Source of the DNA: Malacoraja senta
Lineage: Eukaryota
Reading direction: 5' to 3'
DNA: 64,000 nucleotides
NCBI GenBank assembly: GCA_038087875.1
Contig: CM075990.1
Span: forward strand, 5,520,001-5,584,000
In this document: piece by piece, positions 1-64,000 of the stretch
How positions within the stretch are numbered: position 1 is the stretch's first letter
How the letters are laid out: every line of letters begins with the position of its first letter
Notes under the pieces: generated by a model
The model's database searches: none
Told to the model about the DNA's origin: nothing
The model's input: the letters and a program-made list of their open reading frames with translations, nothing else
Translations under genes and position numbers: made by a program

Positions 1-103
1 CAGGTTGAGACCATCTTCAGACTGAGAGTCAGGGGAGAGGGAAAGGAGAGATATAGACGGTGATATAGAACTGAAAATTCTGTTTTCACTTTGAGGCAAC
101 TTA

Positions 104-422
104 TAGCCCTGTCCCACTGTACGAGTTCATTCAAGAGTTCTCCCAAGTTTGCCCTGATTCGAACTCGGACATTTACGGTAATGGCCGCTCGCAGGTACTC
201 GGGGCTCTCGTGGACATTTTTCAACATGTTGAAAAATCTTCACGAGTTTTCCCGAACTTACCGCGTTTCCCGAGTACCTGCCGTTAGCGTTACGAGCCGC
301 TAAGAGACGTCCCCAAGCTCTGACGTACCCGCTACGTTCATTCTACGTGCTTACCACGAGTTTGATTTTTTTTTTAAACTCGGGAGAGCTCTTCAATGAA
401 CTCGTACAGTGGGACAGGGCTA
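104..422. mobile_element. PIF/Harbinger-like MITE
   Basis: TIRs TAGCCCTGTCCCACTGTACGAGTTCATT... / ...AATGAACTCGTACAGTGGGACAGGGCTA; flanks TTA/TAA; related to 20398-20697. Confidence 0.8.
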
Positions 423-816
423 TAAAAGTTAACAGATTCCAAGAAGTCTAAGGATAGCATCTCACATGCACAGCCAGCCCATAATATGAACCATTGATGT
501 AGAATTTGATAGTTGCTGATCGGCCTACAGATTTGAACAGATAGTCCAAGCATTCAAATGATATCTGAGCACAAAACCGGAATAGTTCAAGTTTAACCAG
601 AGAGGAAGCAAATTAATGATAAAATAGTTTCTCTGTTTAAGCAACACAGAAGGAACTATCTGAAACATGTGATACTGGTGAAAATGGAAAAAGGGGCTGC
701 CTTGTTTTCTGTCTGAGAGAAGCATTGATACAGGCAAAGCGTTGGTAAAAAATAGCACCGCATTTATTAGACCTCAAAAATAACAATTACGATGGAAACT
801 GCTGCAAGTCGAGTAA

Positions 817-1710
817 AGGGCCTGTCCCACTTTCGCGACCTTTACAGGCGACTGTGGTAGGTCGCCGAAATTTTCAACATGTTGAAAATTCAGCAGCGAT
901 GAAAAAGACAATAGACAATAGACAATAGACAATAGGTGCAGGAGTAGGCCATTTGGCCCTTCGAGCCAGCACCGCCATTCAATGTGATCATCCCCAGTCA
1001 GTACCCCGTTCCTGCCTTCTCCCCATATCCCCTGACTCCGCTATTTTTAAGAGCCCTATCTAGCTTTCTCTTGAAAGCATCCAGAGAACCTGCCTCCACC
1101 GCCCTCTGAGGCAGAGAATTCCACAGACTCACCACTCTCTGTGTGAAAAAGTGTTTCCTCGTCTCCGTTCTAAATGGCTTACTCCTTATTCTTAAACTGT
1201 GGCCCCTGCTTCTGGACTCCCCCAACATCGGGAACATGTTTCCTGCCTCTAGCGTGTCCAAGCCCTTAACAATCTTGTATGTTTCAATGGGATCCCCCCT
1301 CATCCTTCTAAACTCCAGAGTGTACAATCCCAGCTGCTCCATTCTCTCAGCATATGACAGTCCCGCCATCCCGGGAATTAACCTTGTAAACCTACGCTGC
1401 ACTCCCTCAATAGCAAGAATGTCCTTCCTCAAATTAGAGGCTACAACTCTTTGGAGACCTCTCATGACCATAGGAGACCTCTCACGACCGTGGTCGTGAG
1501 AGGTCTCCTATGGTCGTGAGAGGTCACCCGCGACATGTCGCCAGGGGTCGCCTGTATGGTCGTGAAAGGTCTCCTACGGTCGTGGGAGGTCTCCAATGAG
1601 TCGTAGTGTCTTTCTGGTCGCCGCTGAATTTTCAGCATGTTGAAAATTTCGGCGACCTATCACGGGTGCCGGCAGTCGCCTGTAAAGGTCGCGAAAGTGG
1701 GACTGGCCCT
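817..1710. mobile_element. Palindromic PIF/Harbinger-like MITE interrupted by a CR1 3' fragment
   Basis: TIRs AGGGCCTGTCCCACTTTCGCGACCTTTACAGGCGACTG and its reverse complement; flanks TAA/TTA; the CR1 sits at aaagac|gctac. Confidence 0.85.
908..1437 (-). mobile_element. CR1 (HER1-like) LINE 3' fragment
   Basis: ORF2 C-terminus LRKDILAIEGVQRRFTRLIPG...FFTQRVVSLWNSLP; (CTATTGT)n tail. Confidence 0.92.
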
Positions 1711-2108
1711 TTACAGGTTTTCAGAGCCCAACAGCTCAGCACTGAGCATGTCCATTTAACCATGTTAGAGGTTATAATCTTGCTCCAGGGTGATAATTTT
1801 GCAACCAAGCGATATACCAAGGTTGGGATCATGACATTTACCTTAGAGATATTAAAACCCAGAAGATGATATTATACTGTCGGGGTAGAGCTGGGTGTGT
1901 GGTGCAGAGGAAAAGACAGCTAAAGTCCCATTGCAGTTCATTGATGTATCCACAGGAATGAAATAGCGGAAGTCATTTGATTTGGATGGGCAAAACAAAG
2001 AAAAACAAAATTAGTTGGTGCCACAGCTTCCTAAACATTGCAAAACTGGAGAAGAGCCAAAGGGTGGTTGTGGCCTTTGCTCTGTAGAGAATGATTAAAT
2101 TAGATTCA

Positions 2109-2636
2109 TTATAGAAACATAGAAACATAGAAATTAGGTGCAGGAGTAGGCCATTCGGCCCTTCGAGCCTGCACCGCCATTCAATATGATCATGGCTGAT
2201 CATCCAACTCAGTATCCTGTACCTGCCTTCTCTCCATACCCTCTGATCCCTTTAGCCACAAGGGCCACATCTAACTCCCTCTTAAATATAGCCAATGAAC
2301 TGGCCTCGACTACCCTCTGTGGCAGAGAGTTCCAGAGATTCACCACTCTCTGTGTGAAAAAAGTTCTTCTCATCTCGGTTTTAAAGGATTTCCCCCTTAT
2401 CCTTAAGCTGTGACCCCCTTGTCCTGGACTTCCCCAACATCGGGAGCAATCTTCCTGCATCTAGCCTGTCCAACCCCTTAAGAATTTTGTAAGTTTCTAT
2501 AAGATCCCCTCTCAATCTCCTAAATTCTAGAGAGTATAAACCAAGTCTATCCAGTCTTTCTTCATAAGACAGTCCTGACATCCCAGGAATCAGTCTGGTG
2601 AATCTTCTCTGCACTCCCTCAATGGCAATAATGTCC
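2109..2636 (-). mobile_element. CR1 LINE 3' fragment
   Basis: QRRFTRLIPGMSGLSYEERL...RVVNLWNSLP; (TTTCTATG)n tail. Confidence 0.92.
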
Positions 2637-3695
2637 TATTGCAAATTATGAATTTGAAATGCTTGCTTGAGCAGCAGCAATTATGATAAAATCAAAAAAA
2701 TTGAGGAAACATTATTTTTAATTGAACAGCAATTAACATTCCTGACAAAAATAAACTTCAGAACAAAAATAACCCCAAACTACTGTTGGTAAATCTATAC
2801 GAGGGGACAATAACCTTTATTAATAAGTTGAGATTAGCCTCATGACCTCAAAGTTAAACTTTAAATATAATGCAGACTTTTCATCAATGTGTGGCTGTAC
2901 TCATGGAAAAGACTATATACTGATTTAGTAAGAAATTACCTGTATGAAGAAATGAAGAATCCAAGTATATCTTAGAATAAAAAGTTGGTCAGCAGCTGGG
3001 TAGAATCAAAAATAATTCATGCCCAGAGCTGTGCCTTTTACTTTAAAGATTTAGAATGGGTGGCCATAACTCTACAAGTTGACACAGGTGGTAGATCATG
3101 TTCGGCACAGACATTGTGGGCCAAAGGGCCTGGTCTTGTGCTATACTTTTTTAGGTTCTGTATTCTATCAGCAGAGAGTCTGAGTTCCCAGGAGAGGCAC
3201 AGGGGAGTTACCTGGTGTGCTACCTGATGCAAGAGTAAACACGTATGGTAACTGAGTCAGGCAATGCTGCTGTGCCAGAAGTGTCCCAGATGTGGATCTT
3301 ACAATCACTCCACTCTTTTATACCTCTCTGCCAACAGCAGCATTTACACTCTCAGACATTCTTTAATTGAACTTTACTGGACTTTATCTTGCGATGAACG
3401 TTATTCCCTTTATCAATGTATCTGTACACTGTGGACGGTTCAATTGTAATCATGTATAGTCTTTCCGCTGACTGGTTAGCACTCAACAAAGTTTTCACTG
3501 TACCTCGGTACACGTGACAATAAACTAAACTGAACTAAAATTGTACCATCGGCTGGCAATGCCCACTGAAAGGAATACTCTGTATTCCCCTCCTGCCAAG
3601 CGAGCTGGAAAGTTCTTGGGGAGAGGATTAGGGGAGACATTCTTCCATGCATGGGTCACGCTGAATGAACCATTCCCGCTTTGACAGCCACCTAA

Positions 3696-5765
3696 AAGCC
3701 CTGTCTCACTGTGCGAGTTGACCCACGAGTGACCTAGAGTGAAAGACTCGTGGATGCGTACGAGACTCCAAGTTTATGATCAAGTGTTTAACCGAGTTCC
3801 CACGGGTATGACTCAAGTTTGCCGTTAACTGTCATTTCTGCGATGTTCCAAGTTCGTCTCCCGAGTTACCAAGTTCCTTTCCCGAGTTACTCTTGAGCCA
3901 ACCTTCAATGAAGGTCTGTTTTAATAAGCAACATCTCCATCCTGCGGCTTTGAGTTAAAGATAGAATTCAGCGCGGCCGCATCTATTGATGTGACCTACA
4001 AAGGGAAAATGCCAGTGCCAGGGCAGTTGTACTGATGATTTGTTTGAAACACACATCACGTAGTTAGAAGATCAGCAGGCGGAGGTTTGCTATATTTTAA
4101 TTGAATTTACTGCCAGGTCTACACACTGCGGGGAGACTGGAGATGAAATCTTTGAATGTGGACGGATGCGCACATCAGATTGTTGGGAGACGGAGCTCAG
4201 GGTTCGCCTCCTGAGCTGCTTTGGTGCCCAGGCGTGAGTTGAGGTGGAGGGAGGTTGGGGGGGGGGGGGGGGTTCAGGTCAAACTCACCCATTTGACAGA
4301 GGCAGATGATTACGAGAATCCAGTGAGACTTGGACTGCATGGAGAGCCGAGACTGCCCCGCTGGTGGCCAACTTCCCCCTGTCCTCCATCGCCGCTCCCA
4401 GCCGGCCGGCAGGAGCTGTGCATGGAGCCCGCCACCTGAGTCGAGTCTGACTGCCTGGGCAGCCTGAGGGAGGCAGATGCACCCTGCCCGGGGAGAGGCC
4501 GCGGAGAGACTGCGGGGGGAGTACCTCACTCTGACTGTGATAGGGAGAGACAGAGGCACACACACACACACACACACACACAGTGTGGAGTTCCTCTGAC
4601 TGACAGACTGTGTGTGGGTGTGGGGGGTGGGACAGAGAGAGAGACACACACACACACACAGGCAGCGTGGAGTACCTTTAACTGTGTGTGTGGGAGAGAG
4701 AGACAGAGGCAGACACACACACACAACAGTGTGTACCTCAGTCTGTGTATGTGTGTGTAGGGGAGAGAGAGACACAGAGACAGTGTGGACCTCTGACTGT
4801 GTATGAAGGAGATGGGGAGAGAGACAGAGAGAGAGAGGCACAGAGGCAGTGTGGTGTACTTCGGCGTGACTGTGGGGGGGAGAGAAAGAGCGCACAGGAC
4901 CTCGGTCTATCTGTGTGTGTGGGAGGGAAGAGAGACTAAGCAGAATACATCGGTCTTATTGTGTGTGGGGGAGAAAGAGAGAGGTGGGGGGGGAAGAGAG
5001 AAATGGGGGAGACGTATATACACACAAAGCAGAGTTTTACTGTGTATGTGGGAGACACAGATGGACTTACACAGATGGACTTACCTCGGTCTTACTGTGT
5101 GTGGGAGAGGGGGAGAAAGAGACGTACACTCACAGAGGCAGAGTCTCTCAGCCTGTGTGAGAGGCAGGGAGGGAGAGAGAGACACTCACACACACAAGGT
5201 GGATGTGAAATCTCACCTGCCTGTTTCAGTGACCGGCACCCGCCGCTAGTGAATGAAGACACCCCCATCTGTCTCCCCCTCCTCTCCCTCCACTCTCCAC
5301 CCTCTCTCCTCCACCCCCCCTCCCTCCTCCAACCCCCCCCGCTCCCTCCTCCAACCCCCCCCCTCCCTCCTCCAACCCCCCACTCCCCCCCAATTTGGAA
5401 ATGTCATCCCATCACCCATTCCTTCTCTCCAGAGATGCTGCCTGCCCGCTGAGTTAAAGAGTTCCCACGGTAAACTCACGAGTCACTAAGGTAAACGCAC
5501 GGGCCACTACGTTCTTACAACGTGTTTAAATGTTTCAAATTTTAACCTCAAGAGTACATTTTACTCGTGGAAAAGTTTAAACATGTTTGAATTTTTCAAG
5601 AGTTAACAAGTGTCACGGGTACCTGCCGTTAGCGCCAAGAGTCGCTAAGTTGCGTCCACGAGTTCCGACGTTCCCGCTACGTTAATCGTACGTGATTACC
5701 ACGAGTTAAATTTGTTTTAAGCTCGGGGTACCTCGTGGGTCAGCTCGCACAGTGAGACAGGGGTT
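3696..5765. mobile_element. 2.07-kb non-autonomous PIF/Harbinger-like TIR element
   Basis: TIRs AAGCCCTGTCTCACTGTGCGAGTTGACCCACGAG / CTCGTGGGTCAGCTCGCACAGTGAGACAGGGGTT; TAA/TAA TSD. Interior has GC-rich and (CA/GA)-rich sequence plus a Penelope-like piece. Confidence 0.8.
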
Positions 5766-6614
5766 TAAGGCTGTGCACTTTGACCATTCCACATCTACAC
5801 GGACAGCTGCACAGATCTGGCAGAAGAATTTGGTACTAAAGAACCAAAAGCCGAGGAATGCTTTCAAAGTGTTTAGCAAAGATAAGATCAATTTGTTCTT
5901 GTACGTAGCCAAGCATGTTTAACTGACCACGTTAGTTTTATTTTTATCCTTACAAACTGCTTTCAAGTGATTTTTCTTCCCCTTCAGCCCCGGAACTCCT
6001 GACCAAGATTCCACATCAACTAAATGTCATGGAATGAAGGGGTTAAAGGTTTGTCTGTGCATCATTTGTCTGGGCGTCAGTTTGTGGCACCTTCTATCCA
6101 CATACTGTAAAAAGCACCTCCTCAGGCATCCCACATTTTCAGTTAACATAAGCAACCAAAAAAGAAAGAAAATGTTGCATCATTTGGCATTGAAAATGTT
6201 GAAGCATATTGCAGGCACGGTCTATCTTGTCCAGTCAACTTGCGACATTATGCTCCATCTATACTGACTGTCTATAGTGAAAGGTACAGCTCTGGGCGTA
6301 CACGTTGGACAATTTATTCCAGGCACAATTACGCTTGCCCCCAATCTCTATGGTCAACTTGCACTGTATGCTCTGTCCATTCCCACCCTCAGTACCACCT
6401 CCCAACCCCACCCTACCTCTCCCTTCAACTGTGGCCAGCTCCCTGCACCACAGTGCATGCAGCCCATCCTGCACATAAGATCAACACCTCCAAATCAGGT
6501 TGAGTCTGCTCACCAAACCCTGGCTGCAAACTGCCCCAAAATAAAGCCCAATTACCCCATTTTATGTGGTGAGAAGTGGTGGTATATGCTGGCTCCGTTT
6601 TGGGGACATTTTAG

Positions 6615-7590
6615 GACACAAAGTGCTGGAGTAACTAAGCGAGTCAGGCAGCATCTCTGGAAAACATGGCTAGGTGGGTCGGGACCCTTCTTCAGACTGG
6701 TTTTTGGGGTCGCGGGAGAAGAAAACTGGAAAAGAGGAGGGCAGGACAAAGCCTGGCAGGTAATGGATGAGGGGGGGACAGGTTTGATAAGACGGATAGT
6801 GAGACAGAGTTGAGAAAACAGAAGGTATAACACCAAACTATCGATTGGTTGCGAATTGTAAAGTCAGTGGAAGCGGTGTAGGTGGAGGGGGAAGGGAGTT
6901 AGTTACGGGAGCCCGTCCAGACGGGGCACTGGGGAAGGTGGGGGGAGAAGAAGTGTGGGGCAGCACGGTGGTACAGAAGTAGAATTGCTGCCTGACAGCG
7001 CTTGCAGCACCAGAGACCCGGGTTCAATCCCGTGTGCTGTCTGTACTGAGTTTGTACATTCTCCCCGTGACCCTCGTGGTTTTCTCCAAGATCTTTGGCT
7101 TCCTCACACACTCCAAAGACATACAGGTTTTGGCTTGGCATAAGTGTAAATTCTCCCTGGTGTGTGTAGGACAGTATTAATGTGTGGGGATCACTGGTCG
7201 GTGCGGACCCGGTGGGACGAAGGGCCTGTTTCCGCGCTGTATCTCTAAACTAAACTAAACTAAGAAAGGGATCTGTGGCGGAAAAAGGGCAGTGAGAAGG
7301 GGGGGGAGTGGGAGGGGGTGAGGGGGGGTGGGAGGGGGTGTGAGGGGGGGGGGGTGGGAGGGGGGTGGAGAGAGGGGGGTGGGAGGGGGGGTGGTTAGAG
7401 GTTAACTGAAATAGGAGATTTCAATGTGCATACCATTGCGTTGTAAGCTACCCAAGTGGAACATGAGGTGCTGTTCATCCAGTTTGTGTGTGGTCTCACT
7501 CTGGCAATGGAGGAGGCCCAGGACAGAAAGTTCCGTATGGGAATGGGAAGAAGAGATCGAGCCCTAGTGTTCAGCGAAACAGTCACAGTC
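6615..7590 (-). mobile_element. Decayed Penelope-like 3' end interrupted by a V-SINE
   Basis: pLTR piece near 6615-6700; GIY-YIG C-terminal remnant near 7395-7590. Confidence 0.65.
6957..7263 (+). mobile_element. V-SINE (HE1-like), full length
   Basis: tRNA-like head with A/B boxes, central V-domain-like segment, (AAACT)n tail. Confidence 0.85.
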
Positions 7591-7945
7591 TGTACTTGAT
7601 GTACAAACTTCCATACTCTGAAGGAAACTGACAGAAACCAGCACAACATAGATGTGAATGTTATTGTAAAGGAAGGCATGAAGAAGAAAACAATCCATCT
7701 TCAAAACATCAAGGCAGTCAAAGAGAGTCAGTGTGGATTTACAAAGTGGAAGTCCTTCAATTATATCAAACGAAACCTGAAAATAGAACTGGGGTCATGC
7801 TGAAGAAATTAAGATGTGCATCCATGCGGTCATTTCTATCAAGTAACAGGCGACAATGACTGACTGCAAACCAGTGCCAAGAAATATTGCATTTTATTGG
7901 ATAGCATGCCAGCTTTCCACAAACTAAGACCAAAAATAATATGTA

Positions 7946-8451
7946 CATAGATACATAGAAAATAGGTGCAGGAGTAGGCCATTCGGCCCTTCGAGCCTGC
8001 ACCGCCATTCAATATGATCATGGCTGATCATCCAACTCAGTATCCCGTACCTGCCTTCTCTCCATACCCCCTGATCCCTTTAGCCACAAGGGCCACATCT
8101 AACTCCCTCTTAAATATAGCCAATGAACTGGCCTCAACTACCCTCTGTGGCAGAGAGTTCCAGAGATTCACCACTCTCTGTGTGAAAAAGTTTTTCCTCA
8201 TCTCGGTCTTAAAGGATTTCCCCCTTATCCTTAAGCTGTGACCCCTTGTCCTGGACTTCCCCAACATCGGTAACAATCTTCCTGCATCTAGCCTGTCCAA
8301 CCCCTTAAGAATTTTGTACGTTTCTATAAGATCCCCGCTCAATCTCCTAAATTCTAGCGAGTATAAGCCAAGTCTATCCAGTCTTTCTTCATATGAAAGT
8401 CCTGACATCCCAGGAATCAGTCTGGTGAACCTTCTCTGCACTCCCTCTATG
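7946..8451 (-). mobile_element. CR1 LINE 3' fragment
   Basis: Intact ORF2 C-terminus at 8037-8441; near-identical to 2109-2636. Confidence 0.92.
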
Positions 8452-8701
8452 TAATGAGTGGAGGGTTAAGAAATAAAACACCAAATATTTACAGAGGATT
8501 TAAAACAATGAAACAGGCTATTGTACTCAGGAAACATGATAATGCACCCACCCAACACCTTCAGTTGTCTCTACCTGGGCCACATCTCATCATCATACTT
8601 AACAATGACTTGGTAAAAATTATAACATTTGCAACTGTTAGATGGTGCAGAATATTATATCAATAGTAACAGTTATTTATACAGCTAAAGCTAGGTAAGA
8701 A

Positions 8702-9007
8702 GGGCGGCGTGGTGGTGTAGCGGTGGAGCTGCTGCCTTACAACGCTTGAGACCCGGGTTCGATCCTGACTACGGGTGCTGGCTGTACGGAGTTTGTACAT
8801 TCTCCTCATGCCCTGCGTGGGGTTTCTCCGGGATCTCCGGTGTCCACCCACACTCCAATGATGTACAGATTTGTAGGCTAATCAGCTTTGGTAAAATTGT
8901 AAATTGTCCCTGGTGTGTGTAGGATAGTGTTAGTGTGTGGGGATGGCTGGTCAGCGCGGACTTGGTGAGCCGAAGTCCGCATTTTATCTCCAAACTAAAC
9001 TAAACTA
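8702..9007 (+). mobile_element. V-SINE (HE1-like)
   Basis: GGGCGGC..GGTTCGATCC head; (AAACT)n tail. Confidence 0.85.
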
Positions 9008-9839
9008 ATGTGGGTAAAATAAGGACAGATTCAGTTTAATATGGAGATTTGTGAGGTCATCCTGCCCAGATCCAAGAAAGAAGAACTGGAACATTTTCAT
9101 AATGGTGAGAAACTGGAAACTCTGCAGGTGAAAGGACACCTGGGTGCCCAGGTGCAGAGATTTTAACGTGTAGTGCACAGCTTGAAAAATGTAATCAGTT
9201 TTTAATCTTGATCTGATTGGATTTAAAATCTTCTTATGCAGTCCACATCACAAGATTAGAAATTGTTCAGCCAGTGCTGAACACACTTCTCGGCATCTGC
9301 ATACAATGGCGTCTTGCGCTACTTGGGCTTCTTGTGCGTAGTGGTGGAAAGATTGGTGGAGACAGGGCTGCGACGTGAACACTCTTTCCGTGACCCCAGA
9401 TTTAAAATGTGCAATGCCTTGGTTTCATAACCATTGATCAGGCTGCATTTGGGACACCTAAGGACACAACGAGCTGGAGTAACTCAGCGGGTCAGGCAGC
9501 ATCTCTGCATCGCTCCCATTACAGAAGTGATGTGGATGCTTTGGAGGGCATAAAGAAGAGGACCAGGGTACAGCCCAGATAATTAACTATTAGGATAAAT
9601 TGGATAAATTAGAAAGACACAAAGTGCTGAAGTAACTCAGCCAGTCAGGCAATATCTCTAAAGACATGGATAGGTGGCGTTTTGGGTCGGGATTCTTTTC
9701 TCCAGCAGTGCTGCCTGACCCGCAAAATTACCCCAGCACTTTGGACTTTTTTTGTAAACCAGCATCTGCAGTTCCTTGTATCTTGGATAAACTTGAATTA
9801 TTTTCTCTGGGGCTTTGGAGGCTGAGGGAAGACCTGTTA

Positions 9840-10257
9840 CATAGAAACATAGGTGCAGGAGTAGGCCATTCGGCCCTTCGAGCCTGCACCGCCATTCAAT
9901 ATGATCATGGCTGATCATCCAACTCAGTATCCTGTACCTGCCTTCTCTCCATACCCCCTGATCCCTTTAGCCACAAGGGCCACATCTAACTCCCTCTTAA
10001 ATATAGGCAATGAACTGGCCTCAACTACCTTCTGTGGAAGAGAATTTCACAGATTCACCACTCTCTGTGTGAAAAAATGATTTTCTCATCTCGGTCCTAA
10101 AAGACTTCCCCCTTATCCTTAAACTGTGACCCCTTGTTCTGGACTTCCCCAACATCGGGAACAATCTTCCTGCATCTAACCTGTCCAACCCTTTAAGAAT
10201 CTTGTAAGTTTCTATAAGATCCCCCCTCAATCTTCTAAATTCTAGCGAGTACAAGCC
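9840..10257 (-). mobile_element. CR1 LINE 3' fragment
   Basis: GLYSLEFRRLRGDLIETYKILKG plus the shared 3' UTR. Confidence 0.9.
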
Positions 10258-11278
10258 TTTGCACATATGGGATGAAAAGGATATTAAGAAATTTTGAAAC
10301 CGTTTAGAAAGGATATTTAGAAACCGTTTTACAATCAAGTTGAAGCACTGAACCAGGCTATTCCGCCCAGGAGACAATATGAGCACAAATGCTCAACACG
10401 TGGGTCAAAACATTCAACATCAGCTCAACACCATCCATAAATCCCAATGTGTACTTATCAACCTTCTTTACTGTTACATCTGTGCTGATCATCTCAACTA
10501 CATTAAGCAGTATGAATCCACTCTGGACACTGACTACTCCATCAAAGAGTCATGGGGTCATAGTTATAGAGTGATACAGTATGGAAACAGGCCCTTCGGC
10601 CCAACTTGCCCACACTGTATTTTTGCTTACAATATTCTATTGTGCTGCAGCAAGCTGGAATCTCATTGTCCTATCTGGGACACATGACAATAAACTCTCT
10701 TGACTTGACTTGACTACACTAGTCCCACCTGCTGGCGTTGGTCCATATCCCTCCAAAACTGTCCTATTCATGTACCTGTCTAACTGTTTCTTAAGCTTCA
10801 TCAGTAGTTTATTCTGTATTTCTTCTGGGACCATCAATGTGTACCCTTTATTTATGATCCAATTAATTTTAATTTATGACTAAGAACAAATAGCCACGAG
10901 ATGAAGAATGTGTCTCAGAGTGGTCTATGCTTAGGCCACCAGAACAGCAATGAATGCGAGTTTTATGATGTGGTTGGAAGAGATTTGCACAAACTTCAAA
11001 ACATCTTTAGCAGAAGAAATCTCACTTCCATTTCACAGAGAATGTAAGAGGAATTTTATCTTTTAATCAGCAGTAGTCATCTGGAAACTTAGCAGTCTAA
11101 TGACAAAATATCTCTTTGTTATTCTGGCTGGTGAATAATCTCTACAATATGGAATGATGGTTGAATAAAGTTCTATTGAAAAACTCTTCAAAGTAAAATC
11201 CGTGCTGAAAATAATGTTGGCAAGTGCACTTTGTATTGTTTAGCAATAATACCAAAGGAATCGCATTTTATCACCTAC

Positions 11279-11444
11279 CTTTGTCAACGGCCTGGCTAAA
11301 TGCAACATAATTGATGTCTCCAGAAGCTGGGTCCCCAAATTTCTTACACAGCAGCCGGAAGTCCATTGGCAACACACTCAGTCCCAAATAATCCAATGTT
11401 CTCTCAAACTGTGATTTGGTCAGAAGTCTTCTATATGCCACTTT
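11279..11444 (-). CDS. EF-hand repeat gene, exon 10 (KVAYRRLLTKSQFERTLDYLGLSVLPMDFRLLCKKFGDPASGDINYVAFSQAVDK)
   Basis: ttaattcaatag acceptor, gtaggt donor, 166 nt, phase 0 to 1. TKSQF and GDINYVAF motifs. Read-through of the donor gives ...DKGR*, so this could also be a terminal exon. Confidence 0.88.
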
Positions 11445-11654
11445 CTATTGAATTAAATATTTTCACAATTAATTGGCCGGGTCATGTATTTCAGAGCACA
11501 GATGGAGTAGATGCAAGCTGACTGATTGGGTATTGGCCTATGCTGTCTCCGGTGTTGACCTGAAAGGTTGAATGGCTGTAATAGGGAAATGTTACAGTGG
11601 GGTTAAATTGATAGCTGTTGAAAAGTGGTGCAGGGACTGCAATGTACAGTTAAA

Positions 11655-12666
11655 CATAGACATAGAAAACATAGAAAATAGGTGCAGGAGTAGGCCATTC
11701 GGCCCTTCCAGCCAGCACCGCCATTCAACATGATCATGGCTGATCATCCAAAATCAGTACCCCATTCCTGCTTTCTCCCCATATCCCTTAATTCCTTTAA
11801 CCCTAAGAGCTAAATCTATCTCTCTCTTGAAAATATCCAGTGAATTGGCCTCCACTGCCTTCTGTGCCAAAGAATTCCACAGATTCACAACTCTCTGGGC
11901 AAAAAAGGTTTTCCTCATCTCAGTTTTAAATGGCCTACCGCTTATACTTAAACTGTGACCCCTGGTTCTGGAATTCCCCCAACATGGGGACACTTTTTTC
12001 TGCATCTAGCCTGCACCAAATTGCACCAAAACATGCAACGCAGCAGTTTTGTAATGCCTACTGATTTGCAGGACTGCTGTGTGCACTCATGGTGTTAGGC
12101 AGCTACCGGCCTCACCAGGAATGGTCAACACCAATTAATGTTGACTCCTTGAAGGGAAGAATTGTTTCTACATCAAGCATAAACCTGAAGATACCGAAGA
12201 ATGGCACCTTGCATAATAGAAAATAGACAATAGACAGTAAGTGCAGGAATATGCCATTCGGCCCTTCGAGCCAGCATGGCCATTCAATGTGATCATGGCT
12301 GATCATCCAGAAACAGTACCCTGTCCCTGCCTTCTCCCTTATCCCCTGACTCCGCTATCTTTAAGAGCTCTGTCTAGCTCTCTCTTGAAAGCATCCAGAG
12401 AACCCGCCTCCATCTGAGGCAGAGAATTCCACAGACTCACAATTCTCTGTCTGAAAAAGTTTTTCCTCATCTCCATTCTAAATGGCTTACCCCTTATTCT
12501 TAAACTGTGGCCCCTAGTTTTGGACTCCCCCAACATCGGGAACATGTTTCCTGCCTCTAGCATGTCCAAACCCTTAATAATCTTAGATGTTTCAATAAGA
12601 TCCCCTCTCATCCTTCTAAATTCCAGAGTACACAAGCCCAGCCGCTCCATTCTATCAACATATGAC
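11655..12666 (-). mobile_element. Two CR1 LINE 3' fragments (about 11655-12012 and 12217-12666)
   Basis: RVVNLWNSL and EFRRMRGDLIET motifs; characteristic 3' UTR and tails. Confidence 0.88.
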
Positions 12667-13928
12667 TTGGGAAAGTGCTTACGTCCCACTCTTCAGCAGT
12701 GATACATAGTGGTGGGCAACTCTAATGACACACCAATGGACCCAAGTGCTACACTGTATCTGGGGGGGGCCAATATCTCATTTTCTTATCTCCATAATCA
12801 GAAGCCAAACAACAATTGGTGCTGGTGGAACCATGCACTCGTCTGCTGTGTAAAATCAGAATGCATGGATTTGGAAACTATTGTCTACAGGTCATCACAG
12901 CCTTCCAGCAATCTGTCTAACTACAGGTTACCAGCACTGTTGATAGAGCATAAAGCTGCTGATCTCCCCCAAGATGACAGTTTTTCTCCACTCACCACTG
13001 CCGGTTGGCCGGTGCCTCAGATAGTCCGTGTTAACCAGCTGGTTCACACCGCACCAAATGGCACAATGTGAAGTTGGGCCTTCTGAGGCCACAGCTGCTC
13101 AAGGTTATTTCTAAGACCATCTGACTTACCCCGCCCCCCCCCCCCCCCATTGAAAGTCAGCACCTTTCGCCAGCCAAGCTGCAGTCACTAGACTTCCCTG
13201 CATTGAGCCCTAGTGCAGGGAAACGCACAGGAAGGAAAGCCATAAGCTGACTTGTTGATGTTTTAATGCAGAATTACACGTTTGATTTGGAAATTTAGCT
13301 TGGGATACTTATACCGTGTTGGCTTTCTGTATCTCAGCCAAGGGCATGCTATATGGCCAAACACCTAGGGAAGGCGAGAAATGATTGTGCCGAATGGGAA
13401 CCTGGGGCTGTATCTATTAATTTCACTATTGGGCTGACTCCATTTATGTCACAAATATTGGTGGGTGCATTGGATGCTATTTTTAGATTCAATTCGGCAG
13501 GCCTAGACCCAAACGAAAATCCCTACACACAAAAAACTGTGACAGACTCTGACTCTATGATTAAGGATGAAAATATCTTATGGCTGCAAGAAGAGGAAAT
13601 GGTTCCGATTTAAGCAGATCAGGAGCAAATACAAAGGAAATGAGAGTCAATGGAGGCAGTGTCAGTAAAAGTGATTTGGATATATGTCATTTAAAATGAA
13701 TTAACAGAAGCTGAAGTGATAACACATACTAATGGGATATTATGATCCATTATATCCACAATGAGAAGTCAGGTAAAGCTTTGTTGCATTATTTGGAGAT
13801 AACAGGATTAGCTCGTGTTAGGGTCCTTTTATTGAAAGTGAGGATTGATAAATTAGTTATGGAATTAGTGGAAACTCATTCTTTTGACATCTATAGAAGC
13901 CTTTCAAAGGAAAGGACCATGCTCTTAC

Positions 13929-14048
13929 CTCATCATAGTCTCTGAAAAATGGGTTCACCAATAACTGCCTCTTATCCACTTTGTCACAAAGTTCTCTGAG
14001 CAGAGTCTCCAGTCTTTTCTCTTCTTCATCCGTTAGCTTTGTCCCTAG
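13929..14048 (-). CDS. EF-hand repeat gene, exon 9 (LGTKLTDEEEKRLETLLRELCDKVDKRQLLVNPFFRDYDE)
   Basis: ttcactccgacag acceptor, gtaaga donor, 120 nt, phase 0 to 0. PFFRDYD motif. Confidence 0.9.
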
Positions 14049-14420
14049 CTGTCGGAGTGAAAGAATGCCAGTGAACTGCATAGAAGTATCTTCTTGATGC
14101 TAAACCTTTATAAGTCTTAGGCTAGAATGTTAATTCATTGCATCACGCGCATGTGGTTCACAAAAGCCCATCAGGGCCAGTCCGATAGTTACGGAAGAAA
14201 GTGAAGATAGACACATAACTCAGTGGGACAGGCACCATCTCTGGAGAGAAGGAATGGGTGACGATTCGGGTTGAGACCCTTCTTCAGACAGAGACTCCAT
14301 GAGTCTCATACTCAATGTCTCGACCGATGAAGGTGAACATACCATACAACTCTCACTAAAATTACTACTTCTGCTGACTATATCACTACTTCTTGCTCAT
14401 ATTATTACTACAGCTTGTAT

Positions 14421-14492
14421 AGGGAGCACCTGGATTTGAACTGGGGACCTCTCGATCCACATTCAAATGCTCTGCCACTGAGCTATAACCCT
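14421..14492 (-). pseudogene. tRNA-Cys-derived pseudogene (72 nt)
   Basis: AGGGTTATAGCTCAGTGGCAGAGCATTTGAATGTGGATCGAGAGGTCCCCAGTTCAAATCCAGGTGCTCCCT aligns end to end with vertebrate tRNA-Cys(GCA). The acceptor stem has two mismatches, the anticodon loop is altered, and no T-run terminator follows. Confidence 0.8.
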
Positions 14493-14885
14493 CAAACATA
14501 AAGGTCATGATTGTCTCCGCAACTTCACATGTGGTCATTTCCATGAACTCATATTGCACCACTTTCTGCTTCAATGCATAGAAACTGGATTGTACAACTC
14601 CATGTATTTTTGCACCATATGATCCCACCCTGTGGGGCCGAGGTGTTTAGTTTGTAAAGTCTGCAATTTTCGCTTTCAATCCTTTGTCCATGCAGAAAGA
14701 GCATCTCCCTGACCAAGAGAGGACCCCCTGAGCAATTAAATTATCTGCTTCTCCTTGGATATCACATTTATCCTATCCTCCACGCACATATCCTCCACAC
14801 CTGCTTCTGACAGTAACCCTACTTCATGTACCATGAACCCAGTGGACTTTGCTTGGGAGTGAATGCATAACATCTGACAGCTCAC

Positions 14886-14959
14886 CTTGAACAGACTTCC
14901 ACTTGGTGGCTTGTACACCTCCGCTCTGGGAAATTTTTCCAAATGAGGAATACTATATG
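14886..14959 (-). CDS. EF-hand repeat gene, exon 8 (AYSIPHLEKFPRAEVYKPPSGSLFK)
   Basis: tttctttctgcag acceptor, gtgagc donor, 74 nt, phase 1 to 0. Confidence 0.88.
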
Positions 14960-15060
14960 CTGCAGAAAGAAATGTTTGTGATCATTTTGATATGTCTTGG
15001 TTACACACAAACACACGTACATGATTGCACGCATGCATGCATGCACGGGCACACGCATTT

Positions 15061-15062
<2 letters not shown>

Positions 15063-15111
<49 letters not shown>

Positions 15112-15116
15112 CGCAC

Positions 15117-15207
<91 letters not shown>
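15063..15207. repeat. (CA)n microsatellite, ~145 bp
   Basis: Directly visible; accounts for the CV/HT-repeat ORFs. Confidence 0.98.
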
Positions 15208-15209
<2 letters not shown>

Positions 15210-15844
15210 TAATTCATTCAATCTCATTTATCAAACAAGATTATAAAGGTCCTGATTGTCCACTATTACATTAAAAATAAACAATTTGTTCAACTGAACC
15301 AAACCCTCCTGTGAGTTGCGTTGACTAGATGGATTGGTGGCGGGTGGGTCTAAGGGGAACGGCATTGAGAGAGAGTGCAACAAAAGACCAAACGCACAAT
15401 TAAATAAATGGAATTCTGAGTCATTTTAAAGGCAAGGAGCGAGGTTAATAAGACAAAGAGGTTTGTGAGAACTTTCTGGCAGATGGAGACTATAGTGAAC
15501 AAGTGACTAATTTATGATTATGAACCACATGAAGCAAGAAGTCAATCTGTACATAAACCTAACAAACCATCTCTTCTGCGCAACATGAACCATACCTTCC
15601 ATATTTTTGTTTGTACCTTAATCACAAATATGACTTCTCATTGTAAGGGAATATGATGTCTGGGTTTTTTTAGGGGAGGAAGATTGCAACCTTCACGTGG
15701 TCCGCCCTGTTTCGACGAATGCAATCAACCTGGCGTGCACAATCAAGTAAGATCAAATAGAACAAGTTGTCCTGCAACTTTAGGCTGTGCACGCCATACG
15801 CAAGAAGAAGAAGATGTCTATTTTTATATCAAGGCTACTTTGAG

Positions 15845-16225
15845 ATGTGTAGGAAGGAATTGCAGATGGTGGTTTAAACCGAAGATGGATACAAAAAGCT
15901 GGAGTAACTCAGTGGGCAGACAGCATCTTAGTCCGGAGGGATTGGACCAGGGGAGGATAGGATGGAGTCAAGGTATGTGGAAATTATTTCAGTGGGGCAG
16001 GAACAGACAGAAAGAATGGGTCTACCAGGGCAGTTGTGTTTATGGATTATGGGGAGAAGGTAAAACCAGGCCGTGCGGGGCTGGAGAACGATAAGATTGG
16101 AGGCTGTGGATGGCAGAGAGCCGGAAGTGATAAAATTGGAGATGATGGCAAGGTGCTCATCTGTGGGGTCATGGTCCAAGGGTAGGTATGACCCACTGAG
16201 TTACTCCAGCTTTTTGTGTCTATCT
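15845..16225 (-). mobile_element. Penelope-like RT fragment between inverted terminal-repeat pieces
   Basis: NLIVLQPRTAWFYLLPIIHKHNCPGRPILSVCSCPTEIISTYLDSIL matches the PLE RT motif Y.LPKIHK...PGRPIVS. Confidence 0.8.
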
Positions 16226-16793
16226 ACTTTGAGCTGTATGTGTTTAAGTTTTTTTTATTTTAGTTTTCCAAATACAAACCAATAATCCCACCAAAAGTTC
16301 ACCCATCCACCTGTCATTGAAAAAAAAATTGTATGCAGCCCTATCTCATTTGGGTGATATGGTCCTGAAAGTCACTGATTTCTTATGGTAGTTTAATTAG
16401 TTACAAGATATGAGGAGATGATTCTGCTTATTCCTCTTAAATGTGTTATTCCTCAATTACGTGATGGTTCAGAATGACTAAAGGCTGATTTACATGGATA
16501 GGATAGGTTTAGAGGGACATGGGCCAAACACTGGCAGATGGGGCTATTGTAGATGGGACATGATGGTCAGTGTGGGCAAGTTGGGCCGAAGGGCCTGTTT
16601 CCATGGTGTATGACTCTATGACTCTATGACCCTATGATAGAACCTTCTGCCATTCATTTGACATGGCAAGGGTAACCTGATTGTGAGAATAGGAGAATTT
16701 CTGGAGCCAAACATTGTCAACATGTTAGTTCTCTTTTCTATAATGAAGGAGTTTCAGAATGTGAACGCAATGATCTCGGAGGAGCTCCCTCAC

Positions 16794-16929
16794 CGTGTTC
16801 CATCACATCACAGAAATCACGATAGCGAACTTTGCCATCCGGTGTGCCAAAGCATCTGAGAAGTATCTGGATGTCTTGCTCTGTCAAGATACCTTCTCTC
16901 CCACAAATCAAATGCAGGCCTCGTACAAA
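16794..16929 (-). CDS. EF-hand repeat gene, exon 7 (FVRGLHLICGREGILTEQDIQILLRCFGTPDGKVRYRDFCDVMEH)
   Basis: gttttccacag acceptor, gtgagg donor, 136 nt, phase 0 to 1. DGKVRYRDF EF-hand. Confidence 0.9.
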
Positions 16930-17219
16930 CTGTGGAAAACATTTTGTAATGTTAATGAATAAGATGCTACATGGCAGGTTGGTTCAGAGAATTAAGGCAC
17001 ATGGGATCCAAGGCGAGCTGGGTAATTGTATCCAAAACTGGCTTGATAATAGGAGGCAGCAAATAGTGGTGGGGGGATGTTTCTCTGATTGGAAAACTGT
17101 GATCAGTGGGTACTATAGTTGATGCAGATACCCTTATTCTTTGAGATATATATTAAGATATCTTTGAGATAGATGTATTGGATGTGAATTTAGCAAGTAT
17201 TATATGTAAGTTTGCGGAT

Positions 17220-17545
17220 GACAATAGACAATAGACAATAGGTGCAGGAGTAGGCCATTTGGCCCTTCGATCCAGCACTGCCATTCAGTAGGGGAAGGAG
17301 GCCTACTCCTGCACCTATTTTCTATGTTTCAATGTGATCATGGCTGATCATCCCCAATCAGTACCCCGTTCCTGCCTTCTCCCCATATCCCCTGACTCTG
17401 CTATTTTTAAGAGCCCTATCTAGCTCTCTCTTGAAAGCATTCAGAGAACCTGCCTCCACCACCCTCTGAGGCAGAGAATTCCACAGACTCACCACTCTCT
17501 GTGAGAAAAAGTGTTTCCTCGTCTCCGTTCTAAATGGCTTACTCA
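17220..17545 (-). mobile_element. CR1 3' fragment with inverted tail insert, nested in an older plus-strand CR1 (~16955-18260)
   Basis: KPFRTETRKHFFSQRVVSLWNSLP; older flanking CR1 reads HGRLVQRIKAHGIQGEL..WLDNRRQ. Confidence 0.88.
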
Positions 17546-18619
17546 ATGGATGACCTGAGAGTTGGCGGTGTTCTGCGTGACGAGGAAGATTAAAGTTGCA
17601 ACAAGATGAAGATCAGATGCAGATGGATTTGAATCTTGACAAATGCAAGATGATGCACTATGCAGTCAAATATGGATAGGTCGTATACTGTAAATGGTAG
17701 GGCACGAAGGAATGTAAATGAATGGAGAAACCTTGGATTGTAGTCCATAGTTCCATGAAAGTAGCAACACTAGTTCAACAGGATTTGTGAGGAAGATCTA
17801 TAGCATGCATGTCGAGGTAGAGAATATAAAATTGGGAACATTAAGTTTCAACTTTACATACCAATGTTTATACTGCACATGGAGTCTTGCCTGCAGTTTT
17901 GATCACACTGTAGGAAGAATGAGGTTGCACTGGAGAATGTGCTTTGCAGATTCTCCAGGTGGCTGTCTGGATTGGAGGACTTTGCTAATGGGGTGAGATT
18001 GGATAGGCTGGAGTGAAAGAGGCTGGGGGAGTGATCTGATAGAAGTATGTAAAATTATGTTGGGTAAACAGTCAGAATCCTTTTCATGTGGCAGGGGTAT
18101 CAAAAACAAGAGGAGTTAAGGTGAGTGGAATGAGTTTTAAGAGGGACTTGAGGGGAAGGTATATTACACAGAGACTGGTTGACATCTGTAACTCGCTGCC
18201 AGAAGAGGAAGTGGAGTCAGATACATTTAAGGAACATTTAGACAGGCAATCAAAATATATCAAAGACCATTCTCCCAGTTGCTGAGATTGTAGGTTCAAC
18301 TTCCTTTCAAAAATATCCAGGGTCATTACATCAACATTTATATTCTGATGCAGATTTTGTTTATATGTTTTACTAATAATCTGGTGGCTTCAGCTGCATC
18401 TCCTGCTATCATCTATTCTGGTGCTCTTAGAAGGCTAAAGTGCAGAGAAAAAACTTTACAGATATAAACACATGGGGAGATAAAACTAAATAAAAGAAAG
18501 GGAGCAAAAAATGGACAGAAGCAACAGTGTAACATAGGTTGCCCTGGTTAGAGAAATATCTTATTCTCCAGCTAAAAGGAGTGAATGCTGCACAGGCATT
18601 TTCTAAGATAATGCTCTGG

Positions 18620-18865
18620 TTTAGTTTAGAGATACAGCAGGGAAACAGGCCCTTCGGCCCACCGAGTCCCCGCCGACCAGCGATCCCTGTACACTAGCAC
18701 TATCCTACACACTAGGGACAATTTACAATTTTTACTGAAGCCAATTAACCTACAAACCTGTGAGACTTTGGAGTGTGGGAGGAAACCGGAGCACCCGTGG
18801 AAAACCCGCATGGTCACGGGGAGAACGTACAGGCAGCAACTCTACCACTGCGCCACCGGGCCACC
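18620..18865 (-). mobile_element. V-SINE (HE1-like), internally deleted
   Basis: Reverse complement of the same SINE consensus. Confidence 0.8.
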
Positions 18866-19003
18866 CATTAGTTGTCACATTGGTATTGCTGATACTGAAG
18901 CCTACTGCATGGACAAGCGGGGTTGTGGCCTATTCCTGCTGCTATTTTGTAAGATTTTACATTTTTAATAACTCCTTCCTTCTGCACAAAGAGCCATGCT
19001 CAC

Positions 19004-19135
19004 CTGACTTTCTGTGACAAGACCACTGTGCAGTTTGTCGTAATCCTTGAAGAATTCTGGCGTTCGAATCCCTTTAAGGAAAACAACATCCCGGATTTTG
19101 TCAAACACCTCCAGAATCTCAGGCGATTTGGGTAA
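19004..19135 (-). CDS. EF-hand repeat gene, exon 6 (LPKSPEILEVFDKIRDVVFLKGIRTPEFFKDYDKLHSGLVTESQ)
   Basis: catttacag acceptor, gtgagc donor, 132 nt, phase 0 to 0. Repeats exon 1 (KIR..V...IR..E.F.DYDKLHSG). Confidence 0.92.
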
Positions 19136-20397
19136 CTGTAAATGATGCACAAACCAAATCAGCCCTATAGTTTCAGTCAACGTTATGATTAACTTAGTTT
19201 GGCATTTGTTTTCATGGGGATTATTTCAGGGTAATAAAAGTTTTTTTTTAATCTATCCATAAGGGAAACTTTCAATTTTAATACCCATTGCTAGTCATAT
19301 AATCACTACTAATTTGTGTGTGTAGTGAAGAATGTGGAGGAGTCACTGTGGTGGATGTTTATGTTAAAATGAATTTTGTGTGTTCTGTTGCTTTTTATTA
19401 TTATTGGCAAATGAAATTGGCACTGACTTGGCTAATGAAATTCCTCGTTTGTTGCAAAACATACTTGGCTAATTAAATATTAGTGTACTGTATTGTGTTA
19501 GCTACAGAGTAAAAGCTCCATTAGAAAATATCATAATAAGTTGTACAAATTACTCCTTGATCAAATAGAGAACAGGTTGGACGTGAAATAGAACACATAA
19601 TGCACTACAAATTTTGTTTCCCAACATTTCCTATCTCTCCCAGTCAAAGATCTGCTACATGTTGTAGAGTTTTAGACATACAACAAGGAAACAGGCCCTT
19701 CATCTCACCAGGACAATGTTGCCCAGCAGACCCCTCTAGTCCCTCATATTCTACCACCCACCTCAGGGCAGTTTAGAGTGGACAACTAACCTACCAATCT
19801 GTTTGTCTTTGGGATATGGAAAGAAACTGGATCATCTGGAGGAAACCCACATAGTTAAAGGGAGAATGTGCAATGCAATAAATATGGGATTTATTGGCCG
19901 GGTGTGGCTCGTAGTGTACCTATAGGTTGTCTCATTATTATCATTCTTACTTAATCATGTTTAATCATGCAATGAAAAATAGAAAAAGAGGTGACATGTT
20001 CCATTTCTAGAAACTAGCCAGTAAATGTCACAATAGGATCTTTTTCAAGAAGACATCAATGATTCCAATTTAAAAGCTGCTTCTTTGAGAGAGAAATATC
20101 ACATTTGTTTGAGAAAAAAATGGATTTCCTATTATTATTCTTTATTCCAAGATTATTGGTCTGGGAGAGAGCTGTTTACATATCAATTAAAGTCTGGGGT
20201 TAAGCTTCTAATTTGTGTATGAAGGTCCTGCAAAGGGGATGTTGGGTAGCCAAATAAGGAAATATGAAATGGAGTAGTTAGAGTGCTCACAAGAACTTAA
20301 CAATGGAGTAGTTAGAGTGCTCACTTAATTTTATTGTGCAAACCAACAGTTATGTCACTGCTTCCACCAAATGCAATTTTGGAATGAAAGTTGCTAA

Positions 20398-20697
20398 AGG
20401 GCCTGTCCCACGCTTCGAGTTCACCCAAGAGCTCTCCCGAGTTTAAAAAAAAATCAAACTCGTGGTAAATACGTAGAATGTACGTAGCGGGTACGTCGGA
20501 GCTCGTGGATGTCTCGTAGCGGCTCGTAATGCTAACGGCAGGTACTCGGGAAACGCGGAAACTCGTGAAGTTTTTTCAACAGTGTGAAAAATTTCCAAGA
20601 GTAAAAAAATACTCGTGATGAGGTACCACGAGATGGATTTTTTTTTTTTTAAACTCGGGAGAGCTCTTGGGTGAACTCGCATCGTGGGACAGGCCCT
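20398..20697. mobile_element. PIF/Harbinger-like MITE (300 bp)
   Basis: AGGGCCTGTCCCAC...GTGGGACAGGCCCT, long TIRs, TAA/TAA TSD. Confidence 0.85.
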
Positions 20698-21508
20698 TAA
20701 CTTATGAACAAGGCCAGCTATTAGCCTTTCTCTGTGTTGTGAACATGGCGTAAATGTCCTACGGGCATTTCACATCCCATTTCCAACCCCTCCTCCCTAC
20801 TTCTCGAGCATTCGCTTACCCACTGAAAATCACCACAAAATGCCAAAGCCATTTTACATTGTCATAAGAAACCCCCAAAAAATAGGGAAATACAAGGAAT
20901 GGTTGAAACGAAGGACCTAACCGAAGGACCAAGGAGAAGAAGCATCAAAATACCAAAATGTACATGAACATCAAATACCACACATGGAAACCCAGGCGGT
21001 GAAACACAGTTGTATTGAAACCTAAAGAAGACATTAAGAAGCAAACACAGAGCTCCTAAAAGCAAAGAATAAACAATAAAATCCAAATAAATAAACTATA
21101 CAAAACCAATGAAGGGGGGGGGGGGGTGCCGCTGAGAACAAAGGGGGGACTTGGCGGGGGTGGGCACTGAGAATGAAGGGAGTCTTCGCGGAGGGAGGGA
21201 GGGGGGGCAGCTGCCACTTGCGGCGGCAGGCTGAAGATAGGTCAGTTCGGTGAACCTCTGTCACTTTGTCGGCACCAGAAACGTGGCAACCCTCGTGTAC
21301 TGTCTAAGTGAGGTCTGCTGTATGATTTTACCGGGTTGGATGCAAAACAAAGCATGACAGCACCTAGGTACATGTGAGAATGAAGTGTAATTTAAGCATT
21401 GAATTGAATCATTGAAACCCCTTTCGAGGACCGCAATTGCAGCTGCGGCCAAGGAAACGTCAAAATCGGACAGAGGAGTGAAACCCTGTGTGGTTTTCTT
21501 GCACCTAC

Positions 21509-21706
21509 CTCAGGTGGCCAGTACCCATATGGAATAGTTGGCCCAGCTGGGGCATCTGGTTCCATGCTCTTGGTCCTCTTGTGAACATCGTCACAAAAGT
21601 TTATGTAGTTGATGAAGCCGGGCTTCTCTGGCACTGCATAGTGGGAGGCAATCATTGATACCATCTCGTCCGACAGACCAGTGGGACGTATAATACTACG
21701 ATAGAA
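21509..21706 (-). CDS. EF-hand repeat gene, exon 5 (FYRSIIRPTGLSDEMVSMIASHYAVPEKPGFINYINFCDDVHKRTKSMEPDAPAGPTIPYGYWPPE)
   Basis: tttcttccccag acceptor, gtaggt donor, 198 nt, phase 0 to 0. Completes QF and carries INYxxF; follows a ~15.9 kb intron. Confidence 0.88.
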
Positions 21707-23233
21707 CTGGGGAAGAAATGGCAGAGAAATCCCAAGTTAGGCATGAATACTTAGTTCATTTTAGAGAATCACCGGTAATGCAGAGAATTAATTCCGCCAG
21801 TGTATTTTGGACTAATGCAGGAGCTTGATCGCCCCGATGAAGAGGGCCCGGCCACTGGCTACGGGAGCCAAGATCGCCCCGTCAACGAAAGGCTCAAGGC
21901 CCCCGACCGCGGGAGAACAAAGAAAGGATGAGATTGAACCGTTTTTCGCCTTCCATCACAGTGAGGAATGTGGAGGAGTCACTGTGGTGGATGTTTATGT
22001 TAAAATGTATTTTGTGTGTTCTGTTGCTTTTTATTGGTATGATTGTATGGCAAATGAAATTCCTCGTATATGTTGCAAAACATACTTGGCTAATTAAGTA
22101 AGATTATGATGATTATGATTATGATTATGATGGTCAACGGAAGAGGGCTTGTACAATAATTCCAGTTACAGTATATGCTATGCATATCATAATCAAGTAC
22201 ATAACGTGGTATTTCCTTTGATAGAATCAAAAAACTGTAATAGCAAAGGAGGCCATTCATCCCATTAAATTTGTTCATTATAGAGCAATCCAGTCAGTCG
22301 GATGTCCCTGGTTATTCCCCATTACCTGTAAAGTATTACTTTCAAACACTAATTGAATTATTTTTCAATGGCCACAGTTGCATCTGCGCCCACCACAGTT
22401 TCAGTCAGTAGAATCCAGATCATAACCATTCACAGTCTAATGGATTTTCACCCTGTGTCCTTTCCCCATCTGAATCTGTAGGGTTCAGATGGATGAGCTG
22501 CAAAACCAAACCAATCAGTGAGAAAGCTCTTCTTCTGCCTCGGATGATATGGCCCACAAGTCTTGGACTAACTCACTGTATTGTGCTGCGGACCCAATAA
22601 TTACCACAGGCCACCATCCTCCCACCACCCAACATCATCAAATGTTATAATTCCTCCCGTGACTGTGTCCAGGGACCACAACAGTCCTTTCAGATGACGC
22701 AGAGGTTCACTTGCACCTCCTCCAACCTCATCTACCGTATCTGCTATTCCAGGTGTGGACTCCTATATATCGGCGAGAGTTAGTGCATTGTTTTGCTGAA
22801 CACCTTCGCTCAGTCCGCCTTGGCCTACACGATCTCCCAAGCACATTAACACCCCATCCCATTCCCATACTGACCCGTGGCCCCACTCTCAAAGTGATCA
22901 TCTTTATATTTCAGTGCACTCAGTGCTTGTCTTGTGTGAGGTTCACCATCACTTTCCATAGACTGGGGAAGAGGAATTGTTTCCATCAGCTAGAGTTCCA
23001 AGCTTTGGCAGCTGGATGAGAAACGCTGTCGCAGTCAAATCTTGGGGAGGTGGGGAGGTCTTTAACCCATTAGGAGGGTGAGCTTTGGAACAGGCACTAT
23101 GGTAAATTCACAATGGAAAAGGTGAGTCCAATGTGAAGTTGCAGTCTAGGATTCAGACTACAATCAGTAAACTCTCAGAGGACCAGGTTTGCATTTGGAA
23201 AAAAAAACATGGAACCAAGTCACTCCAGCACTT

Positions 23234-23667
23234 AGTCATAGAGTCATAGAGGTATACAGTGTGGAAACTCGCCCACACCGGCCAACAATGTCCCACCTAC
23301 CCTAGTCCCACTTGCCTGCGCTTGGTCCATAACCCTCCAAAGCTGTCCTATCCATGTATCTGTCCAGCTGTTTCTTAAACAATGGGACAGTCCCAGCTTC
23401 AACTACCTCTTCTGGCAGCTTGTTCCATACACCTATCAACGTCTGTGTGAAGAAGTTACCCCTCGGATTCCTATTAAATCTTTTCCCCTTCACCTTGAAC
23501 CTATGTCCTCTGGTCCTCGATTCCCCTATTCTTGGTAAACATCTCTGTGCATCTACCCGATCTATTCCTCTCATGATTTTGTATACCTCTGTAAGATCTC
23601 CCCTCATCCTCCTACGCTCCATGGAATAGAGTCCCAACCTACTCAACCTCTCCCTATAGCTCACACC
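23234..23667 (-). mobile_element. CR1 LINE 3' fragment (different subfamily)
   Basis: SYRERLSRLGLYSMERRRMRGDL...GVWNKLPEEVVEAG. Confidence 0.9.
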
Positions 23668-24886
23668 CTAAAACTCACACTTTGTATCTTTTTGCCTTTA
23701 GATTCGTCAATCATTCATTAAGAACAACCTTAATAGCAGCTTATGAATTTAACACGGAGCATAGATTTCCCAAGGTTCCTGAAACTTACCAATTTAACCA
23801 TAATAAAACCCCATGAATTAGAGCAACAAAATGGTAGCAAGTGGGAATATCACCTCCTTCAATATCTTCTCTCAGGCACACACCATATTGTTGCAGGATC
23901 TCTTTCCAGAAACTCTGTATGCAATAACAGCTGCACCACCAATACTGCAGCAGTTCGACACGGTAGCTCACTGCCACCTTCTGATGGTCAATTAGGGAAT
24001 AACAATAAATGTTGTTCATGGGGTCATAGAGTCACACAACATGGAATCAGGCCTTTCAGCCCATCAGGTCTGTGCTGACCCTCAAGCAACCATTTATACT
24101 AATCCAACACAAATTCCATTTTGAATTCTAATCAGAAGAAGGGTCCCGACCCGAAACGTTGCCTATTAACGTTCTCCAGAGATGCTGCCTGACCCGCTGT
24201 GTTTCTCCAGTGCTTTGGGTATATTTTGGTAAACTGATATCTGCAGTTCCTTGTGTCTACCAATTCCTTTTGTCTACCAATGCGGACACGGTGGGCCGAA
24301 TGGCCTGTTTCCACGCTGTATCTCTAAACTAAAACTAACCAAACTAAACGACTGGAGCCTCAGGAAGATCAGAGGGCTGCCCCCTACTGGTGGCACATAA
24401 GAGAAGAGCCCATGAGAGGGAGTTAACTCACTGGACAGCAGAACATGCACACACAGCTCAGGGGTCCAGATTGGAAAACTTGTCTTTGAAAGGCCCAGGA
24501 TATTCCAGTGGATGGCTACAGCGTGCAGCCTCCTCGAACACTTCTCCCCATTGCACCTAATGCAATGGATAGGCAACGATTCAGGTCAGAAGCTTCCACA
24601 GATGCTGCCGGACCCTCTTAGTGACTTTGGCACTTTGTGTTTTACTTAAGATTCCAGCATCCACGCCTCTCAGTGTCTCCCCATTGTACCTGATGGGCAC
24701 AGACTACTAGTGACTGTGAAAGTCACCATTATCTTCACCTTTAGAATACTTCCAGGACTCTCATTAATTTTGAACCATGCATCTTGCGGAAGAAGGAATC
24801 ACAACGGAATCAGATGACTAGGGTTTCCTTTTCAAGGGTTGACAATTACGCAATGAACGGGTTTGCAGTTCATTAGTTCATAGGTT

Positions 24887-25221
24887 ATAGCAGCAGAATT
24901 AGGCCATTTGGCCCACCTTGATTTCTTGATTAGTACGGGTGTCAGAGGTTATGGGGAGAAGGCAAGAGAATGGGGTAAAGAGTGAGAGATAGGTCAGCCA
25001 TGATTGAATGACGGAGTAGACTTGATGGGCTGAATGGCCTAATTCTACTCCTATCACTTGTGAACTTATGACCGATGGACCATTGAGTCTACTCCGCCAT
25101 TCAATCTTGGCTGGTCTATCTTTCTCTCTCAACCCCATTCTTTTGCCTTCTCCCCAATACCTCTGACACCTGTACTAATCAAGAAATCAAGATGGGCCGA
25201 ATGGCCTAATTCTGCTGCTAT
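24887..25221. repeat. Inverted repeat with ~140-bp arms built from CR1 3' UTR pieces
   Basis: 24887-25028 is the reverse complement of 25080-25221, with scattered mismatches. Confidence 0.85.
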
Positions 25222-25605
25222 CAGTGCAACGTACGGAACACACAACTCCAAATCTATTCCCTGAGTCCCATCAATCATAGACATCTCTATTCTGATAATG
25301 TGCAGGTAATATTTGATCATAGAATCTTTGTCCATGTCTGGGCAAGATACTTGAGCAGCTGCCATACTTCATTCATCCAGTAGTAATCCAAGCTCCTTGA
25401 AGCATTCGAATCTCCATGAATATACATGCCAGATGTTGCGTATGGAACATATATTACTGAAAACTGGACACGTGGCTGATGATTCTAATGAGGAATCCGT
25501 GCAGTGAGACGACCCAAGATGTGACAGGCAAAACCATTTCTGTCCTCAGAAATTTGACTGAGTTAGCCATATAATGCTGAGCAATGCTAACTGCCCTGTT
25601 GTGTA

Positions 25606-25962
25606 GAGGTCCACCACCGATTTTCTGGCACCCTAGGTTCCAGAGTCTTTCTGGATTATCCGGTTTGCCGGACCAACATAGGTCACGGCCTGGGGGGGGA
25701 GGGTGTAAGATACCGGCCTGCTAAGTCAACTGCAGAAAGCGGATGTGGGAACGGATCCGGATTCGGCCCCAGCCGAGCCGGAGTTCCAGAGCTCTGGCCG
25801 CAGGGGTGGGGGGAAATTCGACCCGCCGATCGGCGTGGAAGTCACCATGAGGTTGGGATCGGCCGCCTCACCCGGCCTAGTTCTCACAATTTGGGGTGGA
25901 CTGCCAGGGGGGCGGGAGGAGGGCACAGATCACCGTTTGCCAAGAAATCGGTGGTGGACCTG
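25606..25962. mobile_element. Tc1/mariner (Tigger/pogo-like) MITE
   Basis: TA|GAGGTCCACCACCGATTT...AAATCGGTGGTGGACCTG|TA. A second, partial copy starts at 34846 (TA|CAGGTCCACCACC). Confidence 0.75.
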
Positions 25963-26329
25963 TATTAGTGCCCAAGGTATATAACGAATTGAGTGGAAAT
26001 CAGAACATTGACATATTAATCCTGGCTAAATTGGACCAGTCACGACTTCAAAATGGGGTTAAGTTTCAGGGTTTGCTGGGAGATTTGGTCAAATTGGAAT
26101 TGCTCTCTGCAGAGATGGGACAGGCTGCGAGAGGTGCCAGGGAGTCTGGAACTTAGATACAAATTGCAAGCAAAGAATGGGAAGTCTTGCAAGCCCTGTC
26201 AATCTGGTACTAAATGCATCGAATGGATTGGATGGCTGCAAACCAGACATACACCTTGTAAATAGCTTGTAAATAATGTTGCAGAATCTGACTCTGCTAA
26301 GTGTTGATTGGATGGGGTGTTGAGTCATG

Positions 26330-27160
26330 TCTAAGATTTCTGTTAGTCAGGGTAAATGTTTCCAAGTTGACTTCATCTCGAAGACCGTTGTGAATACAAT
26401 GTATTGAACTGTTGTATCATTGGGTTAGGGAAATGCCTGTTATGTATGGGGTTAATCGATATTTGTAATTGGGTGATTAATTGGGTGGTTCGGTCCTCGA
26501 GTTCGCGGGGCATATAAAAGGCCTTGGTCACGAGGCTCAGGGTCGATCTTCTGGAAGAACGCTCAGGACCGTGTACCCTTCTGGAGTGTCTCTGTCTGCA
26601 CGAGGCCTAGAGGGCTTGAACAGATAGACACAGGGATCGAACCCGTGGTGGGATATTCTCTGGGGTGGAACCCTCTCCAAGACAGACGTGAAGCTCACCG
26701 TTTGACCTGTTTTTACAAAATGTTAAATGGTCAGCTCGACATAGATTACAAGACCTACACCAAACCCAAACCAAGTAGGAGCAGACGAGGGCATTCGATA
26801 CAATTTGTGATTCCAGCTACCAAGACAGATGTGTACAGCAATTCATTCTTCCCCCGCACAATTAAAGCATGGAATAATCTCCACCCTACCATAGTTACCC
26901 AACCAGATGCAACTAAATTTAAGGTAGCTCTTTCTTCCCAAAAACCCTTTCTGGCTTAAGTCCTCCCTCCACAACCTCCAGTTTAAATTCCATTTGGAAT
27001 ATTTTGGAGGACCAAGAAACCAAGAACCCGCGGTGGGATAGATACAGTGTGTGATCTGTGACGCACTTTTGGTCAAATAAAATTTAATTGATTCAACTGC
27101 TTGATTCAGTGTTTTTATTGAAACTATGCTGGGGGGAAGCTTAGAAACGAGCAATTATCA
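26330..27160 (+). mobile_element. Probable solo LTR (left boundary uncertain), interrupted by the LINE above
   Basis: TATAAAAG at ~26513, AATAAA at ~27076, ends ...TTATCA. No TSD confirmed. Confidence 0.45.
26656..27023 (+). mobile_element. 5'-truncated non-LTR retrotransposon (CR1-group, divergent from the resident CR1s)
   Basis: Open frame LGWNPLQDRREAHRLTCFYKMLNG...SRRGH...NSFFPRTIKAWNNL; ACCAAGA-type tail; 17-bp TSD GAACCCGYGGTGGGATA at 26639-26655 and 27024-27040. Confidence 0.85.
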
Positions 27161-27594
27161 GATATTCCAACGCAATCTCTCAATTGACAACAGAGTCTCC
27201 AGAATCTGTGCTTGAATGAGCAATTCATTTTTTGTTTGATGAGCATTCATTCAATGGATTCCAAGTATTATATTGCATGATCAGTATGGAGCAAAGTCCT
27301 CTCACTTTGACCAACTGTCTGATCAAAGCCAGTAAATGAGCTGGTACATAGTCGGCAGGAGACCTATGATAGGACACCCTCAGGGTGAGTGATCATCTCT
27401 GAGGAGTATCGTCAATGTCCTCCAGATGGATAATTTGGGATTTTTGGAGAGTTTCTGAGATTAAACTCATTAACTCAGATTCTAAGCGGACAGTGACCCG
27501 GGCGAACCGTCTTTGGTGATCCTCCCAGTGCATGCATGATAACCTCTGGGAGAATTCTCTGCGATAAATGCTTGCACATCATCATAAGGGTCTG

Positions 27595-29160
27595 AACGTA
27601 GAACAATACAGCACAGCAACAGGCCCATTGGCCCATAATATCCATGTTGACATGATACCATGTTATACAAATCTCCTTTGCCTGCACGTGACCCGTACCC
27701 CTCCATGCTCTGCATATCCATGTGCCTATCTAAATGCCCCTTAAATGCCACTATAACATCAGCCACCACACCACCCTTGACAGTCCGTTCCGGGCGCCCA
27801 CCACTCTCTGTGTAAAAAACCCCATGTCTCACACATCTCTTTTAAACTTTGCCCCTATCACTTTAAAGCTATGCCCCCTAGTCTTTGACATATCCACCTT
27901 TGGGAAAATGTTCTGACTGATTACTCTATCCATACCACACATAATTTTATATACTTATATCAGGTCTCCCATCAACCTCCGACATTCCAAAAATAAACAA
28001 TGTCAGTTTGTCCAACCTCTCCTTATAGCTAATTTCCTCTAATCCAGACAGCTGTACTCTCTCCAAAGCCTCCCACATTCTTCCTGTAATGGGATGATCA
28101 GAATTACACATAATACTCCAAAGTCCGATAAAGCTGCAACATGACCTCCTGGCTCTTATACTACAAGCCCTGATAAATGAAGGCAAGGAAGCCATGCACC
28201 TCTTTGCTACTTTATCTAATTGTGTTGCCATTTTCAGGGAGCTTGGTTGAATACTAGAGCTCCCTCTGATGGGTGCCATTGGAATTAACATGATACATTT
28301 ATGTATGCGGTATGAATATTGATTGCTCTAACTTCAGGTACCCCTTCTGCCCTGGTTTGACTTCCCAAACTACCACAACTCACTCTTTTCTGTATTAAAC
28401 TCCATTACCAGTTCCTCTGCCAACTTGCCCAACTGATCAAGAACATGGTGTAATTTTTTATAATTATCTTCACCATCTACGATAGCACCCACTTTAGTAT
28501 GATCTGCAGCCAATATGTAGCCTATCCTGTATCCAGTTTGCTAGTTCTCCCTGGATCCCATGCAATCTAATCTTCCAAAGCAATGCCAAACCTAATCAAA
28601 GGCCTTGTTGAAGTCGATATAGACAACATTGATGGCTTCCCCCTCATCAACTTTTTTAGGTACTTCTTTAAAGAAACACAATCAGATTCGTGAGACAGAA
28701 TCTCCCACATACTAAATCATGCTGACTATCCCTAATCAGTCCCTGACTATCCAAATGCATATATATCTTATTCCTCAGAATCCTCTCCAGTAGCTTGCCC
28801 AGCACAGATGTTAGGCATTTGGGTCACTGGTCTATAGTTGCCGGCTTTTCCTTGCGACCCTTCTTAAATAGAGACACACCATCAGCCACCCTCCAGTCAT
28901 CCGGCACCTTACCACATCTAATAATGATTCACATATCTCAGACGAAATGTGTAGGAAGGAACTGCAGATGCTGGTTTAAACCGAAGATAGACACAAAATA
29001 CTGGAGTAATTCAGCGGGACAGGCAGCATCTCTCGAGGGAAGGAATGGGTATGTTTTGGGTCGAGACCCTTATTCAGACTGAACTTCTCGTTCAGCTCCC
29101 GCAATTTCTTCTTTAGCTTCCCACAGCGACCTCGGATATATCTGATCCGGCCTGTGAGAT
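27595..29160 (-). mobile_element. Old, decayed CR1 LINE
   Basis: SLKMATQLDKVAK, ALERVQ..SYKERLDKL and upstream RT remnants with many disruptions. Confidence 0.7.
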
Positions 29161-29515
29161 TTACCTACGTTCATGCGCCCTAGGATGCCCAGTGTCTTCT
29201 CGACCATAATATGGACAGTCCTCTAGGTATCTTCATTAACTGTCCCGTCCCCTAGCATTCATGTTGTTCTCCAAAGGAGTCAAGAGTGTTTTACAGTTAT
29301 ATGTCCCAAACAGAACATTCTTACTTGCAGCAGCACAACTAATATGTAACCATAGCAGTCTGTAAACAATATAATAAACAAAAAGAAGTTCAGTAAAGAA
29401 CAAAGAAGTAAAAGACGTCCACGGTAAAATTAGAGGAGAAATACTCATTGAGAACCTTGCGCATCTGCTGCAGCTCCACCTATAAATGACCACTTTGGTT
29501 TCTGAAGAGCCCTAT

Positions 29516-30126
29516 TAGACAATAGACAATAGACAATAGACAATAGGTGCAGGAGTAGGCCATTTGGCCCTTTGGCCCTTCGATCCAGCACCGCCATTCA
29601 GTAGGGGATGGAGGCCTACTCCTGCACCTATTTTCTATGTTTCAATGTGATCACGGCTGACCATCCCCAATCAGTACCCCGTTCCTGCCTTCTCCCCATA
29701 TCCCCTGACTCTGCTATTTTTAAGAGCCCTATCTAGCTCTCTCTTGAAAGCATCCAGAGAACCTGCCTCCACCGCCCTCTGAGGCAGAGAATTCCACAGA
29801 CTCACCACTCTCTGTGAGAAAAAGTGTTTCTTCGTCTCCATTCTAAATGGCTTGCTCTTAAACTGTGGCCCCTGGTTCTGGACTCCCCCAACATCGGGAA
29901 CATGTTTCCTGCCTCTAGTGTGTCCAAGCCCTTAACAATCTTATATGTTTCAATGAGATATCCTCTCATCCTTCTAAACTCCAGAGTGTACAAGCCCAGC
30001 TGCTCCATTCTCTCAGCATATGACAGTCCCGCCATCCCGGGAATTAACCTTGTAAACCTACGCTGCACTCCCTCAATAGCAAGAATGTCCTTCCTCAAAT
30101 TAGGGGACCAAAACTGCACACAATTC
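29516..30126 (-). mobile_element. CR1 3' fragment with inverted tail insert
   Basis: CVQFWSPNLRKDILAIEGVQRRFTRLIPG; same 3' UTR insert as 17220-17545. Confidence 0.9.
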
Positions 30127-31128
30127 TCTATCACACTATTCTCTCTCTTATGATTAGAACAATGTCCATTCGTCTCCACCATGCCAGATTTTGAAGTCTC
30201 TGGAATGGACACCTCTGATTCCTTCCATTCAGGCATCTGGTGGGGAAGTGTTTGCACAACGGAACAAGGCACCTGTTGCCACGGTGACTGTGCAGTCAAC
30301 TGGAAGCTGACTCTGCCTGTGTCAAAGTCCAACTTGAAGCACAGAGATCTGGGACTGCAGTAGGTTTCTCTACCATACTGGATCTAAGGCAGCAGATTGC
30401 ACAGTTGGATGTGTTCACCTTGAGGCATTTGCCACGATACCCCAAGCCTGGTGAGATCAGAATGCTGACAAATTGCAGTCTCTCAGAACATCACCAAGTT
30501 AATCCAATAGCTTTTAGGAGAACTGTTCATATGCAGAGGGCACAGTCATGGAGATAGTGAGAGTGGAGGGCTGTTTCCGTTTTGTGATTTGCCCATAATT
30601 CGATTACTGCAATACTCACTGACCTGTCAGCACTGTCTGACTGTTCTCCCATTTGTGTAGTTTTGTTTCCTTCCGTGAGTATATCAGTGCAACCTACTGC
30701 CCAAACAGTTATGAATCACCTAGGTAGACAAAAGTGCTGGAGAAACTCAGTGGGTGCAGCAGCATCTATGGAGCGAAGGAAATAGGCAACGTTTCGGGCC
30801 GAAACGCTTCTCCAGCATCTGCAGTTCCTTCTTAAACACACGAATCACCTATCTGACTACTTCCCACACACACGCAATCCCGAGCCAATGAGTAAAATCT
30901 CATTAACACCGATATACAATGTACAAGAACAGACACCAAACAGCCACTGCCCACTCGCGTTACCTTCAAGACTACAAGAGGAAATCACACAATTGTATCA
31001 GTGAGAAATCTCCAACCAAAATAATGCAGATGCTGCATGAAATAAACTTACTTCCTTCACACATCCACAAGATAGTTCCAAATCAAAGCTTCAAAAATCT
31101 AGCAATTGTTGATTGAATTAATTCCGGC

Positions 31129-31163
<35 letters not shown>

Positions 31164-32249
31164 TCTTTCTCCGTAAGTATAATACAATAATGAATCTGTT
31201 CCACTGAGTTACTCCAGCATTTTGTGTCTATCTTCAACCCTGTTTCCAAAGGGTGCCGTTTCCGGAAAAAGTTTAATTCTCCAACTTTTCAGGACATTGA
31301 TAAAAAAAAATCAAAAGCAAAATAGATTCCAATAAAAAACCTAAACTCTATAACCATGACATACACCTGTTGTGATAAAACTGCGTGAAATCACTGTGCA
31401 TTCTTGGCGGACTGCCCCAAAGGTATTGAACTGCTTTGTGTGACTGGTATCCAATCACGGTACAGTTTATAGGTTGGCATGGCACCCAATGGCTCAATTT
31501 GCACTAGGATATTATCTTGCTCTGTGTAATGTTGTATGATCATCCAGAATAAATGTAAATAAATATGCATGCTGACATGACAACCAAGTGCCTCGGTCAC
31601 TCCTATTAACAGAAAGTTTGGATTCTGAACATGTTAAGAGAAAGGAACAGCCGGAGGGGGTGGCTTTGCAAACAAACATGGTTAAATGTCCAAGGTTGTT
31701 AAACAAAGTTGATGCCATCATCTTCATAACCACCAACCTCAGATATCTGCTGTAAAGTATAAAAAAGACCATCAGCGTTGATACTGGAAGCTATCTTCAG
31801 TGTAAACCAGCATCTGCAGTTCTTTGATAGACACAAAATGCTGGAGTAACTCAGCGGGACAGGCAGCATCTCTGGAGAGAAGGAATGGGTGACGTTTCGG
31901 GTGGAGACCCTGAATCTGCAGTTCCTTCCTACTGATACTGGAACGTCAGTTTCACAACTGCCCGCCCTCATGAAACCCAGCGGACCACTCTATCCTGACC
32001 AAAGCAGAGGTGAGAATAAGCCCATACGATCTGGCACAGCGTGCTGTTACAAAAGTGGCCGACACAAATGGTACAGATGGTTCACATTGTCAATGTTAAT
32101 GATACCAATGTACTGGTAAGAAATGTAAGTAAAATTTCAGCCTGGATCAAATTCAAAATGGTGACACTGAGCCATGCTGAACTGTTTAAGTCCCTGACAC
32201 TTCAATAAGATGTAAAGACAATTTTATACAGCTTACCCCTTGCCTATTT

Positions 32250-32800
32250 CTTTGCAGAGTGTGGATTTGCGAAGAGTTTTTTTGAGAAGAATGCAAGCAT
32301 CCTTGTCGCGGTTCATCCCAAACAGCTCTGCAACAGAGGACTCCCTGATTTATGGGCAGTTCCCAGGCGCGCACTTGTAGATGGACATAAAGTGCTGCAG
32401 GAAGACCACTAACTCGGTGAAAGACGCTCTCTGGTCACCCGACGCAGCAAGATGTCTGTCAGGGAATGTTGCTGCTTCCAGACTGCATGAGTACCTGCTG
32501 AGGTACGCACTGAAGCTCGTGGAGAGAGCGTGAAGGCTCTGTGGGGGAGGACAACAGTCGAGGGTTCTTCAGCTGCTGAACATTGAGGGGCAGAGCCCTA
32601 TGAGGGCCATCTTCAAACAAGGGAAGGGATATCACCCTAGATGGCCACGAGTGGCAAGGGTGTTTTCATTAAAGATAAGTGCAAATACTACTGCGTATGA
32701 CACAATTGAATGTATAGTAAATGTATGAATTGCAGTTTTTGCAGTTTGGGTTTTGTATATATTTTGTGTTTTGAATAAAGTTTACTTTTGAAATGAAAAA
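32250..32800 (+). mobile_element. L1/Tx1-like LINE 3' end
   Basis: FAECGFAK...LSRFIPNS..TEDSLIYG.FPG, DIKCC.KT.NSVKDALWS, SRLHEYLLR.ALKL, then AATAAA and an A-rich end. Related piece at ~38290-38470. Confidence 0.65.
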
Positions 32801-33769
32801 AGCTTGCTCCTTGTTATCTGGATACCTTACTACAATGAATGTATGTTATTTTCCTCATCCTGACCTTCCCCATATCGATTTGTGAACTGTGGGAAGAAGT
32901 ATGTTGTTTATGACAACCGCACTGGGAGTTACATGTAAACTAAAGCTTAGTAACAAGCTACGTAATGCAGTTTGCTAAAACAACAACACGTTTGAATATG
33001 CACACTTGGAGGAGACAAACAATGACCTGTTTGTTCATGGCTTTTAATGATTCAAGAACATAGGTGATCTCGCTGTACCTCGCGGGATAGGTTATGGATA
33101 TATTGGATATAAAGCTTATAACTTACCAAAAAAATCCAAAATAAGTCTAAGGACTGGGACAAATTTCAAAACATTTCTTCAGCAAAGGAGGATAAAGGGA
33201 GAACAGAAAACAAACAGGCTAAATAAAAATAGCGTAGAAAGGAACTGCAGATGCTCGTTTACACCGGGGAGAGACACAAAATGGTGGAGTAACTCAGTGC
33301 TGGAGTAACTCAGTCCTTTCTTCGGACTGGATGGGTCTCGACCCGAAACGTCACCTATTCATTCTATCCAGAGTTGCTGCATGTCCCGCTGTGTTACTCC
33401 AGCATTTTGAGCATAAAAAGAGATTGTGCAGATATATAACAAGAAAAAGACCAGCAAAAGTTAAAGTAGAGAGCAAAAGGTAAATCACAGTGAGAAATTA
33501 GAAATTGTATTTAGGATTAAGGAAATTAAATATATATTTCACAATAGAAACACAGGAATCCTCGTGGAAATAAAAGTATTATTGGAGAAATTAATGGACC
33601 TATATCTTAGAGTCATTAAGGAGATAACTATGGAGCTGGTTGAGTCGCTAGTTGTTACCTTCCAAAGTTTTGCAGATTGCAGAATGATTCCCATAGATTG
33701 GAAGGTAGAAAATGTAACTGCAACAGGAAACCATAGCCTGAACACCAAGGAAATGTTGGATATAGACCC

Positions 33770-34810
33770 AAATGCCCGGAGTAATTCAGCGGGTCACACA
33801 GCTTCTCTGGAGAAAAGGGTTAGGTGGCATTTCGGGTCAAGATCCTTCTTCAGACTGAGAGTCAGGGGAAAGGGAAACGAGAGGTATAGACGATGATGTA
33901 GAGAGATATAGAACAAATGAATGAAAGATATGCAAAAAAGTAACAATGATAAAGGAAACTGGCCATTGTTAGCTGTGGCCAAGGTGAAAATGAGTATAGA
34001 CAATGAGACTCAACAAGATGACTTTGAAGCTGGTACGACTTGGGTGGGGGAGGGATGGAGAGAGGTGGTTACTTGAAGTTAGAGAAATCAATTTTCATAC
34101 CACTGAGTTGAAAGCTGCACAAGCGAAAAATTAGATGCTGTTCCTCCAATTTGCATTTGGCTTCCCTCTAAAAATAGAGAAGGCCTAGGACAGAATGGTC
34201 AGCGTGGGAATGGGAAGGGTAATTAAAGTGTTTGGCAACTGGGAGATCGGGTAGGTCCAGGCGGACTGAGTGAAGGTGTTCGCCCAGTCTACGTTTGGTC
34301 TCGCCGCTGTAGAAGAGTCCACACTTTGAACAACTGATACAGTAGATGAGGTTGGAGGAGGTGCAAGTGAACCTCTGCCTCACCTGAAAGGGCTGTCGGG
34401 GTTCCTGGACAGTCGAAGGAGGAGGTGTAGGGACAGGTGTTGCATCTCCTGCAGTCGCAGGGGAATTTACCTGGGGAGGGGGTGGTTTGGGGGGGGGGGG
34501 GAAGGGACGAGTTAACCAGGGGGTTGTGGAGGGTACGGTCTCTGTGGAAGGCGGAAAAAGGTGGAGATGGGAAGATGTGACTTGTGGTGGGATCCTGTTG
34601 GAGGTGGCGAAAATGTTGGAGGATTATGTGTTATATGCAACAGCTGATGGGGTGAAAGGTGAGGACTAGGGGAACCCTGTCCCTGTTGCTACTAGGATCG
34701 GAGCTGCGGGGTACCGAGAAGACACTTGTGAGGGTCTCGTCTATGATGGAAGAGTGGAACCCCCATTCACAATCTTGGATGTCCTGGCATGGAACACCTC
34801 ATCTTGGGCG
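33770..34810 (-). mobile_element. Penelope-like element 3' part
   Basis: QRFTCTSSNLIYCISCSKCGLFYSGETKRRLGEHL (34168-34383) followed by the terminal repeat. Confidence 0.85.
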
Positions 34811-37579
34811 CAGTTGCAGCCAAGAAATGTATTACAGGTCTATTACAGGTCCACCACCAATTTTCCGGCATGCTTAGTTCTGGAGCCTTGCTGCATTAAT
34901 CATTATACCGGACCAACAGAGGTCACGGCATTTCCCTTGTCGGTACAATTAAACATTCTGGACTCTTGATTCACGTTGGTGAAAAAAATGGGGTATTTTT
35001 TAAATGGTGAGAAATTGAACCTCTTTGGTGTTCTGAGGGACAGCGTGTCCTTGTATACATTGTCAACATGCAGATACGGAAAACAATGGGGAAGGCAAAC
35101 GTACTTGTACTTTATTGCAAGGGGTTTGACTCTAAGAGGAGAGATTTCTTAATCCCATTATGTTGAGTCCAGATAAGATCAATGAGTTTGGATAAGAGGG
35201 GGCATTAAGTAGGGGGTATTAAGTCTGAAGAAGGGTCTCGACCTGAAACGTCACCCATTCCTTCTCTCCAGAGATGCTGCCTGTCCCGCTGAGTAACTCC
35301 AGTATTTTGTGTCTATCTTCGATATTCAGTAGATTGGATAAGGGGCCGTAGTTCCAGAACAAGGGCTTGGTCATTCAGTGCACAAATGTGAAAGATTTCC
35401 TTCACCCATATGGTGGTGAATCTTTAGAATTCCATATCTAAGAAGGTTGTGGAGGCTCAATTGCTCAGTATCTTCAAGAAATAGATCAATAGATTTTTGG
35501 ATATTCAGGTATTCTCGGGATATGGGGTTAGTGTGGGAAAGTGATGCGGTAAGAGATCAGCTATGATCTTATCGAATGGAGACGGTGACCCTCTCTTATT
35601 TTTATTTATCATTACTTTACTTTTTACTTTATTGTCACATGTGACTAGTGACAGTGAAATTCTTTGTTTTGCATACCTAAGGTATGTAAAGAGTTGCCAC
35701 ATAAAGGGCGCCGACCATGTTACAGCGTTTCCCATGTCTAATCCTCCGTTGTCCTCCCCCCTCCCCCCTCCTCTTGGCAGTTCACTGATACCGGGTCCTC
35801 GTTGTTCTTCCCCTGCTCCCCAAGCCAGGTCCTCCTTTGTTCCTGGCGGCGTGTCCTCCGGCTCCCACGAGGCCCAACCTCAACCACCGACGCCATCAAC
35901 GACCACCGGACCGACCTCCTCGTCGATCGCCGACGCAACCTCCCCAATGGCCGCAGCCGGGTCCGCTCCTGGCGACTCCCCGACGACTCCACAGGCCCTG
36001 TCAATACACGTCCCTGGGGTCCGTCGAAGAATTATGTTGCTATTTACAGTTATTATTTAACTAGAAAACTGAGATAGTTTAGTTTAGCCTTATTTATTAT
36101 TATCATATGCACCAAGGTACAGTGATAAGCTTTTGTTTGCATGCTAAGCAGTCAAAGCAGTATTCTTTACCATTCCCTTGCACAGGTCTGAGCTTGTGCA
36201 CTGTTTTGGGTGTGGAAAATAAATCAACTAGATGACCATCAGACTCTGCAAAAAAGCTGTACAATTAATCACTAATGTCAGGACTAATATCAGAGCTAAC
36301 AACCCTAACTACAGGGACAATGTCCTCGGACCAGCCATCTTCAACTGGATGAAAGTTGAGAGGTTAGCATGAAGGCACAGAGCCTGTTGCAGGCACAGTA
36401 TCTGCTCTCATAGAACACAGAGCAGTAGAGCATAGGAGCAGGCCATTCAGCCCTCAATATCCATTCCCAAATAGGTGCCAAGTTAAAATAACCGACACGA
36501 GAATCATTTGCCTCCATTCCCTGCTCATCTAAATGTGCCTATCTAAAACACCACTATTGTATCTGCTTCCACCACTACCCTTCTCCAGTTCACCTGTACT
36601 ATATATGAAACTTTATGGGGTTATAAAGTCTTATGGGGTTAGAAGCCATAAAGTATATGTATCACACAGAATGGACAATTATGTAGTGCCCTGGGCATTA
36701 TTCAACGTACACCTGGAATGCCAGAGCTAAAGTCCAAGGTACCACCAGCCGATAATGAGGAACAAATGGTTCCAGCAATATTCTGCTCCAGATAGGGTAG
36801 CTTTAGACATTTATCTGGCGAGGTTATGCAGGGCTTGGTTTATTTGGGAGTCAGTGTGAGTTATGGAAGGTTTAAGTTGTGCAAGGCAACTTCTGCCACA
36901 GTATCTTCCAGCTGGCAGAACGGTCTCCTGAGGCATGTTATGGGTGTTAACACACACTGCACCCAATCATTCATTGGCAGAACAACTGCAGGGAATTGTG
37001 CAAATGTCATCATTCCTTTGGTCGTAATATTTGAACTTTCAATTATGTATAGAACTGCACAATCTGTCCCTGAAACACACGGCAATCAATGGCATATTTC
37101 TGAGATTTGTACAGTTAATTATTATTATGATTATCAATATAAATATAAAATTTCCAGAAATTCTTAAGAACATACGGCAGTGAATGTGGTGAGGATTGCT
37201 GTAATGTGCAACCTTAGTCTTTTTTCTATTCTGAAATATGCTCTCTGAATGTTACTCTGTGATAGAATTCTCATAGTTTTCTCTGCTGATCTCCTTCTGT
37301 TACAGCTCTACAATCCTCTCATTTATCTGGCTAATCTCAGCCTCATACCCTTTCCAAAATCTAATGTACCATTTGCAGCAGCCAAGGCTAGAAGCTCTGG
37401 AATTCCTTCCCTGGTCCTCTCTGCGACTCCATCTTCCTTTCTGCCTTTAAATGCTCGTTAAAACTTGAGCCAAGCTCTTAAAACCAAGCTCATGAGTTAT
37501 TTTATTTCTTTAAAGGTGTTTCTAAATCAGTGCTTGACCAAAAGATGTTTAATATTGCGCCAATGACCGCTTATCTTAC

Positions 37580-37739
37580 CTGATTCTCTGTCACTGTTCC
37601 AGAGCTTAGCTTGTCTAAGTCTTGAAATGGTGGAGAAATGTCAGTACCATGATATTTATAATAAGCACAAAGTTGCTTCATGATAGTCTCAAAACAGTTC
37701 ATCTTGTCTGGGTCAGTTTCAGGATTGATATCATTCCGA
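37580..37739 (-). CDS. EF-hand repeat gene, exon 4 (IRNDINPETDPDKMNCFETIMKQLCAYYKYHGTDISPPFQDLDKLSSGTVTENQ)
   Basis: ttgctttcatag acceptor, gtaaga donor, 160 nt, phase 2 to 0. EF-loop DLDKLSSGTVTENQ. Confidence 0.9.
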
Positions 37740-37796
37740 CTATGAAAGCAAATTGAAATTAAACATGTTAAAATGTTCCCATCATGGATTGTAGTA

Positions 37797-38125
37797 TTTA
37801 GTTTAGTTTGGTTTAGTTTAGAGATACCACTCGGAAACAGGCCTTTCGGCCCACCGGGTCCATTCCGACCAGCAATCCCCGCACATTAACACTATCCAAC
37901 ACACACTAGGGTCAATTTTTACATTTACCACGCCAATTAACCTACAAACCTGTACATCTTTGGAGTGTGGGAGGAAAGCGACGATCTTGGAGAAAACCCA
38001 CGCGGTCACGGGGAGAAAGTACAAACTCCATACAGACAGCACCCGTAGTCGGGATCGAACACGGGTCTCCGGCGCTGCAAGCGCTGTAAGGCAGCTTCTC
38101 TACTGCTGTGCCACCATGACGCCCT
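37797..38125 (-). mobile_element. V-SINE (HE1-like)
   Basis: Full-length reverse-strand copy whose tail ends ~55 bp upstream of the exon 4 acceptor. Confidence 0.85.
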
Positions 38126-38838
38126 ATTGCCAATTGATTTGAATTTCCTACACATCTCTATTTGGAAAAATACTTTGTTCCCCATTGTTTAGACTGTGTT
38201 ACAAAAATAATTCATCCTACCTGAAAGGGGATTATAATTTCAAATGGGCAATGGTTTGTAGAATTAGAAATGGAGACATTTATTTGGTGTGTCACAAGAA
38301 CTGAATGAGTGCGTCAGGGAATGTTGCTGAGTGGTCCATTCCAGACTGCAGGAGCACATGCTGAGGGACTCACTGATGCTTGGTGTAGCCAACGTGAAAG
38401 CTCTGTGGTGGAGGAGCACAGTCTAGGGTCCATCTGCTGGGCATTGAGCGGTAGAGTCTGGTGGGGACAATGCCTCACCCCAGGGGACCACCTGGGTGGC
38501 AAGTGTTCAAGAAAGAACTGCAGATGCGGGAAAAATCGAAGGTAGACAAAAATGCGGGAGAAACTCAGCGGGTGAGGTCTGAAGAAGGGTCTCGACCCGA
38601 AACATCGCCTATTAATTCGCTCCACCGACTGAGTTTCTCCAGCATTTTTGTCTACCTGAGTGGCGAGGATCTTTTGTTTTGCTTAATGATAGATGCAAAC
38701 ACTCTACGTACGACAATAATTTACAGGTGATGAGAAAGTCTGAAGCACGGTTTTAATTTTGTATGTATATATTTTTAATTTTTAATAAAGTTTATTTTTG
38801 GAAATTTAAAACAAGTTTTATCATAATAATATACTCAC

Positions 38839-38899
38839 ATTTCTGGAGCTTTCACTTCCTGAAGACTTGGGTCTTTGTCAATCTCATTTGGATTGAAGG
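38839..38899 (-). CDS. EF-hand repeat gene, exon 3 (PFNPNEIDKDPSLQEVKAPE)
   Basis: ttttatcgatag acceptor, gtgagt donor, 61 nt, phase 1 to 2. Linker similar to exon 8 (YSIPHLEKFP). Confidence 0.85.
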
Positions 38900-40874
38900 C
38901 TATCGATAAAATAGACAACAGATTACTGAACAGATAGTACATAAGGTGCCCGATTAACTCAGGAGGTCAGGCAGCATCTATGGAGACCATTAGCAAGTGA
39001 CAGACACAAAATGCTGGAGTAACTCAGCGGGCCAGGCAGCATCTCTGCGGAGAAGGGATTATTGACATTTTGGGTCGAGCCTTTCAAGTGACATTCAGGT
39101 TGAACCAATATCTGCAGTTCATTGTTTCTACCTGAGGAAAAGTGTCAACCTAAAACATCACATATCCATGTTCTCTAGAGATGTTGCCTGACTTACTATG
39201 TTACTCCAGCACTTTATGTCCTTTTGTGTATTAACCAGCATCTTTCGTTCTTGATTTCTTCTACTGGATAGTTACAATCCAGTAAAGATTCATATTCCCA
39301 TCCACTCTATGGCAATATGTGTTCAATTCTTTAAAGCTTTCCCTCTTTATATTTGTACCTATTGACATTTTAAAGATCATCATGCCCTCACACCCTCCTG
39401 CAAGTGGTGGCGCTGTAGTCCCTCCATTTTGTTCCCAGGCCCAAACCAATTCTACTTCCAGCATCCATTTCTGCTAAGGAGGTCATGACTTACAGGAAAC
39501 AATAGTTACATTGTAGCTTCAGATATCTATAAAAAGTCAATTGTATAGGATATTAAATTGTGCATTTGAATGTCTCTGACTGAAATGATCTCTCTCCCCG
39601 GTTTGCCTGTAAACCGTACCACACCTCCCCTTACTCACGCCTCCCTTCCGCTGTGCCTCACCTGGACTCCAATCTATCTCCTCCTGCTGCTTTCCTCCCT
39701 CTGGCTTTACGATTCACATCTATTCAATCCTGTCTCACATCTCTGCTTTTATCTCGGGCCATTGTTCCAACTATCTGCTTATCTAACACCCCCCTCATCT
39801 GTGTCCGCCTATGACCTGCCACGCTTTGAACCAAAGATCCGTAGCGTACTATACGTTAGTCCATTGGATTTTGCAGGAATGGTCTATCTTGCTCCGCTCT
39901 ATGATCTTTGCTTTGAACTGCATCTCCCAGATTCCAGCTTTCTTCTGCACCCTACAATGAGTCTAAAGAATAGTCTCGACCCGAAATGTCACCTATCCAT
40001 GTTAGGTTGAGTTACTCCGGCTCTTTGCGCCCTTTTGTGTATTAACAAGAATCTGTAGCTCCTTGTTTCTACCAGTCTCCAAACCAATTTCCATTAGAAG
40101 AAATATCCCAACCTGAAACATCAACTATTCATGTTCGCCAGAGATGCTATCCAACCCGCTGAATTACTCCAGCATTTTGTATCTTTCTCCATTAGGTTCA
40201 TTATGTAATGGAACATAATCCTTAATTTGGAAGTAACAGTCAATCTGAAAGAGTCTACAGAATGGCTGAAATGGGAAATAAAAAATATATTGGTGCATCA
40301 GCGAACTTGGACTATAGTCAGTGTTCGGGCAGTGGTGGAACAGCAGCAGTATACCTGGTCTAAACAAGCATGATACGGAGATGGGACTGTAATTTTTAAA
40401 TGTCACCATTCCTATCTTAGGTAATAATGCCATCATTGGGATTCTGCATTTCCAGTGCAAGACGAGTTCAATGGAAACAAATTGCAGAAGTAGAGCTGAG
40501 CATCCAACCATTTCTACATTGCACCTATAGTGTAGGAAGGAATTACAGATACTCGTTTAAATCGAAGATAGACACAAAATGCCGGAGTGACTCAGCGGGG
40601 CAGGTAACATCTCTGCATAGAAGGAATGAGTGGTGTTTCGGGTCGAGACCTTTGGGCCTTGACCCGAAACGTCACCCATTCCTTCTATCCAGAGATGCTA
40701 CCAGTCCCGCTGGGTTACTTCTGCGCCTATAGTGATTACTATTGACTTGCACAGAGAAAATGTACAGGACTAATTATTATTCCCAATGTCTATAATTATT
40801 TATTTATATAATTCTACCCCATCCCACTTCAGCCTCTCAAACATCCATACTTCCCACCCACCGTCTTCACCTAC

Positions 40875-41015
40875 GTTTATCAATGATATCAATGAAGTGC
40901 CTGTAGTTGATGGTGCCATTGCACTTCAAGTCATACTTCCTAAACAGGGCATCGCTCTCCTCCAGTGTGAGACGGACCCCGACGGTTTGGTCCAAGCATC
41001 GTAGGAATTGAGATC
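40875..41015 (-). CDS. EF-hand repeat gene, exon 2 (RSQFLRCLDQTVGVRLTLEESDALFRKYDLKCNGTINYRHFIDIIDK)
   Basis: cttgtcttgcag acceptor, gtaggt donor, 141 nt, phase 1 to 1, open frame. EF-hand loop DLKCNGTINYRHF. Confidence 0.9.
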
Positions 41016-42050
41016 CTGCAAGACAAGTGAGTAGCGGTCATTGCAGAACAAAGTTGATTGGCCAATGACTGCAATATGAAGGCGTCTTCTTGGCAGGATT
41101 CCAAGCTACGCAGTTTAAACCAAGCATCTGCTGGGGCTAGCACCTTCCAGTTGGAACATCAATTGGTGCTGCAACTTGGCAAAACATTGGGCATTGTCTA
41201 CAGATGAGAAAGTGGGAAAACACACTTCCATATTCATAGTTTAAGAAAGAACTGCAGATGCTGGAAAAATCGAAGGTGGACAAAAATGCTGGAGAAACTC
41301 AGCAGGTGAGGCAGCATCCTTAGAGTTGAGTTTCTCCAGCATTTTTGTCTACCTTCCATATTCCATATTCATAGTTGATGCACATCAGGCAAATAAGGGA
41401 GGTTAGGTAAGAAGAAGAGCAAGGAAGGAAAGAAATTTGAGGTAAAAGGTGTGGTAAATGAGCCATGTGGAATATAAATAGCTAGCTATTTCTGTGTTTT
41501 GAGCTGAATGTTATGTAATCCTGGTTAATGCGATTATGTTGACATTGCTTTCTGTTGATCATCCTATGACAGGGTTTTGAATTAGTTATCTTAACCATTC
41601 AGTGGTAAATTCACATGGTAATAAAGGAAATGGACAAATAACAAACTGTGGCCTCACAAATGTTAGATAAAAGCCCGGTGAATATGTCTCCAAACACACA
41701 CACGATACCATCTGAAAACCAAGTAGGGAGAAATGGGCTTAGCATGCCCGTATTCACTTGCAGATTGCATGAAATATATACTTACCAATAAAACTGAAGA
41801 TGTAACAACATTTTCAACTAATGCATTTAAGACCAAAGAGAATCCCAATGAGCTGGTCGAGCCGCTGACTCACTGTGCCAGGTTCAATCCTGACCTCGGG
41901 TGCCATCTGTGTGCAGTTTGCACAGTCCCCCTGTGACCACGCTGGTTTCATCCGGGTGCTCCAATTTCCTCCCATATTCCAAAGACGTGTGGGTTTGTAG
42001 TTTAATTGGCCTCTGTAAATTGCCCCATGTGTGTAGTGTTCCTGACTTAC

Positions 42051-42162
42051 TTGTGATATAACCACTGTGTAATTTGTCATAATCTCCAAAGTACTCTGAG
42101 ATTCGAATCCTTTTCGCTAATACTGTACTCCTGATCTTGTTTTCAACAGCTTCGATATCCAT
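42051..42162 (-). CDS. EF-hand repeat gene, coding exon 1 (MDIEAVENKIRSTVLAKRIRISEYFGDYDKLHSGYIT); the exon starts at 42166 after an acceptor
   Basis: Acceptor ttttctttttcag|cgaaATG and donor A|gtaagt (phase 1). EF-loop-like DYDKLHSGYIT. The upstream acceptor implies a further 5' exon (UTR or coding) that I did not locate. Confidence 0.85.
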
Positions 42163-42444
42163 TTCGCTGAAAAAGAAAAAACACTCACATTAGAATAGTG
42201 AAGGGTGTGTACAATAATCTTATTTAACATGGTATCACATCCTGAAGTTGAGCCAAAGTTTCCAATCAATGGAGTACATTTGAAATACAGCAAATGTTAT
42301 AATAAATTGTAGAACCAAAGACTACAGATGCGGCTTTACAAACAAAGACACAGTGCTGGAGTAACTCAGTGGATCAGGCGGCATCTAAAGAAGTGTCCCG
42401 ACTCAAAACGTCGCCTATCCATGTTCTCCGGAGATGCTGCCTAA

Positions 42445-42670
42445 AGGGCCTGTCCCACTTTCACGACCTAATTCACCACCTTTTTTACTCGTGGACATTT
42501 TTCATCATGTTGAAAAAACGCCCCGACCTACTTGATGCCACGAGTACCTACGACTAGCATCACGACCTATCTACGACCAACCTACGACCTCCTACAACCT
42601 CGTGAAGACCATGCTGCGAGTATGAGTCAAGGGCAAACTCGGCAGAGGTCATGAAAGTGGGATAGGCCCT
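42445..42670. mobile_element. PIF/Harbinger-like MITE inserted in a Penelope terminal-repeat fragment
   Basis: AGGGCCTGTCCCACTTTCA...TGAAAGTGGGATAGGCCCT; TAA/TAA. Removing it restores gatgctgcc-taa-cacgctgagttactcc. Confidence 0.85.
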
Positions 42671-43390
42671 TAACACGCTGAGTTACTCCAGCATTTGTGT
42701 CTTTTTTTTGTTATGAAAATTAGATTGTTAGGAGTGGGGGTTGGGAGGTATTAAATAAGATATCATTGAGAGTCCTTAAAATTGATTCAGATTTCTCATC
42801 AAATATAGAAAAAGAAACCTTCTGCTGAATACTTCAGTTGCCCTCCCTTAGTGGTTCACAAAGGTCATTTGGGAAAGAGTCCTGACACTGTGTAGTCTAT
42901 CCATTTCCAGACCTGCAAAATAAAAATGTGAACATTTGCAACACAAAAGCAGATCCACTGATCCACTAAGCTGATCTTTATGCTCCACACCTGCCATTGT
43001 GCTGCATAGAACATACTGTAGAACAGTACAGCACAGGACCTGGCACTTCGAACCAAATGTCTCCGCTGAACGTGATGCCAAGATAAACAAAACTCCTTGC
43101 CTGCACATGATCCACAATCCTTCCATTCCCTGCATATCCATCCCTCCATATTTATCTCACCCTTTGGGAATATCTATTCCTTTCTTCCACATGCACACAC
43201 ACATGTATATATACATTTTCCAAAAGTCATTGGTTTTGTTTGTTTCAATTGCACCTTGTGTTATCAATTTCAATATTCAACATAATTTCTGGGTATACTT
43301 CTTTCTCCTACAGTTCCAATTGGATCTGTTGTCAATTGTTATATTTATATCGTCAGTTTTTAGTTTGCTCACAAATGGAAAAATCACTAC

Positions 43391-43890
43391 ATACCTGCAC
43401 CTCCTCCAACCTCATCTATTGCATCCACTGCTCTAGATGTCAGCTGCTCTACATCGGTGAGACCAAGCGTAGGCTTGGCGATCGCTTCGCCGAACACCTC
43501 TGCTTGGTCCGCAATAACCAACCTGAACTCCCGGTGGCTCAGCACTTCAACTCCCCCTCCCATTCCGAATCCGACCTTTCTGTCCTGGGCCTCCTCCATG
43601 GCCAGAGTGAGGACCACCGTAAATTGGAGGAGCAGCACTTCGTATTTCGCTTGGGCAGTTTGCACCCCAGCGGTATGAACATTGACTTCTCTAATTTCAG
43701 GTAGTCCCTACTTTCTCCTCCCCTTCTCAGCTCTCCCTCAGCCCACTGGCTCCACTTCTTCCTTTCTTCTTCCCGCCCCACCCCCCTCACATCAGTCTGA
43801 AGAAGGGTTTCGACCCGAAACGTTGCCTATTTCCTTCGTTCCATATATGCTGCCTCACCCGCTGAGTTTCTCCAGCATTTTTGTCTACCT
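43391..43890 (+). mobile_element. Penelope-like element 3' end: GIY-YIG endonuclease C-terminus plus terminal repeat
   Basis: TCTSSNLIYCIHCSRCQLLYIGETKRRLGDRFAEH...VAQHFN...RKLEEQHFVFRLGSLHPSGMN, stop at 43704, then the pLTR with a hammerhead-like core at 43797-43824. Confidence 0.9.
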
Positions 43891-45654
43891 TACATCTACT
43901 TCCATTGTTTTTAAGATCTAATGTATATAAGGCCACTGCTTAACCTATCTATTTAAGCAAAACAAACCACTATCTATTCAGTCTTTCATCTTGAAACAAT
44001 TGTTCAGTTCTGACATCATCCAACTATTTATTCACCTTCCCTAATGCCTCTTATATCCATCTTCCAAAACTGGTCCAAGTATTCCAAGTACAAGTTAATG
44101 GGTGGTTACATAAAGTTAACGCAACTTTCTGCTCTTGAATTCCATTCTTCTCAAGAATTCCCAGAGCATTGTTTGAATGTTGTATGGTCTTATTAATTAG
44201 TCTTGTTATATTTAATAGCTTGTAGATATGAAATCGCACATTTCTTTGTGGCTGAAGCCCATTTAAAATCACATCCAATTTGAAATGGCGAAATGTTTTT
44301 GTACAAGATGAAAATTGTCAGGTTGGAAGCATGAATGCTGTGACAGCTGAGGCTGTTGTTTGGCCAGTGCAAGCCATGACAGAAGGTATAACGGGGTGGT
44401 CTAGGGAGCAGAGATCATGGTTGAACAGATGCAGAAAACTTTCATAAGATTATTTCAATGAATGCCCAGGTCATAAGACACAGCTATAGATGGAAGGAAT
44501 GACACTCCACTTTAAAAATTAAATGTTTTGTTGATTGCTTTTTACTTTGGAAATTATCAAAATTAGCCGTCCAAAACTATGAACTTTCCAGGGCCTTTTC
44601 TCCTTCCCTACGGTGACATTGGTGACATTATGGTGAAGTAATTTTAATTAATTTTTTTATCTACAGCTGTAACTATATTAATGACTTGTTTTTAATGATT
44701 ACATCTATTCCTGCTGAGTGAATCCCCAACATGGGCAATTCCGTTACTTTGAAGTTGAGTAATGTCTCTTTGTGAAGGTCGATTAAGACATTGTTATGAT
44801 AGAAACCATGAGATTTTGCATTTAGAATGCTCTTTTGATGCAGCTATTACTGTATATGTAATTAGGCATGGTTTCAAGGCATTATTTTATAGCTCGGAAC
44901 AGCTCCAAGCCCATAGACAGTGATTTTTTTTGGTTTAATTATTCCTTTTATTACCACATTCAAGTAGACACAAGCAATATCTCAATTTCTAATCAGAGAT
45001 TCGGCAGGTCATGGAATCTCGCAGCGATCGTTGACCTTCTGACCACCTATCTAACAGCTAGGTTGGCATCTCACTGCTCTTTCTCCTTGCCACAGGGAGC
45101 TGAATCTGCCAACCGCCTCGCTGACAGAAGGCCCCCTCTTCCAGTTCCAGCATTCACCAGTGCATCTAAACATCGGAGTGGCAAGAAGCCTCAGCCCGAG
45201 TGAGACCCCAGGAAGGAAAGTGGCTCACTGGCTTAGTCTAGGACTGTTGGTGGGGTGAAGGAATGGGAGGATGTGGATCACCCTGAATGAAGGTGGGCGA
45301 GAGGGGAGGGAGCCCCGCGGTAACTGGGCCCAGTTTTAGAGAGAAACAACATAAAGTGCTGTAGTAACTCAGACAACTGAATCAGTTTGAAGAAGGGTCG
45401 CGATGTCATCTATCCATGTTCTACAGAGATCCTGACCCGCTGAAATACTCCAGCACTTTGTGTCCTTTTGCCTAGTAACTAGCATGAGCAGTCATCAGCA
45501 ATAATGGACACCACTCCCTCCACTATGGTCTGTTTACAGTAAACCCTCATTATAATGGACCATAGCTACTCCAATTTAGGTAACGTCCCATAATAACTGA
45601 CTGACCCGCTGAGTTACTCCAGCACTTTGTGTCTTTTTATGGTTTATATTACTC

Positions 45655-46430
45655 ATTAAAGCCTTTGATTCCATCAACAGGGAAGGACTATGGAGCACCA
45701 CACTCAAATTTAGCTCTCCATGGAAATTTGTCACAGTTTTACGTTTGTTTCCAGATGTCCCGCAACCCATGATCTTAACCAACCAGTTGGACAACAGCAT
45801 CAATGACAGTGAAGATCAGTGTCAAACTCTGCACCATCTAAGCCTTTGGTACTGAGGAACTCGCACTCAATATGAGAGATATTTAAGACGCCCATTACTA
45901 CAACCCAGTTACTTCCATATCTTTCCATCATCTGCCTATATATCTGTTCCTCTAACTTCTTTTCATCTTCCTCACCATAATGCCCCACTCAATTTCAACT
46001 CCAGGAGCGTAGGGTTGATCTTCAGACCTAATGGAAAATTATTCGTCCACACTGACTTTAATGCAGAACCAAAATTAACTGAACATCAGTAACTGAGCTG
46101 CGATACCCAGACATTGTTTGTGTTTGCACATACTCAGGGCCAAACTCCACAGCAATATTGATTCATTCACTTCAGCATTCAAGTGGATATGGATTATACT
46201 CCATGCCTGCCAAACATAGGTTCTCTGCCAGCCTTTCCCCAGTGTACAATACTGTACAACATTGCCCTCCAAAAATAAATGCTCACAGCAAGACACTGGA
46301 TAGTGTGATGTAACTAGCATATCTCACGAGCCTCCTCTCACCGAAGGCGGATGAAATTTACAATTGTCTTCAAAGATCCAGCACAGTCTTTGGTGAATTG
46401 AGGAAAAGGGGTTTGAAAACCACGACCTCG
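45655..46430 (+). mobile_element. RTE (BovB-like) LINE RT fragments
   Basis: KAFDSINREGLWS..LKF..P.KFVTVLRLF and FRPNGKLF / VTELRY.D motifs; interrupted by another fragment. Confidence 0.65.
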
Positions 46431-46683
46431 GGCCTGGTGAAGGGTTTCGACCCAAGACTTCACCTATTCCTTTTCTCCAGAGTCTCTACCCAACATTTTG
46501 TTACTCCAGTTACTCCAGCATTTTGTGTCTATCTCCAGTCTAACTCTGCCGTGTGAAGTGCTTACTGCGCAGTCAATATTCAAAGCTTCTTGAAAATATC
46601 CTCAGTGACTCCTGGCCCACTGCCACTCGGAGTGGAGAAGTAGCATTCAGGGTTGTGTGGAGTCCATGCATCCTGGGTCACGG

Positions 46684-47193
46684 CAGGGTGCTGTTGGTAA
46701 CGCTAGCAGTTTGCAAGCTGGAAATGTGGCCACGGATCAAGTTCCCACAGGGCAGAAGATGCCTGTTGACGTCGGTTGTTGCCCCATAGGAATAGATAGT
46801 CTGGAGAAGCATTTTAAATCTCATTTTATCATTCTTAATAATGAAGCTGATGTGAACAAATCTGTGCTGAGCCTACCTTGGGCTGATAATTATATTATTT
46901 TAAAATGATTTTACCACAGATGAGATTTTAAATGCTATTGACGGTTTTCAAAGAGATGGCTTGTCTCTAGATGGGATTTGCAAATTGAACATGTACATGT
47001 TAACCAGAATATATCCTTCCTCGTTTGGTAAAATTCCAAGTACTATCAAGAACGGCTGCCTGCAACCCCTCAGCAGCCAGCAAATCCACCCTGCTGGTGT
47101 TTATCAGTGTTTTGCTGATGATGGGGAAATCTGTGGAGAGGAATTATTTAATGCAGTCATTAATGTTTCCGCAGCAGCTTTAAGTTGCACTGG
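46684..47193 (+). repeat. Local duplicate of 50046-50428 joined to 50898-50992
   Basis: Direct by-eye alignment: near-identical ~310-bp core with more diverged ends. Confidence 0.9.
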
Positions 47194-47225
47194 ACAGCCC
47201 ACAGAAGCTTGCATGAATGGTGTAA

Positions 47226-47712
47226 AGGGCCTGTCCCACGAGCATGCGACTGCATGCGGCAAGCGCGACCAAACCGGAAGCGGGGGCTGCGCGGGGGTCG
47301 CGCGGAGGTCGAGTGATCCCCATACAGGGCCGGTCCCACCAGCATGCGACTGCATGCGGCGAGCGCGACCAAACCAGAAACGGGGGCCGCGCGGAGGTCG
47401 AGTGAGTGACGTGAAGTTCGAGCGAAGTCCGCGGGAGGTTCGCGCATGACGTACGGCGTCAAGACGCTGCGTAAAGCGTCGAGACGCTGCGCGCGCCCGT
47501 CGAGGCGGCTGCGGGCCAGCAGGCCGCTGCCGCGCGGAATTTTTGAACACTGTCAGTTTTTCGGAGCCCCGCGCGATGTCGGGACCAGCTCCGCACAACT
47601 CCATACGGCTCCGGCGATCGAAGTGGACCGGCCCAGCGAGGGCCGTACGGCTCAAGCGACCATGTTAGGTTGCGCTCGCCGCATGCAGTTGCATGCTCGT
47701 GGGACAGGCCCT
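47226..47712. mobile_element. CpG-rich PIF/Harbinger-like MITE (487 bp)
   Basis: TIRs AGGGCCTGTCCCACGAGCATGCGACTGCATGCGGC / GCCGCATGCAGTTGCATGCTCGTGGGACAGGCCCT; TAA/TAA; the left end is duplicated internally. Confidence 0.88.
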
Positions 47713-49046
47713 TAAGAAGGATATCATCAATCATACTATCCAGCCTCTTCCTGCACATCAGATGCCTCTTGCCCCTCCTGTGGAAGACTCTGTGGTTCGT
47801 ACACTGGCGTCAATAGGCTCCGCAGATCCCAAAGACAGCCATTGCCCTGAGCGACCTCGGACACACTGTGATTAAACCCGGTTCTAGGTGACCACTACTG
47901 GCCAATGATGCTCGGCCATCCACCCTCTGCAAGTTGCCAGGAGCCCCCCCGACAATACGATAGTGGGCATGCAGCCGAGCGCTGCCAGGAACTGGGGCCG
48001 ATCCAGGTGGAGAGGTCTGGGAACACGTACAACTGTGCAGGAGATGCATTGCCAGGACCAGGAAGCAAGGCCAGATAGATATGCAGCTGGAGTACAGTGG
48101 AACAAGGCGACGTGGGTGGTCGGGGTCAGCTGTCTTCATGGTTCAATCGTACTTTACACTCACATGTACCTAGGTACAGTGAAATTCAATTTTCGCATTC
48201 CAGTTCAGTAAAAATCGTTTTATACACAAACACAATCTTACTTAAGTACAAGGGTGTAGGAATAGCAGATTAACTGAGACAGCACAAGAGTCACCACGTT
48301 TCCGGTGCCATGTTGTATGATTCATGTGGAAAGTTGTCAAAAATGGAGCATGGGCAGGATTGGGGCCAGATACGCAAATGAGAACTGGGCAGGAGACTGA
48401 AGCAGAGGAACGGGGCCTGATGGACAGGATCATGTGTGTGGCCAAGACCAAAGGCACCAGCCTGGACAGTGTGTACAGTGAGAGAGCGGGACGTAAGAGC
48501 TGGAAATCTGTGCAAGGTCAGTGATGGTCAGTTGGGTGTGGGGGGGGGGAGGAGGAGGGGGGGGGAGGGGGTGGTGGGGATAGAAGTGAGGAAGATTGCG
48601 CTGAGCCACGCACTTGTAAGAGAGAGGGAGAGAGTGAAAGGTACCAGCTAAGTGACACCTACATGGGTGCCACCGACCGGTGAACAGTACCTCTTATCAC
48701 TGGTACCAAGAGCTTGCTTTGTGAAACCTGTGTGACAGAAGCTAACAACAACTATGCTATTTTAAAAGAAACTGCACATAAACAATTTCCACGCCATTGA
48801 ATCAAAGGATCATACAGCATGGAAACGGCCCTTCGGCCCAACTTGGTCATGCCGATCAAGATGCCCCATCTACACTAGATCGTTCTGGACCGCACTTAGC
48901 CCATATCCCTCCAAACTCGAAGAGCCGAATGGCCTACTCCTGCACCTATTGTCTATTGTCTATTGTCAAACCTGTGCTATCCATGTACCTGTCCAAATGT
49001 CATTTAAATGTTGTCATAGTACCTATGTGGTATCTATGGTACACTG

Positions 49047-51350
49047 TACACATGTCACAAACGCCTGTTCTTTTCGTAAGGATCTTCAGAAAGAATTTAA
49101 GATTTTGAAGAAAGGCATGCCAGTTGGTGGTAATAACATTAATTTGTCAGCAAGGCGGAGGAAACGTTTCAATTTCTCATGACATCTTCAAATGCAAGGA
49201 CGTTGGATAAATTGAGCAACTCCAATTGTTTCAGGGGTTTTTCGTTGCAAAGCAAATCTACAGAAGATAATTATGCTCAGGGTGTGAGGGACAGTTTGTG
49301 TGCCATGCTGTGTTCCGAGGTCAGTTTTCAGAGCTCGTGATTATACATTGCATTTGATTAAAGAAATGCAGCCTAAATGTTCTTCTGCATAGACAAAATC
49401 TGAGGCAATTGTTTGCAGCTTGTTGACGTCATTGTCAATGGAAGAACTGGATAATTTAAAGGAATGTTCATTTATCTCACTTAGATTTGGTTCATCAGAC
49501 AGAATAAGCCACAAGTGATTACAGATCCCGGTTTATGAGTTTTTCGAATGATTGGGGTGGAAACAAAAATCACAGGGTTTATTTCTCTGTCAGGCAAAAC
49601 CTTTGCCCCACCGAGTAGTCCTCTCCATCAACTGAACAGGAAAAAACATCACAGTGAAAAGCTTGTTGAACTAAAAGCAGAATTATCAAAGTACAACGTT
49701 TGGCCATGCTGAACAAGCTGCAGGAGTTTCCTGGCAAAAAATTGCAGATCAAACCAGGGAATTAAATATTTGGCAGACAAATATGCTGGAGAAACTCAGC
49801 GGGTGAGGCAGCATCTATGGAGCGAAGGGAATAGGAACGTTTCGGGCCGAAACCCTTCTTCAGACATTGGCTTTGCTTGAGGTGCTCACGTTGCACTTAA
49901 TCATTGAGGAAAAGTTGCCTGTCTTTTTCTTCACATAAATTCTGCCACGTTTACACAGTTTGTGTTGAAGAACAGATTGATTTTTTGCCAATTTGTGAAC
50001 CTTGTGTATTCTAAATAGCTGGAACACAGGTTCTCCTGTGTCACAGCAGGGTGCTGTTGGTAACACTAACAGTCTGCAAATTGGAAATGTGGCTACGGAC
50101 CAAGTTCCCACAGGGCAGAGGAATAGATAGTCTGGAGAAGCATTTTAAATCTCATTTTGTCATTCTTAATAATGAAGCTGATGTGAACAAATCTGTGCTG
50201 AGCCTACCTTGGGCTGATAATTATATTATTTAAAAATGATTTTACCACAGATGAGATTTTAAATGCTATTGACGGTTTTCAAAGAGATGGCTTGTCTCTA
50301 GGTGGGATTTGCAAATTGAACATGTACATGTTAACCAGATATATCCTTCTGGCGTTTGGTAAAATTCCAAGTACTATCAAGAACGGCTGCCTGCAACCCC
50401 TCAGCAGCCAGCAAATCCACCCTGCTGGTCTCCAAACAATTGTACACCATGTGCAGGATGTACATAAATCAGGTGTTCGTAACCTGGCAAGAACATGTAT
50501 GGCAACACAAGGCAGACACAGAGTGCTGGTGTAACTCCACGGGTCAGGCAGTATCTCTGGAGAAAAAGGATAAGGGACATTTCGGGTCGGGACCCTTCTT
50601 CTGACTGTGTGCAGCACAAGGACCCAAACTCATGAACATTTTGATACTTGCAGAGCTGAAGGCGTATTTCTATTGCAAGGAAAGTGCATTTTACATGCTG
50701 AGAAACATTTTTATGACACCTACACCAATTGTGGTTTGCTTTTGCAAGTAAACGAAGAGCCATCTTTTAAAAGATCACGTTGTTTGCTGGAAAAATTGAA
50801 TCGCCCAGTGACTGAAGTTACATTGGAAATCCACGACCTTTGAGAAAACTAGCCGAGAGGCTCACAGGATGGCTTGTCATAGCAGACACAAATATATTTT
50901 ATCAGTGTTTTGCTGATGAGGGGGAAAGCTGTGGAGTGGAATTCTTTAATGCAGCCATTAATGTTTCCACAACAGCTTTAAGTTGCACTGAACTTTGGAC
51001 TTTGAATAATAGAAGCAAAATAGTGGAGCCTGCATGTTAAATATGCAAAAAAAAAATTATGTGCAGTTGCGTATGTGACAAATAAAGCACTTCTAAACTA
51101 TTCAACTGAGATCTATGGAAAATGACAAATTTGTCCACAGAACAGTTTAAGGGGTCTTGTTGAAGAACATGCCCAGAGTAGAATGATACACAAAACAGCC
51201 TGCCGCTTGCCAATAAGAACTGGCACCCAAGTTTTTATTGATATAAATTGTCTATTTGTGGAATGGACAAATGGAAAAGCAATAATCTGCAAAGGCAGAC
51301 TGATGTGTTTGGAATACCAATTTCTGGAAGGAGATACAATGATTTTTTTC
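49047..51350 (+). pseudogene. Decayed hAT-superfamily transposase fossil with later insertions
   Basis: Collinear degenerate motifs: CSFRKDLQKEFKILKK, EGQFVCHAV, SSA*TKSEAIVCSLL..LS.EEL..LKECSFISL, ELKAY(F)LLQGKC, and a C-terminal dimerization-like segment. Many stops and frameshifts. Confidence 0.6.
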
Positions 51351-51361
51351 AATGGACACGA

Positions 51362-51950
51362 AAGTAAGTAAGTAAGTAAATAAGTAAGTAAGTTTATTGG
51401 CCAAGTTCACATACAAGGAATTTGTCTTGGTGCTCCGCCCACAAGTAACAACATGACATACAGTGACAGTTACGAATGACTCCGAAAACACTAAACATTA
51501 ATAATAATAAAACATTAATGATAAAACACCATTGATCAAGCATGTGAACCAACAAAATACCAGATCAAAGGGAGGCTACAGATTTTGGTTGTTGAGCAGC
51601 AGCAACTACTCGTGGATAAAAACTGTTTTTATGTCAGGCTCTGGCAGCTTTGACAATCCGGAGTCGCCTTCCAGAGGGAAGTGATTCAAAGAGTTTGTGG
51701 CCAGGGTGAGAGGGGTCAGAGATGATCTTGCCCGCTCGCTTCCTGGCCCTTGCAGTGTACAGTTCATCAATGGAGGGAAGGTTGCAGCCAATAACCTTCT
51801 CTGCTGATCGGACGATTCGCTGCAGCCTCCAGGTGTCGTGCTTGGTGGCTGAGCGAAACCAGACGTTGATGGAGAAGGTGAGAACAGACTCTACGAAGGC
51901 CGTGTAGAATTGGACCATCATTGCCTGTGGCAGATTGTGCTTCCTCAGCT
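51362..51950 (-). mobile_element. Rex1/Babar LINE 3' end
   Basis: QLRKHNLPQAMMVQFYTAFVESVLTFSI.VWF...LQRIVRSAEKVIG...DPSHPGHKLFESLPSGRRLR; (TTAC)n tail. Confidence 0.85.
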
Positions 51951-52671
51951 GTAGTGGAAGACTCGGATCCAGCAAAAAAGCAAGAGCTGATACAGTATCC
52001 ACTTGGCAGCACAGCCTTGCTGAACGCATCTTTTCAATAGTGAACACAGCCTCGTCACCTGTAAAGTCGCACATCAATAACTCGATAATGAAGGCTGTTT
52101 TGTTTGTGTGCGTACATTTTGACCTTCAGACTTTTGTGATTAATTGTTGAAAATAAATGGAGTTACAAAAGATTGCTTCAGAAGAAAAATTCAACTGTTA
52201 GAACCATTACCCTACAGCAGCACAATGACAAGAGGGCAAGAGACAATAGGTTTTAACTGTAAATATTGCTATTTTATTATTAATTTCAACTATTGCAATA
52301 TGTTGTAAAAGCTACCAGTTTTTTTCCTTTTTAACGTTTTTATATTTAAGTAGTTTTGCATTTCACCTCATTGATTTTGAACGAGTTCACACTGCAGACA
52401 TGGAGGGATTTTGTTGGGTGTTGTGTTGGGCAACTCCTTGCTGCTTTACAAAAGTCAGCGTCCCTTATTCAGACACTGTAAGGATCGATGGTCCCTAGTC
52501 TAAGATAGTTCTAAATTAGAGGCCAAAAATGTTGATGGTGACCAATAAATTCAATGCAATACTCAGAGATTCTCAGCCACCCAAAGAGTGGGCAGAAACT
52601 GTTTTCCTGTGGGAAGTTTAACACAAAAAGAAAGCTAAATAAACCCATGAGAAAGAAAGTGCTGTAATATA

Positions 52672-53040
52672 ACATATAAGATTGTTAAGGGCTTGGACAC
52701 GCTAGAGGCAGGAAACATGTTCCCGATGTTGGGGGAGTCCAGAACCAGGGGCCACAGTTTAGGAATAAGGAGTAAGCCATTTAGAACGGAGACGAGGAAA
52801 CACTTTTTCTCACAGAGAGTGGTGAGTCTGTGGAATTCTCTGCCTCAGAGGGCAGTGGAGGCGGGTTCTCTGGATGCTTTCAAGAGAGAGCTAGATAGGG
52901 CTCTTAAAAATAGCGGAGTCAGGGGATATGGGGAGAAGGCAGGAACGGGGTACTGATTGGGGATGATCTGCCATGATCACATTGAATGGCTCGAAGGGCC
53001 GAATGGCCTACTCCTGCACCTATTGTCTATTGTCTATTGT
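52672..53040 (+). mobile_element. CR1 LINE 3' fragment
   Basis: LEAGNMFPMLGESRTRGHSL...GYGEKAGTGY; (CTATTGT)n tail. Confidence 0.9.
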
Positions 53041-53354
53041 AATGGAGCGGAATGCTAAAAGATTTTAAAGTACAGTGTAACAGGAAGACGCTGATGAGGA
53101 TCTTCAGACAGAGACCAGCTTGGTTGAATAGTCCCATACTTTGCTTTAAATGTTATCTAATCCAAGGCCAGTTCCATAGAAGAATGTTGATAAATCTATA
53201 GCTAAAAATAAACCACAAACTAAAAGCCTTAAGCCAACAAATGCACAGGCTCATAACTGATAGGGTGCCAAACATACACCAGACTGATACTGTGACTGGA
53301 ATGAAACAGATTCAAGCTATGTAAACAATCATTCAATACCTTTGCAATTTTAAT

Positions 53355-53650
53355 TTAGTTTAGTTTAGTTTAGAGATACAACATGGAAACAGGCTCTTCG
53401 GCCCACTGAGTCCACACCGACCAATGATCACCTGTGCACTAGTTCTATCCTACACCATAGGGATAATTTACAGAAGCCAACTTACAAACCTGCACGTCCT
53501 TGGAATGCGGCAGGAAACCAGAGCACCCATAGAAATGGTCATAGGGACAACATACAAACTCCGTACAGACAATATCCGTAGTCCGGATCAAACCTGAGCT
53601 TCCGGCACTGTAAGGCAGCAACTCTACCACTGCGCCACTTTACCGCCCTT
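53355..53650 (-). mobile_element. V-SINE (HE1-like)
   Basis: Reverse-strand copy with (AGTTT)n tail. Confidence 0.8.
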
Positions 53651-54416
53651 CGGACACATTTTTAGCTTTAAATACTGTTTTAAGATGTTTCAAACGGCTG
53701 GCCATTTATTATTTTGTTTCTGTGCAATAAATGGCAAGCAAGAACAACTATTTGTGGATGATTCAAATAAAACCAATTTAGTTGTCAGACCACCAACATT
53801 GACCTAACACAGACTCACATAGTAAAGGGTTTGTGTTACTCCTCGTGGCATATTTCCATCAGTTGAAAGTCTTTTTTTAATCATTGTCTTTAATAAAGAC
53901 AATGGGACACAATATAATCCGGTGAAGCAGGAAATCTATCCGGTGTAGATTTAAAATTAGCCCTTAATGTTTTCTATTTTATGCTTACAATGTGATAGTT
54001 TAACATTAAAAAAGCAGCAATAGAATCTGAGAAGATCTAGTTAATTGACTTTGAATTTAAATAATGGGAAGACTTTGGCAATTCTTCGAGACCAACCAAA
54101 CCTCTAATTTCCAGTCCAGTATTATCACCCCTCTCTCTCCACCATCTGAGGTTGAGCAGGATCTGATGCAGCGCTTTGACCCAAAACATCAACAATTAAT
54201 TTCCCCCCATAGATGCTGCTTGTCCCACTGAACTCCTCCAACAGATTGCTTGCTGCTGAAGACCATTCATAATTTTGGCATCCTATTTTGCCAGGAGCAG
54301 AGTTTCTTAACCATTATCATCTGCTTCACTAAAGTTGTCTCCATAACATTGACCCATCTCATGCCTCACTTAATTTCCTTTTTGAAATCTTTGCCAATTG
54401 TTTTATCTATAGGCAC

Positions 54417-55500
54417 GGGCAGGCATGGTGGTACAGTGGTAGAGTTGCTGCCTTACAGTGCCAGAGACCCGGGTTCAATCCTGACTACGGGTGCTGTTGT
54501 ATGGAGTTTGTACATTTCCCCTGTGACTGTGTGGGTTTTCTCCGAGATCTTCGTTTCCTCCCAACCTCCAAAGATGTACAGGTTTGTAGGTTAATTGGCT
54601 TGGTATAGATGTCAATTGTCCCTAGTGTGTGTAGGATAGTGTTACTGTGCGGGGATCGCTGGTCGACCCGGACTCGGTGGGCCGAAGGGCCTGTTTCCAC
54701 GCTGTAAAGAGCCTGTCCCACTGACGTGACTTTACAGCGACTGTCTTCGACCTTCAAGCTCGAGGGCACTCGCCTGGAAAACCTCGAGCTGGATCGACCG
54801 TCAGCGATGAAACCTTGAGCTGGATCGACCGACCACACACACACACACAAACACATCGCAAAGGTGGGGGCCAGGGAAAGCGGGGAGCGCTGTCTGAAAT
54901 TCACACCCGCGATGAACAGGAAGGTAAAAGACGGCCGCACAGTGTACGGTAAGTCCTTTAGAAAGCGCGGAGGGGGGGGGGGGGAGAGAGAAGGGGAGAG
55001 AACAGGGGAGAGAAGGGGAGAGAATGGGAGAGAAGGGGAGAGACGGGGAGAAGGAGTGGAGACACTTTTAAGAAGTCAGACAACGTTTAATAAAGTTTAG
55101 CGGGCATTTAAATTACCGGTTGGTTTTCCTTGGTCCTGAAAACTCCAATGAGCCAATTAAAATGCCCGGTCAGCGAAGGAGATTGCCTACGGCTGCCCTC
55201 GACTGCCTGTAACTACATAGCGACCCCACTCCGCTGCACTACGAGTTCAAAAGAACCATGCCGACCAATTTTTATTCGCGGAAAAATTTTCAACATGCTG
55301 AAATTTTTTCCTCGACCAAACTGAGGCCGCAAGTATGCGGGAACTTCCCTCGAGCATGAAGGAGAGTTCCAGTGATCTCATAGGACCTCCTAGGACCACG
55401 TGTCGACCATGCTGCGAGTTTGTCGAGAGCAAACTCTTCTAAACTCACAGATTAGGTCGCCGCAGTGGGACAGCCCCTTTACTCTAAACCAAATGAAACT
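54417..55500 (+). mobile_element. V-SINE (HE1-like) with nested TIR element
   Basis: SINE body 54417-54704; tail resumes after 55481. Confidence 0.8.
54708..55478. mobile_element. PIF/Harbinger-like TIR element inserted in a V-SINE tail
   Basis: AGAGCCTGTCCCACTG...CAGTGGGACAGCCCCT; flanks TAA/TTA; the SINE tail resumes at ctctaaac. Confidence 0.8.
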
Positions 55501-57107
55501 ATAGAATGAACTCTTTCTGTGTAATCCTTGCCAGCCTCTTGTCTTCCAAACTCATCCTTTCTGCCCTAACACTCTAAGAAAAACAACTTGCTTTAAAGTG
55601 GTACTTTTATTTCATTATAAAATATTACTCGCTTCAGAGTAGTATTATCAAATAAAAATTGGTAAAGCTATGTAAAGCAATATTAGAGCAGTTGAAATCA
55701 AGCTTGCAAAAAAAGCTGTAGATAGCACTGCATTTGGATCAATCACTTTGGCATTTTTGCAATGAAGCCATAATAGTTCAGTGCAACACTTGGTTATCAT
55801 TAAGAGACTCTAACATTAAGATCCATTTTGAATATGCTGAAATTTAGCTGATAATTTAATTAATTTTCCCTCCAGATTAATTTAGGATGTTGCCTTGTGT
55901 AGCATTGGGAGTCTGATATGGCATCTATCATTACTCAAGATGTCCCACATCACTGTGCAGCCAGGAAAGAAATACTGAGATGTAGTCACTATTGTAATGT
56001 GTGACATGGAACAGGTAATCCTCACAGGACAAATTCACATAGACTATGATAAAATAATTGAACTTATTTTTCTTTTAGGGAAGTTGGATGAGGTATAAAT
56101 ATTGGCCAGCAAAACTGCCCTCCCTTTTCCAAACAGCATCTTTGGATTTATTACGATAGACACAAACTGCTGGAGTAACTCAGCAGGACCTGCAGCATCT
56201 CTGGAGAGAAGGATTTATTACATTCTTTATTTATTTGGATTTATTACGTTCACTTGAGACGGCATTTGGGGGCTCAACCAGAATACACTCCCTCACTGTA
56301 GAAACAAAGAACTGCTGATGTTGGTTTATACCAAAGATAGACACAAAGTGCTGGAATAACTCAGCACATCAGGCAGCATCACTGGAGAAAAAGGATAGGC
56401 GATGTTTAGAAGATAGACAGAAAATGCTGGAGTAACTCGGCGGGACAGGCAGCAGCTCTGGAGAGAAGAAATGGATGATGTTTCAGGTGGGGACCCTTCT
56501 TCAGACTCTTGCTTAGTGTACTCACCCTATTATTTGCACACTTAAATGGGGATTGAACCCACATTTGGCACAGAGCAATGAATGGTGTAAGAAAGAACTG
56601 CAGATGCTGGTTTAAATTGAAGGTAGACACAAAATGCTGGAGTAACTCAGTTGGTGAGGCAGCATCTCTGGAGAGAAGGAATGGGAGATGTTTTGGGTCG
56701 AGACCCTTCTTCAGACCAGTGAATGGTGTAACTGGGCCACACCTTCCACCACTGGTATGCTGCATGACCGGATCACCCAGCCCATGCTGACACAAATTAC
56801 TCCTCCCCTCCAAAAGGCTTTTACTCTTAAGGTCACTGGGTCATAGAGCACAGAAACGGGATTTTGCCCCCTCGCCCCGTATCCATGCCGACCATGAAGT
56901 AACAATGATTCTAATCCCATCTTTGAGCACTTGACCCATAGACCTCCACAGAGTGTTTCAAATGCTCATCTATGTACTTCTTCTTAAGTGTATGAAAGGA
57001 CTTGCCTTCACGACCCTGGGGAAGTGTTTTCCAGATCTCAATCACCTTTGGAGTGAAAACAAATGTTTTCAAACCCCTTCGAAATCTCCTACCCTTTTCT
57101 TTATACA

Positions 57108-57660
57108 TATGCTGTCTGATTTGGGGGAAACAAAGATTACAGAGAGTGCCAGACCCTGCCCCATCCATCACCGATACTGACTTCCCCACCATCAAAAGGA
57201 TCTATAGGAAACTGCCTCAAAAAGGCAGTCCAAATCATCAGAGGCCCACATCGATTTAACCACACTCTCGTTTTGCTCCTACCATCGAAAAGAAGGTATC
57301 TGAAAACCATGACCACCAGGTTCAAGAATAGTTTCTTCCCAACAACTATAATGCTATTGAACGCTACACATCACTAACTATGTAGTTCCTTTTCTCCAGA
57401 TATGCTGCCTGACCCTCTGGGTTACTCTAGCATTTAGTGCCTACCTTAGGCGTAAACCAGCATTTGCAGTTCCTTCCTGCACTAACTATGTACCTATGTG
57501 GACTGTATTTGATTGCACTGAGGACTTTGGCTTTTTTTTTACAATAGTATTGTGGTTTATTGATTTTCTAAAATTGTAAAAAATTGTGATTACAGGTTTG
57601 TTATGCTGCTGCAAGTAAGAATTTCTTGTTCCGTTGTCTGTATGACAATGAAACATTCTC
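57108..57660 (+). mobile_element. Decayed Rex1-like LINE 3' end
   Basis: RLQRV..A.SITDTDFPTIKRIY, LLPS..R and TTRFKNSFFP remnants plus 3' UTR. Confidence 0.6.
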
Positions 57661-58189
57661 GACTCTTTCCAATCCTTTCTATATTACAAAAGTATTTCAC
57701 CGTTTAGGTGATATTTAAATGGAATCTTCCTTTGCAAAATGGTATTAACTCGTGCCATTCCCCATTGTTTAAAGGGTGGTGTACACTTGAACGTGCAGGA
57801 CACTTAGGAGCAAGTCCCTCAAGCTTGTTGTGCCAATCGATAAAATAATGGTTGTTCTAATTGAAAACGTATCTATTTATCTCAATAAATTTCCATTTCC
57901 CTTGCTAACTCAAGAATCTACCCACTTCTATCTTTAAAATATTCGAAGCCTTTTGCTTCCACGGTTGTTTAAGAGACAGTGTTCCAGACTCTTGTCAGCG
58001 AGAAAGGAAATTCACCGCATTTCCCCCTTACATCGGCGATCCCTTATTTTATTTTTTTTGAGTAGTTCCCTCTGGTTCCAAATTCAACATCTAGTTGAAA
58101 AATCGTCTCCCTATCCAGGCGATCCAGACTCTCTGCTCCCCCCATATCACGTTTCAATGAAACAATTGCACTAATGAAGGAACAGTGGA

Positions 58190-59400
58190 GAATACGTGAT
58201 GGAAGAGAAGGGCCCCTTTAAAAGATTACACCCATGCATGAGCACAAATGAAGATTTGTTGTGTGTACGCCTTCCCTCCCGTCTCACTGCAAGTAGGCGG
58301 TGCTGCCTGGCTGGAGTTGGTTCGCTGCTGGGTTGAGGTTGGAGGTGTGCTGAAGGCTGAAAGAGGGGTGAACAGGGTGCGATTTAAAGCATTAAACTTT
58401 TTGTTTTTTGATTTTTTTATAAAAATAACTACATTTCAGAAAAGATGTCTGCAAGTTGCCAGCAAAGCCAATGCCGAGTGATTCCCACCAGGACAGTGGT
58501 TCTGAACGATACAACGCAGCTACCTCGTGATTATTGCACTACACCGGGAGGAACGCTGTTCTCCACCACTCCCGGAGGTAAATCCATGTTGGCGATCAGT
58601 AAATGCAACCTTGCTGGGTTGTGCTTTGGCTTTTATGTCTTCAATAAATCAGGCAAATGCACATGGGCCTGGTACGAGTACTTCCCTTTAAATCCGTTTG
58701 TTAAAAAAAAAAAAAAGAGTGGGTGGAGAAGCTGTAAGACAACTGTGCGATTGCACAAGGAAACTTAGTACTGGGTTAAAAATTAGCTTGGTTTGCTGAA
58801 CATTTGCTGCTGTTGCGCCGAGTTGCTCGGTTCCGTTCGCATAATAAACAAACCAGTGTGCAGGCCGATTTGGCAAGAGCCTTCACCTCGTGTTGCCGAA
58901 CCTGAGCGGAGTTAACTTTTCACAGCCTGCATGTTTTATTTCCCCCCCCCCCCACCCTCCTTTGCAAATTGTAAGTGTACCGTGGTGTAATCACAATTAA
59001 TGCAGCTATGCGAGAATGCTACACACAATTTCTTGCATTAAACAGCTTTATTTGAAATGCACATTTCAGGACTAAATTCGCTGCTCGAATTCGGACCGGA
59101 TTGGGTTAATTTCCTGTTTGTTGCAAACACTCGGGTCTGTTAACGGTGCTTCAATGAGCGTCTTTAATGCGGGTTATTTGGCTTATTTTTGCTTCTGCAG
59201 GGGGAAATTAACGTGCATGCATTTGTTTTTGCTCCCCCCCCCCCCTCCCCCGAGGTTGGATTGCATGTCTTGTACTCGTGATCCTGTCACGTATAAAGCG
59301 AGTCAGCAACACCCGCCTCTTCCCCCTCGGCCAAAGCCTTGCCTGTCCATTAATTCCTCGCCATTTGCCTGAATCGCGCAGAGAGCTGCTTTAAGGGACC
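58190..59400 (+). promoter_or_regulatory. Probable promoter/5'UTR and proximal intron 1 of the 4E-BP gene
   Basis: Repeat-free stretch with visibly more CpG than its flanks, surrounding the first coding exon. The TSS cannot be placed from sequence. Confidence 0.45.
58445..58577 (+). CDS. EIF4EBP2: Eukaryotic translation initiation factor 4E-binding protein, coding exon 1 (most like 4E-BP2; paralog assignment tentative)
   Basis: [44 protein letters not shown](G) closely matches the 4E-BP2 N-terminus (RAIPTRTV...[21 protein letters not shown]), including the T37/T46 TP sites. It ends at a phase-1 donor G|gtaaat at the conserved position. Exon 2 (TRIIYDRKFLL) is not in the window. Confidence 0.9.
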
Positions 59401-60238
59401 ATTTAAATTCAGGCAGAGTCAGAACAAGAGATTTCTCAATTTGGTTTAAGGATGGCTCAAATAAATGAAAAATGCAGCAGGTCCCACCAAACCACAGCAG
59501 ATAAGTCACAACAAAAGAATTTTTCTAACTTAATCAGGTGATGGTAACTTCGTATTTCATTGGTGTTTTCCCTGAGCATAGGACATCCCAAGCATTTTCT
59601 GGCCAATGAGGTGGATATCATTTTTTGAAGGTGGTTGTGGTTGTAATGTGGGGAATACTGCAGCCAATATGGATACTGCAGGCTTGCACACACAATGTGA
59701 TTGGGACAGATAATCGGGTTTAATGAAATAAAATCGGACAATGCTGCAAAAATCTCAGCTGGTCAGGCGGCATCTGTGCAATGATACACAGTTCATGTAC
59801 CTTCATCAGAACAATTGCATTTGTGATTTTAAAAAAATCGAGTAACTCAGCAGGTCAGGCAACATCCCTGGAGAACATGGATATGTGATTTGTTTAGGGA
59901 GGAGCTGTAGATGCTGGTTTAAACTGAAGATAGACACAATGTTGGAGTAACTCAGCGGGCGGGACAGGCAGCATCTCTGGAGCAAAGGAATGAGAGGGTC
60001 TTGACCCGAAACATCACCCATTCCTTCTCTAGAGTTGCTGTCTTTCCTGCTGAGTTACTCCAGTATCTTGTGTCTATGGATAGATGTTTTGGGTTGGGGC
60101 CCTTTTATTTTTTTTTTAAACCAGTATCTGCAGTTCCTTGTTTCTACTACTTGTTTTGCATGACATGGAGACTGAAAAATATTCACCGCACTCATTTGCA
60201 ACTGCCCGAGAGGGAAGCTAGGTATCAGTTTAAAATTG

Positions 60239-61093
60239 AAGGTAGACACAAAATGCTGGAGTAAGACTAGTGGGAGAACTGGGAAGGGGACGGAGAGAGA
60301 AAGCAAGGGCTATCTGAAGTTAGAGGTCATTGTTCATATCGCTGGGGTGTAAACTACCCAAGCAAAATATGAGGTGCTGTTCCTCCAATTTGCGCTGGGC
60401 CTCACTCTGACAATGGAGGAGGCCCAGGACAGAAAGGTCAGATTGGGAATGGGAGAGGGAGTTGAAGTGCTAAGCCACGGGGAGATCAGGTAGGTTAAGA
60501 CGGACTGAGCGGAGGTGTTCAGTGAAACGATCGCCGAGCCTGCTCTTGGTCTCGCCGAGGTAGAGAAGTTGACACCTGGAACAGCGGATACAGTAGATGA
60601 TGTTGGAGGGGGTGCAAGTGAACCTCTGCTTCACCTGGAAAGACTATTTGGGTCCTTGGATGGAGTCTAGGGGGGAGGTAAAGGGACAGGTTGCAGGGGA
60701 AAGTACCTGGGGAGGGGATGGTTTGGGTGGGAAGGGACGAGTTGACCAGAGTTTCGAAGGGAATGGTCTCTGCAGAAAGAGGTGGAGATGGGAAGATGTG
60801 GCCAGTAGTGGGATCCCGTTGGAGGTGGCAAAAATGTTGGAGGATTGTATGCTGTACGCGACGGCTGATGGGTGGTAGGTGAGGACAAAGGGGACTCTGT
60901 CCACGTTACGAATGGGGGGGGGGGGTAAGAGCGGAGCTGCGGGATATCGAGGAGACTTAGCGAGAGCCTCATCTATAATGGAAGAGGGGTACCCCATTCC
61001 TTCTCTCCAGAGATGCTGCCTCACCCGCTGAGTTACTCCAGCATTTTGTGTCAACCTTCGATTTAAACCAGCATCTGCAGATCTTTCTTACAC
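60239..61093 (-). mobile_element. Penelope-like element with inverted terminal repeat, in 4E-BP intron 1
   Basis: GIY-YIG and linker remnants (GYPSSIIDEAL..RVPFVLTYHP); inverted pLTR at ~60990-61093; 15-bp TSD ATCAGTTTAAAATTG at 60224-60238 and 61094-61108. Confidence 0.85.
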
Positions 61094-64000
61094 ATCAGTT
61101 TAAAATTGTTCCTTAAAGACCACCCAGTCACTGTGCACCACTTCCTCAGTGCTGTATTGCATTTGACCCACTGCAGTTGGGTGAGATTTGATTTGAAGTG
61201 AGTTCCATAGCTGATATCGATGTCTGAAAATTGTGCCACTGTACAGTGTTAAAAGGTGAGCAAAATTCCAAACGGAGGGAGGACTAAACAGGAAAAGTAC
61301 TTTTTTTTTTTAGCATCAATTATTGGTCTTTGATCCCTTTTATAGCGGAGGTGATCCTAGCCATTACTAAAGGGGGCTAGATTTATCCCCAAAAAAGACA
61401 CATCTAGTGTAATTCATCGGGTCGGGCAGCATCCCTGGAGAACATGTGATAAATATGGGTTGACGTTTTGGATTAGTTACCTGTTTCCGCATAAATAGTG
61501 TTGCAATGTTTTGAACGGATCACTAATGATGATTGAGATGGGTGGTGACAGAATTGGGCAAGAATGGTGCCAGTGTGAATTAGCAAGGGGACTTAACACG
61601 ATTTGTTGGAATTATGGGTGAAGAATTCTTATCGAAGGAAAGTTTGCAGATTTTTTGTCTGGAGGATGAGTACTTATTCTGGTGACGTTTTAACACTGTT
61701 AGCAACAGACAATTCTGTGGCATGTAGATTCCCTTGGTTTTAGCCAAAGATGATAAAATTCTCAAAGTTTCTGCCCCAATCTTTTAGAGAACATGAGTAT
61801 GTGGAGGGAAGGTATATTTGGGAGTTGGGAACGGCCATTGTATTGAATGGAAAGGTAGGCTCCTAATACTACTTACAATATTCATTCTATTTCTCCTGTT
61901 CTTACTTGCCCAGAGATAGGCAGAGTTTATGTAAATTGAAAGTATGCTGACATAATTATTAATGAAACATAATTGCTTCGTTTCTTAAGATATAAAGATG
62001 ATGGCCAGAAACAAAATTAAAGTGATGCATGGTCTAAACAATATGTGGATTTGCTTTGTTTCTTTAGATAATAATCGGCCTGCTGTATATTTCCAAATTC
62101 AAATATCTTGAAATATCTGGTTAGATGTTTGTTTTTGGTGATGGACCATCCATGCTTTGTGTTTACATGAGTTGTTAAGGCCCGTGGAGCTGAAGGACAG
62201 TATGTACTGCAGACAAATTGACATTTACAAGATTTGATATTAATAGATTTTTCTAGCATGAAAAGGGATTAAGGGACACAGACAGACCTAATGGATACAT
62301 ATCATAAATAAATGGTGAAACAGGCCCACTGTGACCACTCCGTGTGACATTTGTGCTTCAATTAAAAATTAAAAAAATAAGTAGATCAATAAAATACCCT
62401 ATTGGATGCCTATAATTTTATTTGGACTGAAAACTAAAATAATTACACAACACAATCTTTTGATTGGAAATGTATTGTGCAAGCATAGGCAACAAGAGCT
62501 GACTTGTTTCTAGTCAGTTGTGCAAGCCTTAACTAATCAATGATGTACCATTTGAGATGGCCCATACAAAACTCCTAAAAGCGATTCAAGGAAATGCTTC
62601 TTCCCTGCTGTTATCATACTTTTGAATGGGTGGGCATTTGCTAAGGGTGTACTTCTGATCTTCCAATGTACCTTGCTACAGCCCTTGTACAGTTTTGTTA
62701 TCTACACTTTCACTGCAGCTGTAACACTATGTTCTGCACCCTGTTTACTTTCTCTTTTTGCGTCATCTGTTGGTTCTTGGGTATGGTTTGATTGTATTTG
62801 TGTATGGAATGACTAGATAGCATGCAAAACAAAGTTTTACATTGTAATTTTGTACACATGACAATTATAAACCATAAATCAAACACCGTTTCCCAATTAC
62901 AGAATTAAAGTAAACCTAGTGATTTTTTTTCCCTTTCCTGGTAATGACCTAAATTGTCCTTTGCAATGATAATGGCAATGAGCAACACATCTCAATTTAA
63001 TTTGCAGTTTTACTTCCAAGAAAAATTTAAGTGCTCTGGTAGATGTGTTGAGAAGGAAATCCAACAGTCTTTAAATTCCACCATATTGTCGCTTCAAGCA
63101 AACAAAATCTCAGAGCAATCTTTCAAGAGGGCGAGAGAAAAGACTACAGAGATAGAAGCCCGAATGTTCCCATCTAACCGCCATAGAGAAGGTTTTCAAA
63201 CTTATCACACCTTCTGTAACATCACTTTTGATAAAGTGGGTGACTTTGTAGTTATATAAGGATAGAGGGTTGTTTTAAGGCTGCTGTTAAAGTCATACTG
63301 CACAGAAACAGGCCCTTCTGTCCAACTTGCCCATGCTAAACAAGATGCCCCATCTACACTAGTCCCACCAGCGTTTGGCCCATATCCCTCTAAACCTTTC
63401 CTATCCATGCAGTGCTTGTTATCCTTTACATTGTGGGCAAAGGCAAAGAGATCAATACTTTGATTGTGTGTGATGGATGAGAGATGAGCCCGCTCCTTTC
63501 TGGAATTGCATCTCTGATGAGAGCCGCTGTTTGGGTAGTTTGGCTTTTATCCCCAGTAACACTTTAGCCTGTTCCCATACTTCCCTTTGAAGAAGCCGGA
63601 TCTAATTTTAAGTGAACTCAAACCTGGGTCTCCCAGTTAACTATTGGGCTGGTATATTACAAATTGTAAAAATTCTTCTAAGTCTGTGGGAAAGACTTAT
63701 GATTCTGACAGGCCCAAATCCTGTCCTAAGCTTGACTGGATGTGGAAAGAGATGGGTGTTATCTTCAACTAATCTGATTCTAGCTGGTTCCATTCTCGCC
63801 CATCTGATCACCTGAATGTTCAATAGTCAAGTCCTACTCTGCCAAAGAACTGTTTGTTTTAAAACTGATTGGAGTTTAAACTCACAGCTACCTTCTTTGT
63901 GTATTGGTATCTGCAAACAAAATAAGTTTATTCTCAACATATGTGGCACAGGGTATATGTAATCTAAAGATAATCTCAATCTTGTGGTTAAAATTCAGCT

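Follow-up and report, generated by a model that had tools for sequence, protein, structure and literature searches.

A putative minimal hammerhead ribozyme in the terminal repeat of a Neptune-type Penelope-like element from a skate-like fish

Results

Features of the locus

The window, i.e., the whole stretch of 64,000 nucleotides analyzed here, contains the 3′ end of a Penelope-like element (PLE) followed by a putative hammerhead ribozyme. The features of this focal copy are given below.

43393–43704 (+): GIY-YIG domain and stop codon, the end of a 5′-truncated Neptune-type PLE reading frame from which the reverse transcriptase (RT) is gone (tblastn, Pfam, homologues)
43705–43793 (+): pyrimidine-rich 3′ UTR, differing among subfamilies (pyrimidine fraction 0.84 at −56 to −7)
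43792–43797 (+): TCAGTC, which we take to be an initiator-like motif; includes the 5′ strand of helix I (G43795, T43796) and is the start edge of most short copies
43797–43804 (+): hammerhead core C3 to A9 (CUGAAGA) and the extra A (sequence; listed in PMC4209133)
43805–43816 (+): stem II, GGGU/ACCC, 4 bp, with G10.1-C11.1 and a UUCG loop (sequence)
43817–43824 (+): G12, A13 and A14, the palindrome ACGU (helix III of a dimer) and H17, a U (sequence)
43825–43826 (+): 3′ strand of helix I (G, C), forming U·G and G-C pairs only
43827–43891 (+): remainder of the terminal unit, with a pyrimidine tract able to sequester the core and a downstream hairpin

Several searches identified the carrier element. 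By tblastn, 43393–43701 matched P0004 at 66%, and Pfam detected GIY-YIG in the focal frame with an E-value of 6.5e-4, below the curated cut-off. The focal fragment of the reading frame had 22 homologues, and the closest proteins were from Leucoraja erinacea (82%, the best match, and 77%), then Rhinoraja, Mobula, and Hypanus. When the fragment was aligned with 12 of these 22 homologues, GIY-YIG was matched in 11 of the 13 members and RT in three; an RT upstream of a C-terminal GIY-YIG is thus known from homologues, while the window itself has GIY-YIG alone. The window holds five fragments of the reading frame, none with an RT core, and no full-length element. The focal copy is a dead insertion, 5′-truncated at 43393 and unable to move by itself.

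A C-x4-CxxC linker is kept in the homologues and in a second copy in the window, at 33853, which also has a hammerhead after GIY-YIG and a longer UTR. Since a CX2-5CxxC linker before the endonuclease is described for Neptune, and also for Nematis and Naiad (PMC8557442), the linker together with the C-terminal endonuclease fits Neptune, a label that rests on linker and domain order rather than on an RT tree. Inverted copies and a tail of 30–40 nt are hallmarks of PLEs (PMC8557442); the 30-nt tail is nearly missing from the focal copy and is visible in other copies and as loose contig ends behind 43891. On sequence grounds, the motif is identified as a minimal hammerhead of the dimer type; it sits in the 3′ pseudo-LTR (pLTR) of a Penelope-like retrotransposon that belongs to the Neptune clade and comes from a skate-like fish.

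The hammerhead core and its helices

The original prediction placed a hammerhead core at 43797–43824 (+), about 90 nt past the GIY-YIG stop. The letters there read CTGAAGA-A-GGGT(TTCG)ACCC-GAAAC-GT-T, a complete minimal hammerhead that lies 92 nt downstream of the stop codon (43702–43704) on the same strand. The published minimal hammerhead (min-HHR) family is defined by CUGANGA plus one extra base, G10.1-C11.1, GAAAN, a palindromic 15.2–16.2, and NUH (PMC4209133). The extra A after A9, which had been pointed out, is indeed present (A43804) and is a listed feature of that family rather than a peculiarity (PMC4209133). The G10.1-C11.1 pair of the focal copy is G43805-C43816, and the palindrome ACGT at 43820–43823 stands in place of helix III (15.2–16.2); from hammerhead numbering, the cut is predicted after 43824. 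The proposed identity, a minimal hammerhead of type I that lies in the terminal repeat of a Penelope element and has a palindromic helix III and a weak helix I, agrees with PMC4209133.

Helix I is as weak as had been anticipated, though not of the proposed 2–4 bp: both intact copies (43797 and 35225) have 2 bp, and the 4-bp helix at 38579 is made partly from flanking inverted sequence. At the focal copy these two pairs (U·G and G-C) sit at the bottom of the published range. As to the suggestion that the lineage might be degenerate, helix I is a weak extreme, yet the core is left untouched by the differences that separate master lineages.

A min-HHR descriptor matched five loci in the window, compared to a mean of 0.46 (maximum 3) in 200 dinucleotide shuffles, and once the palindrome and two or more base pairs of helix I were also required, two loci (43797 and 35225) remained, compared to 0.015 (maximum 1) in the same test; since these loci are copies of one repeat, they are not independent. 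Rfam covariance searches at E ≤ 10 returned 11 hits in one scan and 8 in another, none of them to a hammerhead family.

Copies in the window

The claim that many more decayed copies are scattered through the window was confirmed. The terminal unit is represented by 54 fragments (24 on the plus strand, 30 on the minus strand), and core, palindrome, and 2-bp helix I are kept in two of them (43797 and 35225), both on the plus strand and 8.6 kb apart. Four further cores had been named; 35225 passes the strict descriptor, while 38579, 14287 (−), and 49863 (−) fail it. Eight head-to-head inverted pairs occur among the 54 fragments, and several copies carry the 30-nt tail. None of the eight same-strand neighbor pairs in the window has two intact cores, and there is no retrozyme-like tandem. 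A profile alignment of 51 fragments placed 39 in three subfamilies (7, 13, and 19 members) and left 12 unassigned; subfamilies A and C have long copies bearing the reading frame, and subfamily B has 13 members in the window and no long copy. The copies referred to below are:

35222–35317 (+): second intact core, a solo copy of subfamily B starting at −3, with a G10.1·U11.1 wobble
38542–38655 (unstranded): head-to-head inverted pair; the core at 38579 has ACAT and has lost the palindrome
49774–49865 (−): solo copy of subfamily A whose core (at 49863) is intact; it lacks N1.1, and helix I is therefore 0 bp
14207–14289 (−): broken solo copy of subfamily B with U in place of A15.1 (GAATCGTC); fails the descriptor
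56591–56716 (−): solo copy, about 125 nt long, tail complete, G12 mutated; the 12-nt direct repeat on its two sides is a likely target-site duplication
33762–34768 (−): longer PLE fragment of subfamily C that retains part of the thumb, the C-x4-CxxC linker, and GIY-YIG; its hammerhead is broken
60242–61055 (unstranded): PLE fragment with an inverted terminal unit (60992–61055, +) at its 5′ end; end of the reading frame at 60323–60994 (−), hammerhead deleted
6615–7550 (−): PLE 3′ end with GIY-YIG tail (7408–7536), interrupted UTR, and a hammerhead with an 8-nt deletion

Two other loci were observed. At 54163–54248 (+) lies an older, more diverged copy of the terminal unit whose core reads CTGATG. 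At 42445–42670, an element with inverted ends, presumably a non-autonomous DNA transposon, splits a PLE terminal unit into 42386–42444 and 42671–42702.

Host genes and intron cleavage

Pfam scans found one host exon, the first coding exon of EIF4EBP at 58445–58577 (+) (E-value 5.7e-17), with acceptor-like sequence before its ATG and a GT donor after it. These scans covered 181 of the 187 non-repeat frames of at least 62 aa and two others, and two further frames of the 187 were scanned separately.

It had been suggested that minus-strand copies might cleave the introns of host genes. Both copies named for this (14287 and 49863) are broken, and the host exon identified by Pfam is on the plus strand, so that the idea is without support here. 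More broadly, some genomic copies might cut host pre-mRNA to the benefit of the host. The 54,784 contigs aligned in one sequencing run (X1, below) speak of a very high copy number, which makes occasional intact pairs likely somewhere in the genome. Within the window, in contrast, two of 54 copies are intact, both on the plus strand, 8.6 kb apart and upstream of the EIF4EBP exon; 11 of 28 copies carry a mutated G12, and excess conservation of the core is not seen among the window copies. We consider useful cleavage of host transcripts very improbable.

Three further features were seen in the window. A candidate first coding exon (ATG, 33 codons, GTGAGT donor) may lie at 4289–4389 (−). The interval 47001–48000 resembles a CpG island (GC 0.59, observed/expected 0.97) and is possibly a promoter. 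A tRNA-His-like sequence at 14421–14493 (−) (ARAGORN; Rfam 34.3 bits) has mismatched stems and may be a pseudogene or the head of a SINE.

A candidate HDV-like ribozyme

The sequence at 9346–9397 (−) is a candidate ribozyme of the HDV-like CPEB3 type that lacks P4. It scored 23.4 bits against RF00622, under the gathering score of 35. Compared to the RF00622 consensus, L3 and the bases around P1.1 are identical, P3 is kept, and the seven pairs of P2 all form, four of them changed on both sides (by eye); P1 is one pair shorter, a 5-nt loop replaces P4, and NAA follows the catalytic C. It is a single copy in the window and the only match there to a double-pseudoknot descriptor, which was written post hoc and matched in none of 300 shuffles. 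A 15-mer scan of viral contigs for the motif gave at least 119 matches, which are uninformative because the pattern is too short. HDV-like ribozymes occur in retrotransposons. The CPEB3 ribozyme has been described as mammalian, and this candidate is possibly of more interest than the hammerhead.

Decay and selection

The proposed decay of the repeats at CpGs was borne out, with 68 of 265 letters at CpG columns changed. The catalytic G12, itself in a CpG, differed in 11 of 28 copies, compared to 14 of 47 at the G of a downstream CpG (p = 0.45); it decays at the CpG rate, and selection is therefore not visible in single copies. At non-CpG core positions, 11 of 158 letters differed, compared to 172 of 1847 downstream (p = 0.39). 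An initial test had given the core as conserved over its flank (p = 0.026), with edge columns 1–4 counted solely in copies that reach the start of the model; this result was dropped, since excluding those columns gives the value of 0.39. Two-sided changes among 18 aligned copies affected two pairs, compared to 2.3 in shuffles, and RNAalifold predicted no structure from the aligned copies. Genomic copies, the focal one included, decay neutrally.

We also compared the majority sequences of the subfamilies. None of 11 core columns differed, compared to 14 of 64 downstream (p = 0.11). Among lineage-level changes in positions 1–30, all five keep the fold (p = 0.03–0.04; calculated for transitions, post hoc, with about half of all transitions as the fold-keeping baseline). 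Four of the five lie between subfamilies (two loop bases, H17, and N1.1), and the fifth is the genome-wide 43813 A>G, which turns a U-A pair into U·G and was, among the variants listed, common in all four sequencing runs. A column 26 difference in subfamily B was left out of this count as CpG decay; if counted, it breaks the palindrome. These comparisons lend modest support to the view that the masters of three or more subfamilies preserved an intact hammerhead.

Folding and cleavage

In folding predictions for the monomer, the pyrimidine tract that follows the cut site pairs with the core to give an inactive hairpin. The predicted pairing probability of stem II was 0.02–0.06 for the focal copy, 0.00 for 35225, and 0.01–0.02 for subfamily A. 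The active dimer lay above two monomers by 10.5 kcal/mol in subfamily A, 6.9 in C, and 15.6–19.2 in B (with its CpG-decayed column), and by 5.9 and 6.7 kcal/mol in a distant metagenome element described below (L001); such models leave out tertiary contacts and protein. Cleavage, if any, would occur as a dimer through ACGU/ACGU, and it would probably need the protein of the element, because the RNA alone is predicted to fold into the inactive hairpin. In published work, min-HHRs cleave at low levels and as dimers only (PMC4209133), and the hammerhead of an Anolis PLE cleaves only with the protein of the element (PMC11167929). Given that requirement in Anolis, poor free folding does not imply a dead ribozyme.

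The ribozyme might nonetheless be dead throughout the lineage, masters included, and persist through overlap with a promoter or protein site or through the youth of the subfamilies. Such a history would suit the 2-bp helix I with its one weak pair, the upstream CAG common to the long copies that pairs in part only, the stem II probability of 0.01–0.02 in subfamily A, and the lineage-level p of 0.11 for core versus flank; moreover, one of nine Xenopus dimers cleaved and eight failed in a preprint that includes one chondrichthyan (bioRxiv 2026.07.22.740005). It sits less well with the five lineage-level changes that the structure tolerates, with published PLE hammerheads that include 2-bp helices I (PMC4209133), and with the Anolis hammerhead being active only when its protein is present (PMC11167929). 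We therefore regard the loss of activity in the whole lineage as doubtful.

The 5′ edge of inserted copies

The 5′ ends of the copies were numbered with C3, where the profile itself starts, as +1. A script counted 18 of 54 fragments starting at −5 to +3. After three ends based on microhomology were moved and one internally deleted copy was counted as run-through, 15 fragments started at −5 to +3, 11 at +4 to +12, and one at +27 to +31, the predicted cut site; four of the 54 run on into the UTR. The pile-up lies 1–5 nt before CUGA. The stop rate per base was 0.146 at this edge compared to 0.006 at the cut site, and the edge also exceeded +4 to +60 (p = 6e-10, with the edge window picked post hoc). 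Upstream of the solo copies, the sequence is for the most part not rich in pyrimidines and, except for inverted tails, shows no relationship between copies.

Contigs of four public runs, aligned to the locus at 80% likeness, showed the same edge. Such contigs are silent on expression and RNA ends, the UTRs of other subfamilies do not align here, and depth is not copy number; with these limits, the summed depth of 43800–43810 over that of 43778–43788 was 18-, 26-, 32-, and 37-fold in the four runs, and the bin 43800–43810 was 3.4–6.3-fold deeper than the best GIY-YIG bin. Among the largest piles listed, loose 5′ ends stood before 43791–43795 in all four runs, with at least 395 contigs loose before 43794 and at least 422 before 43795 in run X8. 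The loose ends before 43794–43795 agree with one another at 0.32–0.34, as expected of random flank. Inserted copies begin just 5′ of CUGA and not after H17, and cleavage does not set their ends. In the literature searched, which left most subscription papers, Repbase, and bioRxiv supplements outside, we found no earlier report of this pattern.

The alignments also contained contigs that jump back 38–39 nt across the hammerhead (43793–43831; at least one in X1 and at least three in X18), which would be hammerhead-only tandems. Many more joints connect 43831–43837 to 43796–43807.

Template of the solo copies

Element RNA would start about three bases before C3. [quoted passage not shown] Published precedents are that reverse transcription of a PLE can begin inside the RNA, at the tail (PMC11167929), and that Penelope of D. 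virilis has an internal promoter in its pLTR (PMC2377424). We judge the chances of this run-off account to be about even.

A broader proposal is that the 5′ edge of the hammerhead is itself the transcription start, set by an internal promoter with the initiator-like TCAGTC, and that the ribozyme acts as a protein-gated switch and not as a maker of template ends. Full-length elements would then begin at AGTCTGAAG and their RNA would be terminally redundant, so that a copy made from the 3′ tail would restore both pseudo-LTRs with no need of a tandem; primed at the 5′ tail instead, copying would yield the abundant solo copies of 100–130 nt. Helix I would be short because the RNA has just three bases before C3. 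We put this forward tentatively, as a possibility with the balance against it.

Solo copies might instead derive from dedicated non-autonomous masters, SINE-like or retrozyme-like, rather than from run-off of autonomous RNA. The solo copy with tail and 12-nt flanking repeat (56591–56716), the 13 members of subfamily B in the absence of a long copy, and the back-jumping contigs of X1 and X18 all point that way. Subfamilies A, B, and C share an identical 5′ edge, however, A and C have copies with the reading frame, and the window has no tandem array with two intact cores; on balance, an origin from dedicated masters seems rather unlikely.

The edge could also be a splice acceptor, like the intron end at helix I of D. 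virilis Penelope, for which there is published precedent (PMC4209133; PMC2377424). The pyrimidine fraction upstream is 0.78–0.84 in three long copies, and a pyrimidine tract followed by CAG|T fits an acceptor as well as an initiator. Splicing would predict a shared upstream exon, whereas the loose ends agree at 0.32–0.34 and only inverted tails are shared among the flanks of solo copies; moreover, a GT..AG joint is absent among the 15 joints listed. We think splicing a poor candidate.

Discussion

The explanation that best accounts for these findings, namely a PLE min-HHR whose genomic copies decay neutrally and whose templates would be uncleaved RNAs that start 5′ of CUGA, is in our view probable as a whole. 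The role of PLE hammerheads has been called unclear (PMC8557442), and the mechanism that regenerates pseudo-LTRs has been called not obvious (PMC2377424).

The ribozyme is of a known kind, in a fish group absent from the searched part of the 2014 survey of metazoan PLE min-HHRs (Cervera and De la Pena, 2014; PMC4209133): sharks, skates, Leucoraja, and Callorhinchus were not found in two searched supplement files (file 1 excluded). The skate motif has all core features of that family and likewise resides in a pLTR, mostly as single, truncated copies. It differs by its 4-bp stem II and its weaker helix I (U·G or U-A plus G-C). Among 44 rows inspected in the 2014 alignment, a 2-bp helix I occurs in six, all G-C (counted by eye; PMC4209133 supplement), and the skate helix is weaker than any of these 44 rows.

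Penelope of D. virilis shares the 2-bp helix I and a discrete RNA boundary, the end of an intron, at the 5′ edge of that helix. Its own features are a CC/GG helix I, a helix III with a 2-nt insertion, and a start site 46 nt upstream of the 75-nt intron (PMC4209133; PMC2377424). Non-LTR retrozymes (PMC7229834; bioRxiv 2026.07.22.740005) are, like the skate solo copies, non-coding, hammerhead-bearing units related to pLTRs; they form tandem arrays with mostly canonical type I hammerheads, whereas the skate copies are dispersed or inverted.

Among metagenome contigs, a scan with the exact pattern gave no match, while a protein-based scan yielded one locus (L001) from 104 candidate stretches, and a scan of viral contigs none from 13. 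In this distant element, a min-HHR with a 3-bp helix I follows GIY-YIG at the corresponding position, and there is an inverted copy; the two hammerheads, at 818–860 (−) and 1223–1256 (+), are U3 variants on either side of a GIY-YIG fragment.

A further parallel is the Poseidon element PAc of Anolis (Frangieh et al., 2024; PMC11167929), which shares the pLTR hammerhead and downstream tail. PAc belongs to Poseidon rather than Neptune, and its reading frame opens at stem II, where the skate element lacks an ATG. For PAc, cleavage aided by protein has been demonstrated, while the skate hammerhead is known as a DNA motif. In Anolis, elements with a catalytic mutation continue to insert, and the cut site was not the end of any RNA read (PMC11167929); neither system gives a sign that copies or RNAs end there, the skate side being known from DNA copies. 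The 5′-end pattern of the skate copies argues against cleaved RNA as the template, in agreement with the Anolis work (PMC11167929), and a genome with very many copies allows template ends to be read from DNA alone.
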